A DNA stretch of 50,582 bases, taken from NCBI GenBank assembly GCA_031370645.1, contig JANMQV010000039.1:1-50582 (forward strand), given 5' to 3'. A program made the position numbers and the translations under genes. The DNA comes from Candidatus Eiseniibacteriota bacterium. GTDB taxonomy: Bacteria; Eisenbacteria; RBG-16-71-46; SZUA-252. The notes beneath the pieces are model-generated. The model saw nothing but the letters and a program-made list of their open reading frames with translations. It made no database searches and had not been told where the DNA came from. This document shows, one piece after another, positions 1-50,582 of the stretch; position 1 is the first letter of the stretch; every line of letters starts with the position of its first letter.

Positions 1-871
1 TTCGAACAACGGTGTGAACCCCCAGGCACACTCGACCGGCGAGGAAGCGGCCATCACCGGCAGCCTCACCGCGGCTCCCGAGTTCACGAACGATGGACTC
101 TTTGACGATGCGGCGACGACGAACCTCGCCCCGGCGTTACGCGGCGCGCACCCGGCACCCGGTGCCGCCGACGTCGCGATCGAGCCCTTCTTTTTCTGGC
201 GCTCGATCACGCACCGCACGCGGAACTTCGAGTTCGCCTTCGCCGACACCGACACCGCCGGCATTCCGACCACGGCGGTCGTGACGCTTCGCCGCACGTT
301 CATCGGCACCTTCAACATCGTGCCGCGCGACTCGGCGAACCCGAATCTGCCGGACACCGAGCGCGTGATTCAGAAGCCGCTGGAAGACCGCTGGGTCCGC
401 CGGTTTCTCATGAAGCGGGTCCCTCTGATGCCGGGAAGTCGTCCCTTCTGGCGCCTTGCCGCCGCTTCGGCGATCGAGGTCACCTCGAAGAACGCGACGA
501 GCCGCATCACGAGCGTTCGAGTTCAGAGCGCCACGAAAGACACGACCCTGACCGATCCGGCGGCATTCATTCTCCTGCGCCGCACGCTTCGCTTCGCGTC
601 GAACGACACGGTGACGGTCACGGTCACGACACCGAGGACGGACGACGTCGTTCTCCTCTACCACCACGATCGGCGCGCGCGGCTGACGAACAACGGCGAC
701 GGAACCTACACCGGTAAATTCCCCGCGGGAGTCTTCTCGGGGTGGAGGCACTTCGGCGTGAACGCGCTCTCGAACGGGACGCTCTTCGATGACGCGGCTG
801 CCTACGACTCGAAGGCGTGGATCTTCCCGTACGTGTTGGTAGGCGGCCCGGACAGCGACTACTGGCCGTAG
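1..871 (+). CDS. Hypothetical exported/lipoprotein-like protein, 5'-truncated by the window edge
   Basis: Frame is open from position 2 (SNNGVNPQ...), so the GTG at 14 is probably internal. Protein-like, beta-rich composition; TAG at 869-871. Confidence 0.6.
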   Translation, partial: SNNGVNPQAHSTGEEAAITGSLTAAPEFTNDGLFDDAATTNLAPALRGAHPAPGAADVAIEPFFFWRSITHRTRNFEFAFADTDTAGIPTTAVVTLRRTFIGTFNIVPRDSANPNLPDTERVIQKPLEDRWVRRFLMKRVPLMPGSRPFWRLAAASAIEVTSKNATSRITSVRVQSATKDTTLTDPAAFILLRRTLRFASNDTVTVTVTTPRTDDVVLLYHHDRRARLTNNGDGTYTGKFPAGVFSGWRHFGVNALSNGTLFDDAAAYDSKAWIFPYVLVGGPDSDYWP

Positions 872-926
872 GGCGTGACGCCGTGGCAGAAACTCACCGG
901 CGATGGCAGAGAGGCTCCTGCTGAAA

Positions 927-2594
927 TTAAAAGCGGGACGACGTGAGCGTCACGTCCGCGCCCGCCCACGCCTTTTGGAATCTGGCTTCGGCCGCATCGG
1001 CGTCGGCTCGCCTCCCCTGTGCGCGGAGGGCATCCGCGAGACCGCGGAGCGACCATCCGTTCTCCGGAAAGCGCCTCAGATCTTCCCGATAGACCGCCTC
1101 CGCTTCGGCGGCGCGCCCCGCGCCGAGGTATACGGCGCCGAGCGACTGGCGGGCGGTCATGTTCCACTGCGGCGGCTCGTCGTACTGAAGCGAGTCCTGC
1201 ATCCCGGAAGCGCGCCCGAGTAGCGCGGTCGCTTCCTCCGCGCGTCCCGCCCTCGCCGCCAATTCGCCGTCGAGGAACGTGAGCGCGAAGCTCATGACGG
1301 CACGTCCCGTCGCGAGCCCCCAGTAAAGCCCGTCCGAATGTTCCGCGATCGCGGCGAGACTTTCTCGTTCGGCCGCAGCCTCCGCGGGGCGCCCCGTCGC
1401 GGCGTACGCCAAGCCGCGCGCAAACCGCCAGGCTCCGCTCGTTAGCCGGAGGTCGGCGGGCGGAGCCGGCTCATCGAGAATCTCGCCCCACTTGCCGAAT
1501 CGCGGCAGCGTCAAGAACGGCGCACCGGTGAAGAGCTCCATCGGCTGCATTTGGCGCGCCATGTCGAACGGAGCCTTTTCTTGAAGGAGACGGGAGGCAG
1601 CGATGGCGTCAGCGCTCCGGCCCATGGAGCAGAGCGCCGACCAGCGCATGTGAATGTTGTGATTCGCGTACATCATCGGATAGATGCCTTCGATCTTGTA
1701 ACGATCGATGTAGCCCTGATCCACGTCGATGGCGCGCTGGTTCTCGAGCGCGCCTTCTTCGTACCGGCCGATGCGGAGATAGATGTGCGTCGGCATGTGC
1801 ATCAAGTGTCCTGCCTCGGGGGAGAGTTTCCGGAGCCGGTCCGCGGCGGCTTCGGCGCGTTGCGGGTAAGGCGACGCCTCGAGCGTGTGGATGTAGAGAT
1901 GGAGCGCCCCGATGTGATTCGGCGCTCGCTTCATCGCCGCTTCGAGTCGCGAGACGATCTCAGTTGCGCCCAGTTTCGGCTCTCCGCCCGGAGTCCAGAG
2001 ATCCCAGGGCCTCAGATCCATCAACGCCTCGGCGCAGAGGACCGCGGCGTCGGCGTCCGCGGGATACTTCTTCACCAGCCCACGCATCGCATCGGCATAG
2101 GCGGAGTCGCGCCCCGCGCGGTTCTCACCCGCGGGCGCGGCGTAGCGCTTGGCGAGCGCATTCACGTAGTCGCGCTCCGCACGCGTCGCTTTCGCCATCC
2201 GAGCCCGCGCTTTCGCGAGCGCGTCGAGCGCGCGCTCCTCCGCCTCGGGCGACATCGGCATGTTGATATTCGGTCCAAGCGCGAGCGCGACACCCCACCA
2301 GGGCATCGCGGCGGTGGGGTCGGCGTGGGCGGCCGCCTCGAACGACCGAATGGCTTCGTCGTGATTGAAGGCGAAGCAGAGACCGAGGCCCTGGTCGAAG
2401 AGCCGCTGCGCGGTCGCCGAACGGGTCGCGATCTTGTGGGGAATCGCGACGCCGCGGAAGATGGGGACATTGCCCGTGGCGGCGGCGCGATCGGTGTCGT
2501 TCCCGTGTTGATGCTGCGCCGCGGCGGGCGAAACGGCCGCGGGAGAAACGACAGCCACTAGTATTCCCGCCGCGATGATCCATGCACGTTTCAC
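927..2594 (-). CDS. Secreted TPR-repeat protein with His-rich conserved segments
   Basis: Signal peptide MKRAWIIAAGILVAVV..AAA-Q, GGAGG RBS upstream, TPR-like helical repeats, motifs GALHLYIH, GHLMHMPTHIY and HNIH. Confidence 0.8.
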   Translation of the reverse strand: MKRAWIIAAGILVAVVSPAAVSPAAAQHQHGNDTDRAAATGNVPIFRGVAIPHKIATRSATAQRLFDQGLGLCFAFNHDEAIRSFEAAAHADPTAAMPWWGVALALGPNINMPMSPEAEERALDALAKARARMAKATRAERDYVNALAKRYAAPAGENRAGRDSAYADAMRGLVKKYPADADAAVLCAEALMDLRPWDLWTPGGEPKLGATEIVSRLEAAMKRAPNHIGALHLYIHTLEASPYPQRAEAAADRLRKLSPEAGHLMHMPTHIYLRIGRYEEGALENQRAIDVDQGYIDRYKIEGIYPMMYANHNIHMRWSALCSMGRSADAIAASRLLQEKAPFDMARQMQPMELFTGAPFLTLPRFGKWGEILDEPAPPADLRLTSGAWRFARGLAYAATGRPAEAAAERESLAAIAEHSDGLYWGLATGRAVMSFALTFLDGELAARAGRAEEATALLGRASGMQDSLQYDEPPQWNMTARQSLGAVYLGAGRAAEAEAVYREDLRRFPENGWSLRGLADALRAQGRRADADAAEARFQKAWAGADVTLTSSRF

Positions 2595-2693
2595 AGCGCA
2601 CCTCCTGTCTGAACGGCCAGCCTAGCAGGGGCGCCGACGATCCGCTATAGTGGCTGCGCCTCGATTTCTCATTCAAGGAGGAGCCCCGGTTCC

Positions 2694-3614
2694 GTGTCGG
2701 TCGCCCGTTCGTTTATCACCTGGCTCTCCAACCGCCGAACCTTCACCCGTGCCATCGGAAGCACCGGCATGCGGCTCGGGTTCGCGCGCCGCTTCATCGC
2801 GGGTGAGACCCTGGAGGACGCCCTCCGCGCGAGCGCCGAGCTCAACTCCAAGGGACTCCTCGTCATCCTGAACCAGTTGGGGGAGCACGTCGCCGACCGC
2901 GCGGCGGCGGAGGCGTCGTTCGCCTCCTACCAACGGATCCTCCGCGAGATCGACGCGAAGAAGCTGAACGCCTTCGTTACGGTGAAGCCGAGCCAGTTGG
3001 GACTCGGAATCGATCCGGCCCTCTGTCTCGATCTGACGCGGCGCCTTGTGGCCGACGCGGCCGCGCGGGGGAACTTCTTCGAAATCGACATGGAGGATTC
3101 GCCGACCGTGGACGCCACCCTGGCGCTCTACGAGGGGGTCCGCCGCGACTACGCCAACGTCGGGCTCGCGGTGCAGGCGTATCTCTTCCGCACCGAGGCC
3201 GACCTGAAGCGCCTCCAGCCCCTCCGGCCGAAGATCCGGCTCGTGAAGGGCGCCTACCTGGAACCATCCGACGTGGCGTTTCCCGCGAAGAGCGACGTCG
3301 ACGCGAATTTCATCAAGCTGATGCGGATTCTCTTCGCGGATGGATTCACTCCCGCGGTGGGGAGTCACGACGAGCGGATGATCGAGGCGGCGCGAGCGCT
3401 GGCCGCCGAGTTCCATCGTTCGCCCGACAGCTGGGAAGTTCAGATGCTCCACGGAATCCGGCGCGACCTCCAAGAGCAACTGGTGCGGGACGGCTACCGG
3501 ATGAGGGTCTACGTCACCTACGGCACCGAGTGGGTGCCTTATTTCATGCGACGGCTGGCCGAGCGTCCTGCGAACCTTGGATTCGTGATCAAGAGTCTGC
3601 TGAAGGGGCGCTGA
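2694..3614 (+). CDS. putB: Monofunctional proline dehydrogenase
   Basis: Motifs RFIAGE, IDMED, VQAYLFR, IRLVKGAY, SHD and YFMRRLAERPAN; AAGGAGGA RBS. Confidence 0.92.
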   Translation: MSVARSFITWLSNRRTFTRAIGSTGMRLGFARRFIAGETLEDALRASAELNSKGLLVILNQLGEHVADRAAAEASFASYQRILREIDAKKLNAFVTVKPSQLGLGIDPALCLDLTRRLVADAAARGNFFEIDMEDSPTVDATLALYEGVRRDYANVGLAVQAYLFRTEADLKRLQPLRPKIRLVKGAYLEPSDVAFPAKSDVDANFIKLMRILFADGFTPAVGSHDERMIEAARALAAEFHRSPDSWEVQMLHGIRRDLQEQLVRDGYRMRVYVTYGTEWVPYFMRRLAERPANLGFVIKSLLKGR

Positions 3615-3628
3615 GGAGGAGAAGCGTT

Positions 3629-4087
3629 ATGGGCGAGGCAAAACGAATCGCGGAGCAGCACCGACGAGCCTATCACGGTGAAGCCTGGCATGGACCCTCC
3701 GTCTTCGAGACGCTCCGCGGGGTGACCGCGGCAGCCGCCGCGAAGCGCCCGATCGCCCAAGCGCACACGATCTGGGAGTTGGTTCTCCACCTGACCTCGT
3801 GGGAGCGGATCGTTTGCTCGCGCGTGGAAGGGGAGGTGATCGAGGATTCCCGGGCTCTCGATTGGCCCGCCATGCCGCGGCCCACCGCGACGGCCTGGAG
3901 GGAGGCCCGCGCCGCCCTCGAAGCGGCAGCCGATGAACTTAGGATGGCCATCGCTCGCATGACCGACCGAAAACTTCAGACCAAGCGGGCCGGTGCCACC
4001 CGGACCTATTACGACCTCGTGCATGGGCAAGTCCAACACGCTCTCTACCACGCCGGCCAGATCGCGCTGCTGCGGAAGGGCCGCTGA
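3629..4087 (+). CDS. DinB family protein
   Basis: ATG at 3629 after GAGGAG. Motifs AWHGPS, HTIWELVLH and QHALYHAGQI (His triad). Confidence 0.85.
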   Translation: MGEAKRIAEQHRRAYHGEAWHGPSVFETLRGVTAAAAAKRPIAQAHTIWELVLHLTSWERIVCSRVEGEVIEDSRALDWPAMPRPTATAWREARAALEAAADELRMAIARMTDRKLQTKRAGATRTYYDLVHGQVQHALYHAGQIALLRKGR

Positions 4088-4167
4088 TCTAAGCCCTTGC
4101 TATTGAAGCGTATCTAGGCTATTGTGGAGTGGTCGCCGTGGAGGTCGGACCAGCCTAACGAGAGCCC

Positions 4168-5046
4168 ATGAACAGCGCTAAGATCAGAACAACCACGACG
4201 ACCACCCCGCAACACATCCTCGCCCTTCACTGGATCCTCCGCATCGCCTTCGTCATGGATTTCATCGGCCATGGCACGTACGGATTCCTCCAGAAGGTGA
4301 GCTTCACGAGGTATCTCGGCTTCGTTGGAATCCCTCCGGAGATTGGCATTCACTACCTACCGGTCATCGGAACGCACGACTACATCCTAGCGCTCAGCGT
4401 CCTGTTCGTGCCGACGCGCGGCGTGCTCCTGTGGGGCGCCATCTGGGGTCTCTGGACGGCGCTCCTTCGGCCGTTCACGGGAGAATCGTGGTGGGAGGTG
4501 CTCGACCGCGGCGGAAATTACGGCATGCCATTCGCCCTCCTCCTTCTCGCCGGATTTCCTCGGACGGGGAAGGAGTGGTTCGCGAGGATCCGCAACTGGT
4601 CGCTGCCTCCCGCTCGCGTAAACGCCTTCGCCTGGACCCTTCGAATCGCGACGGGGTTCCTTCTGATCGGCCACGGAGGGTACGGTGCGTTCGTCCCGAA
4701 GGCGGTTCTGCTGAAGCACTGGGCGGCCATCGGCGTGGGCCCCGACATCTTCGGCCCGGGGATGCTCCTCCCGGTCATCGGCTGGTTCGAGATCGCGCTC
4801 GGCGTCGCCACACTGATCCGGCCGCTTCCGTTCTTGCTCTTCTTCATCTTCGCCTGGAAGGTGGGTACCGAAATGCTCTACCCGATCAGCGGGCAACCGG
4901 CGCTCCATCCGATCTTCGAGTTCATCGAGCGCGGCGGCGCCTACGCCTGCCCGCTCGCGCTGGCGCTGCTGCTGCACTGGCGGTCTCAGGACGCTCTCGC
5001 TTCTCCGGCATCGGGGGCGGCCGTGCCCGTCGCGAGCCGGGCATGA
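4168..5046 (+). CDS. Polytopic membrane protein made of two DoxX-like repeats
   Basis: About 8 hydrophobic segments. Each half contains W.LRIA....IGHG.YG, LPVIG and (D/E)RGG.Y..P.ALL. Confidence 0.75.
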   Translation: MNSAKIRTTTTTTPQHILALHWILRIAFVMDFIGHGTYGFLQKVSFTRYLGFVGIPPEIGIHYLPVIGTHDYILALSVLFVPTRGVLLWGAIWGLWTALLRPFTGESWWEVLDRGGNYGMPFALLLLAGFPRTGKEWFARIRNWSLPPARVNAFAWTLRIATGFLLIGHGGYGAFVPKAVLLKHWAAIGVGPDIFGPGMLLPVIGWFEIALGVATLIRPLPFLLFFIFAWKVGTEMLYPISGQPALHPIFEFIERGGAYACPLALALLLHWRSQDALASPASGAAVPVASRA

Positions 5047-5744
5047 GGCGCCTCGCGCTTCTGGGCGCTCTCGCGTTGCTCGTCGTCATCGCCTGCGCCG
5101 CGCCTGCGCCACGAGTTTCGGCAGACGCCGGAGCCGCCGCCGCCAAGCCCGATAGCGCCGCCGCCAAGGCTGATAGCGCGGCCGCCAAGCGCAACACGGT
5201 TGAGGTGCCGACACCTCCCGATTCCGTGCTCGTCGGCCTCCTTCGGCAGGGGAACTTCGTTCTCCTCTTCCGCCACGCCGCCACCGACTGGGCTCAGCGC
5301 GACGCCGACATCGCGAATTTCGCGGATCGGACCGCGCAGCGGAACTTGAGCGCAGTAGGGCGCGCCCAGGCCGATTCGATCGGCAAGGCGGTGAAATCGC
5401 TTGGGCTCCCTGTCGGCGCCGTGCACGCGAGTCCCATGTTCCGCTGCCGCGACACCGCGGAGATCGCCTTCGGGCACGCCGACACCACGATCCACCTGTT
5501 CGTGAAATCGAAGGCGAGCCGGGACGCCCGCGTGAAGTGGCTCAGCACGCCGCTCACCGACGGCGCGCTCTTGGTCCTCATCACGCACCAAGACCCCTTC
5601 ATTCCGCTCTTCCGTTTCCAGCGCGATCAATTGAAGGAAGCGGACGCGCTTCTCATTCGCCCGGACGGAAGCGACAAGTGGACCCTCATGGCGCAGATCT
5701 CGCCGTCGGATTGGGCGCGGCTCGCCTCGCGCTTCGGCAAGTGA
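5043..5744 (+). CDS. Histidine phosphatase superfamily protein, probable lipoprotein
   Basis: ATG overlaps the upstream stop (ATGA). Signal with lipobox VIAC; motifs FRHA, SPMFRCRDTA and ITHQ. Confidence 0.8.
   Translation: MRRLALLGALALLVVIACAAPAPRVSADAGAAAAKPDSAAAKADSAAAKRNTVEVPTPPDSVLVGLLRQGNFVLLFRHAATDWAQRDADIANFADRTAQRNLSAVGRAQADSIGKAVKSLGLPVGAVHASPMFRCRDTAEIAFGHADTTIHLFVKSKASRDARVKWLSTPLTDGALLVLITHQDPFIPLFRFQRDQLKEADALLIRPDGSDKWTLMAQISPSDWARLASRFGK
5136..5189 (+). repeat. 21-bp tandem repeat (about 2.5 copies) encoding an AAAK(P/A)DS linker
   Basis: gccgccgccaagcccgatagc / gccgccgccaaggctgatagc / gcggccgccaag. Confidence 0.85.
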
Positions 5745-6229
5745 AGACGGCCGGCGCCGCGATCGACGCGCTCCTCGCTTCCCTCGAAGCCCGGAAGTCG
5801 GCGCGGGAGTCGCTTCAGACACTGTTGCAGGCCGCCGTCCGAGGACTCCACGAGAGCGACGATCGTTTCGACTGGACGGGAATCTACGAACTCGGCTCCG
5901 ACGGGATGCTCCACCTCGGTCCCTACGAAGGCGAGGCGACGGAGCACACGACCATCCCCGTGGGCCGCGGGATCTGCGGAACCGCCGTGGCGGAGAAACG
6001 GGATCTCAACATCCCCGACGTACGGGAAGTCGGTAACTACCTCGCTTGCTCCTTGAAGACGCGCTCCGAGCTCGTGGTCTTGATCCGTGACGGAGAGACG
6101 ATCTTCGCGCAGATCGATGTCGACAGCCATCTGGTGAACGCGTTCGACGCCGCCGCGACGAGCGCGGTCGAGCGGCTCGCCGCGTGGTTGTCGCGCGCCT
6201 ACGCCGCGGCCCGCGCCGAAACCCCCTAG
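5741..6229 (+). CDS. GAF-domain protein, free methionine-R-sulfoxide reductase (MsrC/fRMsr)-like
   Basis: GTG overlaps the upstream stop. Motifs FDWTGIY, GRGICGTA, NYLACSLKTRSELVV and IDVDS. Confidence 0.8.
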   Translation: MKTAGAAIDALLASLEARKSARESLQTLLQAAVRGLHESDDRFDWTGIYELGSDGMLHLGPYEGEATEHTTIPVGRGICGTAVAEKRDLNIPDVREVGNYLACSLKTRSELVVLIRDGETIFAQIDVDSHLVNAFDAAATSAVERLAAWLSRAYAAARAETP

Positions 6230-6236
6230 TCCCTTC

Positions 6237-6923
6237 CTACCGAAGCGAAAACCACGCCTTCCTCGCGAGGGGCGCCGACTCGTGCCCGATCAGGAACGCG
6301 CTCTCGGCCGGGATGTTTCCGACGTAGAGCCGCGGCTCGGGGGCATCGGGGGCGACGTCGAAGACGAGAATCGTCTCGTACGACCCACCGGGACGAAGCG
6401 GCTCGGTCATCGGCGTATTCGCGCGGCCCGCGGCCGCGAGTGCCGCCGCCGCGCCGGGGAGCGCGTGGTAGCGATGGCCGTTCCCGTCCCGGAGAAAGAC
6501 GTCGCGCGGACTCGGCCAGAGCGGCACGTCGAGCGGCCGGCGCGAGGAGATCGTCGAAGGGTCGAACCAGATCTTCATCGTGACCACGAGAAACGAACCG
6601 TTCGCCGGCCGCGGGCCCGTGGCGCCGAGCGACGTCATCCGCTCCACGCGCGCCACGGAGTAGGCGAGGTGGCAGTCGATCTCGCAAAAGACCTTCGTCT
6701 CGCCCGGCACGAGGATCTCCTCGTGCGACCCGAGCACGGCGGCGCCCCAGACGAGCGCGTAGACGCCGGCCACGGCCGCGGCGGCGCAGGCGCATCCGAC
6801 GGCGAGACGTGTTCGCTTGGAGAGCGCTCCGAAGAGAGCGCCCGCCAGCGTGGCGGCGAGGAGAAGTGCCGCGCCGAGGAAGGCGAGCGTCACGATCGGG
6901 GCGTACGGCGGCACATGGACCAT
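6237..6923 (-). CDS. Membrane-anchored hypothetical protein (2 TM plus extracytoplasmic beta-rich domain, CEIDCH motif)
   Basis: ATG at 6923 preceded by AAGGAG. Two hydrophobic helices separated by SKRTR; C-terminus resembles DUF4352-type Ig domains (LRPGGSYETILVFDV). Confidence 0.7.
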   Translation of the reverse strand: MVHVPPYAPIVTLAFLGAALLLAATLAGALFGALSKRTRLAVGCACAAAAVAGVYALVWGAAVLGSHEEILVPGETKVFCEIDCHLAYSVARVERMTSLGATGPRPANGSFLVVTMKIWFDPSTISSRRPLDVPLWPSPRDVFLRDGNGHRYHALPGAAAALAAAGRANTPMTEPLRPGGSYETILVFDVAPDAPEPRLYVGNIPAESAFLIGHESAPLARKAWFSLR

Positions 6924-6943
6924 GGGGTGGCTCCTTTGATTCG

Positions 6944-6962
6944 TACTTTGCAACGCAAAGTA
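6944..6962. promoter_or_regulatory. Palindromic operator TACTTTGC-N3-GCAAAGTA
   Basis: Perfect 8-bp inverted repeat between the wHTH gene and the next gene; degenerate second copy at 8005-8023. Confidence 0.7.
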
Positions 6963-6982
6963 TCCGGATCGAGAAAAAGCGG

Positions 6983-7372
6983 CTACGACCTCGCCCAGCG
7001 GATCACCGCGGCGAGATGCTCGAGATGCCGTTCGAGTGCGCGCCGCCCCTCAGCGGTCAGGCGATACTCGCTTCGCGGCACTCGATTCTCGAACGACTTC
7101 CGGCAGGAGAGATAACCCGCCTCCTCGAGCTTTCGAGCGTGCACCGAGAGATTCCCGTCGGTCAGCCCGAGCAATTCCCTGAGGTCATGAAACGTGAGCA
7201 CCTCGTTGACGGCAAGCGCGCTCACGATGCCGAGCCGTGCGCGCTCGTGAATAATCTTGTCGAGGGAACCGAGCCCTTCCGGCGCCGCAGAGCCGCGTCC
7301 GCGCGGTTCGGGCTTCCCATCGCGTGCCTCCGCACCGCTCTTCCCGCGCGCTCTCGCTCGGTCAGCCACCAT
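6983..7372 (-). CDS. Winged-helix transcriptional regulator (HTH_34/MarR-like)
   Basis: LDKIIHERARLGIVSAL..TFHDLRELLGLTDGNLSVHARKLEEAGY..YRLTAEGR. Confidence 0.9.
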   Translation of the reverse strand: MVADRARARGKSGAEARDGKPEPRGRGSAAPEGLGSLDKIIHERARLGIVSALAVNEVLTFHDLRELLGLTDGNLSVHARKLEEAGYLSCRKSFENRVPRSEYRLTAEGRRALERHLEHLAAVIRWARS

Positions 7373-7964
7373 GCCTCCGCGCGATCACGAGGCCGAACGC
7401 GATTTGAAGAAGCCCGAAACCGAGCGCGAGATAGGCGTTTCCCCACGTGGCGGGGGAGGCGAGCGCAATCGCGCCGAGGGCGAAAAACGAGAAACCAAGT
7501 GTCGGGATGAGCGGGATCGACTGCGCTCCCGCGGTGAGTACCGCGCTTCCATAAAGGAGAAGCCAGACGCCGGGCAGGATGGCCGTTTGCCCCCGAGCCG
7601 CCAGCGCGGCCGTGAGAAGGGCTCCGACCGCGATCGGGGCGCCGAGCGTGAGGAAGAAGCGGCGCGCCACGCCCCCACGCAACGGGACCCCCGAGTGCCA
7701 CGCCTTCCACGCGAGTGTCGAGGCGCCGATCGCGAATCCGGCCACCGCCGCGCAGAGCCAGATCAGAAGCCACGAACCCGAGTCCCGGGACGATCGGGCG
7801 ATCCCGGCCGCCAGAAGGGCCACGCATCCCATCCCGACGCCGCCCCAGCCGGGGACGGCGGTGAAGGAGCCGGCTCGCTCCATGGCCGTTCGGATGACGC
7901 GGAGATGCTCGTCGGCGCCTCCGGCGAGGGGCCGGGGCGCGTTCTTCTGTTGGGGGCGACTCAT
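7362..7964 (-). CDS. Polytopic membrane protein (about 6 TM) coupled to the wHTH regulator
   Basis: ADEHLRVIRTAMERA followed by hydrophobic helices ending GFGLLQIAFG; stop overlaps the regulator start. Start could alternatively be 7979. Confidence 0.8.
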   Translation of the reverse strand: MSRPQQKNAPRPLAGGADEHLRVIRTAMERAGSFTAVPGWGGVGMGCVALLAAGIARSSRDSGSWLLIWLCAAVAGFAIGASTLAWKAWHSGVPLRGGVARRFFLTLGAPIAVGALLTAALAARGQTAILPGVWLLLYGSAVLTAGAQSIPLIPTLGFSFFALGAIALASPATWGNAYLALGFGLLQIAFGLVIARRHGG

Positions 7965-8004
7965 GTCGTAAGGAATCATCGGCCGGCTCGAGGGTTTGGT
8001 CAAG

Positions 8005-8023
8005 TACTTTTTATTGCAAAGTC
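8005..8023. promoter_or_regulatory. Second operator copy TACTTTTT-N3-GCAAAGTC in the divergent promoter region
   Basis: Matches the 6944-6962 palindrome and is AT-rich in a GC-rich background. Confidence 0.6.
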
Positions 8024-8082
8024 CACCACCCCCGCCAACCCGTTTGGTCACACAATTCCGGGCCGCGTGTATCATGCGAGGA

Positions 8083-10338
8083 ATGCTCGCCTCGCTCTCG
8101 ATATTCGCCTCCTGGCTCCACCTCCGCTGGCCCGCCGGGCGGGTTGAACCGCTCCCCGACGTCCGCGAGGACGGCAGCACGAACGTCCCCGGAATCTTCG
8201 TGGCCGGCGACCTCGCGGGAGTGCCGCTCCTCAAGTTCTCGCTCGATACCGGCGCTCGCGCCACTCAACGGATCGCCGCCGAACTCGGCTCTCAGGCCGC
8301 TTCGGATTCGGCTCGTGTCGCGCCGGCCGGAGGCTCGTCCGGACCCTCGCTCCTCGACCTCGTGATCGTCGGCGGCGGTGTGGCGGGAATGGCGGCGGCC
8401 ATCGAAGCGAAGGCGCAGGGGCTCCGTTTCGAAGTGCTCGAAGCCTCGGAGCCCTTTTCCACGATCGCCAATTTCCCGAAGCGAAAGCCGATCTACACCT
8501 ACCCGATGGGGATGACGCCGGTGGGCTCGCTCCAGGTTTCGGCCACGGTGAAGGAGCCGCTCCTCGAGGAACTCCGCGCGCAGGCGACGGCCGCGGGGAT
8601 CGCTCCCCTGGCGGGCCGGGCCGAGCGAATCGAGAGGACGGGGGAGACGCTGACGATACACATGGCGGAAGGCGCCCCACTTCGCGCCCGCCGCGTGCTC
8701 CTTACCCTCGGAAGAAGCGGCGACTTCCGCCGTCTCGGCGTGCCGGGGGAGTCGCTCGACAAAGTCTCGAACCGGCTCCACGATCCCGCCGATTTTGCCG
8801 GCAAGGACGTCCTCGTGGTCGGTGGCGGCGACTCGGCGCTCGAGACGGCAATCGCACTTGGGAGCGCGGGCGCGCGAGTGACGCTGGCCCACCGCGGGCG
8901 CGAATTCGTGAGGCCGAAGCCGGAGAACGCGGAACAGGCCGGCCGTGTCGCCACGATTCGATTCGAGACCCGCGTGAAGGAGATCGGCAGCGACCGCGCC
9001 ACTCTCATCGGCGCCTCGGGTGCGGAGGAGTCGCTCCCCAACGACAACGTCTTCACCATGATCGGGCGCGAGGCGCCGCTCACGTTTCTTCGCCGCTCGG
9101 GAATTCGGATTCGGGGTGAGATGCGTCCCGCCTCGTGGGTCGCCTTCGGGCTCTTCGTCCTCTTCTGCACCTGGCTCTACAACTGGAAGTCGGGCGGCTC
9201 GGCATCCGAATGGTGGGCGGCCCGGCACTGGTTCCCGTTCAACCTTCCCGATCTCCTTGCCGCCGCGGGCGGCGGAGTTGCCGCAGCCGCGGCCGATCCA
9301 AACACACTCCTCGGCACGCTCGCCATCAGCGCCGCGGGCCCGTCGTTCTGGTACACGCTCGCCTATTCGCTCGTCGTCGCGATCTTCGGCGTTCGCCGCA
9401 TTCGCCGACGCCGCACTCCCTACGTCACGGCGCAGACGCTCACGCTCATGGCGATTCAGGTCGTCCCGCTCTTCCTTCTCCCCGAGGTGATCCTTCCGCT
9501 TCTCGGATACCACGGACTTCTCCCGCGGGGGATCGCCGACGCGCTCTTCCCCGTGGTGACGTACGGGCACGGCCGAGAATACTGGCGCGCCTACGGGCTC
9601 ATCCTCGCGTGGCCGCTCAATGTCTACAACGTCTTCACGCACGAGCCGCTGGGATGGTGGCTCGTCATCTCGGCGGTGCAGACCCTGGTTCTCATTCCGC
9701 TCGGGATCTATTTCTACGGAAAGGGAATCTACTGCGGCTGGATCTGCTCCTGCGGCGCCCTGGCGGAGACGCTCGGCGACACGCATCGCCAGAAGATGCC
9801 GCACGGCCCCGGCTGGAACCGGCTGAACTTTCTCGGGCAGGGAATTCTCGGCGTGGCCGTCCTCCTCCTCCTCCTCCGCGTCGTGGGATGGATTCTCCCC
9901 GACGGGAACGCCATCGACGCCGTCTTCGATCCCTGGTTCAAGACTTCCTACAAGTGGACCGTCGACGTGGCGCTGGCCGGGGTTGTCGGGTACGGGGCGT
10001 ACTTCTGGTTCTCGGGGCGCGTTTGGTGCCGCTTCATGTGCCCCCTGGCGGCGCTCATGCACCTCTACGCCCGCTTCAGCCGCTTCGCTATCGTGGCGGA
10101 GAAGAAGAAGTGCATCTCCTGCAATGTCTGCACGTCGGTCTGCCACCAAGGGATCGACGTCATGTCGTTCGCCAACAAAGGCGCGCCGATGAACGATCCG
10201 GAATGCGTTCGTTGTTCCGCGTGCGTGCAATCCTGCCCGACCGGCGTTCTCACGTTCGGCCGCATCGATCGCGCGGGGAAGACCATCGCGCTCGACCTCC
10301 TTCCGGCATCGCCGGTCCAGATGCGAGAGCGGGCATGA
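8083..10338 (+). CDS. FAD/NAD(P)H TrxB-like oxidoreductase fused to a NapH/MauN-type membrane domain with 2x[4Fe-4S]
   Basis: Motifs TNVPGIFVAGD, IVGGGVAG, VVGGGDSA, TM helices, YCGWICSCG, WCRFMCP, CISCNVCTSVCH and CVRCSACVQSCP. TATCAT lies 7 nt before ATG 8083 (alternative start 8074). Confidence 0.88.
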   Translation: MLASLSIFASWLHLRWPAGRVEPLPDVREDGSTNVPGIFVAGDLAGVPLLKFSLDTGARATQRIAAELGSQAASDSARVAPAGGSSGPSLLDLVIVGGGVAGMAAAIEAKAQGLRFEVLEASEPFSTIANFPKRKPIYTYPMGMTPVGSLQVSATVKEPLLEELRAQATAAGIAPLAGRAERIERTGETLTIHMAEGAPLRARRVLLTLGRSGDFRRLGVPGESLDKVSNRLHDPADFAGKDVLVVGGGDSALETAIALGSAGARVTLAHRGREFVRPKPENAEQAGRVATIRFETRVKEIGSDRATLIGASGAEESLPNDNVFTMIGREAPLTFLRRSGIRIRGEMRPASWVAFGLFVLFCTWLYNWKSGGSASEWWAARHWFPFNLPDLLAAAGGGVAAAAADPNTLLGTLAISAAGPSFWYTLAYSLVVAIFGVRRIRRRRTPYVTAQTLTLMAIQVVPLFLLPEVILPLLGYHGLLPRGIADALFPVVTYGHGREYWRAYGLILAWPLNVYNVFTHEPLGWWLVISAVQTLVLIPLGIYFYGKGIYCGWICSCGALAETLGDTHRQKMPHGPGWNRLNFLGQGILGVAVLLLLLRVVGWILPDGNAIDAVFDPWFKTSYKWTVDVALAGVVGYGAYFWFSGRVWCRFMCPLAALMHLYARFSRFAIVAEKKKCISCNVCTSVCHQGIDVMSFANKGAPMNDPECVRCSACVQSCPTGVLTFGRIDRAGKTIALDLLPASPVQMRERA

Positions 10339-11084
10339 GCGCACCGTCGCCGCTCGCGCTTCCGACCGAGGAGACGGTCCGCTTCCTGGAGCGAGCGCTC
10401 CCGCCGGCGCCGGCCACACTCCTCGAAGTCGGATGCGGCGACGGTGCCGTCGCGGTCGTGCTCGCCGCAAGAGGCTATACCGTCACGGCCCTCGACGAAT
10501 CGCTCGCGCTCGGCGTCGCTGCCGCCTCCGCGCCCGTGATCTGGATCGAATCGAACTTTCTATTCTACGAGGGCCCTGCCGGCGGCGCGCGCTTCGACTC
10601 GGTTGTCTTCACGCGATCACTCCACCATGTGGCGCCTCTCGATCGGGCGCTCGATCGGGCCGCGGCGCTCCTTCGCCCCGGGGGGCGCCTCGTGGCGGAG
10701 GAATTCGCCTTCGACCGCGTGACCCTCCCGACGGCGCGCTGGTGGTACGACCTCGAATCGATTCTCGTCGCGGCGGGACTCCTGACACCGCCCGATCCGG
10801 CGCTCGCCGCCATTCGAAATCCGCTCGGCCGCTGGAAACAGGAGCACGCTCACGATCCGCCCCTTCCGACGGGGCACGACATGCTCGCCGCCGTGCGGGA
10901 GCGCTTTGAGTGCGGGCCGGCTGAAGAGGCGCCCTACCTCTATCGCTACGCTCACGATCGCGCCCTTCCGGGAGCCGCGGCCGAACGTGCAGTACGGCAA
11001 CTTTTCGACGTCGAGAGCCGCCTGGTCCGAGAGCGCGACATCACCGCGGCGGGGCTGCGAATCGTGGCCTCGCTCCCCGCATGA
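10335..11084 (+). CDS. Class I SAM-dependent methyltransferase
   Basis: ATGA overlap. Motifs LLEVGCGDG, FDSVVFTRSLHH and LLRPGGRLV. Confidence 0.88.
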   Translation: MSAPSPLALPTEETVRFLERALPPAPATLLEVGCGDGAVAVVLAARGYTVTALDESLALGVAAASAPVIWIESNFLFYEGPAGGARFDSVVFTRSLHHVAPLDRALDRAAALLRPGGRLVAEEFAFDRVTLPTARWWYDLESILVAAGLLTPPDPALAAIRNPLGRWKQEHAHDPPLPTGHDMLAAVRERFECGPAEEAPYLYRYAHDRALPGAAAERAVRQLFDVESRLVRERDITAAGLRIVASLPA

Positions 11085-11854
11085 TTCACGTCGGCCCGAC
11101 GGAGCTCGCCCTCCTCTGTCTGGCCGCATTCACCGGCGGTGCGGTCGACGCGATCGCCGGCGGAGGCGGAATCATCACGGTCCCGGCGCTCCTCGCCGTC
11201 GGACTCCCGCCGCACTTCGCGCTCGGCACGAACAAGGGGCAAGCGGTCTGGGGTTCGGCCGCGGCCATCGTCCGCTACGCGCGCGCGGGGCTTGTCGATC
11301 GCCGCGCGGCGCTCCTGTCGTTTCCGCTCGCGCTCGTCGGCTCGGCGCTCGGCGCCCTCCTCGTGCTCCAGATCAAGCCGGGAGTCCTTCGACCGCTCGT
11401 GCTCGTCCTTCTCGTCGCGGCGGCGATCTTCCTCGCGTTCGTTCGCATGCCGTCGGCCAAAGAGGAGAAGCCACGCCACCGCTCGGCGGCGATCCTCGGG
11501 TCGATCGCGTTTCTCGTCGGTGGCTACGACGGCTTCTTCGGCCCCGGCACGGGGACGTTTCTCATCGTCCTCTACGTTGCCTTTCTCGGGATTTCCCTCT
11601 CCCGTGCGTCGGCCGACGCGAAGGTCGTGAACTGCGCCTCCAATTTTGCGGCGCTGGTGGTGTTCTCGATTCAAGGGGTGGTGGTATGGTCTCTCGCGGC
11701 GCCGATGCTCGTGGCGCAAGTGGCCGGCGGTTGGACCGGCGCCCACCTCGCGATTCGAGGAGGGAACCGATTCATCCGCTTGGTGGTTATCGTGGTCGCG
11801 CTAGCCCTTGTCGCCAAGGTCGCGCGCGATCTCTATCTTCGGGGTGGTTCCTAG
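11081..11854 (+). CDS. TSUP (TauE/SafE) family transporter
   Basis: DAIAGGGGIITVPALL, ALGTNK and GGYDGFFGPGTGTF; ATGA overlap. Confidence 0.92.
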   Translation: MIHVGPTELALLCLAAFTGGAVDAIAGGGGIITVPALLAVGLPPHFALGTNKGQAVWGSAAAIVRYARAGLVDRRAALLSFPLALVGSALGALLVLQIKPGVLRPLVLVLLVAAAIFLAFVRMPSAKEEKPRHRSAAILGSIAFLVGGYDGFFGPGTGTFLIVLYVAFLGISLSRASADAKVVNCASNFAALVVFSIQGVVVWSLAAPMLVAQVAGGWTGAHLAIRGGNRFIRLVVIVVALALVAKVARDLYLRGGS

Positions 11855-11858
11855 GGGG

Positions 11859-12446
11859 ATGAAGATGTCGAAACCGATTCGCGATCTCGCTTCTGCGATG
11901 CTCACCCTCGCCGTGGTGACGCTCGTTGCGGCCTCCTGCTCGAAGGCGCCAAGCAGCGAGCCATCGGCTGCCGCGCCGGACACGATGGCCACGGCCGAGC
12001 GCGGCGCCTACCTCGCGACGGCGATGGGTTGCCACGACTGTCACACGCCGGGTGGCGTCTACGGAACTCCTGACTTCCAACGCGCCTTGTCCGGAAGCGA
12101 AGTGGGCTGGGGTGGGCCGTGGGGCGTTTCCTACGCGAGGAATATCACGCCCGATCCGGTCACCGGGATCGGCGCTTGGACGGAGGACCAGATCGTCCTC
12201 ACCCTGCGGACCGGGAGCCGTCCCGATGGCACCGGTCTCCTCCCCCCGATGCCGTGGCCGAACACGGCATCCCTCAAGCCTCGCGATGTTCGCTCGCTGG
12301 CGAAGTATCTGAAGAGCATCGTGCCGGTGAAGCACGAAGTGCCGATGGCGGTGCTCCCGGGCCAGAAGGCGGCCACGCCCGTCATCGCGCTACCGGCGCC
12401 CGGCGCGTGGGACGCGCCCGCGGCACCGGCGGCCACGACGCCGTAG
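11859..12446 (+). CDS. Monoheme cytochrome c lipoprotein
   Basis: Lipobox AASC, ERGAYLA..GCHDCHTP, NITPDPVTGIG.W and PPMPW (Met axial ligand). Start at 11859 or 11865. Confidence 0.88.
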   Translation: MKMSKPIRDLASAMLTLAVVTLVAASCSKAPSSEPSAAAPDTMATAERGAYLATAMGCHDCHTPGGVYGTPDFQRALSGSEVGWGGPWGVSYARNITPDPVTGIGAWTEDQIVLTLRTGSRPDGTGLLPPMPWPNTASLKPRDVRSLAKYLKSIVPVKHEVPMAVLPGQKAATPVIALPAPGAWDAPAAPAATTP

Positions 12447-12558
12447 CGCGACGCACGGTCCGACGCGGCCGAAACACCCGGCGGTCCGTGATATCCTTCT
12501 CGGGGCGGCGCCCACGCGCCGCCCCGACTTGTTTCCCCCTCATCAAGGAGCCAGGGCC

Positions 12559-13131
12559 ATGACGACCATGACGCACCGTATGATCGAACTTCCCGCGGGA
12601 TTCGGCGCCGCGGACGCCGCGCTGGTCGTGGCTTCTCTTGACGATCAGACCAAACTTCTCTTCAAAGATCTGGAAGGCGCTACGCCCGACGAGCTGCAGT
12701 GGCAGCCGCATCCCGGCATGAACACGATCGGGATGCTCCTCGCCCACATGGCCATCGTGGAGGCGTGGTGGACGCTCATCGTCGTGGCGAAGGCTCACCC
12801 GGCGGAAGTGCAACCGATTCTCGGCATCGGCGACGACGACGACGGCATGCCGATCAAGCCGGGCGCGAAGCCGATCGCGCTTCTGAACGGGAAGGACCTC
12901 GCGTTCTACAACGGCCTCCACGCGAAGGCGCGAGTCTATTTCAAGAAGATGGTCTCCGGAATGAAGGAGTCCGATCTCACGGCGGAAGTGATTCGAAAGC
13001 GCGAGGACGGCACCGAGGTCGGCATCTCGGGTCGCTGGTATCTCTACCACGTGCTCGAGCACTTCTCGGGTCACTACGGCCAGATTCTCCTCCTTCGCCA
13101 CCTCTACAAGGACGCCACGGCGCGTGCCTGA
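12559..13131 (+). CDS. DinB family protein
   Basis: AAGGAG RBS; NTIGMLLAHMAIVE and YHVLEHFSGHYGQI. Confidence 0.85.
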   Translation: MTTMTHRMIELPAGFGAADAALVVASLDDQTKLLFKDLEGATPDELQWQPHPGMNTIGMLLAHMAIVEAWWTLIVVAKAHPAEVQPILGIGDDDDGMPIKPGAKPIALLNGKDLAFYNGLHAKARVYFKKMVSGMKESDLTAEVIRKREDGTEVGISGRWYLYHVLEHFSGHYGQILLLRHLYKDATARA

Positions 13132-14539
13132 TTCGCTCGTCCGGGCTCTCTCCGAACGCGTGCGGGGCCAGGTCACCGACGGCCCCGCCGCGCCGGAGGA
13201 ATTCCGAAGTAATTTCGGACACATCGTCAACGCGACCCCTCGAGCGCTCCTCCGGCCCGCCTCGGCCGACGACGTGGTGGAGGCGATTCGCTTCGCGCGC
13301 TCCAACGGTCTTCACGTCGCCACGCGAGGAGCGGGACACAGCCAGAGCCATCTCGGCGTGAGCGACGGCGGCATTCTCCTCGACATGCGCTCGCTCGGCC
13401 GCTGTCTTCGGATCGACGGCGACGCGCGGACGATCGACGTGGAGGGGGGCGCCGTCTGGCGGAATCTCCTCGACGCGACCTACGGCGAACGGCTCGTCCC
13501 GCCGGTCCTCACGAACAATCTGAACGTCACCGTCGGTGGAACGCTGTCGATCGCGGGAATCGGCGTGGCGTCGTTCCGCCACGGCACGCAAGGGGATCAG
13601 GTCGCGGAACTCGACGTGGTCACGGGAGAAGGGGAGTTGGTGACCTGCGGCCCCGATCGCGAGCCCGATCTCTACTGGTCGGTCGTTTCCGGATTGGGCC
13701 AGGCCGGTGTGATCGTCCGCGCTCGGTTGAAACTTCGCCGCGCGAAGGCGATGACGCGTACCTACTACCTCCTTTACGACGACACCGCGCGCTTCTTTCA
13801 AGACATGAAACGCGCGATGGACGACGGCCGCTGGGATCACATCGAATCGTGGACTTCTCCCTGTCCCCAGGGCACGAAGCCGGTGAACGGGAAGCGGCAG
13901 GTCTTCGCCCGCTGGTTCTATCCCGTGCATTTGACCGTCGAGTTCGACCCCGGCGCTCCGCCCGACGATCGCGCGATGCTCGACGGCTATCGTCCCTACG
14001 AGCTTCTCTACACCGACGACCTCCCAACCCTCGAGTTCCTCGACCGGCTCGCACCGGTGTTCGATCTCTGGAAGCGCGGCGGCACCTGGGAGCACGTTCA
14101 CCCCTGGATGGAGACGGTGCTTCCGTGGGAGACGGCGCCCGCGATGCTCGAAGCGCTCCTGCCCGATCTCTCGCCGGCCATCTTGGTGGGGGGGCACGTA
14201 CTCCTCTGGCCGGCGAAGGGGAGCGCCTCCCGCTCACGACTCTTCATGCGTCCGCCGGGAGAGGACCTCATGGGATTCGGACTTCTCCCGGCGATCCCGG
14301 CGAAATTCTGGGACGAAGCGCGTCCGATGCTCGACATGGCGAGTCGGTTGAGCGTGGCCATGGGGGGAAAGCGCTACCTCTCCGGCTACGTCTCCTTCAC
14401 GCCGGAAGAGTGGCGCGCGCACTTCGGGCCGATGTGGGATCCATTCGTGGCGGCGAAGAAGAGGTGGGATCCGGACGGCATCCTGAACCCGGGCTTCGTG
14501 CCGCTCTCCGGCGGCGCCGCCGCGTCGAAGGGGCGCTGA
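13124..14539 (+). CDS. FAD-linked oxidoreductase of the VAO/PCMH family, cytokinin dehydrogenase-like
   Basis: RGAGHS (covalent-FAD His), TVGGTLS.AG, SGLGQAGVI, WEHVHPW and WDPDGILNPG. Confidence 0.85.
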   Translation: MPDSLVRALSERVRGQVTDGPAAPEEFRSNFGHIVNATPRALLRPASADDVVEAIRFARSNGLHVATRGAGHSQSHLGVSDGGILLDMRSLGRCLRIDGDARTIDVEGGAVWRNLLDATYGERLVPPVLTNNLNVTVGGTLSIAGIGVASFRHGTQGDQVAELDVVTGEGELVTCGPDREPDLYWSVVSGLGQAGVIVRARLKLRRAKAMTRTYYLLYDDTARFFQDMKRAMDDGRWDHIESWTSPCPQGTKPVNGKRQVFARWFYPVHLTVEFDPGAPPDDRAMLDGYRPYELLYTDDLPTLEFLDRLAPVFDLWKRGGTWEHVHPWMETVLPWETAPAMLEALLPDLSPAILVGGHVLLWPAKGSASRSRLFMRPPGEDLMGFGLLPAIPAKFWDEARPMLDMASRLSVAMGGKRYLSGYVSFTPEEWRAHFGPMWDPFVAAKKRWDPDGILNPGFVPLSGGAAASKGR

Positions 14540-14967
14540 TGGCGGCCCCGGTTCTCTTCGGCACGCCCGCGTGGTGCGAGGCGCTCCTTACGACGGTGAA
14601 TGGATCGAGCGAATATCGAAACGCGGCGGCGAAGTGGGGCGTGGGGTTCAACGGGAATCTGCTCTTCGCGTTCGGGGCGGGCGGCGGATTGGCGAAATCG
14701 CTTCATCTCTTCCTGCGGCTTCAAGCGGGGCGGTGCGAGGCGGCGGAGTTCGTGCCGGGGCCCTCGCATTCCGAGGCGGGATTCACGCTTCGCGCGCCGT
14801 TCCCCGTTTGGCGCGAGATTCTGGAGCGCCGAATGCTCGCGTCGACCGCGATCCTCACGGGGAAGATGAAGGTGGAAGGGGATTCGATCGCGCTTCTGCG
14901 GCACGCGGGAGCGAACCGGGCGTTGATTCACTGCACCGCATCCGTCGCGACGGAATTTCCCACGTAG
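14539..14967 (+). CDS. SCP2 sterol/lipid-binding domain protein
   Basis: TGATG overlap; FGTPAWCEAL..VN.S.EY..AAAKW and AILTGKMKVEGD. Confidence 0.75.
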   Translation: MAAPVLFGTPAWCEALLTTVNGSSEYRNAAAKWGVGFNGNLLFAFGAGGGLAKSLHLFLRLQAGRCEAAEFVPGPSHSEAGFTLRAPFPVWREILERRMLASTAILTGKMKVEGDSIALLRHAGANRALIHCTASVATEFPT

Positions 14968-15004
14968 CGCCGCGCGAACGCCGGGCGGCGTCCGCGTCGC
15001 CGCA

Positions 15005-15781
15005 CTAGGCGCTCGCCCGGATTCGCTTCCTCGCCGTCCCGCCCGCCGCCCCGCGCTTCGCCGACGTTCGCTTGGCCTTCGCCGGCTTCGAGCGCGCACT
15101 TCCGGCCGCGCTCTTCGGCTTCTTCGCCCGCCCCGCTTCCCACGCCTCGACCGAGATCGGCTTTCCCGTCTCGAGGTAGGAGCGGAGGGAATCGAGCGCC
15201 CACGACCAAGCCGCCTTCATCTTCTCGGCGTCGCGTTTCGTTGCCAGCCGGGAGTGCGTCGCTTCCACACGCGCTCTCGGCCCCTTGGCACCGCTCGCGG
15301 TCGTGATCGCAAATTCCACGATCGAGCCGGGCGCGTGTTTCTCGTTCTCCCACGTCATGCGAAGCCGGCGGGGGCGCGCCACCGCCAGGAATCGCCCGCG
15401 ATCGCCGTCCCCGTTGGAATAGGAGCCGCCCACTTCCACGTTCGCCCGCGCGCCGCGCGTGAACCAGCGCGAGAGATCGGCCGGCCGTGATAGCGCGTCG
15501 AAGGCCTTCGGAGCCGAGGCGGCCACGAGGCGCGACACCGAGATGGAGTAGCCGTCGGGCTTCTGGTGCTTGTCGCGGAGGCCCTGTTCGCGCTCGTACT
15601 GGACGGTGACCATCTGTGCCCACCAGGGGGAGAGGTCGCGGCTTTCGTGAAGCCAGGCCGCGGTCGCCTTGTGCCCCTTCGCGGCGGCGCCCCACCGGTT
15701 CAGGATGCGGAACCACTGAGACCAGCTCCTGCCGGTTCTCGTCTCCACCGCTTCGTCCGAAATCTTCGCGTCCGCCGCCAT
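15005..15781 (-). CDS. SRPBCC/AHSA1 domain protein with a DUF4287-like N-terminus and Lys/Ala/Arg-rich tail
   Basis: SDEAVETRTGRSWSQWF..WWAQMVTVQYE, then DLSRWF..RLRMTW..WSWALDSLRSYLE; GGAGG RBS. Confidence 0.8.
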   Translation of the reverse strand: MAADAKISDEAVETRTGRSWSQWFRILNRWGAAAKGHKATAAWLHESRDLSPWWAQMVTVQYEREQGLRDKHQKPDGYSISVSRLVAASAPKAFDALSRPADLSRWFTRGARANVEVGGSYSNGDGDRGRFLAVARPRRLRMTWENEKHAPGSIVEFAITTASGAKGPRARVEATHSRLATKRDAEKMKAAWSWALDSLRSYLETGKPISVEAWEAGRAKKPKSAAGSARSKPAKAKRTSAKRGAAGGTARKRIRASA

Positions 15782-15956
15782 GTGTTCCCTCCGGATTCGT
15801 GCGTCGAGGATTCGAGTTTCCGACTCATGACACCCGAAGTCAATCGCGACGGGGTGCCGCGCGGGTACCGAAACAGAAACGCGGCAGGCGACGGAGGTCC
15901 TGCGTGCGTCCCCTCCGGCGCGCCGCCGCGCCCACGTATCACTTTCTACAGAGGGT

Positions 15957-16436
15957 CTACCGAGTCGCGAGTACCGCCTCGGAACGGTGCTTCGATACCG
16001 ACCGAAGCGCCGCCATGAGATCCGCGTAAGGTAACGAGCCTTCGCCCTTTCCCTCGGACTTTTCCGCGTGCAGGACCAAATCGTTCAGAGCCACGATCCC
16101 TCGGACCGTGCCGTCGGCGTCCGCGACCGGAAGTCGCCGCACCTGGGCTTCGCCCATCTTGCGAAGGGCGATCTTGAGGTCGTCCGTGGGGAGACAGGTC
16201 TTCGGCGTCTGGTTCATGACGTCGGCGACCGTAATGGCGGACGGCGAGAGGCTCTTCATCGTGGCGGCCATGCAGATGTCACGATCCGTGATGACACCGA
16301 TCAGCTTCTGCGTGCCACCCTCCACGACGGGGACGATGCCGCAGTCCCGCCGCCACATGATCATGGCGGCGTGGGCCAGGTCATGGTGCGGCGTGCAGCA
16401 CTCGGGTTCTCTTGTCATCAGTTCTTCGATTTTCAT
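15957..16436 (-). CDS. CBS-pair protein (Hrp1/YhcV-like)
   Basis: ATG at 16436 after AAGGAG; MKIEELMT..CGIVPVV..GVITDRDIC..QVRRLPV..GIVALNDL. Confidence 0.9.
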   Translation of the reverse strand: MKIEELMTREPECCTPHHDLAHAAMIMWRRDCGIVPVVEGGTQKLIGVITDRDICMAATMKSLSPSAITVADVMNQTPKTCLPTDDLKIALRKMGEAQVRRLPVADADGTVRGIVALNDLVLHAEKSEGKGEGSLPYADLMAALRSVSKHRSEAVLATR

Positions 16437-16503
16437 GGCCCGACTCCTTTCGGTTAACGAAAGCGCACAGCAGCACGGGAACATCATGCGCACGGCGTCG
16501 AAC

Positions 16504-16520
16504 AGCAAACCCCGTGCCAC
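16504..16520 (-). promoter_or_regulatory. Sigma-54 (-24/-12) promoter for the CBS gene
   Basis: Minus strand reads GTGGCACGGGGTTTGCT, a perfect TGGCAC-N5-TTGC. IHF-like CAA-N4-TTA sites at 16530-16539 and 16572-16581. Confidence 0.85.
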
Positions 16521-16671
16521 GAGTCAGCCTAACTGTTTGGCCCTTTCGGCCTTCGTCACCGGTTTCCGCCCCAACAAGTTAGCGCACGGAACCTGCTCCG
16601 CGGATCCCGACGCCTCCGCCTGCTGCAGGCGCCTGGTTGTAACGTCTGCTTCGCGAAAGGAAAACCTGACG

Positions 16672-16884
16672 AAAAAGGGCGCGGCGGCCCCGACGCAAGC
16701 GCGCTAGGAACAAACTCGCCCGCGGCGGCGCGGGGAAGAGGGACGCCTCGAAGCGAGGGTGAGACCAACCCCATCGCTTCAAAGCCGGAGCCTGGGAGCG
16801 CGGTCGCGGCCGCTGCTCCCTGTTCCCTGGTCCCTGTTGGCCGCCGCGGGTTCTTTATGGCGGTTCGGCGATCATTTCGACGAG
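16672..16884 (-). ncRNA. Candidate sigma-54-dependent small RNA (about 210 nt)
   Basis: Lies downstream of the second -24/-12 promoter and has no credible ORF. Contains three CAGGGA repeats, three hairpins, and a short GC stem plus U-run near 16672. Confidence 0.35.
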
Positions 16885-16894
16885 GCGTTGGTGC

Positions 16895-16911
16895 TGCATA
16901 CCCCGTGCCAC
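16895..16911 (-). promoter_or_regulatory. Second sigma-54 (-24/-12) promoter
   Basis: Minus strand reads GTGGCACGGGGTATGCA, 15/16 identical to the first promoter. CAA-GGGG-TTA at 16963-16972 sits at the same 53-bp offset as in promoter 1. Confidence 0.75.
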
Positions 16912-17057
16912 CGAACTCGCCGCCACCGCGCGCGATGGCGCGGGTCTCAAGCATCCCTGGTCCAAGGGGTTACCCTCCCGGACCCTCCGGACTGCTACCT
17001 CCGCAGCATTGAGACGTGGCGCCGCCGCTGCCAAGCTGTCAGGTAGGAGGGATGTCG

Positions 17058-18278
17058 ATGTCAGGACGTGGAAAACCGACGGTACGCCAGCGCTTGCCCG
17101 CGAAAAACGGAGCGAGTGCGCGCGGCGTCCCTATGATTCCGATTCCGGCTTCCGAACGGCTCGATCTTCAACGCGTGCAGCCGATCCTTCCGCAACTCAT
17201 CGACTCGCTCGACGAAGCGGTTCTCGTGGTCGACCACGAGCAACGCGTCGTGGCGGCGAACCGGCGATACGTCGACATCTTCGGACTCGGCGGCCCCGTC
17301 TGCGACGCGAAGCGCTGTCCCGACCGGTGGCTCGGCGGCGATTCGGGCCGCGACGAAGCCTCCCGCTGCGGCGCGTGCGACGTCATCGAAACGCGGAAGC
17401 CGACCCGGCGCCTTCGGCTCGTGCCCGACTCGCGCGGCATTTCTCGCCGGTGGGAAGGAACGATGAGCCCGGTGCTCAACGCGAAGGGCGAAGTGACGCA
17501 TGTCGTGGAAGTCTGGCGCGATGTCTCGGAGCGCTCCCGGCTGGAGAGTCAGCTGAGCCATAGCGAGCGCCTCGCGTCGCTCGGGATTCTGGCCGCGGGC
17601 GTGGCCCACGAGATCAACAATCCGCTCGCGTCGGTCCTCGTCGCGGTGGAGTCGGTGCAGCGCCGCCTGGTCGCGGGGAGCGAAGTCGAGGGGGGCTGCA
17701 CGCCCGATCCGGAAATCCTCGATCTCCTGGAAGTGATGGAGCGGGAGACGCGGCGCTGCCGCGACATCTCGGACAAGCTGACGCTCCTGGCGCAGCCCCC
17801 GACCGGGCCGAGCGCGTGGGTCGACCTGAATCACTCGGTTCGCGACACGCTCACGCTCCTTCGTTATGCGATGAAGCGGCAGGGCGTGGAGGTAGAGGAG
17901 TCGCTCGATCCAGGGCTTCCCGTCATCTGGGCCCGCGAGAGCGGCCTTCGAAGCGTCTGCATGAACCTGATGCTGAATGCCGTGCAGGCGATGCCGGGTG
18001 GCGGATTGCTTTGCGTCCGCACCGGCGCGGCCGGAACGCGGGTCTCGCTCGAAGTGGCCGACAGCGGGCCGGGGATCGCGCCCGCGAATCTCGAGCGCAT
18101 CTGGGATCCCTTCTTCACCACCAAACCGCCGGGATCCGGCACCGGCCTGGGGCTCTCCATCTCGCAGCGAATCGTGGCCCGCCACGCGGGGCAGATCATC
18201 GCCGAGAATCGCGCCGAAGGAGGCGCCAAATTCACGGTGGAACTCCCTGTGCAGGGTCCGGGAGGAGAAGGTGTCTGA
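17058..18278 (+). CDS. Cytoplasmic PAS-domain sensor histidine kinase (NtrB-like)
   Basis: AGGAGG RBS (start 17058; alternatives 17052 and 17133). Cys-bearing PAS, H-box AGVAHEINNPL, NLMLNAVQA, DSGPG, DPFFTTK and GTGLGL. Confidence 0.92.
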   Translation: MSGRGKPTVRQRLPAKNGASARGVPMIPIPASERLDLQRVQPILPQLIDSLDEAVLVVDHEQRVVAANRRYVDIFGLGGPVCDAKRCPDRWLGGDSGRDEASRCGACDVIETRKPTRRLRLVPDSRGISRRWEGTMSPVLNAKGEVTHVVEVWRDVSERSRLESQLSHSERLASLGILAAGVAHEINNPLASVLVAVESVQRRLVAGSEVEGGCTPDPEILDLLEVMERETRRCRDISDKLTLLAQPPTGPSAWVDLNHSVRDTLTLLRYAMKRQGVEVEESLDPGLPVIWARESGLRSVCMNLMLNAVQAMPGGGLLCVRTGAAGTRVSLEVADSGPGIAPANLERIWDPFFTTKPPGSGTGLGLSISQRIVARHAGQIIAENRAEGGAKFTVELPVQGPGGEGV

Positions 18279-19644
18279 GGCGCGCCTTCTTCTCGTGGAC
18301 GACGAGGAGTCGTTCCGCCAAATCGTGAGCCGAGAGTTGCGCCGCGCCGGCTACCACGTGGACGAGGCCGGATTGGTGGAGGAAGCGCGCCGTTCGCTCG
18401 CGCAGCAGAGTTACCACGTCGTGCTCCTCGACGTGCGCCTCCCCGATGGAAACGGCCTCGATCTGCTCCAGAGCATCAAGCAGTCGCTCCCCGCCACGCA
18501 GGTCGTGATCCTCACCGCGTTCGGGACCGTGCAGGAGGCGATCCGCGCCATGAAGCACGGCGCGTTCGATTTCCTCTCGAAGCCGTGCAAGCTCGGCGAG
18601 ATCGAAGCGGTCATTGAGAAAGCGTTGGAGGTCCAGTCGCTGGAGCGCGGACACGCGGTGTTGCAGCGCGACCTCGAGCGGCTCCAGCCGAGCGAGCGAA
18701 TCGTGGGGGACACCCCCGGCATCCACGAGGTTCACCGTCTTATTCAGCGCGTCGCGCAGACCGACTCCACCGTGCTCATCCGCGGCGAGAGCGGCGTCGG
18801 GAAAGAGCTCGTCGCTCGGGCCGTGCATCGCCAGAGCCGACGAACGAAACAGCCGTTCGTGGTCGTCGATTGCGCGTCGCTCCACGAAAACTTGCTGCAA
18901 AGCGAACTCTTCGGACACGAGAAGGGGGCCTACACCGGCGCGGTTCGCCTGAAGCACGGCCTCTTCGAGGTGGCCGATCGCGGCACGATCTTCCTCGATG
19001 AGATCGGCGAGGTGACGCCGCCGCTCCAGGTGAAACTCCTCCGGGTTCTCGAGACCGGAATCTTTCGGCGCGTGGGCGGCACCGCCGACGTCCGAGTCGA
19101 CGTGCGGGTCATCACCGCGACGAACCGGGCGCTGGAGGCGATGATGCAAGCGGGCTCGTTCCGCGAAGATCTCTACTACCGGCTCAATGTTTTCACCATC
19201 CCGATCCCGCCGCTTCGCGAGCGCCGGGAAGACATCCCGCTCCTCGTGGCGCACTTCATTCGCAATTCGGCCATCGTGCCGAAGCGAAACGTCGAGATTT
19301 CAGCGGAGGCGATGGATGTGTTGATCCGCTATCCCTGGCCCGGGAACGCTCGGGAGCTGGCGAACGTGGTGGAGCGGGCGCTCATTCTCTGCGAAGGGGA
19401 GCGCCTCGTTCCGGAAAATTTGCCGATCGGGGTCCGGCGCTCCACCCCTGAAGGCGTCCCGTCGGACGGAGGGCGCCGGCCGACACTCGAAGAGGCGGAG
19501 CGCCGCTACATCCTCCAGGTGCTCGACGACTGCAACGGCCATCGCCAGAAGGCCGCCACGATTCTCGGGATCAGCGAGCGGAACCTCTATCGCAAGCTGA
19601 AGCAGTTCGGCGTGAGTGGCGCCCGCGAGCTCTTGCACTCCTGA
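18271..19644 (+). CDS. Sigma-54-dependent response regulator (REC-AAA+-Fis HTH, NtrC family)
   Basis: GTG after GGAGG. LLVDDE, LLDVRLPD, GESGVGKE, SELFGHEKGAYTGA, FLDEIGE, FREDLYYRL, WPGNAREL and a C-terminal HTH. Confidence 0.95.
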   Translation: MSEARLLLVDDEESFRQIVSRELRRAGYHVDEAGLVEEARRSLAQQSYHVVLLDVRLPDGNGLDLLQSIKQSLPATQVVILTAFGTVQEAIRAMKHGAFDFLSKPCKLGEIEAVIEKALEVQSLERGHAVLQRDLERLQPSERIVGDTPGIHEVHRLIQRVAQTDSTVLIRGESGVGKELVARAVHRQSRRTKQPFVVVDCASLHENLLQSELFGHEKGAYTGAVRLKHGLFEVADRGTIFLDEIGEVTPPLQVKLLRVLETGIFRRVGGTADVRVDVRVITATNRALEAMMQAGSFREDLYYRLNVFTIPIPPLRERREDIPLLVAHFIRNSAIVPKRNVEISAEAMDVLIRYPWPGNARELANVVERALILCEGERLVPENLPIGVRRSTPEGVPSDGGRRPTLEEAERRYILQVLDDCNGHRQKAATILGISERNLYRKLKQFGVSGARELLHS

Positions 19645-19688
19645 GGCGCGATTCCGGCGACGCCGTGCCTGACGCGCCGAGCAGGGAA

Positions 19689-19708
19689 GCCTGACGAATT
19701 CGTCAGGC
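19689..19708. promoter_or_regulatory. Perfect 20-bp palindrome GCCTGACGAATTCGTCAGGC (possible activator binding site or hairpin)
   Basis: Self-complementary. Extra CCTGAC half-site 22 bp upstream (19668); half-sites also at 16665, 17038 and 17060. Confidence 0.55.
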
Positions 19709-19791
19709 GAACGCCGGACCTCGGCCGATCGTTCTCTCGCCGAGGTCTACTCCAGTCCCACCGATTCATCACTTACGGGCGAGGGCGCCCA

Positions 19792-20187
19792 TCCCTTCGA
19801 ATCGTCGCCTGCGCCTGCGCGGCGCCTGGCGCCGACGCGCTCACCCTATTCCTCGAGAGTGAGGGCTGCATCACCGTCCACTGCGCCTCTCACGAGTCGC
19901 TTCTCGAGGAGATCGTCCGAAGTCCGGCCGATGCCGTCGTCTTTGGGTTCGCCCCTCCCTGCTCGCTCGAGCCGGCGCTTCTTCGCATGATCCGCCGCCT
20001 CCTCCCCGATACGCCGCTCATCATCGTGGCGCGCGACGCGACGCTCGAGATGGAACGGATGTTCCGCGAGTATCGCCCCCTTTTTGTCGCGGTCCCTCCT
20101 TGGGATCGTGCGGAGATGCGGGACGTGGTCCGCGCCATTCGTGCGCATCGAGTCAAGAAAGGACTCTCCGCCGCATCACCTTCCTAG
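19792..20187 (+). CDS. Degenerate (pseudo-)receiver-like domain protein, start uncertain
   Basis: Frame is open from 19645 to 20187: SLRIVACAC..DALTLFLESEGCITVHCASHESLLEEIVRSPADAVVFG..LLRMIRRLLPDTPLIIVA. First ATG is only at 19987. Confidence 0.5.
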   Translation, partial: SLRIVACACAAPGADALTLFLESEGCITVHCASHESLLEEIVRSPADAVVFGFAPPCSLEPALLRMIRRLLPDTPLIIVARDATLEMERMFREYRPLFVAVPPWDRAEMRDVVRAIRAHRVKKGLSAASPS

Positions 20188-20254
20188 CCCCCACGCGTCG
20201 TCGCGTCGCTCCGCCCCAGCGCCGTGGCGGCTGCCGGTCGTGTATAGTCCGGAG

Positions 20255-21493
20255 ATGCCCGCTCGCACGTGGACAAAACACCCGCTTTGGCGATTCCTCG
20301 GCAGGCCGATCGTCCTCAGCGTCCCCTTCGCACTCTTCTTCTTTGTGACCAATCGATCGGAATCCGAGCCTTTCTTCAAGGCTCTGGGGGAGTTCTACCT
20401 CGTCGCGCTCGTCTTTTCGCTCTGGGTGAACACGGCCGTCGAGTTGAACCGGAAGTGGATGCTCCCGCACCTCCCCATGGGGACGCCCGCTGGAGGTGAG
20501 TCGCGGGACCTGACGCTTCAGATCGCCTCCTTCGCCGTTGCCGCCGCCCTCGGAAGCGTCGGCGCGGCCCTAACGCTTCACTTCACCTTCTTTCCCGAAA
20601 TACTCGGCTCGGCCACCGCGGTCGCGCGCGTCCTCCTCTTCACCGGGCTCTTCAACGCGCTCTTCCTCAGTTACATCTATGCCAGGCGATATCAACGCCG
20701 CTTCGTCGACCGCGTGCGCGACGAGGCCGAACGCGACGCCCGAGAGGGGCAGGAGATGCGGATCGCCGCCGAGATTCAGCAGGCGCTCCTCCCGCCCCGC
20801 TCTCGGTCGGATACGTGGTATGCCGCCGCGGGCGCATCGATTCCGTGCCGCTCGATCGGCGGTGATTTCTTCGAGTACTTCGATTTGCCCGATGGGCGCG
20901 TCGGGTTCGCGCTCGCCGACGTGGCGGGGAAGGGCCCGCCCGCGGCGCTTCTCGCGGCGATGGTGCAGGGGATTTTCGATTCGCACGCCCGTCGAGGAGA
21001 CGGCCCGGCGGCGACGTTGGCCCGCGTGAACGAGGCGATCTCCGCTCGGGAGATCGAAGCCCGCTTCGCCACCGTCTTCTACGCCGTCTTAGGGCGCGAT
21101 GGCGTGCTCCACTTCAGCAACGCCGGACACAACCCTCCGTTCGTCATTCGACGGCGGGCGGTCGTCGGCCGGCTCGAGACGGGTGGCCTCATGATCGGCC
21201 CGTTCAAGGACGCTCAATTCGAGGAGGGGATGTCGCGTCTCGAGCCGGGCGACGTCCTGGTCGTCTACTCCGACGGCGTTACCGACGCGGAGGCGCCGGA
21301 TGGGGAGCAGTTCGGCGAGGAGCGTCTTCTGGCGGCGCTGAGCGGATTCGGTACGGAGTCGGCGGAGGAGATTCGCGACGGACTCCTCGGCGCCATTCGG
21401 ACGTTCGTCGCCGATCGCCCTCCGTTCGACGATGTCACGGTGATGACCGTGCGCTACCTCGGGCAGACGTCATCGAGTCCGACCACGTCTTGA
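20255..21493 (+). CDS. Membrane-bound PP2C/SpoIIE (RsbU-like) Ser/Thr phosphatase
   Basis: Four N-terminal TM helices, then EMRIAAEIQQALLP, IGGDFFE, ADVAGKG, NAGHNPP, YSDGVTD and DDVT. Confidence 0.92.
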   Translation: MPARTWTKHPLWRFLGRPIVLSVPFALFFFVTNRSESEPFFKALGEFYLVALVFSLWVNTAVELNRKWMLPHLPMGTPAGGESRDLTLQIASFAVAAALGSVGAALTLHFTFFPEILGSATAVARVLLFTGLFNALFLSYIYARRYQRRFVDRVRDEAERDAREGQEMRIAAEIQQALLPPRSRSDTWYAAAGASIPCRSIGGDFFEYFDLPDGRVGFALADVAGKGPPAALLAAMVQGIFDSHARRGDGPAATLARVNEAISAREIEARFATVFYAVLGRDGVLHFSNAGHNPPFVIRRRAVVGRLETGGLMIGPFKDAQFEEGMSRLEPGDVLVVYSDGVTDAEAPDGEQFGEERLLAALSGFGTESAEEIRDGLLGAIRTFVADRPPFDDVTVMTVRYLGQTSSSPTTS

Positions 21494-22325
21494 GGAGCGT
21501 GGCGGCGAGGATCACCCCTCCTCCCGCCAGCGACCACGGCCCCGGAATTTCCCCGTTGATGACGAGCGCCCAGATCGGATTGAGCGCCGGCTCCACCAGA
21601 AGAAGCACGGACGCCTCGAATGCCGGCACGTGGCGCGACGCTTTCGTCAGGAAGACGTAGCCGAGCCCGAGCTGCACGACACCGAGCCCCGCCAGCACCG
21701 CGCCGTCTACCGGAGTAAAGTGCGTGACCGGGAGCGCCATCGGGAGCGCGATGAGGAACGCGGTGATATTCCCGCTCACGACCGCACCGGCCGCGGAACC
21801 GCGATAGTCTCCCGACCCACGACCCATCCACCGAAGCGACATGATCGTGAAGGCCCACGCCACGCCGCTCAGCACCGCCAGCAGATTTCCCGCGACCGGA
21901 TCGGGCGCGGTCCTCCTCGGCGCCTCGACCCCCACGAAGAAGAGCGCGAGGCCCGCCACGATGAGTCCCATCACCCCGAGATCGACGGGGCGGTTTCGCT
22001 CGCGCAGGAGCCAGGGCGCCGCGAGAAGGATGTAGAGCGGTGCGGTCGACTGGAGAAAGATTGTGTTCGCGGAAGTCGTGAGACGGTTGGCGAGGACGAA
22101 GAGGAGAACCGTCGCGGCGTAGGGAAGCCCCGCGACGACCACGCGCCACGACCAACCGCGTCGCGCCTCCGGCATGAGGAGCAACACCACGATCGCCGCG
22201 ATTCCGGAGCGGAACGAAGCGATCTGCCAGGGCGTCAGCCCGCACGCCTTGATCCCCGCGCCGCCGGCGGAGAAGATCAGGGCTGCGGCCAAGATCTGAA
22301 GTCGCCCCGTGGCTCGTTCGCTCAT
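21435..22325 (-). CDS. DMT/EamA family transporter
   Basis: About 10 TM; TTSANTIFLQSTAP and LLVEPALNPIW. Its 3' end overlaps the convergent PP2C gene by 59 bp. Confidence 0.9.
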   Translation of the reverse strand: MSERATGRLQILAAALIFSAGGAGIKACGLTPWQIASFRSGIAAIVVLLLMPEARRGWSWRVVVAGLPYAATVLLFVLANRLTTSANTIFLQSTAPLYILLAAPWLLRERNRPVDLGVMGLIVAGLALFFVGVEAPRRTAPDPVAGNLLAVLSGVAWAFTIMSLRWMGRGSGDYRGSAAGAVVSGNITAFLIALPMALPVTHFTPVDGAVLAGLGVVQLGLGYVFLTKASRHVPAFEASVLLLVEPALNPIWALVINGEIPGPWSLAGGGVILAATLLKTWSDSMTSARGSARSSP

Positions 22326-22392
22326 GCCGCCGGAGTGTACGATACCGCTTCGACTTGGGCCGGAGATTCGGGGCTTATTCCGGGGGCTCCCC

Positions 22393-22421
22393 TTGACAGG
22401 GCGACCGACGGTGGCTACCGT
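22393..22421 (+). promoter_or_regulatory. Sigma-70-type promoter for the PKD gene
   Basis: TTGACA-N17-TACCGT. Confidence 0.55.
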
Positions 22422-22570
22422 CCATGGGGTCGGGCGCCGGGCCGGAACTCGGGCGCCTCTTCGGTCCCCATCCCCACGTCACGTCGAATCCCGTACCTTC
22501 GGTCCCCGCCCCCTCGAATTAGCCGGCGCGAAGTCGCGCACCCTTCGCGCCATGAGAGGCAGGTGGATTC

Positions 22571-24583
22571 ATGCGGTGGTTCCGGTACTTCCTTCCGTTC
22601 TTGATCCTCGTATCGCTCGCTCCCTCGGCACACTCGCAGTACGTCTTCCTCGACGCTAACGGCGACGGCGTCAACGACAGCGCCGATCAACTCCCGGCCA
22701 GCGGATCGGTGGATCTCGACGTCTGGTTCGTGACCGACCACAACCGCGACGGGAGTGCGGTATTTTGTTCCTCCGATCCGTCCGACCCTCTCACGATCAA
22801 TACGTATGAGATCGTGCTTCGCGTACTCAATGGCCGCGTCGCATTCGGACCGATGCGGAATCGAATGCCCTTCTCGGGGGATCCGGTCCGCTTCGCGAGC
22901 CGCGGCGATACGACGGGGACCACGGTCTACCACAATGGGTACGGCTCGTCCGACCTCTTTCCGCCGGGGCGGTATCGTGTGGCAACGCTGACGGTGGAGG
23001 TGATCGAGGGCTCGCCCTCGCTTTCCTTCCTCGGGTATAGCCCCGTCGAACCGGTCGATTTGACCGCGTTCGGCACGCGCTGCTCCGGGATCGGCGAGGA
23101 CAACACCGCGATCCTCGGCGAAGAGTTCCGCGACGCATCGGGCATCGGGCGGCCCGCCGCCGACGCAGGCGGCCCCTACCACGGAGTCGTGAATCAGGAC
23201 GTCCGGTTCAACGGCGAGCGTTCGAGCGATCCCGACGGCGATCCGCTCGACTTCGCGTGGTCGTTCGACGACGGCGGGAGCGCGGCTGGTTCGATCGCCA
23301 TTCACGCCTTCGGTACCGTCGGAACGCACACGGCGACGCTCACCGTTTCGAGCCATTCCGGGAGCGACGACGACGTTGCCGCGGTCGAGATCGGGGAACC
23401 GAATCGCCCCGTCGCCGTGGCCGGCGGACCCTATCACGGAGAGCCGGGCATTCCGGTTCCGTTCGACGGAAGCAGTTCCCACGATCCCGACGGCGATCCG
23501 CTCACCTACGCCTGGAACTTCGGCGACGGGGGGCATTCATCGGGAACGTTTCCGCATCACATGTATGCGAGCGAGGGGACTTTCACCGTGGGGTTGACGG
23601 TCGGCGACGGCGTTTACACGGCATCCGACGAGACCAACGCGACGATCACCGCGGTCGTTCGGCCGGACAATCATCCGCCGGTCGCCAACGCGGGCGGGCC
23701 GTATGAGGGAATCGAAGATCGCTGGATCCAATTCGACGCCACACGATCGAGCGATCCGGATGACGATTTCCTGAACGTTCGCTGGGAATTCGGCGACGGC
23801 AAGTCCGGATTCGGCATCGCGCCCGTTCACGCGTTCGACGTGGCCGGCTCCTACACGGCGGTCGTTCACGTCGACGATGGAATCGCCCACGCCACCGCTC
23901 AGGCCTCCGTCACCATCGAGAGCGCCTTTCCGGCGAGCGCGTTTCTCGACGCGCGGAACGACGTCGTCAATGTGGATGATGCGGCGGAATTCGTGATCGT
24001 GCGATTCGAGCCCGGCGATGGAGGAGCGTTCTCGTCGGAGGAGGTCGATCCCGAAGGCGTCGTGCTCCGCGTCACCACCTTCGACGGCGGCAGCATCGAC
24101 ATTCCCGCCGACGGACCGGCGATCTACCAGAACGACAGCGATCAGAACGGCGTCATCGAATACGTGACGCGATTCCCGCGTGCGCGATTCCGGGAACTCC
24201 GGGCCTCCGGCGACATCCAGGGGAGAACGCATCTCGAGCTCATCGGCGGGCTCTATGCGGGCGGGGGGTACAACGGCCCGTTCGACGCCACGTTCGTGAA
24301 CTCGAGTTCGTTCGACCTGACCGTCACGCCGAATCCGTTCAATCCGACGGCGCATATCATCCTTCACACGCGGGGCGACGGTCCGATGACCGCCCGGCTC
24401 TTCGACATCCGCGGGCGCCGCGTGAAGACGATTCTCCACGGCGAGCCGCTGAAAGCCGGACGGCACGACCTGATCTTCGAGGCGCGGGATGACGGCGGCT
24501 CGGTGCTCGCGTCGGGCGTCTACTTCCTTCAGATCACGAGCGCCGAAGGGTCGCGAACCGGCAGGGTCGTGGTCGCGAAGTAA
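22571..24583 (+). CDS. Secreted protein with 3 PKD domains and a C-terminal FlgD-Ig/T9SS-like sorting domain
   Basis: Signal peptide; three A.AGGPY.G..F....S.DPD.D.L...W.F.DG repeats; C-terminal TPNPFNP..FDIRGRRVKT..DDGG..LASGVYFLQI. Confidence 0.88.
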   Translation: MRWFRYFLPFLILVSLAPSAHSQYVFLDANGDGVNDSADQLPASGSVDLDVWFVTDHNRDGSAVFCSSDPSDPLTINTYEIVLRVLNGRVAFGPMRNRMPFSGDPVRFASRGDTTGTTVYHNGYGSSDLFPPGRYRVATLTVEVIEGSPSLSFLGYSPVEPVDLTAFGTRCSGIGEDNTAILGEEFRDASGIGRPAADAGGPYHGVVNQDVRFNGERSSDPDGDPLDFAWSFDDGGSAAGSIAIHAFGTVGTHTATLTVSSHSGSDDDVAAVEIGEPNRPVAVAGGPYHGEPGIPVPFDGSSSHDPDGDPLTYAWNFGDGGHSSGTFPHHMYASEGTFTVGLTVGDGVYTASDETNATITAVVRPDNHPPVANAGGPYEGIEDRWIQFDATRSSDPDDDFLNVRWEFGDGKSGFGIAPVHAFDVAGSYTAVVHVDDGIAHATAQASVTIESAFPASAFLDARNDVVNVDDAAEFVIVRFEPGDGGAFSSEEVDPEGVVLRVTTFDGGSIDIPADGPAIYQNDSDQNGVIEYVTRFPRARFRELRASGDIQGRTHLELIGGLYAGGGYNGPFDATFVNSSSFDLTVTPNPFNPTAHIILHTRGDGPMTARLFDIRGRRVKTILHGEPLKAGRHDLIFEARDDGGSVLASGVYFLQITSAEGSRTGRVVVAK

Positions 24584-24601
24584 TCGAGAGACGGAATATC
24601 G

Positions 24602-25546
24602 TCAGCGCTTCGACGCGGCCGTGGCGGCCTGCGCTCGAGAGCGAAGGATCAGGATGACACCGGTGATGACGACGGCGCCGGCGGCGAGGGTTCTTCCCGT
24701 GACCACCTCGCCGCCGAGCGCCCAGCCGAGAAAGACGGCGACGGTCGGGTTCACGAAGGCGTAGGTCGCCACGCGCGTCGGCCGCGTCACGCGAAGCAGA
24801 TAGGTGTAGGCCGAGAACGCCACGATCGATCCGAAGACGACGAGGTAAAGAAACGCCACGATCGACCGCGGCGTGACCGCCTCCAGCCGAAACGATCCCC
24901 ACTCGCCCACCGACAAGCCCAGGATCAACGACAAGAGTCCGCCGCAAAGCATCTGCATCGCCGCGGTCTGAAGGAGCGACGGCGGATGCGGCGCGTCCTT
25001 CGCGTGGACCGAGCCGTAGGCCCAGCCGAGCGACGAGCAGACGAGCGCGAACGCGCCCCACGGATCGACAGCCGCCTTCGTGAGCGATTCGCCCGGCCCG
25101 ATGAGGAACGCCACGCCGGCGAATCCGAGCACGAGCCCCACCGTCGCGAGCCGCGTCGGCCGAGACCAACCGCGGAGGTAGGTCTCCATGAGCGTCATCC
25201 AGAGAGGCACCATCGCGATGAGGAGTGCGGCGACCCCCGAGGAGAGCCGTGTCTCCGCCCAGGAGACGCCGCCGTTCCCGAAGAGGAAGAAGCAGCCGCC
25301 AAAGAGCATCGCGGAGCGCCACTCCGCCGCGACCGGGCGCCTTGCTTCGCCCCGCCCCGCGACCCACGCGTAGAGCAGCCCCCCCGCGAGCAGGTAGCGG
25401 AATCCCACCATGAGAAACGGCGGAATCGTCTCGATCGCGAACCGGATCGCGAGGTAGGTGGAGCCCCAGATCAGATAGATGCACCCGAACGCGATGACGA
25501 CGAGCAGGGCCGGAGCCGAAGCGCGTGTCGTGGTGTTTGCCGTCAT
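24602..25546 (-). CDS. EamA family transporter (YedA-like)
   Basis: IYLIWGSTYLAIR..IPPFLM, GNGGVSWAE and YAFVNPTVAVFLG. Confidence 0.92.
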   Translation of the reverse strand: MTANTTTRASAPALLVVIAFGCIYLIWGSTYLAIRFAIETIPPFLMVGFRYLLAGGLLYAWVAGRGEARRPVAAEWRSAMLFGGCFFLFGNGGVSWAETRLSSGVAALLIAMVPLWMTLMETYLRGWSRPTRLATVGLVLGFAGVAFLIGPGESLTKAAVDPWGAFALVCSSLGWAYGSVHAKDAPHPPSLLQTAAMQMLCGGLLSLILGLSVGEWGSFRLEAVTPRSIVAFLYLVVFGSIVAFSAYTYLLRVTRPTRVATYAFVNPTVAVFLGWALGGEVVTGRTLAAGAVVITGVILILRSRAQAATAASKR

Positions 25547-25555
25547 GCGTCGAAT

Positions 25556-26056
25556 CTAGCGGGGCCGTTTCCGGCGCGCGCTCCGCTCCTTGCTCTCGAA
25601 CTCGGCGCCGGTGGGGATCGGGGCGTACTCCTTCACCGTGGAGAGGACGATGGTGGTCCGCGTCGAGCGGATGCTCTTGATCGTGCCGATGCCGTCCCGC
25701 AAGAGGGCGCCGAGCGCCTCGGTGCCGGCGACGCGGACCTTTACGAGATAGCAGTCCTCGCCCGCGACCTGGTGGACCTCCTGCACTTCGGGGAGGCGCG
25801 CGATCTCGCGTCCCGCTTCGAGTCCGCCGATTCGCTCCTCGGCGTGGACGAAGATGAACGCCACGAGTCCCGCGTCGAGCGCGCTCGGATCGATTCGCGG
25901 TTCGTATCCGCGAATGATTCCAGTCCGCTCCAACTTCCGGATTCGTTCGAGGATGGCGGAGGGGGCCAGGCCGACGCGGCGCGCGATCTCGGAATTGGGC
26001 GTGCGCGCGTTTTCTTGAAGGATCGCAAGGATGGCACGATCGGACGGGTCAAGCAT
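25556..26056 (-). CDS. Lrp/AsnC family transcriptional regulator
   Basis: LDPSDRAILAILQENARTPNSEIARRVGLAPSAILERIRKLERTGII..VQEVHQVAGEDCYLVKV. Confidence 0.95.
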   Translation of the reverse strand: MLDPSDRAILAILQENARTPNSEIARRVGLAPSAILERIRKLERTGIIRGYEPRIDPSALDAGLVAFIFVHAEERIGGLEAGREIARLPEVQEVHQVAGEDCYLVKVRVAGTEALGALLRDGIGTIKSIRSTRTTIVLSTVKEYAPIPTGAEFESKERSARRKRPR

Positions 26057-26075
26057 CGGTTGAACCTCCTTTCGC

Positions 26076-26108
26076 CTGAATTTTATTCAGCGATTACGAC
26101 AAATTCAA
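26076..26108 (-). promoter_or_regulatory. Promoter of the lrp-like gene overlapped by a 15-bp Lrp-box-like palindrome
   Basis: Minus strand TTGAAT-N17-TAAAAT; palindrome CTGAAT-TTT-ATTCAG at 26076-26090. Confidence 0.65.
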
Positions 26109-26226
26109 GACGATTATTCGGTAGCTCCGGAGCCCCCACGGACCCAGATTCGCCGTCCGAAGGGGGCGCCCGCGGCGTAAACTGGGAAGAGCGGGAAGGG
26201 TTCCGCGCCAAAGGAGGGGGATCTCG

Positions 26227-26640
26227 ATGTTTCTTTTGCTCCTCGTCACGACGCTCGGCGTCGCTCTGCTGACTTCGGCGATCGTCGTCTTCTTCTTCAA
26301 GAAGCCGATCCGCCAAATTCTGAATCGCATCATCGGCGAGGAGATCGCCGAAGGATGGCAGCGATTTCTTCTCTTCGCGGTTTACGTGGTCGGCGTCTCC
26401 TCCGGCGTCCAGATTTGGAAACTGGAGCAATACGTGCACCCCCAACCGACGGGGCCCGACGGGAAGAGCGTCGCGCTCACGCTCGACGGCGCGTCGATGG
26501 CGCTCGAGGTCTATCGGACGATCATTCAGGTCCTTCAGGGAGTCGCCTGGGCGCTGCTCGTCTTCTTCGTCGTAGCGCTCATCGCCTTCGCGATCACGCG
26601 CCGCGCGGAATCGCACCGAGGGGAAGGGGGCGCGAAGTGA
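26227..26640 (+). CDS. Small membrane protein (3 TM), hypothetical
   Basis: AGGAGG RBS; three hydrophobic helices. Confidence 0.75.
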   Translation: MFLLLLVTTLGVALLTSAIVVFFFKKPIRQILNRIIGEEIAEGWQRFLLFAVYVVGVSSGVQIWKLEQYVHPQPTGPDGKSVALTLDGASMALEVYRTIIQVLQGVAWALLVFFVVALIAFAITRRAESHRGEGGAK

Positions 26641-26705
26641 CGCGCGAGCGGCGCCGCGCCGGCGGGGAAACTCCCGGCCGGCGAGCCGCGTAGTACTACC
26701 AAGCC

Positions 26706-27335
26706 ATGAATCTCGGAACGATCGGACTTCTCCTCGGCGCCTCGTTCGCGTCGGGCATCAACCTCTACGCGACCGTCGCGACGCTCGGACTGCTCCAGCG
26801 TTTCGAAGTCGTCGCGCTCCCCCCTTCGCTCGCCATTCTGGGGCACCCGATCGTTCTGGCGATCGCGATCGCGCTCTATCTCATCGAGTTCGTCGCGGAC
26901 AAAATCCCCGCCGTCGACCATCTCTGGGACGCGGCGCACACCTTCATTCGTCCGCCGGCCGCCGCACTCCTCGCCTACGCGGCGGTGGCGCCTGCCTCGA
27001 GCGGCGTGCCGGAACTCTGGCGCATCGCGGCCGCACTCCTGGCCGGCTCCATCGCGCTGACGGCGCACTCGACCAAGGCGGCGACGCGCGGCGCGGTCAA
27101 CGCGAGCCCCGAGCCTTTCAGCACGGCAGCGGTCAGTTTCGCCGAGGATCTTCTCGCCATCGGCCTTTCGTGGCTCGCCGTCGTTCATCCCGCCATCGCG
27201 ATCGGCGTGGTGGCGCTCCTCCTCGTCGCCTCGATCGTCATTCTCGTGACGCTCTTCCGCTTCGTTCGCGCGATCTGGCGCCGGATGTTCGGCGCTAGCG
27301 CCGAAACGGAAAACAAAACGCCCACCCCGGCCTAG
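26706..27335 (+). CDS. DUF4126 family membrane protein
   Basis: ASGINLYATV, IEFVADKIPAVDHLWDAAHTFIRPP and SPEPFS..SFAED. Confidence 0.88.
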   Translation: MNLGTIGLLLGASFASGINLYATVATLGLLQRFEVVALPPSLAILGHPIVLAIAIALYLIEFVADKIPAVDHLWDAAHTFIRPPAAALLAYAAVAPASSGVPELWRIAAALLAGSIALTAHSTKAATRGAVNASPEPFSTAAVSFAEDLLAIGLSWLAVVHPAIAIGVVALLLVASIVILVTLFRFVRAIWRRMFGASAETENKTPTPA

Positions 27336-27349
27336 GCCGGAGCGGGCGT
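27310..27349 (-). terminator. Hairpin terminator between the convergent DUF4126 gene and typA
   Basis: ACGCCC..CCGGC-CTAG-GCCGG..GGGCGT, followed by U-rich sequence on the minus strand. Confidence 0.55.
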
Positions 27350-27387
27350 CTTCGCTCGCTGCGCGTCGCGGCCAGGGCCGCGCGCCG

Positions 27388-29196
27388 CTATCCTTCCGCG
27401 GGCTTCCGCCTCGTGTGGTCGAGCACCCGCTTCCGGACGCGGATCGCGTCGGGCGTCACCTCGACCAGCTCGTCGTCGTTGATCCATTCAATCGCCGTCT
27501 CGATCGTCAGTTCGCGCGGAGGGGTGAGCATCATCCCCTTCTCGGATCCCGACGCGCGCATGTTGGTTAGGTGCTTCTTTCGGCAAGTCTGGACGACCAT
27601 GTCGCCGTCTTTCCCCTGCTCTCCGGCCACCTGACCCGCATAGACCTTATCGGTCGGCTTCACGAAGAAAATGCCGCGATCGTCGAGCGCGTCGAGCGCG
27701 TACGCCGTGACGTCGCCCCCCTCCTTCACGACCATGGCGCCGCGCTTCCGGTTCGGAAGGGCGCCGCGGTGTGGCCCGTACTGATCGAACATGTGATTCA
27801 GGAGCCCGGTCCCCTTCGTCAGCGTGAGGAACTCGGTGCGGAATCCGAGGAGCCCGCGCGACGGGATGGAGAATTCCATGCGCGCGCGATCGCCATGCTT
27901 GCCCAAGTGCTGCAGCTCGCCGCGGCGCTCGCCCAAGGCGGAGATGACCGCGCCCGTATAGGCCTGGTCGCAGTCGATCACCAGCTCTTCATATGGCTCC
28001 AAGAGGGCGCCCTTCTCGTCGCGATGGAAGATGACCTGCGGCCGGCCGAGGGCGAATTCGAATCCTTCGCGCCGCATCGTCTCCGCCAGGATCGAGAGCG
28101 ACAGTTCGCCGCGTCCGAGGACCATGAACGAATCGGTCTCGGGATGGCGCTCCATGAGGAGCCCCACGTTTCGTTCCAGCTCCCGCTCCAGCCGCTCGAG
28201 AATATGGCGGCTCGTCAGGTACTTCCCGGAGAGTCCCGCGAAGGGCGAGTCGTTCACGCGGAACTCCATCGAGAGCGTCGGCTCGTCGACGCGGATTCCC
28301 GCGAGCGGAGTCGGATCCGCCGGGTCGAGAATGGTCTGGCCGATCTCGATCTTGGGGAAGCCGGAGAGGACGACGATGTCGCCCGCCGCCGCGTGGTCCA
28401 CTTCGACCCGGTGGATCCCCTCGAAGAGGTAGATCTTGTTGGCGCGGCCGCGCTCCAACACCGTGCCGTCGGGCTTCACGGCCACGAGAGGGGTGGTGCG
28501 GGTCAACTCGCCCGAGTTGATGCGCCCGATCGCCAGGCGGCCGAAATAGTCGGAGTAGTCGATATTCGCCACGATCAGTTTGAATGGCTTGTCCTCGATG
28601 ACCGGCGGCGGAACGATGTTGAGGATCGTGTCGAGGAGGGGGCGAAGGTCACCGCTCGTCGCCTGCGGGTCCTTGGAGACGAATCCGAGCCGGCCCGACC
28701 CGTAGAGAACGGGGAACTCGAGATGGGAGTCGAGCGTCGCGAGCGAAAGGAAGAGATCGTGGATCTCCTCCTCCACCTCGAGCGGACGCGCGTCGGAACG
28801 ATCGATCTTGTTGATGAGCACGATCGGCCGCTTTCCGCTCTCGAGCGCCTTCTTCAACACGAAGCGCGTCTGGGGAAGGGGGCCCTCGGCGGCGTCGACG
28901 AGCAGGAGAACGCCCTCGACCATCGTGAGGATTCGTTCCACTTCCGAGCCGAAGTCACGGTGACCGGGCGTGTCGACGATGTTGATCACCGTCTCGCCGA
29001 ACCGGATGGCGGTGTTCTTGGCGAGAATCGTGATGCCGCGCTCGCGCTCCAGGTCGCCCGAATCCATGACGCAGTCGGCGACGTGCTGGTTCTCGCGGAA
29101 CGTCCCGCTCTGACGGAGGAGGGCATCCACAAGGGTGGTCTTGCCATGGTCGACGTGGGCGACGATGGCGATGGCGCGACGATCGGTCCTTTTCAT
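27388..29196 (-). CDS. typA: Translational GTPase TypA/BipA
   Basis: [36 protein letters not shown] and [11 protein letters not shown]. Confidence 0.97.
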
Positions 29197-29430
29197 CACG
29201 GTAATCATAGCCCACAAGGATAGCACAGGTGGTCAACCTGCTGCGGTCCTAATAGTTGGGCCCCAGGTTGTGAACTTTTTCTCAAAACCCCTGCCGAAAT
29301 TCGGAACGCCGTACCACCCCTGGACCATGACCTTCCTCGACGCTGCCTGCGTATGCTGGTCGTGTCGCCCGGCGCGCCGTGTCGAGCTACCGATCCAGAG
29401 AAGTGTGCCCTTCGGGGCAGGAGGTGCTCC

Positions 29431-30204
29431 ATGAACGGACGGCTTGAGGGAAAGGTCGCGCTCGTGACCGGCGGCTCCCGCGGCATTGGTGCCGCGACCT
29501 GCTGGAAGATGGCGCGGGAGGGCGCCTTGGTGGTGGTGGCGGACGTGATCGACGGGGAAGGCGAAGCCGTGGGCTCGGCGATCGCCAAAGCGGGTTTCAA
29601 GGCGCGCTACGTCCATCTCGACGTCTCCTCCGAGGCGGACTGGACCTCGGCCGTGCGCGGAACGCTTCAGGCGTTCGGCGCGCTCCACGTACTGGTGAAC
29701 AACGCCGGTATCGCGAGCCTCGAGGATGTCGAGCAGGAGACGCTCGCGGGATATCAGCGAATTCTCAGCGTCAATCAGATCGGCGCGTGGCTCGGGATGA
29801 AGGCGGTGATGCCGCATCTTCGCGCCGCGGGGGGAGGCGCCATCGTGAATATCTCCTCCATCTACGGCGCCGTGGGTGGCAATGGAGGATCGATCGCGTA
29901 TCATGCCTCCAAGGGGGCCCTCCGCCAGATGACCAAGAACGCGGCGATCCGGTACGCACCGGAGAAAATCCGCGTCGTCTCGGTCCATCCCGGATTCATC
30001 GAGACCCCGATGGTCGCGCCGTTTCTCTCGAAGGTTGGGTCGGAGCCGAATCCGATGCTCACGTTCGTCCTCGAGCACACGCCGCTCGCCCGCATGGGCC
30101 GCTCCGAGGAAGTCGCGAACGTGATCGCCTTTCTCGCGAGCGACGAAGCGTCGTATATGACCGGCTCGGAGGTGTTCGTCGACGGCGGCTGGACCGCCGC
30201 CTGA
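29431..30204 (+). CDS. Short-chain dehydrogenase/reductase (classical SDR)
   Basis: GGAGG RBS; TGGSRGIG, NNAG, S..YHASK, SVHPG and VDGG. Confidence 0.93.
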   Translation: MNGRLEGKVALVTGGSRGIGAATCWKMAREGALVVVADVIDGEGEAVGSAIAKAGFKARYVHLDVSSEADWTSAVRGTLQAFGALHVLVNNAGIASLEDVEQETLAGYQRILSVNQIGAWLGMKAVMPHLRAAGGGAIVNISSIYGAVGGNGGSIAYHASKGALRQMTKNAAIRYAPEKIRVVSVHPGFIETPMVAPFLSKVGSEPNPMLTFVLEHTPLARMGRSEEVANVIAFLASDEASYMTGSEVFVDGGWTAA

Positions 30205-30245
30205 CCGCACCCGGGCCTCACTCCAAGGAAGGAGAAGTCCCGTCC

Positions 30246-31043
30246 ATGCTCGGAGCCCTCTCCCGCTACGCCGTCCTCTTCGCCCTCGTCGGAATTCTCG
30301 GCGCCGGTTGCGCCGCGATCCCGGCGCAGCACATCGGCGTCATCGAATCGTTCGGCAAGGTCTACGACGACACCTGGGGTCCCGGACTCCACGTCTGGCT
30401 CCCCTGGACCGGCGTCCACCGAATTAACTGCCGCACGAGCCAGATCGAGGAGCGAACGTCGACGCCGACGAGCGAAGGGCTCGTCGTGGGGCTCGACGTG
30501 AGCATCGTCTATCACCCCGAACCGACCACGGCGAAGGACATCTACGGCCGTTACGGCGGGTTGGACGGCTTGGTCGCAAACGTCCTCGTGCCCGAATTCC
30601 GCAGCGTGGTCCGCGACGTGACGGCCGGCTTCGAGGCGGTCGATCTCTACTCGGGGCGCCGCGAGGAAGTGAGCCGAAAGATGCTCGAATCGATGCGCGA
30701 GCGGATGAAGGATCGCGGCGTGAACATCGAGGCGATCCTGCTCCGGAATATCGAGCTCCCCGCGCAAGTCGCGAAGGCGGTGGAGGCGAAACTGGCCGCG
30801 GATCAGCAGGCGCAGCAGATGGAGTTCGTCCTGCGGAAGGAATCGAAGGAAGCCGAGCGGAAGCGGATCGAGGCGCAGGGGATTTCCGATTTCCAGCGGA
30901 TCGTCACGGCGGGCATCTCGCCGGCGCTCCTCACCTGGAAGGGAATCGAGGCGACCGAGAAGATCGCCCTCTCGGAGAACACGAAGATCGTCATCGTGGG
31001 CGGGAAAAACGGACTCCCGGTCATCCTCAACACCGAGAAGTAG
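30246..31043 (+). CDS. Prohibitin/SPFH family protein, probable lipoprotein
   Basis: AAGGAG RBS; lipobox-like LGAGC; TSEGL.V.LDVS, LLRNIELP and EAERKRIEAQGI. Confidence 0.88.
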   Translation: MLGALSRYAVLFALVGILGAGCAAIPAQHIGVIESFGKVYDDTWGPGLHVWLPWTGVHRINCRTSQIEERTSTPTSEGLVVGLDVSIVYHPEPTTAKDIYGRYGGLDGLVANVLVPEFRSVVRDVTAGFEAVDLYSGRREEVSRKMLESMRERMKDRGVNIEAILLRNIELPAQVAKAVEAKLAADQQAQQMEFVLRKESKEAERKRIEAQGISDFQRIVTAGISPALLTWKGIEATEKIALSENTKIVIVGGKNGLPVILNTEK

Positions 31044-31091
31044 CGAAGCGGTATTCGGTGACTAGCCGCGGGGTGTTGTGGGCGTTCGGCC

Positions 31092-31730
31092 CTACGCCCC
31101 GCGGGCCAGCCCACGGATCAGCGTGTCGACCAGGGCGCCCGTTCGTTCCTCCAGGGGGCGCCACTCCATCCAGGCGTCCCCCTCCTTCGCGATCGAGAGT
31201 GCCGCGGCTCCGTGAAGCGCCGCCCAATAGATCTGCGCGACCAGGTGCGGATCGGCGAGATCGGAGCGCAGTTGGCGCGAGCCGATCGCCTCCGAGACCG
31301 TTCGAACGAGGAAAAGATAGGCATCGCGGTCGGGTAGTTCCTGTGCGGTCGCGTCCTCTTCCTCCGCGCCGCCCTCCGTCGCCTGCCCCGGGGTCATGAA
31401 CATGAGGCGATAGGCGTGGGGGTGCTCCAGGGCGAAGCCGATGTAGCCGCGCCCCAGCATGCGGAGCCGCTCCAGAGGGTCGGGGACCCGCGCGAGGACC
31501 TGGAAACGAGCTGCGAGTGCGCTGAAATCGACGGCGCAGAGTCGACGGAAGAGAGTCCGTTTGTCCCGGAAATGGAAATAGAGCGCCGTCGGGGTGTAGT
31601 CGACGCGATCGGCGATCTTCCGCATCGTGACCGCCTCATAGCCCTCGGACGCAAAGAGTTCCCGAGCCGCGTCCAAGATTCGCCGCTGGATTTCCTCCTT
31701 CTCCCGTTCCCGCCTGAGCCCGGTAGCCAT
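31092..31730 (-). CDS. TetR/AcrR family transcriptional regulator
   Basis: ILDAARELFASEGYEAVTMRKIADRVDYTPTALYFHFRDK, then WAALHG. Confidence 0.93.
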   Translation of the reverse strand: MATGLRREREKEEIQRRILDAARELFASEGYEAVTMRKIADRVDYTPTALYFHFRDKRTLFRRLCAVDFSALAARFQVLARVPDPLERLRMLGRGYIGFALEHPHAYRLMFMTPGQATEGGAEEEDATAQELPDRDAYLFLVRTVSEAIGSRQLRSDLADPHLVAQIYWAALHGAAALSIAKEGDAWMEWRPLEERTGALVDTLIRGLARGA

Positions 31731-31855
31731 AATTAGGTTAAAAAATATAACGTCATTCAAAAATATACCACAGAAATATTATGGTTGAGATGGATGAGAA
31801 ATTTTGGCGTAAGTAGTTGTATCAAAGCAGATTAACGACGAGACACCGAGTCGAT

Positions 31856-32722
31856 CTACTTCTTCCCGGACTCCATCTTCCCCGATACAGCCTCATCATC
31901 ATCGGGGTGGAGGGTAATCGGGATCGGCGCACCGGCCTGGTAGAGGTGAATCGTCCCCTGGAATGACTTGAGCTCGATTCGGGCGCTTCCGGTCCCCAGG
32001 GAGAACTGAACGCGGCGTCCCCGGCTCGAGCCGGTGACCGAAACAGGGAAGGAGGAAACAAACTCGCCGGAGAAGGTCGCGACCGCGAATGAGGCGTCGC
32101 AGGAGGGGGGTACGGCGACCGCGACGTCTCCCGTGTGGCTCGCGAATTTGTACGAGCCGTGAGGCCGGTAGCTGCCTTCGTAGACGATCGAGCCGTTCAC
32201 GGTGGAGGCATCGACCGTGTCGGCCTCCATGGAGCGCAGGACGCAGTCGCCGTTCACGCTTTCGGCCACCACGCTCCCCATCGAATTCGCCACGCGGATG
32301 TCGCGATTCACCGTGTTGAGATCCATGTGCCCCGAACCGCCCGCCACCTCGACGTCGCCATGCACGGTCGTCACGTGGACCTGTCCTCGCGTGCCCTCGA
32401 CCGCCACATCGGTGTGCGTACCCGAAACCTCGAGATTCATCCAGGTCGGCGCGGTGATGTGAATGTCGGTGCTCCGCTGCGCCTTGGGAGAAGTCGTGGT
32501 CTTGATGAGGAGCGCCCCCTCGATGGAGCGAATCCAGACCTTGTCCAATTCGGAGTGCGTCGCCTCGATACGCACCGCGTCCTTCCCCCAGGTCTCGATG
32601 ATCACCGAGCCCGCATAGTTGGCGACGCGCAGGGTCGTCCCCCGCGGAACGGCGAACGTCGTGTCGGCGTCGCTCGCAAGGGTGAACGCGGTGATGGCGG
32701 CAAGAGTGAGCGAGGTGAGCAT
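31856..32722 (-). CDS. DUF4097 family beta-strand repeat protein (exported)
   Basis: Signal-like N-terminus; repeats TTVHGDV, NTVNRDI, ESVNGDC, STVNGSI, ASHTGDV, ATFSGEF and KSFQGTI. Confidence 0.85.
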   Translation of the reverse strand: MLTSLTLAAITAFTLASDADTTFAVPRGTTLRVANYAGSVIIETWGKDAVRIEATHSELDKVWIRSIEGALLIKTTTSPKAQRSTDIHITAPTWMNLEVSGTHTDVAVEGTRGQVHVTTVHGDVEVAGGSGHMDLNTVNRDIRVANSMGSVVAESVNGDCVLRSMEADTVDASTVNGSIVYEGSYRPHGSYKFASHTGDVAVAVPPSCDASFAVATFSGEFVSSFPVSVTGSSRGRRVQFSLGTGSARIELKSFQGTIHLYQAGAPIPITLHPDDDEAVSGKMESGKK

Positions 32723-32732
32723 CCGGTTCTCC

Positions 32733-33434
32733 CTATTCGGCTCCGCCCGCGAGAGCCACGGCCCGGCGCAGGAGGCGTAGTTGGCGTTCTCTCAATTCAT
32801 CGAGATGACTCTGGATGTAGGGGTTGCCGGGGTCGGCTTCCAGGGCGCGGCTCGCTTCACCTACGGCGCCTTCGACGCTTCCGAGGCTCTCCTGGAACGC
32901 GCGGAGGGTCTCCGGGTCGAGCGACTCCCGCCGCGACTCCAAGAGTTTGTTCAGTTGGTCGATTTCCGCGAACGCCGCGTCGGCGGAGGCGTTCGATATG
33001 GGGACAACCGTCAAGCGGGTTCCGCTCGCCGGGCGCCGTGCGGTATCACCGCGGCCGAGGAGATCGTTCGCAAACCAGAGGCTCGCGGCCGAGATGGCGA
33101 CGAGCGCCACGGCGGCGGCGGCGAGTTGGGGCAGGGAAAGGGTGAACCGTGAGGCGGCCCAACCGTGCCGCGGCGCCGCGGCCACAGGGCGCGCTCCGGT
33201 CGCGGGAAGATCGCGAAGTCGCGCCTCGATCCCCGGCCACAAGTCGCTCCCGACGCCGATCGACGCATCGAGCTCTCGAAGCCCGCGCGCTCGGCCGACG
33301 ACGTCTTGCAAATCTTCCAGCACGGCGCCGCAGACGGCGCAGTCGGTGAGGTGGTCCTCCACTTCGCGGCGCTCCGACGGCGAGAGCGTGCCGTCGAGAT
33401 GCTCCGATAGCCGGTCGGTCCAGCGGTCGGTCAT
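32733..33434 (-). CDS. Zinc-finger (zf-HC2/ZAS) transmembrane anti-sigma factor
   Basis: LSEHLDGTL..VEDHLTDCAVC (HxxxCxxC) and one TM. GGAGG precedes ATG 33434 (alternative start 33470). Confidence 0.88.
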   Translation of the reverse strand: MTDRWTDRLSEHLDGTLSPSERREVEDHLTDCAVCGAVLEDLQDVVGRARGLRELDASIGVGSDLWPGIEARLRDLPATGARPVAAAPRHGWAASRFTLSLPQLAAAAVALVAISAASLWFANDLLGRGDTARRPASGTRLTVVPISNASADAAFAEIDQLNKLLESRRESLDPETLRAFQESLGSVEGAVGEASRALEADPGNPYIQSHLDELRERQLRLLRRAVALAGGAE

Positions 33435-33466
33435 CGGCGTTCCTCCCAGGGGTCGGTCGTGTTCGC

Positions 33467-34075
33467 TCATCGGGTCAAGTGACCGCGGAGGATCATCCGC
33501 GCTCGGTGCAGTTGCGCTTTCGACGTGCCCGAGGTGACCCCCATCAACTCCCCGATCTCCTCGTGCGTAAATCCTTCCATGTCGTGCAGCACGAACACGG
33601 CGCGGGCACCCGGGGGGAGGAGCCCGATGGCGCGCTCCACGTCGATGTCGGCGTGGTCGGTTCGGTGCCGCCCCGGCACCTCGTCGAGCGCGTGCTCGTC
33701 GGAAATGAATCGCTCTCGCTCCGTCCGGAGCGAGGCGCGGCGCTGAAGGACGACGTTCACCGCCACCCGATGCAGCCAGGTGCCGAAGGCCGATTCGCCG
33801 CGGAAGGTGCCGAGTTTCTGCCAGGCGCGCACGAAAATGTCCTGGGTCACGTCGGGGGCGTGCTCGGAGCCCATCATTCGGCGGACGAGCCCAGCGACGC
33901 GGGAGACGTGCGCGCGATAGAGCCGTTCGAACGCGCGCAAATCGCCGCGCTGGGCGCGCGACACATCCTCCGGCTCTGCGCCCACGATCGTCGGCGCGAC
34001 CAGCGTTGTCGGTGGCGTACTTCCCTCCCCCCGGGGGACTTTTGGTACGACTCGTGGGATAGATGGGGAGGCCAT
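33467..34075 (-). CDS. ECF RNA polymerase sigma factor
   Basis: GDLRAFERLY..DVTQDIFVRAW..FRGESAFGTWLHRVAVN; region 4 FVLHDMEGFTHEEIG..GTSKAQLHRAR. Confidence 0.95.
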   Translation of the reverse strand: MASPSIPRVVPKVPRGEGSTPPTTLVAPTIVGAEPEDVSRAQRGDLRAFERLYRAHVSRVAGLVRRMMGSEHAPDVTQDIFVRAWQKLGTFRGESAFGTWLHRVAVNVVLQRRASLRTERERFISDEHALDEVPGRHRTDHADIDVERAIGLLPPGARAVFVLHDMEGFTHEEIGELMGVTSGTSKAQLHRARMILRGHLTR

Positions 34076-34128
34076 GAGGGTTGGAACCCCGGCCCGCCTT
34101 TCCCGCTCCCGCCGGCGTGCCTGGCGGG

Positions 34129-34929
34129 CTATCTCCCGTCGCCGTCGAGCAGATTCCCCAAGCCGCCGAGGATCGATCCTTCCTCGCGCCGTCTGCCGCC
34201 CGACTGGGGGGCTGCCGCGTAGATCCGGCTGGCGAGCCGGCTGAAGGGGAGCGACTGGAGCCAGATGCGGCCCGGGCCCTTAAGGGTCGCGAAGAAGAGG
34301 CCTTCGCCGCCGAAGAGGGCGCTCTTCAATTTCCCGACGTACTGGATGTCGTACGAAACGCTCGGCTGGATCGCGACGATGCAACCGGTATCGACGCGGA
34401 GCACTTCCGACGCTCCGAGTGTCTTTTCCTCGAGCGTTCCCCCCGCGTGACAGAAGACCCAGCCGTCGCCCGTGAGGCGCTCCATGATGAATCCCTCGCC
34501 GCCGAAGAGGCCGGCGCCGAAACGACGATTGAACGCGATTCCCACCGATACGCCCTTCGCGGCCGCCAGGAACGAGTCCTTCTGGGCGATGATTTCGCCG
34601 CCCAGCTCCTTCAGGTGAAGCGGCTGGATCTTGCCGGGGTAGGGAGCCGCGAACGCTACCGCCCTTCGCTCGGACGCCTCATTGTGAAAAACGGTCATGA
34701 AGAGCGACTCGCCGGTCAGAAGCCGCTTACCCGCTCCGGCGAGTTTCCCCATGAAGGTCTTCTGCTGGTCCGACCCGTCGCCGAAGATCGTGTCCATCTC
34801 GATCCCCTGCTCCAGGTACATCATCGCGCCGGCTTCGGCGATCGCCGCCTCGCCCGGATCGAGAATGACCCGCACGAACTGCATGTCGTCGCCGAGAACC
34901 TCGTAATCCACTTCGTGCATCGTTGCCAT
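34129..34929 (-). CDS. TIGR00266 / AIM24 family protein
   Basis: AEAGAMMY, LTGESLFMT, FGGEGFIMERL.GDG and GPGRIWLQSLPFSRLA. Confidence 0.93.
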   Translation of the reverse strand: MATMHEVDYEVLGDDMQFVRVILDPGEAAIAEAGAMMYLEQGIEMDTIFGDGSDQQKTFMGKLAGAGKRLLTGESLFMTVFHNEASERRAVAFAAPYPGKIQPLHLKELGGEIIAQKDSFLAAAKGVSVGIAFNRRFGAGLFGGEGFIMERLTGDGWVFCHAGGTLEEKTLGASEVLRVDTGCIVAIQPSVSYDIQYVGKLKSALFGGEGLFFATLKGPGRIWLQSLPFSRLASRIYAAAPQSGGRRREEGSILGGLGNLLDGDGR

Positions 34930-35042
34930 GTCGTGGTTTCCTCCCAGGGTCGCGGCGCCCGAACCGACGGGCCCTTGTCACCCGCGCCCAAACCTACCAT
35001 TCTTACGGTGGACCGGTCCCGGGAGTTTCAAGAGGAGGTGCG

Positions 35043-36452
35043 ATGTCTCGTAAGCCAGGTGGCGTTCCCCTGTTCGCGGCGCTTGTCGCCGTCCTTTCGC
35101 TGCTAGCCGCCGCCGGCTCGTCGGCTCAGCCGCGCGAGAAGAGCGCAGCGCGCGGGGCCACCCAGGCCATGGCGCGGGAGATCGCGGTCAAGATGTTGAA
35201 GAACGGCCTGACCGTCATCGTTTGGCCCGACCACGACGTGCCGAACGTGGCGATGTACACGCTTTACAGGGCGGGAAGCCGGAATGAGCGCCCGGGGATC
35301 ACCGGGATCTCCCATTTCTTCGAGCACATGATGTTCAACGGATCTAAGAATTATCCGTCGGGCGACTATGACCGCTTGCTCGAAGCGGCGGGCGGGAGCA
35401 ACAACGCCTACACGAGCGAAAACGTCACCTGCTATCAGAACTGGGTTCCGAAGGGGGCGCTCGAAACGATCTTCCGGCTGGAAGCGGACCGGATCTGCTG
35501 CCTTTCGCTCGATTCCACCGCCGTCGAAAGCGAGCGCGGTGTCGTTTACTCGGAGCGGCGTACGACGACCGACGACAGCGCCGAGTCGTTCCTCGACGAG
35601 CAGGTGCAGGCGACAGCGTTCGTCGCCCACCCCTACGGGATGCCGGTCATCGGGTGGCCGAGCGACATCGAGCGGTGGTCGCAGGCGGATCTCCGCAACT
35701 ACTTCCGCACCTACTACGCGCCCAACAACGCGACGATGATCTTCGCCGGAGACGTCACACCCGAGGAGATCTTCGCGCTCGCGGCGAGGCACTTGGAGGG
35801 GATCCCCGCGCAAGCGCCGCCTCCCGCCGTCCGGACGGTGGAGCCGCCGCAGCTGGGTGAGCGCCGCGTCGTCGTTCGCAGGCCGGGGCAGGTGCCGTAC
35901 CTCCAAGTCGCGTTTCACGCGGGGCGCGCGAACGATCCCGACGTGGAAACGCTCGATCTACTGAGCACCATTTTGACCGGCGGCGAATCGAGCCGCCTCT
36001 ACCGGCGGCTGGTCGATCGCGATCAGGTATCGATCGGGCTCTACGACTACTTCCTTCGGGGATTCGATCCGGGTCTCTACCGGATTCTCGTCACCGTCTC
36101 GCCCGACAAGGGCGTGGAGGCGTGCGAAAAATCGCTCCTCGACGAGCTGGCGAAGGTAGGTCGCGACGGCGTCACGCAGGCGGAATTGAAGAAAGCGATG
36201 AACGTGGCGGTCATGAACTTCTGGCGCCGCATGGCGACGATCGACGGAAAGGCGGCCACGCTCGGCGACGCGCAGGTATTCCGGGGCGACTGGCGCGATG
36301 CCTTCGCCGCTCCCGACCGCTACGCTCGGGTGACGGCTCGTGACATCCAATCCGCGGCCAAGCGGCTCTTCGACGAGAAGAATCGCACGGTCGGCATTTT
36401 CCTTCCGGAGAACGAACCGGTCGCGGCGGCCGCGAAGGGAGGCGCGCGATGA
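35043..36452 (+). CDS. M16 zinc metallopeptidase, catalytic subunit
   Basis: GAGGAGG RBS; signal peptide; GISHFFEHMMFNGS (HxxEH), NAYT and ERGVVYSER. Confidence 0.93.
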   Translation: MSRKPGGVPLFAALVAVLSLLAAAGSSAQPREKSAARGATQAMAREIAVKMLKNGLTVIVWPDHDVPNVAMYTLYRAGSRNERPGITGISHFFEHMMFNGSKNYPSGDYDRLLEAAGGSNNAYTSENVTCYQNWVPKGALETIFRLEADRICCLSLDSTAVESERGVVYSERRTTTDDSAESFLDEQVQATAFVAHPYGMPVIGWPSDIERWSQADLRNYFRTYYAPNNATMIFAGDVTPEEIFALAARHLEGIPAQAPPPAVRTVEPPQLGERRVVVRRPGQVPYLQVAFHAGRANDPDVETLDLLSTILTGGESSRLYRRLVDRDQVSIGLYDYFLRGFDPGLYRILVTVSPDKGVEACEKSLLDELAKVGRDGVTQAELKKAMNVAVMNFWRRMATIDGKAATLGDAQVFRGDWRDAFAAPDRYARVTARDIQSAAKRLFDEKNRTVGIFLPENEPVAAAAKGGAR

Positions 36453-37912
36453 CGATCGGGCGCCTTTTGGACGCGGCGCGTCTTGGCGTGGCGCTGCTCG
36501 CTTTCTCGGCGGCGCTCCTGGGCGTGCACCCGGCGGCGGCTCAATCCATCCGGCTTCCGGAGATCCGCGATCTCACCCTTCCGAACGGCGCGCGAATTCT
36601 CCTCGCCGAGCGCCACGACGTTCCGCTTGTCGCCATGAGCGCGTTCCTGCGCGGCGGCTCGCGGACCGACCCCGAGGGAAAGGAAGGGATCGCGGCGATC
36701 ACCACGGAGATGCTCCGAAAGGGAGCGGGGAAGCGAAGCGCTTCGGAGATCGCGGATGCGGTCGACGGCGTCGGAGCCACGTTCGCGACCGGGGCCGGCA
36801 TGGAGACCTTTTACGTCACGGGCGAATTCATGAAAGGGGACGTCGATCTGATGATCGATCTCGCGAAGAGCGTCCTCCGGAATCCTACATTTCCCGATTC
36901 GGAGTTCGTGAAATTGCGGAGCCAGACCGTGGACGGACTCCTCGCCCTCAAAGACGATCCGGGAAACGTCTATCGCGCGTACGGCAGCGCCACCTTTTAC
37001 GGAGCCCATCCCTACGGCCGCCCGACCGGCGGCGACGAGGCGACGGTCGCGGCACTCACGCGCGACGACGTGCTCCGCTGCTACCGCGATCAATTCGGGG
37101 GCGACCGGCTGATCTTCGTCGTCGTCGGCGATTTCACGACGACCGCGATGGAGGCGAAACTCCGCGCCGCGTTCGGCGACTGGAAGAAGGCGGCGGGAAG
37201 CATTCCGAACGTGCCCGCGCCGGAACGCATCACGGGGCGGCGCGTGCTCCTGGTCGACAAAGCCGACGCCACGCAGACCTATTTCTGGATCGGCAATCGC
37301 GGCGTCTCCGCGACCGACCCGGAGCGAGATGTTCTAGACGTCGCCAACATCGCATTCGGCGGGACCTTCGCGTCGCTCCTCAACACGGCGCTTCGAATCA
37401 AGTCGGGCCTCACGTACGGGGCGAGCAGCCGGCTCCAGCGACTCGCGGCGGGCGGGGCCGTCGGCATCGGTTCGTATACCAAGACCGAATCGACGGCGCA
37501 GGCGATCGACCTGGCGCTCAAGGTTCTTCACGACTTCCGCGCTAACGGATTGGAATCGGCGAAGCTTTCTTCCGGGCGGAACTACATCAACGGACAGTTC
37601 CCGACGGATCTCGAAACCGCGGGCCAGTTGGCGGGGACGTTGGCCGCGAATGCCTTCTATGGGCTTCCTCGCGAGGAGATCACCGGCTATCCCGCGCGCA
37701 TCGCGGCCGTCGACAGCGCCGCGGTCTTCCGCGCGGTGCAACGCGTCTATCCCCCCGACTCCGACCTCGTGATCGTCATGGTGGGAAACGCGGCGAAACT
37801 CCGAGCGGTGGCGAAGCGCTACGGCCCCGTAGCCGAGATTCCGCTCGCGCGGCCCATGATCGAGGCGCTCCGGAGCGTCCGGTCGGGGGGAACGAGCCCG
37901 GCGGCACGCTAG
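36449..37912 (+). CDS. M16 peptidase, non-catalytic partner subunit
   Basis: ATGA overlap; signal peptide; HxxEH degenerate (AITTEML); R/Y motif LRIKSGLTYG. Confidence 0.9.
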   Translation: MTIGRLLDAARLGVALLAFSAALLGVHPAAAQSIRLPEIRDLTLPNGARILLAERHDVPLVAMSAFLRGGSRTDPEGKEGIAAITTEMLRKGAGKRSASEIADAVDGVGATFATGAGMETFYVTGEFMKGDVDLMIDLAKSVLRNPTFPDSEFVKLRSQTVDGLLALKDDPGNVYRAYGSATFYGAHPYGRPTGGDEATVAALTRDDVLRCYRDQFGGDRLIFVVVGDFTTTAMEAKLRAAFGDWKKAAGSIPNVPAPERITGRRVLLVDKADATQTYFWIGNRGVSATDPERDVLDVANIAFGGTFASLLNTALRIKSGLTYGASSRLQRLAAGGAVGIGSYTKTESTAQAIDLALKVLHDFRANGLESAKLSSGRNYINGQFPTDLETAGQLAGTLAANAFYGLPREEITGYPARIAAVDSAAVFRAVQRVYPPDSDLVIVMVGNAAKLRAVAKRYGPVAEIPLARPMIEALRSVRSGGTSPAAR

Positions 37913-37922
37913 TGGAGCGGTA

Positions 37923-38150
37923 CTAAACAGAACCGGCCGGGCCCTCCTCGGGCTTCGGCCGGTTCCTCGTTTCACCTGGCGATGTCGTTCCCGGCGCGCG
38001 CTTCCGTTCCCGCCCCGCTTCCTTCACCGCACGCGCCAGGATGTATTCGATTTGACCGTTCACGCTCCGCAGTTCATCCCCGGCCCACTTCTCGAGCGCG
38101 TCCCAGAGCCGCGGATCGATCCGCAGGAGGAACGCTTTCCGGGAAGTCAT
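37923..38150 (-). CDS. Arc-like ribbon-helix-helix DNA-binding protein
   Basis: [35 protein letters not shown]. Confidence 0.85.
37930..37965. terminator. GC-rich hairpin at the convergent M16/RHH gene ends
   Basis: GAACCGGCCG..CGGCCGGTTC inverted repeat. Confidence 0.5.
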
Positions 38151-38170
38151 CGCTCGGCTCCGTTCTCGCT

Positions 38171-39040
38171 CTAGCCGTTGAGTGTGCCGGTGTTGAGCAC
38201 CGGGGTCGCGGCCCGTTCGCCGCAGAGGACCACGAGCAGATTCGAGACCATCGCGGCCTTCCGCTCATCGTCCAGTTCGATGACGTTGTTCCGCTTCAGC
38301 CGCTCGAGCGCCATCTCCACCATCCCGACGGCGCCGTCCACGATCATTTGACGCGCCGCGATGATGGCGGCCGCCTGCTGGCGTTGCAGCATGGCGCCGG
38401 CGATTTCCTGCGCGTAGGCCAAGTGGCTGAGCCGCGCTTCCATCACGTCCACGCCCGCCTGGTGCAGGCGCTCCTGGAGCTCTTGGCGGAGCGTTTGGGA
38501 GACCCGGTCCGTGCTTCCACGAAGCGAAAGACCCTCGTGGTCTTGGGCGTCGTAGGGATATTCGCTGGCGAGATGCCGGACCGCCGTCTCGCTCTGGACC
38601 GAGACGAACGAATCGTAGTCCTCGACGTCGAACGTCGCCTGGGCGGTGTCGCGCACGCGCCAAACCACCACCGCCGCGATCTCGACCGGATTGCCTGCCT
38701 TGTCGTTCACCTTGATCGTGTGCCCGTTCAGGCTTCTCGTCCGAAGCGAGATCCGTTTCTTCAGGTTGAACGGATTGGTCCACCACCATCCGGCGTCACG
38801 CACCGTGCCGACGTAGGTGCCGAAGAAGATGAGGACCACGGCCTGATTCGGCTGCACCGTGAAGAGGCCCGCGAACATGAGAATCGAGAGCAACAGCAAG
38901 GGAACCGAGACAAAGAGGAGTCCGGGGTGCTCCTTGCTGATCGCGCCGATGAAGAAGTTGATGGCCAGCGCCAGTACGATGAGGCCGATCAGTAGCCCCA
39001 GGGGGCCGCTCCACGCGGCGACTTTCCGTTCGTTCGTCAT
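38171..39040 (-). CDS. SPFH (band 7) domain membrane protein
   Basis: 2 [36 protein letters not shown] and [13 protein letters not shown]. Confidence 0.92.
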
Positions 39041-39081
39041 GATGTGACCTTGACCTCCACTTGGCTTGGGTGACGGTTGAT

Positions 39082-39119
39082 CGATACCAATATGATATCA
39101 CTATGATACTAAATGTCAA
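39082..39119 (-). promoter_or_regulatory. Promoter of the SPFH-RHH operon overlapped by three GATAY(C/T) repeats at 11-bp spacing
   Basis: Minus strand TTGACA-N17-TATCAT with extended TGn; GATACC 39082, GATATC 39093, GATACT 39104. Confidence 0.75.
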
Positions 39120-39151
39120 GAGGTGCCCGCCACATTCGGCGGGCACCTCTT
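39118..39151. terminator. 14-bp perfect-stem hairpin downstream of ettA
   Basis: AAGAGGTGCCCGCC-ACATTC-GGCGGGCACCTCTT. Confidence 0.75.
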
Positions 39152-39214
39152 TGGCCAGACTATGTTGTTTATTTATAACCCGTTAGCAAGTCTTGCCGGG
39201 GCTGACTACCGGAA

Positions 39215-40894
<1,680 letters not shown>

Positions 40895-41045
40895 CGCTCG
40901 GAAGTCCTCGATCGGTTTGTGTTTGGGGGCGCGTGGGAAGGCGCGTGCGTTGCATCGTGCCGCGGTACGACCCGGAGTATATACTGAACGGACGCGGCGA
41001 GCCAGAGGCACCCGGCGCGCCCGCACTCGCACCCGGAGGAATGGA

Positions 41046-41282
41046 ATGAGCGGCACGAAAATCACACTTCGAAACAATGGTCCAATTCGCGTGGAGGGGG
41101 ACTTCACGATCTTCGATCAGGAGGGCCGCGCCTTTGACCTGAGCGGCCGGACCCAGATCTCGCTTTGCCGTTGCGGTCAGTCGGCGAACAAGCCGTTCTG
41201 CGACAGCTCGCACAAGGCGTGCGCCTTCGACTCGATGGTCGAAGCGCGCGTGCTGCCCCCGCCCGTTCCGAAACCCGCCTAG
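41046..41282 (+). CDS. CDGSH iron-sulfur domain protein
   Basis: [34 protein letters not shown]. Confidence 0.92.
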
Positions 41283-41287
41283 CCGCC

Positions 41288-42448
41288 ATGGCGACTCATC
41301 CGATCACCAGCGCGCTCGAGATTCGCCCCTTTCGCGCCGAGGACTTAACGGGGCTGCTTCGCGGCGGCGTTCCGCCGTGCGTTTCGATCTACCTCACGAC
41401 TCATCGGAAGCACCCGGAATGGAAACAGGATCCGGTGCGCTTCCGTGGGCTCTTGGCCGAAGCCGAGGCGCTCCTCTCGAAGAGCGGCGTGCGCGACGCG
41501 AAGACGACGCTGGAGCCGCTCCGCGAGTTGATGGACAAGCCGTTTTGGGAATTTGCGCTCGAAGGGCTCGCCGTCTTCTTTTCGGGCGGGACGATCACCG
41601 CCTATCGGTTGCCGATGCCGGTCGAGGAAGGCGTCGTCGTCGCCGACACGTTTCACACGAAGCCGCTTCTCCGATTCCTTCACTCGAACCGCCGCTACTT
41701 CGTCCTCTCGATCACGCAGAATGACGTCGCGCTCTACGAAGGCTCGTCCTTCGGCGCCGGAGCGGTGGAACTCCACGGCGTGCCGGCGAGCCTGCGCGAC
41801 GCTCTCGGCGTCGTGACGCACGACCGGATGGTGACCGCACATAGTCCCGCGGGGAGTTTCGTCTTCCACGGGAGCGGACCGGGGAAGGAGGGAACGAAGG
41901 AAGAACTGCTCAAATTCTTCCGCGCCATCGACCGAGGACTTCGCGATCTCCTTCGCGACGAACACGCGCCGCTCCTCCTCGCGGCCGTCGGTTACTACCA
42001 TTCCATCTACCGGGAAGCGAATACCTACCCCCACCTGCTCGCGACCGGCCTCGAAGGGAATTTCGAGCGATCGAACGGCGAACAAATCCACGCGGCGGCA
42101 TGGCCGCACGTGAAGCGGCAATTCGACGCGGAGATCGCGGAATGGGTCGGGCGCTACCGGGACGCCGCGGGGATGGGGCTTGGCTCCGCTCATCTCGAGG
42201 ACATCGCCGTTGCCGCCGTGACTGGGCGGGTCCGCTGCCTCTTGGCCGCGGAGGGGATGAAGGTCTGGGGGATGCTCGACCGAACGACCGGCTCGGTCAC
42301 GCGACACGAACGACAGGAGGACGCGCGCGACGGGGACCTGACGGACGATATCGCCGAAGAGGCGTTTCGCCGAGGGGCCGAGATCTTCGTGCTCAAGCCG
42401 GATCAGATGCCGACCCGCGAGCCGCTCGCCGCGATCTACCGCTTTTAG
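41288..42448 (+). CDS. baeRF3-family (aeRF1/Pelota-like) protein, Balon-like ribosome hibernation factor
   Basis: PCVSIYLTTHRKHP..QDPVRF, GLAVF, LP.PV..VVVADTFHTKPLL, FFRAIDRGL, PLLLA, A.TGRV..L, DL.DD.AE..RRGA and AAIYRF; no GGQ. Confidence 0.8.
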   Translation: MATHPITSALEIRPFRAEDLTGLLRGGVPPCVSIYLTTHRKHPEWKQDPVRFRGLLAEAEALLSKSGVRDAKTTLEPLRELMDKPFWEFALEGLAVFFSGGTITAYRLPMPVEEGVVVADTFHTKPLLRFLHSNRRYFVLSITQNDVALYEGSSFGAGAVELHGVPASLRDALGVVTHDRMVTAHSPAGSFVFHGSGPGKEGTKEELLKFFRAIDRGLRDLLRDEHAPLLLAAVGYYHSIYREANTYPHLLATGLEGNFERSNGEQIHAAAWPHVKRQFDAEIAEWVGRYRDAAGMGLGSAHLEDIAVAAVTGRVRCLLAAEGMKVWGMLDRTTGSVTRHERQEDARDGDLTDDIAEEAFRRGAEIFVLKPDQMPTREPLAAIYRF

Positions 42449-42458
42449 AGAATCCTAA

Positions 42459-42490
42459 GGGGCGGGCGGCGCTCCGGCGCTGCCCGCCCC
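42459..42490. terminator. GC-rich hairpin after the baeRF3 gene
   Basis: GGGGCGGGCGGCGC-TCCG-GCGCTGCCCGCCCC (14-bp stem with one G-U pair); no U-tract. Confidence 0.5.
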
Positions 42491-42638
42491 GAACACTCCC
42501 GCCGCCACCAAGATCGCTACGACTCCGAACCCAGCCCCTAGCGGCGGGTCCCGCCTCGGGAGTATCCTCATCGGCTGCGACTCCCCTGGCCGCGATTCTC
42601 TCACGCGAGAGCGCGGCGGCTCGAACCGGAGGTATTCC

Positions 42639-44687
42639 TTGCACGTTGCCCAGCCCGAGACCGGCACTCGAACCCGGACCGTCTACGCGGCGCGAAACCC
42701 GAAGGGTCGCGCCCTCACGGCCGAGGATCTATGGAAGATGGAACGGGTCGGCGCGCCGGCCCCTTCTCCGGACGGATCGTTCGTCCTCGTGCCGATTACC
42801 GCCTACGACATGGACCAGAACAAGGGGAGGACCCGGCTCTGGTTCGTCCCGACCGACGGTGCGGCGCCCCGAGCGCTCACGGCGGCCGATGCTTCGGTGT
42901 CCGAGCCACGTCTCTCGCCCGACGGCTCGAGCGTCCTCTTCACGCGCGCCACGGGGGAGGAGAAGCCGCAGGTGATGCTCCTTCGTCTCGACGGCGGCGA
43001 GGCGGAGCGGCTGACCGATCTCCCGATGGGAGCGACCGACCCGCAGTGGTTCGCCGACGGCGAACGGATCGCGTTCGTCGCGATGCTTCTCTCCGACGCG
43101 CCGACGCCGTCGGGAACGAAGGAACTCCTCGAGGCGCGCGCGAAGGATCCCGTGAAGGCGCACGTCACCGAGGATCGTCTCTACCGGTATTGGGACCGGT
43201 GGCTCACCGCTGGAGAGCGGCCCCATCTCTTCGTGTTGGACCTGACATCGCGCGCGCTCACCGACCTCACGCCGAAGGGCACCGGTTGGTTCGAGCTGAT
43301 GGAGCCGACGGGCCAGTACGACATATCGCCGGACGGGAGGGAGATCGCGTTCGTCGCCGACTCGAGCGAGCCGCCCCACTCGATGCTCCGCTGGGGGCTC
43401 TACACGGTGCCGACCGACGGCTCGGGTGCCGTTCGCTCTCTGACGCCCCCGGGGCAGGCTCCCGATCCGTCGGACGCCTACCGTCCCCGCTATAGCCCCG
43501 ATGGTGCCTCGATCCTCTACGGGATCCAGCGCGATCCCTACTTCTACGCCGACCGGATCCGGCTCGTCCGATTCAATCGGGCGACCGGCGCGCATGCCGT
43601 TTTGACCGAGGCGTGGGACCGTTCCCCCTCGTCGTGGGAGTTCGGGACCGACGGAACGATCTTCCTCGAGGTGGAGGACGACGGCGCTCCACGAATCTTC
43701 GCGCTCTCCTCGGGGGACGCCACACCGCGCCGCCTCACGAAAGAGGGCTCCGTCTCGGGGCTCGCCGTGGGGAGGGACGGGAAGCTCTACTTCACGCACC
43801 AGACGATCTCGTCGCCCGCGAACGTGGCCGTCTGTCGCGCCGATGGCTCGGATCTGCGGTCGCTCACGCACTATAACGAGACGCTTCTCGGCGAAATCGC
43901 GACGGGGGAAGTTCGCGAAATGGTCTTCACCGGCGCCGGGGGCGAGTCCGTGCAGATGTACGTCGTCCTTCCGCCCGGCTACGACGCCTCGAAGCGCTGG
44001 CCGCTGCTCCAGGTCATTCACGGCGGGCCGCACGGCATCACCGCCGACAGCTTCCATTTCCGATGGAACCTCCAGGCCTTCGCCGCGCCCGGTTACGTCG
44101 TGGCGGCCGTGAATTTCCACGGATCGACCTCGTGGGGGCAGGACTTCGCCGCCTCGATCCTGGGACGCCAAGCGGACAAGCCGTACGCCGACATCGAGCG
44201 GGCGACCGATCTCCTCATCGAAGCGGGGATCGCCGATCCGTCTCGGATGGCGATCGCCGGCGGTTCGTACGGCGGATACATGGTCTGCTGGATCGCGTCG
44301 CAGACGAGCCGCTACCGTTGCGCGGTGAACCACGCGGGCGTCTTCGATCTCCTGGCCGAGTACGCGAGCGACGTGACGCAGGGACGGAGCAAGGCCTACG
44401 GCGGGGAGCCGTGGGACAACATCGATGCGATCGACATCAACAATCCCGCGCGCTTCACGAAGGGTTTCACGACGCCGATGCTGATCATCCACGGGGAACG
44501 CGACTACCGCGTGCCGCACACGCAGGCGTTCGCCGTCTACAACATCTACAAGGCGAAGGGCGCCGAAGCGCGCCTTCTCTTCTTCCCCGACGAGAACCAC
44601 TGGATCTTGAAGCCGAAGAACTCGCTCCTCTGGAACCGAGAGGTCCACGACTGGTTCCGCCGCCATCTCGGGGCGCGAGCGGGCTAA
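42639..44687 (+). CDS. S9 family serine peptidase (dipeptidyl-/acylaminoacyl-peptidase-like)
   Basis: TTG after GGAGGT; beta-propeller SPDG repeats; IHGGPH, GGSYGG, HGERDYRV and DENH (Ser-Asp-His triad). Confidence 0.93.
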   Translation: MHVAQPETGTRTRTVYAARNPKGRALTAEDLWKMERVGAPAPSPDGSFVLVPITAYDMDQNKGRTRLWFVPTDGAAPRALTAADASVSEPRLSPDGSSVLFTRATGEEKPQVMLLRLDGGEAERLTDLPMGATDPQWFADGERIAFVAMLLSDAPTPSGTKELLEARAKDPVKAHVTEDRLYRYWDRWLTAGERPHLFVLDLTSRALTDLTPKGTGWFELMEPTGQYDISPDGREIAFVADSSEPPHSMLRWGLYTVPTDGSGAVRSLTPPGQAPDPSDAYRPRYSPDGASILYGIQRDPYFYADRIRLVRFNRATGAHAVLTEAWDRSPSSWEFGTDGTIFLEVEDDGAPRIFALSSGDATPRRLTKEGSVSGLAVGRDGKLYFTHQTISSPANVAVCRADGSDLRSLTHYNETLLGEIATGEVREMVFTGAGGESVQMYVVLPPGYDASKRWPLLQVIHGGPHGITADSFHFRWNLQAFAAPGYVVAAVNFHGSTSWGQDFAASILGRQADKPYADIERATDLLIEAGIADPSRMAIAGGSYGGYMVCWIASQTSRYRCAVNHAGVFDLLAEYASDVTQGRSKAYGGEPWDNIDAIDINNPARFTKGFTTPMLIIHGERDYRVPHTQAFAVYNIYKAKGAEARLLFFPDENHWILKPKNSLLWNREVHDWFRRHLGARAG

Positions 44688-44689
44688 TC

Positions 44690-45796
44690 ATGCGCTGGTC
44701 GTGGCGAATCGCCACCGTCGCGGGAATTCCGGTCCGGGTTCACGCGACGTTCGGACTCCTCCTCATCTTCATCTTCGGCGTCCATTTCGCCGGAGGGCAC
44801 GACGTCGTGAAGGCGCTCGAGGGCGTCGGCCTCGTCCTGGCCGTCTTCGGCTGCGTCGTCCTCCACGAATTCGGGCACGCCCTCACCGCCCGCCGGTACG
44901 GCGTGAAGACGCGCGACATCACGATCCTCCCGATCGGAGGCGTGGCGCGACTAGAACGAATCCCCGAGAAACCGCTTCAGGAGATCGTCGTGGCGCTGGC
45001 CGGCCCCGCGGTGAATCTCGCGATCGCCTGCATTCTTCTTATACCGTTCATGGCCGCTGTGGGCCGCGCCTCCGATCCCGCGGCGATGGCGGAGTTGATG
45101 CAGGGGCACTTCGTGGCGGAGCTCTTCGCCATCAACGTCTTCCTCGCGATCTTCAATCTCATTCCGGCGTTCCCGATGGACGGCGGGCGCGTCCTTCGCG
45201 CGCTCCTCGCCACGCGCCTCGACTACGTTCGCGCGACGCGCATCGCGGCCTCGGTGGGGCAGGGAATCGCGTTCCTGTTCGGCCTGGTCGGCCTCTTCGG
45301 GAACCCGACGCTCCTCTTTGTCGCGCTCTTCGTCTTCATCGGAGCGGGGCAGGAGGCGGCCGCGGTGCAGATGCGCTCGGCCTTCGACGGCGTTCCCGTG
45401 GCGCGCGCCATGGTGCGCGAGTTTCACGTGCTGCACGAGAGCGCGCCGCTCTCTCAGGCGGTGGATCTTCTTTTGGTGGGAAGCCAGCAGGATTTCCCCG
45501 TGCTGGAGGATGGGGCGGGCGGGAAGCCGGTTGGAGTGCTGACGCGGGCCGATCTCCTCACCGCGCTGGCGGGGGGAGACACGAGCCGCCCGGTGCGCGA
45601 CGTGGTGAAACGAAGCTGCGGCGCGGCCCATCCTCTCGAACTTCTCGAGGCGGTCTTTCGGAGGATGGAAACGAGCGGTTGTCCCGCGATTCCGGTGATC
45701 GACGACGCGGGATCGGTGGTGGGGATGCTGACACTCGAGAACATCGGAGAGCTGGCGGCGGTTCACGCGGCACTCGGGCGCGCCGCGCCGCACTGA
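44690..45796 (+). CDS. Site-2 protease (M50) with CBS pair
   Basis: HEFGH, AGPAVN, FNLIPAFPMDGGRVLRA and C-terminal CBS motifs. Confidence 0.93.
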   Translation: MRWSWRIATVAGIPVRVHATFGLLLIFIFGVHFAGGHDVVKALEGVGLVLAVFGCVVLHEFGHALTARRYGVKTRDITILPIGGVARLERIPEKPLQEIVVALAGPAVNLAIACILLIPFMAAVGRASDPAAMAELMQGHFVAELFAINVFLAIFNLIPAFPMDGGRVLRALLATRLDYVRATRIAASVGQGIAFLFGLVGLFGNPTLLFVALFVFIGAGQEAAAVQMRSAFDGVPVARAMVREFHVLHESAPLSQAVDLLLVGSQQDFPVLEDGAGGKPVGVLTRADLLTALAGGDTSRPVRDVVKRSCGAAHPLELLEAVFRRMETSGCPAIPVIDDAGSVVGMLTLENIGELAAVHAALGRAAPH

Positions 45797-45840
45797 CTCC
45801 GGCCGCCGCGACGTCCGAGGGACGGCGTGACGCGACGGGC

Positions 45841-47439
45841 TTAGTACTGAGTCAGCTCTTCGGCAAACGCGTCGACGCCGACCAGCGTCGAGAGATCGCC
45901 GGTCCAAGGGAGTTCGATCCAGAGCATGGAGCCCCCGTCCGGCGCCGCCCCGGCGCCAACCGTTCCGCCGTGGAGCTCCACGAACCGCTTGGCCAGATGG
46001 AGCCCGAATCCGACTCCGTTCTTCGCGCGCTTCAGTTCGTTCTTCGCCACGACGTCGATCTCGAAGATCTCGCCGGGACTATGCGCCTCGACGGCCGGGC
46101 CCTGGTCGAGGACGGTGATTCTCACGTCGCCGTCTCCAAGTTTGGTGACGATTGTCACGCGGCTCTTCGCCGGCGCGAAGGAGATCGCGTTTCGGAGCAG
46201 GTGGACCATGGAGTGGCGTAGCTTCGCCGTGTCGAGGTGCTGGCTCGGAATCTGGTCGTCGAGCGACGCCTCCAGGGTGATTCCTTTCGCCGACGCCTGA
46301 ACGCAGACTGCCTCGATCGCCTCTTTCACGACATCGTTCACCTGCCCGATCCTAAGTTCGAGCACGTAGCGACCGAGCTCCAGCCGCACGAGATCCAACA
46401 CGTCGTCCACGAGGCCCATCAAACGCTGCGCCTCCGTCCTCAAACGCTCCGAGAACTCCGCGCGCATGGCCGGGGACATTCGCTTGTCGTCTTGGTCGAG
46501 CACTTCCGAATAGGCCACGATGGCGGTGAGCGGCGCCTTCAGTTCCTGGCCCGCCGATTGGATGAACGAATCCTGGAACGGGCCCGCCACGCTCACGTCC
46601 GTCGGAACCAGAGCGCCGGTCACGGCCGCCGCATTCTGACGGAGGGCGGCGGCGCCGCGGGCTCGTTCGATGACGGGGCCGACGCTGTCGGCGAAAAGCT
46701 GCGCCAAGTCGCGATGCTCGGGGCGGAACAGCTCGGCCGATTTGGAGCGGGCTATCTGCAGCACGCCGACGCACCGCTTCTCCGACAAGACCGGAATGAA
46801 GAGGACCGATCCGGTGTCGGGGTGCGCGGCGGCGTACTCGACGAACGCAGGGCGGGGGTCTCCGGCCTCGATGAGGAGCGGTTGGTCGTGCCTCGCGCAC
46901 CAGCCGACGGGTCCCTGTCCGTACGGAACTTCGGGCTGGGGCGGGCGAGCCGCGAGCCCGAAGGAGGCGGCGTCGTGCAGACTTTTCGTCTCGCGGGAGA
47001 GGAGATAGAGGTCAACCTCGTGCGCGTGGAGCGTCGCTCCTACCCGGCGCACCGTGATCTCGATGATCGTCTGGAGCGGAAGTCCCATGTGAAGGCTGTT
47101 GTCGAGCTGGAAGAGCGACGTGAGTTCGGCGAGCCGGCTCCTCGACTGTTCCAGATCGATCTGATCCTGCACCATGCGCCGGCGGAGCCGATTCAACTGC
47201 ACCATACGGTAGACGAGATTCCCTGAGAAGAGCACCGTCAGCGCCACCAGGCCCGCCACCATGCGGAAGCCCCCGTCGGTGTCGAACGCCGCGTCCAACA
47301 GACCGGCGCGGACGAGCGAGAGGAGCAAAAGCGGAATGGTCGCGCTCAGCGCGAGGATCAGGAAGATGGATAGCCCAATGAGCCACCACGTCCTCGAGTC
47401 GAGCTGGGACTGGAGTCGATCCTTCGGCCTGGTCGCCAC
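45841..47439 (-). CDS. Membrane GAF-domain histidine-kinase-like protein lacking the phosphoacceptor His
   Basis: GTG 47439 after GGAG; 2 TM, GAF, degenerate H-box SAGQELKAPL, then LLRNAISF, DQGP and GVGFGL. Confidence 0.85.
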   Translation of the reverse strand: MATRPKDRLQSQLDSRTWWLIGLSIFLILALSATIPLLLLSLVRAGLLDAAFDTDGGFRMVAGLVALTVLFSGNLVYRMVQLNRLRRRMVQDQIDLEQSRSRLAELTSLFQLDNSLHMGLPLQTIIEITVRRVGATLHAHEVDLYLLSRETKSLHDAASFGLAARPPQPEVPYGQGPVGWCARHDQPLLIEAGDPRPAFVEYAAAHPDTGSVLFIPVLSEKRCVGVLQIARSKSAELFRPEHRDLAQLFADSVGPVIERARGAAALRQNAAAVTGALVPTDVSVAGPFQDSFIQSAGQELKAPLTAIVAYSEVLDQDDKRMSPAMRAEFSERLRTEAQRLMGLVDDVLDLVRLELGRYVLELRIGQVNDVVKEAIEAVCVQASAKGITLEASLDDQIPSQHLDTAKLRHSMVHLLRNAISFAPAKSRVTIVTKLGDGDVRITVLDQGPAVEAHSPGEIFEIDVVAKNELKRAKNGVGFGLHLAKRFVELHGGTVGAGAAPDGGSMLWIELPWTGDLSTLVGVDAFAEELTQY

Positions 47440-47598
47440 GTTGTTCTCCCCGGTGTGGCTCGACTGCCGCGGACGCGGCCCGAGCCCTCCAAGTATCGGC
47501 AAGTGGCGCACCAACCTATAGCCCTCCGGCGGGGCGCCGCCGTCGCCCGGGCGTACCCCCTTTCCCTCTGGGGCCGAAGCGGTTAGAGTGTCATCCCC

Positions 47599-49206
47599 AT
47601 GAGCGTTCTGAGGAGCCATCTCAAGACTTCCAGCGAGGAGTTCCGCCGGAACAAGACGCACCACGAGGGGCTGGCCGCGGAGCTACGACGGCGGCTCGAG
47701 AAGGTGCGCGAGGGCGGCTCCGAGCAGGCGGTCTCGCTCCACCGGGGCCGCGGCAAGATGCTGCCGCGAGAGCGCATCGAGCGGCTTCTCGACCCGGAGA
47801 CGCCGTTCCTCGAACTCTCCGCGCTCGCCGCGGGGGGTCTCTACGGAGACGAAGTCCCCTCCGGCGGCATCGTCACGGGAATCGGCCGCGTCATGGGACG
47901 CGAGTGCGTCATCGTGGCGAATGACGCGACCGTGAAGGGCGGCACCTACTACCCGACCACCATCAAGAAGCACATTCGCGCGCAGGAGATCGCGCTCGAG
48001 AACCGCATGCCCGCGATCTACCTCGTCGATTCGGGCGGCGTATTCCTCCCGATGCAGGCGGAGGTCTTCCCCGACAAGGAGCACTTCGGCCGCATTTTCT
48101 ACAATCAGGCCATCATGTCGGCGCAGGGCATTCCCCAGATCGCGGCCGTCCTCGGGATGTGCACCGCCGGCGGCGCGTATGTCCCGGCCATGTCGGACGA
48201 AAACGTGATCGTCCGAGGCACCGGGACCATCTACCTCGCCGGCCCGCCGCTTGTGAAGGCGGCGACGGGGGAAGAGGTCTCGCCCGAAGAGCTGGGAGGC
48301 GCGGAAGTTCACTCTCGCGTAAGCGGCGTGACCGATCACATGGCGGCGAACGAGGACGAGGCGCTCGCGACGGTGCGCGACATCGTGGAGCGGCTCGGCA
48401 CGGTGAAACGCGTGACGCTCGATCTGGCGGAGCCGGAAGAGCCGCTCTATCCGGCCGAGGAACTCTACGGCGTCCTTCCGACCGACACGAAACAGCCCTA
48501 CGATGTGCGTGAGGTGATCGCGCGCGTGGTGGACGGCAGTCGCTTTCACGAATTCAAATCGGAATACGGGATGACGCTCGTCTGCGGCTTCGCGCGCTGG
48601 ATGGGTTACCCGGTGGGCATCGTGGCGAACAACGGCGTGCTTTTCAGCGAGAGTGCGCTCAAGGGCGCGCATTTCGTCCAGCTCTGCTCGCAGCGGCAGA
48701 TCCCGCTTCTCTTTCTTCAGAACATCACCGGTTTTATGGTGGGGAAGCGCTACGAGTCGGGCGGGATCGCGAAGGACGGCGCGAAAATGGTGCAGGCCGT
48801 GGCGACCGCCGAAGTGCCGCGCATCACGCTTCTCATCGGCGCATCGCACGGCGCGGGGAACTATGCCATGTGCGGCCGCGGCTATCGCCCTCGCTTTCTT
48901 CTCAGCTGGCCCAACTCGCGCATCTCGGTCATGGGGGCGGAGCAGGCGGCGTCGGTGCTGGTGCAGGTGAAGCGCGATCAGTTGGCGCGGGACGGCAAAG
49001 AGTTGACGCACGCGGAGGCCGAGGCGATCGCGAAGCCGGTTCTGGAGAAGTACGAGCGGGAGGGGAGCCCCTATTTCGCCACGTCGCACCTCTGGGACGA
49101 CGGCATGATCGACCCCGCCGAGACCCGCGCCGCCGTGGCACTCGCGCTCTCGGCGACGCTCAACGCGCCGGTGACACGGGGACCGTCGCCCGTCTATCGG
49201 ATGTAG
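47599..49206 (+). CDS. liuB: 3-methylcrotonyl-CoA carboxylase beta (carboxyltransferase) subunit
   Basis: [53 protein letters not shown] and [10 protein letters not shown]. Confidence 0.93.
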
Positions 49207-49211
49207 ACGCC

Positions 49212-50015
49212 ATGGCCTTCACGACAGTTCGCCTCGAACGCGACGACGCCGTCGCCCGATTGACCCTCGCCCGCCCGGACGTTCGAAACGCCTTCGATGA
49301 CGTCCTGATCGGCGAGCTGATCGAGGCGTGCGCCTCCTTGCGCGCCGACGCGTCGGCCGGCGGCGTTTCGGCGCCCCGCGTCGTCGTGCTCACCGGCGAG
49401 GGCTCTGCCTTCTGCGCCGGCGCCGACATGAATTGGATGAAGAAAAGCGTCCAGTTCTCTCGCGAGGAAAACGAGGCCGACGCGCGGCGCTTTGCGGGAA
49501 TGCTCCGCGGTCTCGACGAACTTCCGATTCCGATCATCGCCCGCGTGAACGGCGTTTGCCTCGGCGGAGGGATGGGGCTCATCTCATGCTGCGACATGGT
49601 CGTCGCCCTCGAGGCCGCCGATTTTGGATTCACCGAGGTTCGTCTCGGGATCGCGCCGGCCGTCATCTCGACGTTTGTGTTGCCCAAGATTGGCGCGGCT
49701 GCCGCGCGGCGTTACTTCCTGACGGGCGAGATCTTCAAGGCCGCGGTGGCGAGAGAACTCGGTCTCGTGCATGAGATCGCCTCGGACGAGGCGGCGCTCG
49801 ACGCCGCGGTGGCCCGGTTGATCGAGGCGCTCCGGGGTAACGGACCGAACGCGGTCGCCGCGGCGAAACGCTTGATTCGCGAAGGGCTCGCGCTCTCTCG
49901 CGACGAGTCGATCGAGCGGACCGCCACGCTCATCGCCGGGCTCCGGGCCTCCCCGGAAGGGCAGGAGGGACTCGGAGCCTTCCTCGAGAAGCGCCGCCCG
50001 TCCTGGAAGAAGTGA
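49212..50015 (+). CDS. liuC: Enoyl-CoA hydratase family protein, probable methylglutaconyl-CoA hydratase
   Basis: RPDVRNAFDD, FCAGADMNWM, GGGMGL, EVRLGIAPAVIS and EGQEGLGAFLEKR; lies between the MCC subunits. Confidence 0.85.
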   Translation: MAFTTVRLERDDAVARLTLARPDVRNAFDDVLIGELIEACASLRADASAGGVSAPRVVVLTGEGSAFCAGADMNWMKKSVQFSREENEADARRFAGMLRGLDELPIPIIARVNGVCLGGGMGLISCCDMVVALEAADFGFTEVRLGIAPAVISTFVLPKIGAAAARRYFLTGEIFKAAVARELGLVHEIASDEAALDAAVARLIEALRGNGPNAVAAAKRLIREGLALSRDESIERTATLIAGLRASPEGQEGLGAFLEKRRPSWKK

Positions 50016-50582
50016 CCGCCGCGCTCGCCGATCTCATCCGGCCCTCGACGCCACGCGCCTTTCGAAAAGTCCTCGTGGCGAACCGCGCGGAGATCGCGGT
50101 TCGCGTTTGCCGCACCCTTCGCGAGATGAACATCGCTTCCGTGGCCGTCTACTCCGAAGCCGATCGGGGCGCGCACCACACGAGCGCGGCGGACGAGGCG
50201 ATCTCAATCGGACCGCCCGCTCCCTCCGATTCGTACCTGAATATCGCCGCGCTCCTCGATGCCGCTCGCGCCACCGGAGCCGAGGCGATCCATCCCGGAT
50301 ACGGCTTTCTCTCCCAGAGCGCTACGTTCGCGCGAGCCTGCGCCGAGGCCGGCGTCGTCTTCATCGGCCCCTCCCCGGAGAGCATGGAACTCCTGGGCGA
50401 CAAAGCCTCCTCGCGACGCGCGGCTCAGCGTTCGGGCGTTCCGACCATTCCCGGAGTCGAAGGCGTGGCGCGAGTGGAGGATGCGCTCCGGGAGGCGAAG
50501 ACGATCGGGTATCCGGTCCTGCTCAAGGCGGTTGGCGGCGGAGGGGGCCGCGGAATGCGCCGCGCCGGAGACGCCGCGGAAC
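50012..50582 (+). CDS. liuD: Biotin carboxylase subunit (probable MCC alpha), 3'-truncated
   Basis: GTGA overlap; my translation gives FRKVLVANRAEIAVRV..AIHPGYGFLS..FIGPSP..GYPVLLKAVGGGGGRGMR. Absent from the ORF track because it has no stop in the window. Confidence 0.88.
   Translation, partial: MTAALADLIRPSTPRAFRKVLVANRAEIAVRVCRTLREMNIASVAVYSEADRGAHHTSAADEAISIGPPAPSDSYLNIAALLDAARATGAEAIHPGYGFLSQSATFARACAEAGVVFIGPSPESMELLGDKASSRRAAQRSGVPTIPGVEGVARVEDALREAKTIGYPVLLKAVGGGGGRGMRRAGDAAE

Follow-up and report, generated by a model that had tools for sequence, protein, structure and literature searches.

What does a sigma-54 promoter with a conserved, probable activator site control when no gene can be recognised behind it? 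The question arises in a contig of Candidatus Eiseniibacteriota, analysed here as a window of 50,582 bases, in which two sigma-54 promoters share one intergenic region and a first-pass annotation had proposed that the upstream one drives a structured non-coding RNA. To our knowledge the phylum, Candidatus Eisenbacteria, is known only from metagenomes, and our literature search found nothing on sigma-54 regulation within it; a search on sigma-54 together with small heat-shock proteins or Hsp20 returned mostly irrelevant papers.

Gene context

The intergenic region of 622 bp lies between a CBS gene and a divergent gene pair encoding a PAS histidine kinase and an NtrC-type sigma-54 activator.

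15957..16436, minus strand: gene for a CBS-pair protein of 159 aa (Pfam CBS 4e-23), putatively served by promoter 1
17058..18278, plus strand: gene for a PAS sensor histidine kinase of 406 aa (Pfam PAS_4, HisKA, HATPase_c), divergent from the promoters
18271..19644, plus strand: gene for an NtrC-type response regulator and sigma-54 activator (Pfam Response_reg, Sigma54_activat 1e-68, HTH_8)

The two-component system reported beside the promoters is indeed a kinase paired with an NtrC-type activator. The regulator consists of REC, AAA+ and HTH_8 domains, with motifs confirmed separately, and its AAA+ domain carries a GAYTGA loop, which we take to be a functional variant of the GAFTGA-type loop. 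The CBS gene has a ribosome-binding site (GGAG) 7 nt 5' of its ATG, and both the exact 159-aa CBS protein, which occurs on six contigs, and the 406-aa form of the kinase are present in the protein collection. None of the 46 window ORFs scanned against Pfam was identified as rpoN, ihfAB (or hup) or csrA, and a composition profile of 13000–20000 revealed no foreign-looking segment.

Two sigma-54 promoters in one intergenic region

16896..16911, minus strand: promoter 2, sigma-54 -24/-12 element GTGGCACGGGGTATGC, predicted start ~16885
16505..16520, minus strand: promoter 1, perfect sigma-54 element GTGGCACGGGGTTTGC, predicted start ~16494, ~58 nt before the CBS start codon
16962..16972, plus strand: CCAAGGGGTTA, an IHF-core-like site between the palindrome and promoter 2
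16571..16581, plus strand: CCAA-N4-TTA site CCAACAAGTTA, at the same offset from promoter 1 as the 16962–16972 site from promoter 2
16530..16540, minus strand: third CCAA-N4-TTA site CCAAACAGTTA, inverted relative to the 16571–16581 site and 10 nt upstream of promoter 1

The two minus-strand GTGGCACGGGGT(T/A)TGC elements of the first-pass annotation are present at 16520–16505 and 16911–16896, and both were judged good sigma-54 promoters, with GG and GC 10 nt apart. Against TGGCAC-N5-TTGC, promoter 1 has no mismatch and promoter 2 has one (TTGC to ATGC); the latter, matching 6/6 and 3/4 consensus positions, equals or betters the promoters of hsp20 genes in related genomes. These are the only two matches with at most one mismatch in the window, and no overlapping sigma-70 promoter was found.

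Each promoter is accompanied by an equally spaced CAA-N4-TTA on the plus strand (16572–16581 and 16963–16972, each starting 52 nt past the first base of the promoter). The longer form CCAA-N4-TTA has four copies in the whole window, three of them in the intergenic region, against an expected 0.56, and four were reached in 1 of 100 shuffles. The IHF label given to these sites is weak, as neither comes within one mismatch of WATCAANNNNTTR and the core CAA-N4-TTA alone is present. Similarly, the 'matching architecture' ascribed to the promoters holds for the 16-nt core and the CCAA-N4-TTA site but not for the flanks or the palindrome; promoter 1 lacks a palindrome of its own, and the shared architecture is thus limited to those two elements. 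An origin of the two promoters from a duplicated segment was considered and rejected, the flanks being dissimilar (133 of 500 shuffles score as high for the upstream and 336 of 500 for the downstream flank). Another promoter-like stretch, at 19755–19770 and 3' of the regulator gene, has apparently lost its GG and GC, as judged from a MAFFT alignment and reading by eye.

A palindrome at conserved distance from promoter 2

17028..17042, no strand assigned: palindrome CTGCCAAGCTGTCAG, 15 bp, probable UAS for the NtrC-type regulator, separated by 2 nt from the kinase ribosome-binding site that follows

Related loci were fetched by kinase alignment. Of the 80 obtained, 29 (L001–L029, 45–63% identity) are of the Eisenbacteria type; most later analyses did not use the other 51 (33–43% identity, mostly Geobacter-like), which did enter the locus-wide tblastn, the nucleotide searches and the palindrome count. 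The palindrome is the sole perfect match to CTGNCA-N3-TGNCAG in the window, and the pattern occurs in 13 of the 80 loci, all of them within the Eisenbacteria-type set, where it either adjoins the kinase start or sits after the regulator gene.

In the window the palindrome lies 117 nt from promoter 2, within the roughly 100–150 bp upstream expected of a UAS, and the spacing is kept in five other loci (115 nt in L002, 114 nt in L004, 117 nt in L007, 118 nt in L013 and 119 nt in L022). When the window segment 12001–23000 is taken together with the 29 loci, 15 out of 35 palindrome/promoter pairs are spaced 110–119 nt apart; 20 dinucleotide shuffles averaged 1.3 pairs, with no pair at that distance. 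Because this spacing recurs in related loci we regard promoter 2, on sequence grounds, as real and conserved. The palindrome is probably the binding site of the regulator. Promoter 1 has no palindrome-like site nearer than 508 nt, and the best candidate between the two promoters has 4 of 10 specified positions wrong.

The ORF-less stretch downstream of promoter 2

16671..16885, minus strand: ORF-less predicted transcript, ~215 nt to a U5 run, or ~175 nt if ending after the first terminator-like hairpin
16817..16836, minus strand: three CAGGGA repeats with a 7-nt period (Tandem Repeats Finder: period 7, 3.7 copies)
16740..16826, minus strand: two stable internal hairpins, 16826–16790 and 16790–16740
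16671..16734, minus strand: two terminator-like hairpins, 16734–16719 followed by CGAGTTTGTT, and 16691–16676 followed by T5

Transcription from promoter 2 would proceed through a stretch in which, in agreement with the first-pass annotation, no credible ORF was found. ORFs overlapping it have a third-position GC of 0.54–0.73, versus 0.78–0.87 in the window ORFs passing the third-position GC filter, and none of the seven interval ORFs looked up is present in the protein collection. The hairpins and the terminator-like U5 end were likewise located as described. Both internal hairpins are more stable than shuffled sequences (-19.4 kcal/mol and z -2.5 for 16826–16790; -24.9 kcal/mol and z -3.0 for 16790–16740). 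The terminator-like stems do not exceed shuffles in stability (z -1.3 for 16734–16719 and +0.6 for 16691–16676); terminator-like sites number five in 1 kb, with 0.9 expected. Folded as a whole, the transcript reaches z -1.8, and 6 of 200 shuffles are as stable.

The triple repeat is confirmed as (CAGGGAN)x3 at 16836–16817, and the CsrA sponge that had been read into it appears weak: the 215-nt transcript contains three GGA, all of them in these repeats and clustered at transcript positions 53–69, versus 3.2 expected, the third repeat lies within a predicted stem, and there is no Rfam match. The predicted RNA also contains a C/U-rich CCCUCUUCCCC stretch. Searching Rfam returned no family at gathering score in the window and, for 16400–17150 at E up to 10, three chance-level eukaryotic matches (miRNA, lncRNA). 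Comparison of the interval with all 80 loci by blastn and nhmmer gave nothing beyond chance except a 48-nt match adjoining the L004 kinase start.

Relatives carry hsp20 behind the same promoter

In four of the 80 loci (L002, L004, L013, L022) an hsp20 gene encoding 142–144 aa is located upstream of the kinase gene in the opposite orientation, behind a GG-N10-GC promoter; the L004 protein matches the HSP20 Pfam family at 2e-22. In L002, L004 and L022 hsp20 and the kinase gene form a directly divergent pair; in L013 hsp20 is found ~2 kb upstream of the kinase gene, with a second palindrome copy before its promoter. A CBS gene follows hsp20 on the same strand in L002, L004 and L013. A multiple alignment puts promoter 2 opposite the hsp20 promoters of L002, L004 and L022; for L013 the aligned sequence is a nearby GG-N10-GC site that lies 19 nt upstream of the better L013 promoter. 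Flanking genes for a FAD oxidase, EamA and SpoIIE are common to the window, L001, L002, L004 and L022. The window thereby has the layout of its relatives' hsp20 operons, including kinase and regulator, palindrome, promoter spacing and a downstream CBS gene, with the hsp20 ORF missing.

Searches for an Hsp20 remnant were negative. A tblastn search of the window with three locus proteins reached E 0.48 at best, at a position outside the interval, and the lowest E for an HMM of four Hsp20 proteins against six frames of 16437–17057 was 2.1. With four Hsp20 proteins from closer relatives, tblastn had no match below E 0.2 anywhere in the window and showed short chance-level matches when run against the interval alone (best E 0.044 among the matches listed). 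Hsp20 is apparently co-located with the kinase in relatives whose kinases are 94, 88, 86 and 77% identical (contigs of 4883, 2620, 7629 and 4397 nt), as judged from matching source and contig size rather than from DNA, which suggests that the loss in the window was recent. Among the matches listed (120 of 375) there was no Hsp20 from the two longest contigs of close relatives (42,618 and 51,068 nt), and some close relatives may therefore also be without hsp20.

We posit that this stretch of DNA controls a stress module conserved in Candidatus Eisenbacteria, and that the product of promoter 2 was orphaned after the loss of hsp20; this is the best explanation available and we hold it at about even confidence. 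The PAS kinase would phosphorylate the NtrC-type activator, which would bind the palindrome at 17028–17042 and turn on sigma-54 RNA polymerase at promoter 2, 117 nt off, perhaps with the aid of DNA bending at the CCAA-N4-TTA site. In syntenic relatives the orthologous promoter would transcribe hsp20, with the CBS gene then following on the same strand in three of four. In this genome hsp20 would have been cleanly lost, leaving ~215 nt without an ORF behind promoter 2, and the second, consensus promoter 1 would serve the CBS gene directly. The RNA from promoter 2, still under the regulator, may then be an orphaned leader plus trailer that ends at weak terminators or reads through into CBS.

Since the same promoter position drives hsp20 in relatives, the ORF-less stretch is most simply read as a remnant of gene loss, and we infer a change in the direction of loss rather than gain. 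The 'structured non-coding RNA' would most likely be an orphaned leader/trailer transcript. Comparison of the interval with the hsp20 leaders and trailers of L002, L004, L013 and L022 gave no similarity beyond shuffles in any of eight comparisons; a leader-plus-trailer origin is hence deduced from position only. The tail of the 16734–16719 hairpin had seemed to resemble the tail of the L013 hsp20 terminator, a likeness that was not significant in the same comparisons. Several observations sit less easily with a mere scar: promoter 2 is undecayed, which fits a retained function either through its own RNA or through CBS read-through; the promoter-like stretch at 19755–19770 of the same locus, by comparison, looks decayed; the unit has terminator-like ends of its own and two hairpins stabler than shuffles; and it lacks the nucleotide similarity to hsp20 leaders and trailers just described.

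A possible retained function for the promoter 2 transcript

Retained function could take the form of an independent sigma-54-dependent sRNA, base-pairing or protein-binding, that replaced hsp20 as the divergent output. We consider this unlikely. Of the undescribed sRNA first proposed, the promoter and the ORF-less stretch stand, and the claim of an sRNA gene is weakened by hsp20 occupying the same position in relatives. The intact promoter at the conserved palindrome distance, the lack of an ORF, the two hairpins beyond shuffles with terminator-like ends, and the combination of a C/U-rich stretch with a GGGA repeat in the RNA are consistent with an sRNA; the modest whole-transcript fold, the unenriched GGA content and the empty Rfam search argue against it.

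Related genomes supply further evidence on both sides. Seven loci contain strongly conserved ORF-less sigma-54 units, located behind a palindrome and a sigma-54-like promoter, beside the orthologous regulator, so that an sRNA output of this two-component system has precedent. They fall into two unrelated-looking families, R1 (L014, L018, L019, L021, L027) and R2 (L002, L004), neither with members in Rfam, and are 0.90–0.91 identical, versus 0.86–0.87 for the regulator gene and 0.68–0.71 for flanking non-coding DNA. Neither covariance model finds the window RNA: the best interval matches (16794–16820 at E 9.7 for R1; 16744–16787 at E 5.1 for R2) are single hairpins among many equal chance matches. 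There is a weak collinear likeness to the L002/L004 unit, formed by the 16744–16787 hairpin and the second terminator of the window; 5 of 300 shuffles equal the local alignment of this terminator to that of the L004 unit, and 85 of 300 equal its alignment to that of the L002 unit. Homology between the window RNA and the L002/L004 unit was nevertheless rejected, given that global alignment does not exceed shuffles (z 1.7 and 0.3) and the covariance models fail. A third conserved block after the regulator gene (L008, L015, L028) was also rejected as an RNA, its pattern looking like that of a convergent protein-coding gene. The broader claim that PAS-kinase/NtrC-type systems of Eisenbacteria use sRNAs as regular outputs, and that here a third RNA replaced hsp20 as a working stress-induced riboregulator and not a scar, we regard as doubtful.

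Alternatively, promoters 1 and 2 could be tandem promoters of the CBS gene, the 449 nt between the promoter 2 start and the CBS ATG forming a regulated leader in which the hairpins attenuate transcription. The CBS gene of L002 and L004 lies ~100 nt after hsp20 without a promoter of its own, and is therefore probably co-transcribed from the orthologous promoter. Short terminator-like stems no stabler than shuffles are compatible with read-through into CBS, and the upstream segment 16850–16840 has perfect complementarity to a portion of each terminator region, a pairing that is present in the minimum-energy fold. These complementary segments are, however, low-complexity GC repeats that match elsewhere too, promoter 1 is a perfect consensus that would be sufficient alone, and the Rfam searches recognised no ligand or protein sensor element; we think such a leader rather improbable.

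A small protein encoded between the promoters is very unlikely. Candidate frames exist, namely a 22-codon ATG frame near 16774 and a 67-aa TTG frame at 16579–16782, but they lack a Shine-Dalgarno sequence at proper distance and a Pfam match, their third-position GC (0.64–0.66) falls below the 0.78–0.87 of the filter-passing window ORFs, and the protein collection contains none of the seven interval ORFs. It is equally hard to credit that the motifs are chance matches and neither a working promoter: shuffled windows do contain a mean of 1.47 matches to TGGCAC-N5-TTGC (at most one mismatch), with at least two in 45 of 100, so that the count by itself is not unusual. What is unusual is the arrangement: the two matches, separated by 391 nt, share a strand, which is the coding strand of the downstream gene, and a single intergenic region next to the gene for a sigma-54 activator. 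Promoter 2 also keeps its placement relative to the palindrome in other genomes.

Significance of the locus

Our preferred reading, an orphaned promoter after gene loss, comes with a regulon model for one Eisenbacteria two-component system, composed of a palindromic activator site, a spacing of ~117 nt and a sigma-54 promoter. The cargo downstream varies by genome, comprising Hsp20 (alone or together with CBS), a NuoF-like protein, a universal stress protein and ORF-less RNAs. The comparison also cautions that a promoter and hairpins are not enough to call an sRNA, as relatives have a protein gene under the same promoter. Should the transcript turn out to be functional, it would illustrate how a regulatory RNA can arise where a gene has been lost.

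Comparison with known systems

CsrB/RsmY/RsmZ-type sRNAs sequester CsrA and carry many GGA motifs, mostly in hairpin loops, along the RNA. The predicted window RNA resembles them in being ORF-less with GGA motifs, and two of its three repeats read ACAGGGA, similar to the CsrA-binding core; it differs in having three unenriched GGA within 20 nt, the third in a predicted stem, and in lacking an Rfam match. The CrcZ sRNA is controlled by CbrB and sigma-54. The Qrr sRNAs are, as described in PMC10162802, controlled by LuxO and sigma-54. Both exemplify sRNA genes with a sigma-54 promoter only and under NtrC-family response regulators, as far as that source describes them for Qrr; neither has homology to the window RNA, for which a function is hypothetical.

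A closer parallel is provided by the GlmY/GlmZ sRNA genes of Enterobacteriaceae, which the account in PMC3045617 places under GlrK/GlrR, sigma-54 and IHF. According to the same account, palindromes of an NtrC-type regulator lie upstream of a sigma-54 promoter with IHF-like sites between, and the RNA is ORF-less; as in that system, the ORF-less units of our relatives adjoin regulator genes. The GlmY/GlmZ site is given there as TGTC-N10-GACA (PMC3045617), versus CTGNCA-N3-TGNCAG here. There is no sequence or Rfam relation between GlmY/GlmZ and either the window RNA or the relatives' units, and the window RNA differs further in being predicted, in standing in place of a lost hsp20 and in having no overlapping sigma-70 promoter that we could find.

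For the protein-coding output seen in relatives, the small heat-shock gene ibpB of E. coli, which has a sigma-54 promoter in the description of PMC2831329 (citing Kuczynska-Wisnik 2001), is the nearest counterpart. Going by that description, it shares with L002, L004, L013 and L022 an Hsp20-family gene under a sigma-54 promoter. It belongs to another phylum, and the window differs from it in being without hsp20; the likely activator here is the adjacent PAS kinase/regulator system together with its conserved palindrome.

Two sigma-54 promoters in one intergenic region

The control region lies between a CBS-pair gene and a kinase gene whose homologues are labelled Candidatus Eisenbacteria, and the kinase is followed by an NtrC-type regulator carrying the loop motif GAYTGA. 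Scans of 46 window ORFs (13 + 33) found no genes for rpoN, IHF/HU, CsrA or Hfq.

Genes around the control region (domains from Pfam)
12992–14539, plus strand, FAD oxidase
15957–16436, minus strand, CBS-pair protein
17058–18278, plus strand, PAS histidine kinase (406-aa form in the protein collection)
18271–19644, plus strand, NtrC-type regulator (REC, sigma-54 interaction domain at 1e-68, HTH_8)
20084–21493, plus strand, SpoIIE-type phosphatase
21435–22325, minus strand, EamA transporter

Promoters and associated sites
16520–16505, minus strand, promoter 1 (P1), GTGGCACGGGGTTTGC, perfect sigma-54 consensus
16911–16896, minus strand, promoter 2 (P2), GTGGCACGGGGTATGC, sigma-54 element
16572–16581 and 16963–16972, CAA-N4-TTA sites, at identical offsets from P1 and P2, respectively

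Both sigma-54 elements described in the first-pass annotation are present, and nothing else in the whole 50,582-base window matches TGGCAC-N5-TTGC with at most one mismatch. Shuffled sequence yields a mean of 1.47 such matches, with at least two in 45 of 100 shuffles; the number of matches alone is not remarkable and it is their placement that stands out, 391 nt apart on one strand of a single 622-bp intergenic region. The matching architecture proposed for the pair holds for the 16-nt core and the CAA-N4-TTA offsets, but the flanks beyond the core are not significantly alike. Likewise, the sites proposed as IHF-like are in place, but both depart from the full IHF consensus at more than one position. 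The window contains four copies of the extended motif CCAA-N4-TTA against 0.56 expected, a count reached by 1 of 100 shuffles, with three of them in the P1/P2 region and an inverted pair flanking the stretch just upstream of P1. A 10-mer, GGACCAGGGA (minus strand), appears twice in the repeat listing, at 16954–16963, where it abuts CCAA-N4-TTA 43 nt upstream of P2, and at 16824–16833, within a CAGGGA repeat.

A palindrome–promoter cassette with variable cargo

An alignment of 27 kinases was used to retrieve 80 loci from species-representative genomes. All were covered by tblastn, nucleotide searches and a palindrome count; the remaining analyses covered the 29 Eisenbacteria-type loci, L001–L029 (45–63% identity), the other 51 being 33–43% identical. 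In the 27 aligned kinases, cysteines C82, C87, C104 and C107 of the PAS region are invariant or nearly so, a pattern suggestive of metal, Fe-S or redox sensing.

The window has a single CTGNCA-N3-TGNCAG palindrome, at 17028–17042, two bases upstream of the ribosome-binding site of the kinase gene. Thirteen of the 80 loci also carry the palindrome, every one of them within L001–L029, where it adjoins the kinase start or follows the regulator gene. Flanking genes are common to the window and L001, L002, L004 and L022. Four loci, L002, L004, L013 and L022, carry an hsp20 gene (142–144 aa; HSP20 Pfam match seen for the L004 protein) that is situated upstream of the kinase gene, is read in the opposite direction and is preceded by a GG-N10-GC promoter. 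Kinase and hsp20 form a directly divergent pair in L002, L004 and L022, and in L013 hsp20 stands ~2 kb upstream with a second palindrome copy preceding its promoter; a CBS gene comes after hsp20 in L002, L004 and L013.

P2 stands 117 nt from the palindrome, and the corresponding spacing is 115, 114, 117, 118 and 119 nt in L002, L004, L007, L013 and L022, respectively. Among 35 palindrome/promoter pairs in window positions 12001–23000 and the 29 loci, 15 are spaced by 110–119 nt and 8 more by 90–99 nt, where two palindromes stand in tandem, as compared with a mean of 1.3 pairs, and none at 110–119 nt, in 20 dinucleotide shuffles. By this shared spacing P2 corresponds in position to the hsp20 promoter of relatives, and the palindrome is the probable activator site. 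No palindrome-like site was found between P1 and P2 (the best candidate is wrong at 4 of 10 specified positions), so P1 relies on the palindrome at a distance of 508 nt or else on an unrecognised element; in relatives no separate promoter was seen for the CBS gene. A stretch at 16993–17013, between the palindrome and P2, is conserved with L002, L004 and L022 and could serve as the promoter of the kinase operon itself or as a second protein site.

What lies behind the cassette differs between genomes: four loci have Hsp20, L007 has a NuoF-like gene (2106–3656, Complex1_51K 1e-43; promoter 3777, palindrome 117 nt off), L020 has a universal stress protein gene (695–1219, Usp 2e-30; promoter 1296, palindrome 116 nt off) and seven loci have ORF-less units.

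Absence of hsp20 from the window

With the Hsp20 proteins of L002, L004 and L013 as tblastn queries, the lowest E in the window was 0.48 and the intergenic interval had no match, and an HMM of four Hsp20 proteins reached E 2.1 at best in the six frames of 16437–17057. Closer relatives appear to keep hsp20, as judged from matching source and contig size: kinases 94, 88, 86 and 77% identical to that of the window could each be paired in this way with an Hsp20 cluster (contigs of 4883, 2620, 7629 and 4397 nt, respectively). On the 2,620-nt contig, kinase and hsp20 would have to be neighbours. The four Hsp20 proteins of these close relatives found nothing below E 0.2 and no relic in the whole window by tblastn, and against the interval alone only short chance-level matches among the matches listed. 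Among the best 120 of 375 matches no Hsp20 was seen on the contigs of 42,618 and 51,068 nt, the largest from close relatives. For the CBS protein, the closest non-self relative in the protein collection shares 76% identity, compared with twelve kinase relatives at 84–94%, so the left part and the kinase side of the control region may differ in history. The identical CBS protein occurs on six contigs.

The predicted P2 transcript

The predicted transcript runs from approximately 16885 to 16671. The elements noted there in the first pass are all found: three CAGGGA repeats (16836–16817), hairpins, and a terminator-like end, with stems at 16734–16719 and at 16691–16676 followed by T5. In line with the first-pass description of the stretch as having no RBS-supported ORF, interval-overlapping ORFs have third-position GC of 0.54–0.73 (0.78–0.87 for window ORFs passing the third-position GC filter), have no Pfam match and, for the seven looked up, are missing from the protein collection. 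The transcript as a whole folds with z −1.8; stability is clear for two internal hairpins (z −2.5 and −3.0), unlike the terminator-like stems (z −1.3 and +0.6). At the nucleotide level the interval is not significantly similar to the hsp20 leaders or trailers of four relatives, a comparison of little weight given their distance.

Our preferred reading, to which we give about an even chance, is that the P2 RNA is the orphaned remainder of a lost gene. A working small RNA, as first proposed, is unlikely. The version in which it would be a CsrA sponge fails the tests applied: GGA occurs 3 times against 3.2 expected, always in the CAGGGA repeat, and the Rfam search suggested by the first-pass annotation matched no family in the window or interval. 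More doubtful still is a regulated leader of CBS, into which the RNA could run past weak terminators; CBS would also be served by P1, with a leader of ~58 nt.

ORF-less units in relatives

Two types of ~205-nt ORF-less stretch follow the regulator gene in relatives.

ORF-less units
L014 6673–6889, first type
L018 6636–6850, first type
L019 6648–6864, first type
L021 6642–6856, first type
L027 6671–6886, first type
L026 3687–3884, diverged copy of first type
L002 6126–6332, second type
L004 6687–6894, second type

The first type is preceded by tandem palindromes and a sigma-54-like site, CGGCCC-N5-CTTGC. Its mean identity across five genomes is 0.90, compared with 0.86 for the regulator gene and 0.68–0.70 for the flanks, and its consensus fold has three domains, with compensatory changes at three pairs, and a U-rich 3' part; we regard it as a candidate new sigma-54-dependent RNA family. 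The second type, from the two closest syntenic loci, has palindromes, a consensus-like promoter (TGGCAC/GGGCAC-N5-TTGC) and a U7 terminator, with identity of 0.91 against 0.87 for the regulator gene and 0.69–0.71 for the flanks (promoter region 0.71). Neither matches Rfam, and the second type gives weak full-length matches to the first-type covariance model (E 0.021 and 2.3).

Covariance models of the first and second types did not detect the window transcript (best interval matches E 9.7 and 5.1, respectively), and its global alignment to the second-type unit did not exceed shuffles. Only their terminators are locally alike, to a degree that 300 shuffles reached 5 times for L004 and 85 times for L002.

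Proposed mechanism and known systems

We posit that the kinase phosphorylates the regulator, which would bind the palindrome; the DNA would then loop, possibly bent at CCAA-N4-TTA, and sigma-54 polymerase would fire at P2. In relatives the product would be hsp20 mRNA, with or without CBS, and in the window an ORF-less RNA ending at the weak terminators or running on into CBS. The intact state of P2, unlike the stretch at 19755–19770 that seems to have lost its GG and GC, favours retention of some function. The closest working analogue is glmY/glmZ under GlrK/GlrR, sigma-54 and IHF (PMC3045617). The relatives' hsp20 has a parallel in E. coli ibpB, likewise a small heat-shock gene behind a sigma-54 promoter (PMC2831329). 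In the paper library searched, Eisenbacteria and sigma-54 are nowhere mentioned together.

Other features of the neighbourhood

No gene was assigned to 14540–15000. Two long overlapping minus-strand ORFs occupy 14928–15781, with Pfam domains (AHSA1/SRPBCC, DUF4287) only in 15005–15781. Directly past its stop codon the regulator's frame runs on for 180 codons without a further stop (19645–20187), with no ATG, GTG or TTG before 19987 and no Pfam match; this is possibly a decaying gene, and by eye it resembles the receiver-like ORF preceding the SpoIIE gene in L001. After the regulator gene, a perfect 16-nt palindrome, CTGACGAATTCGTCAG (19691–19706), aligns with similar palindromes of L001, L002 and L004. 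Downstream of it, GTCCCACCGATTCATC (19755–19770) aligns with the sigma-54 promoters of the same three loci; in this short alignment GG and GC are absent, and it is thus possibly a dead promoter.
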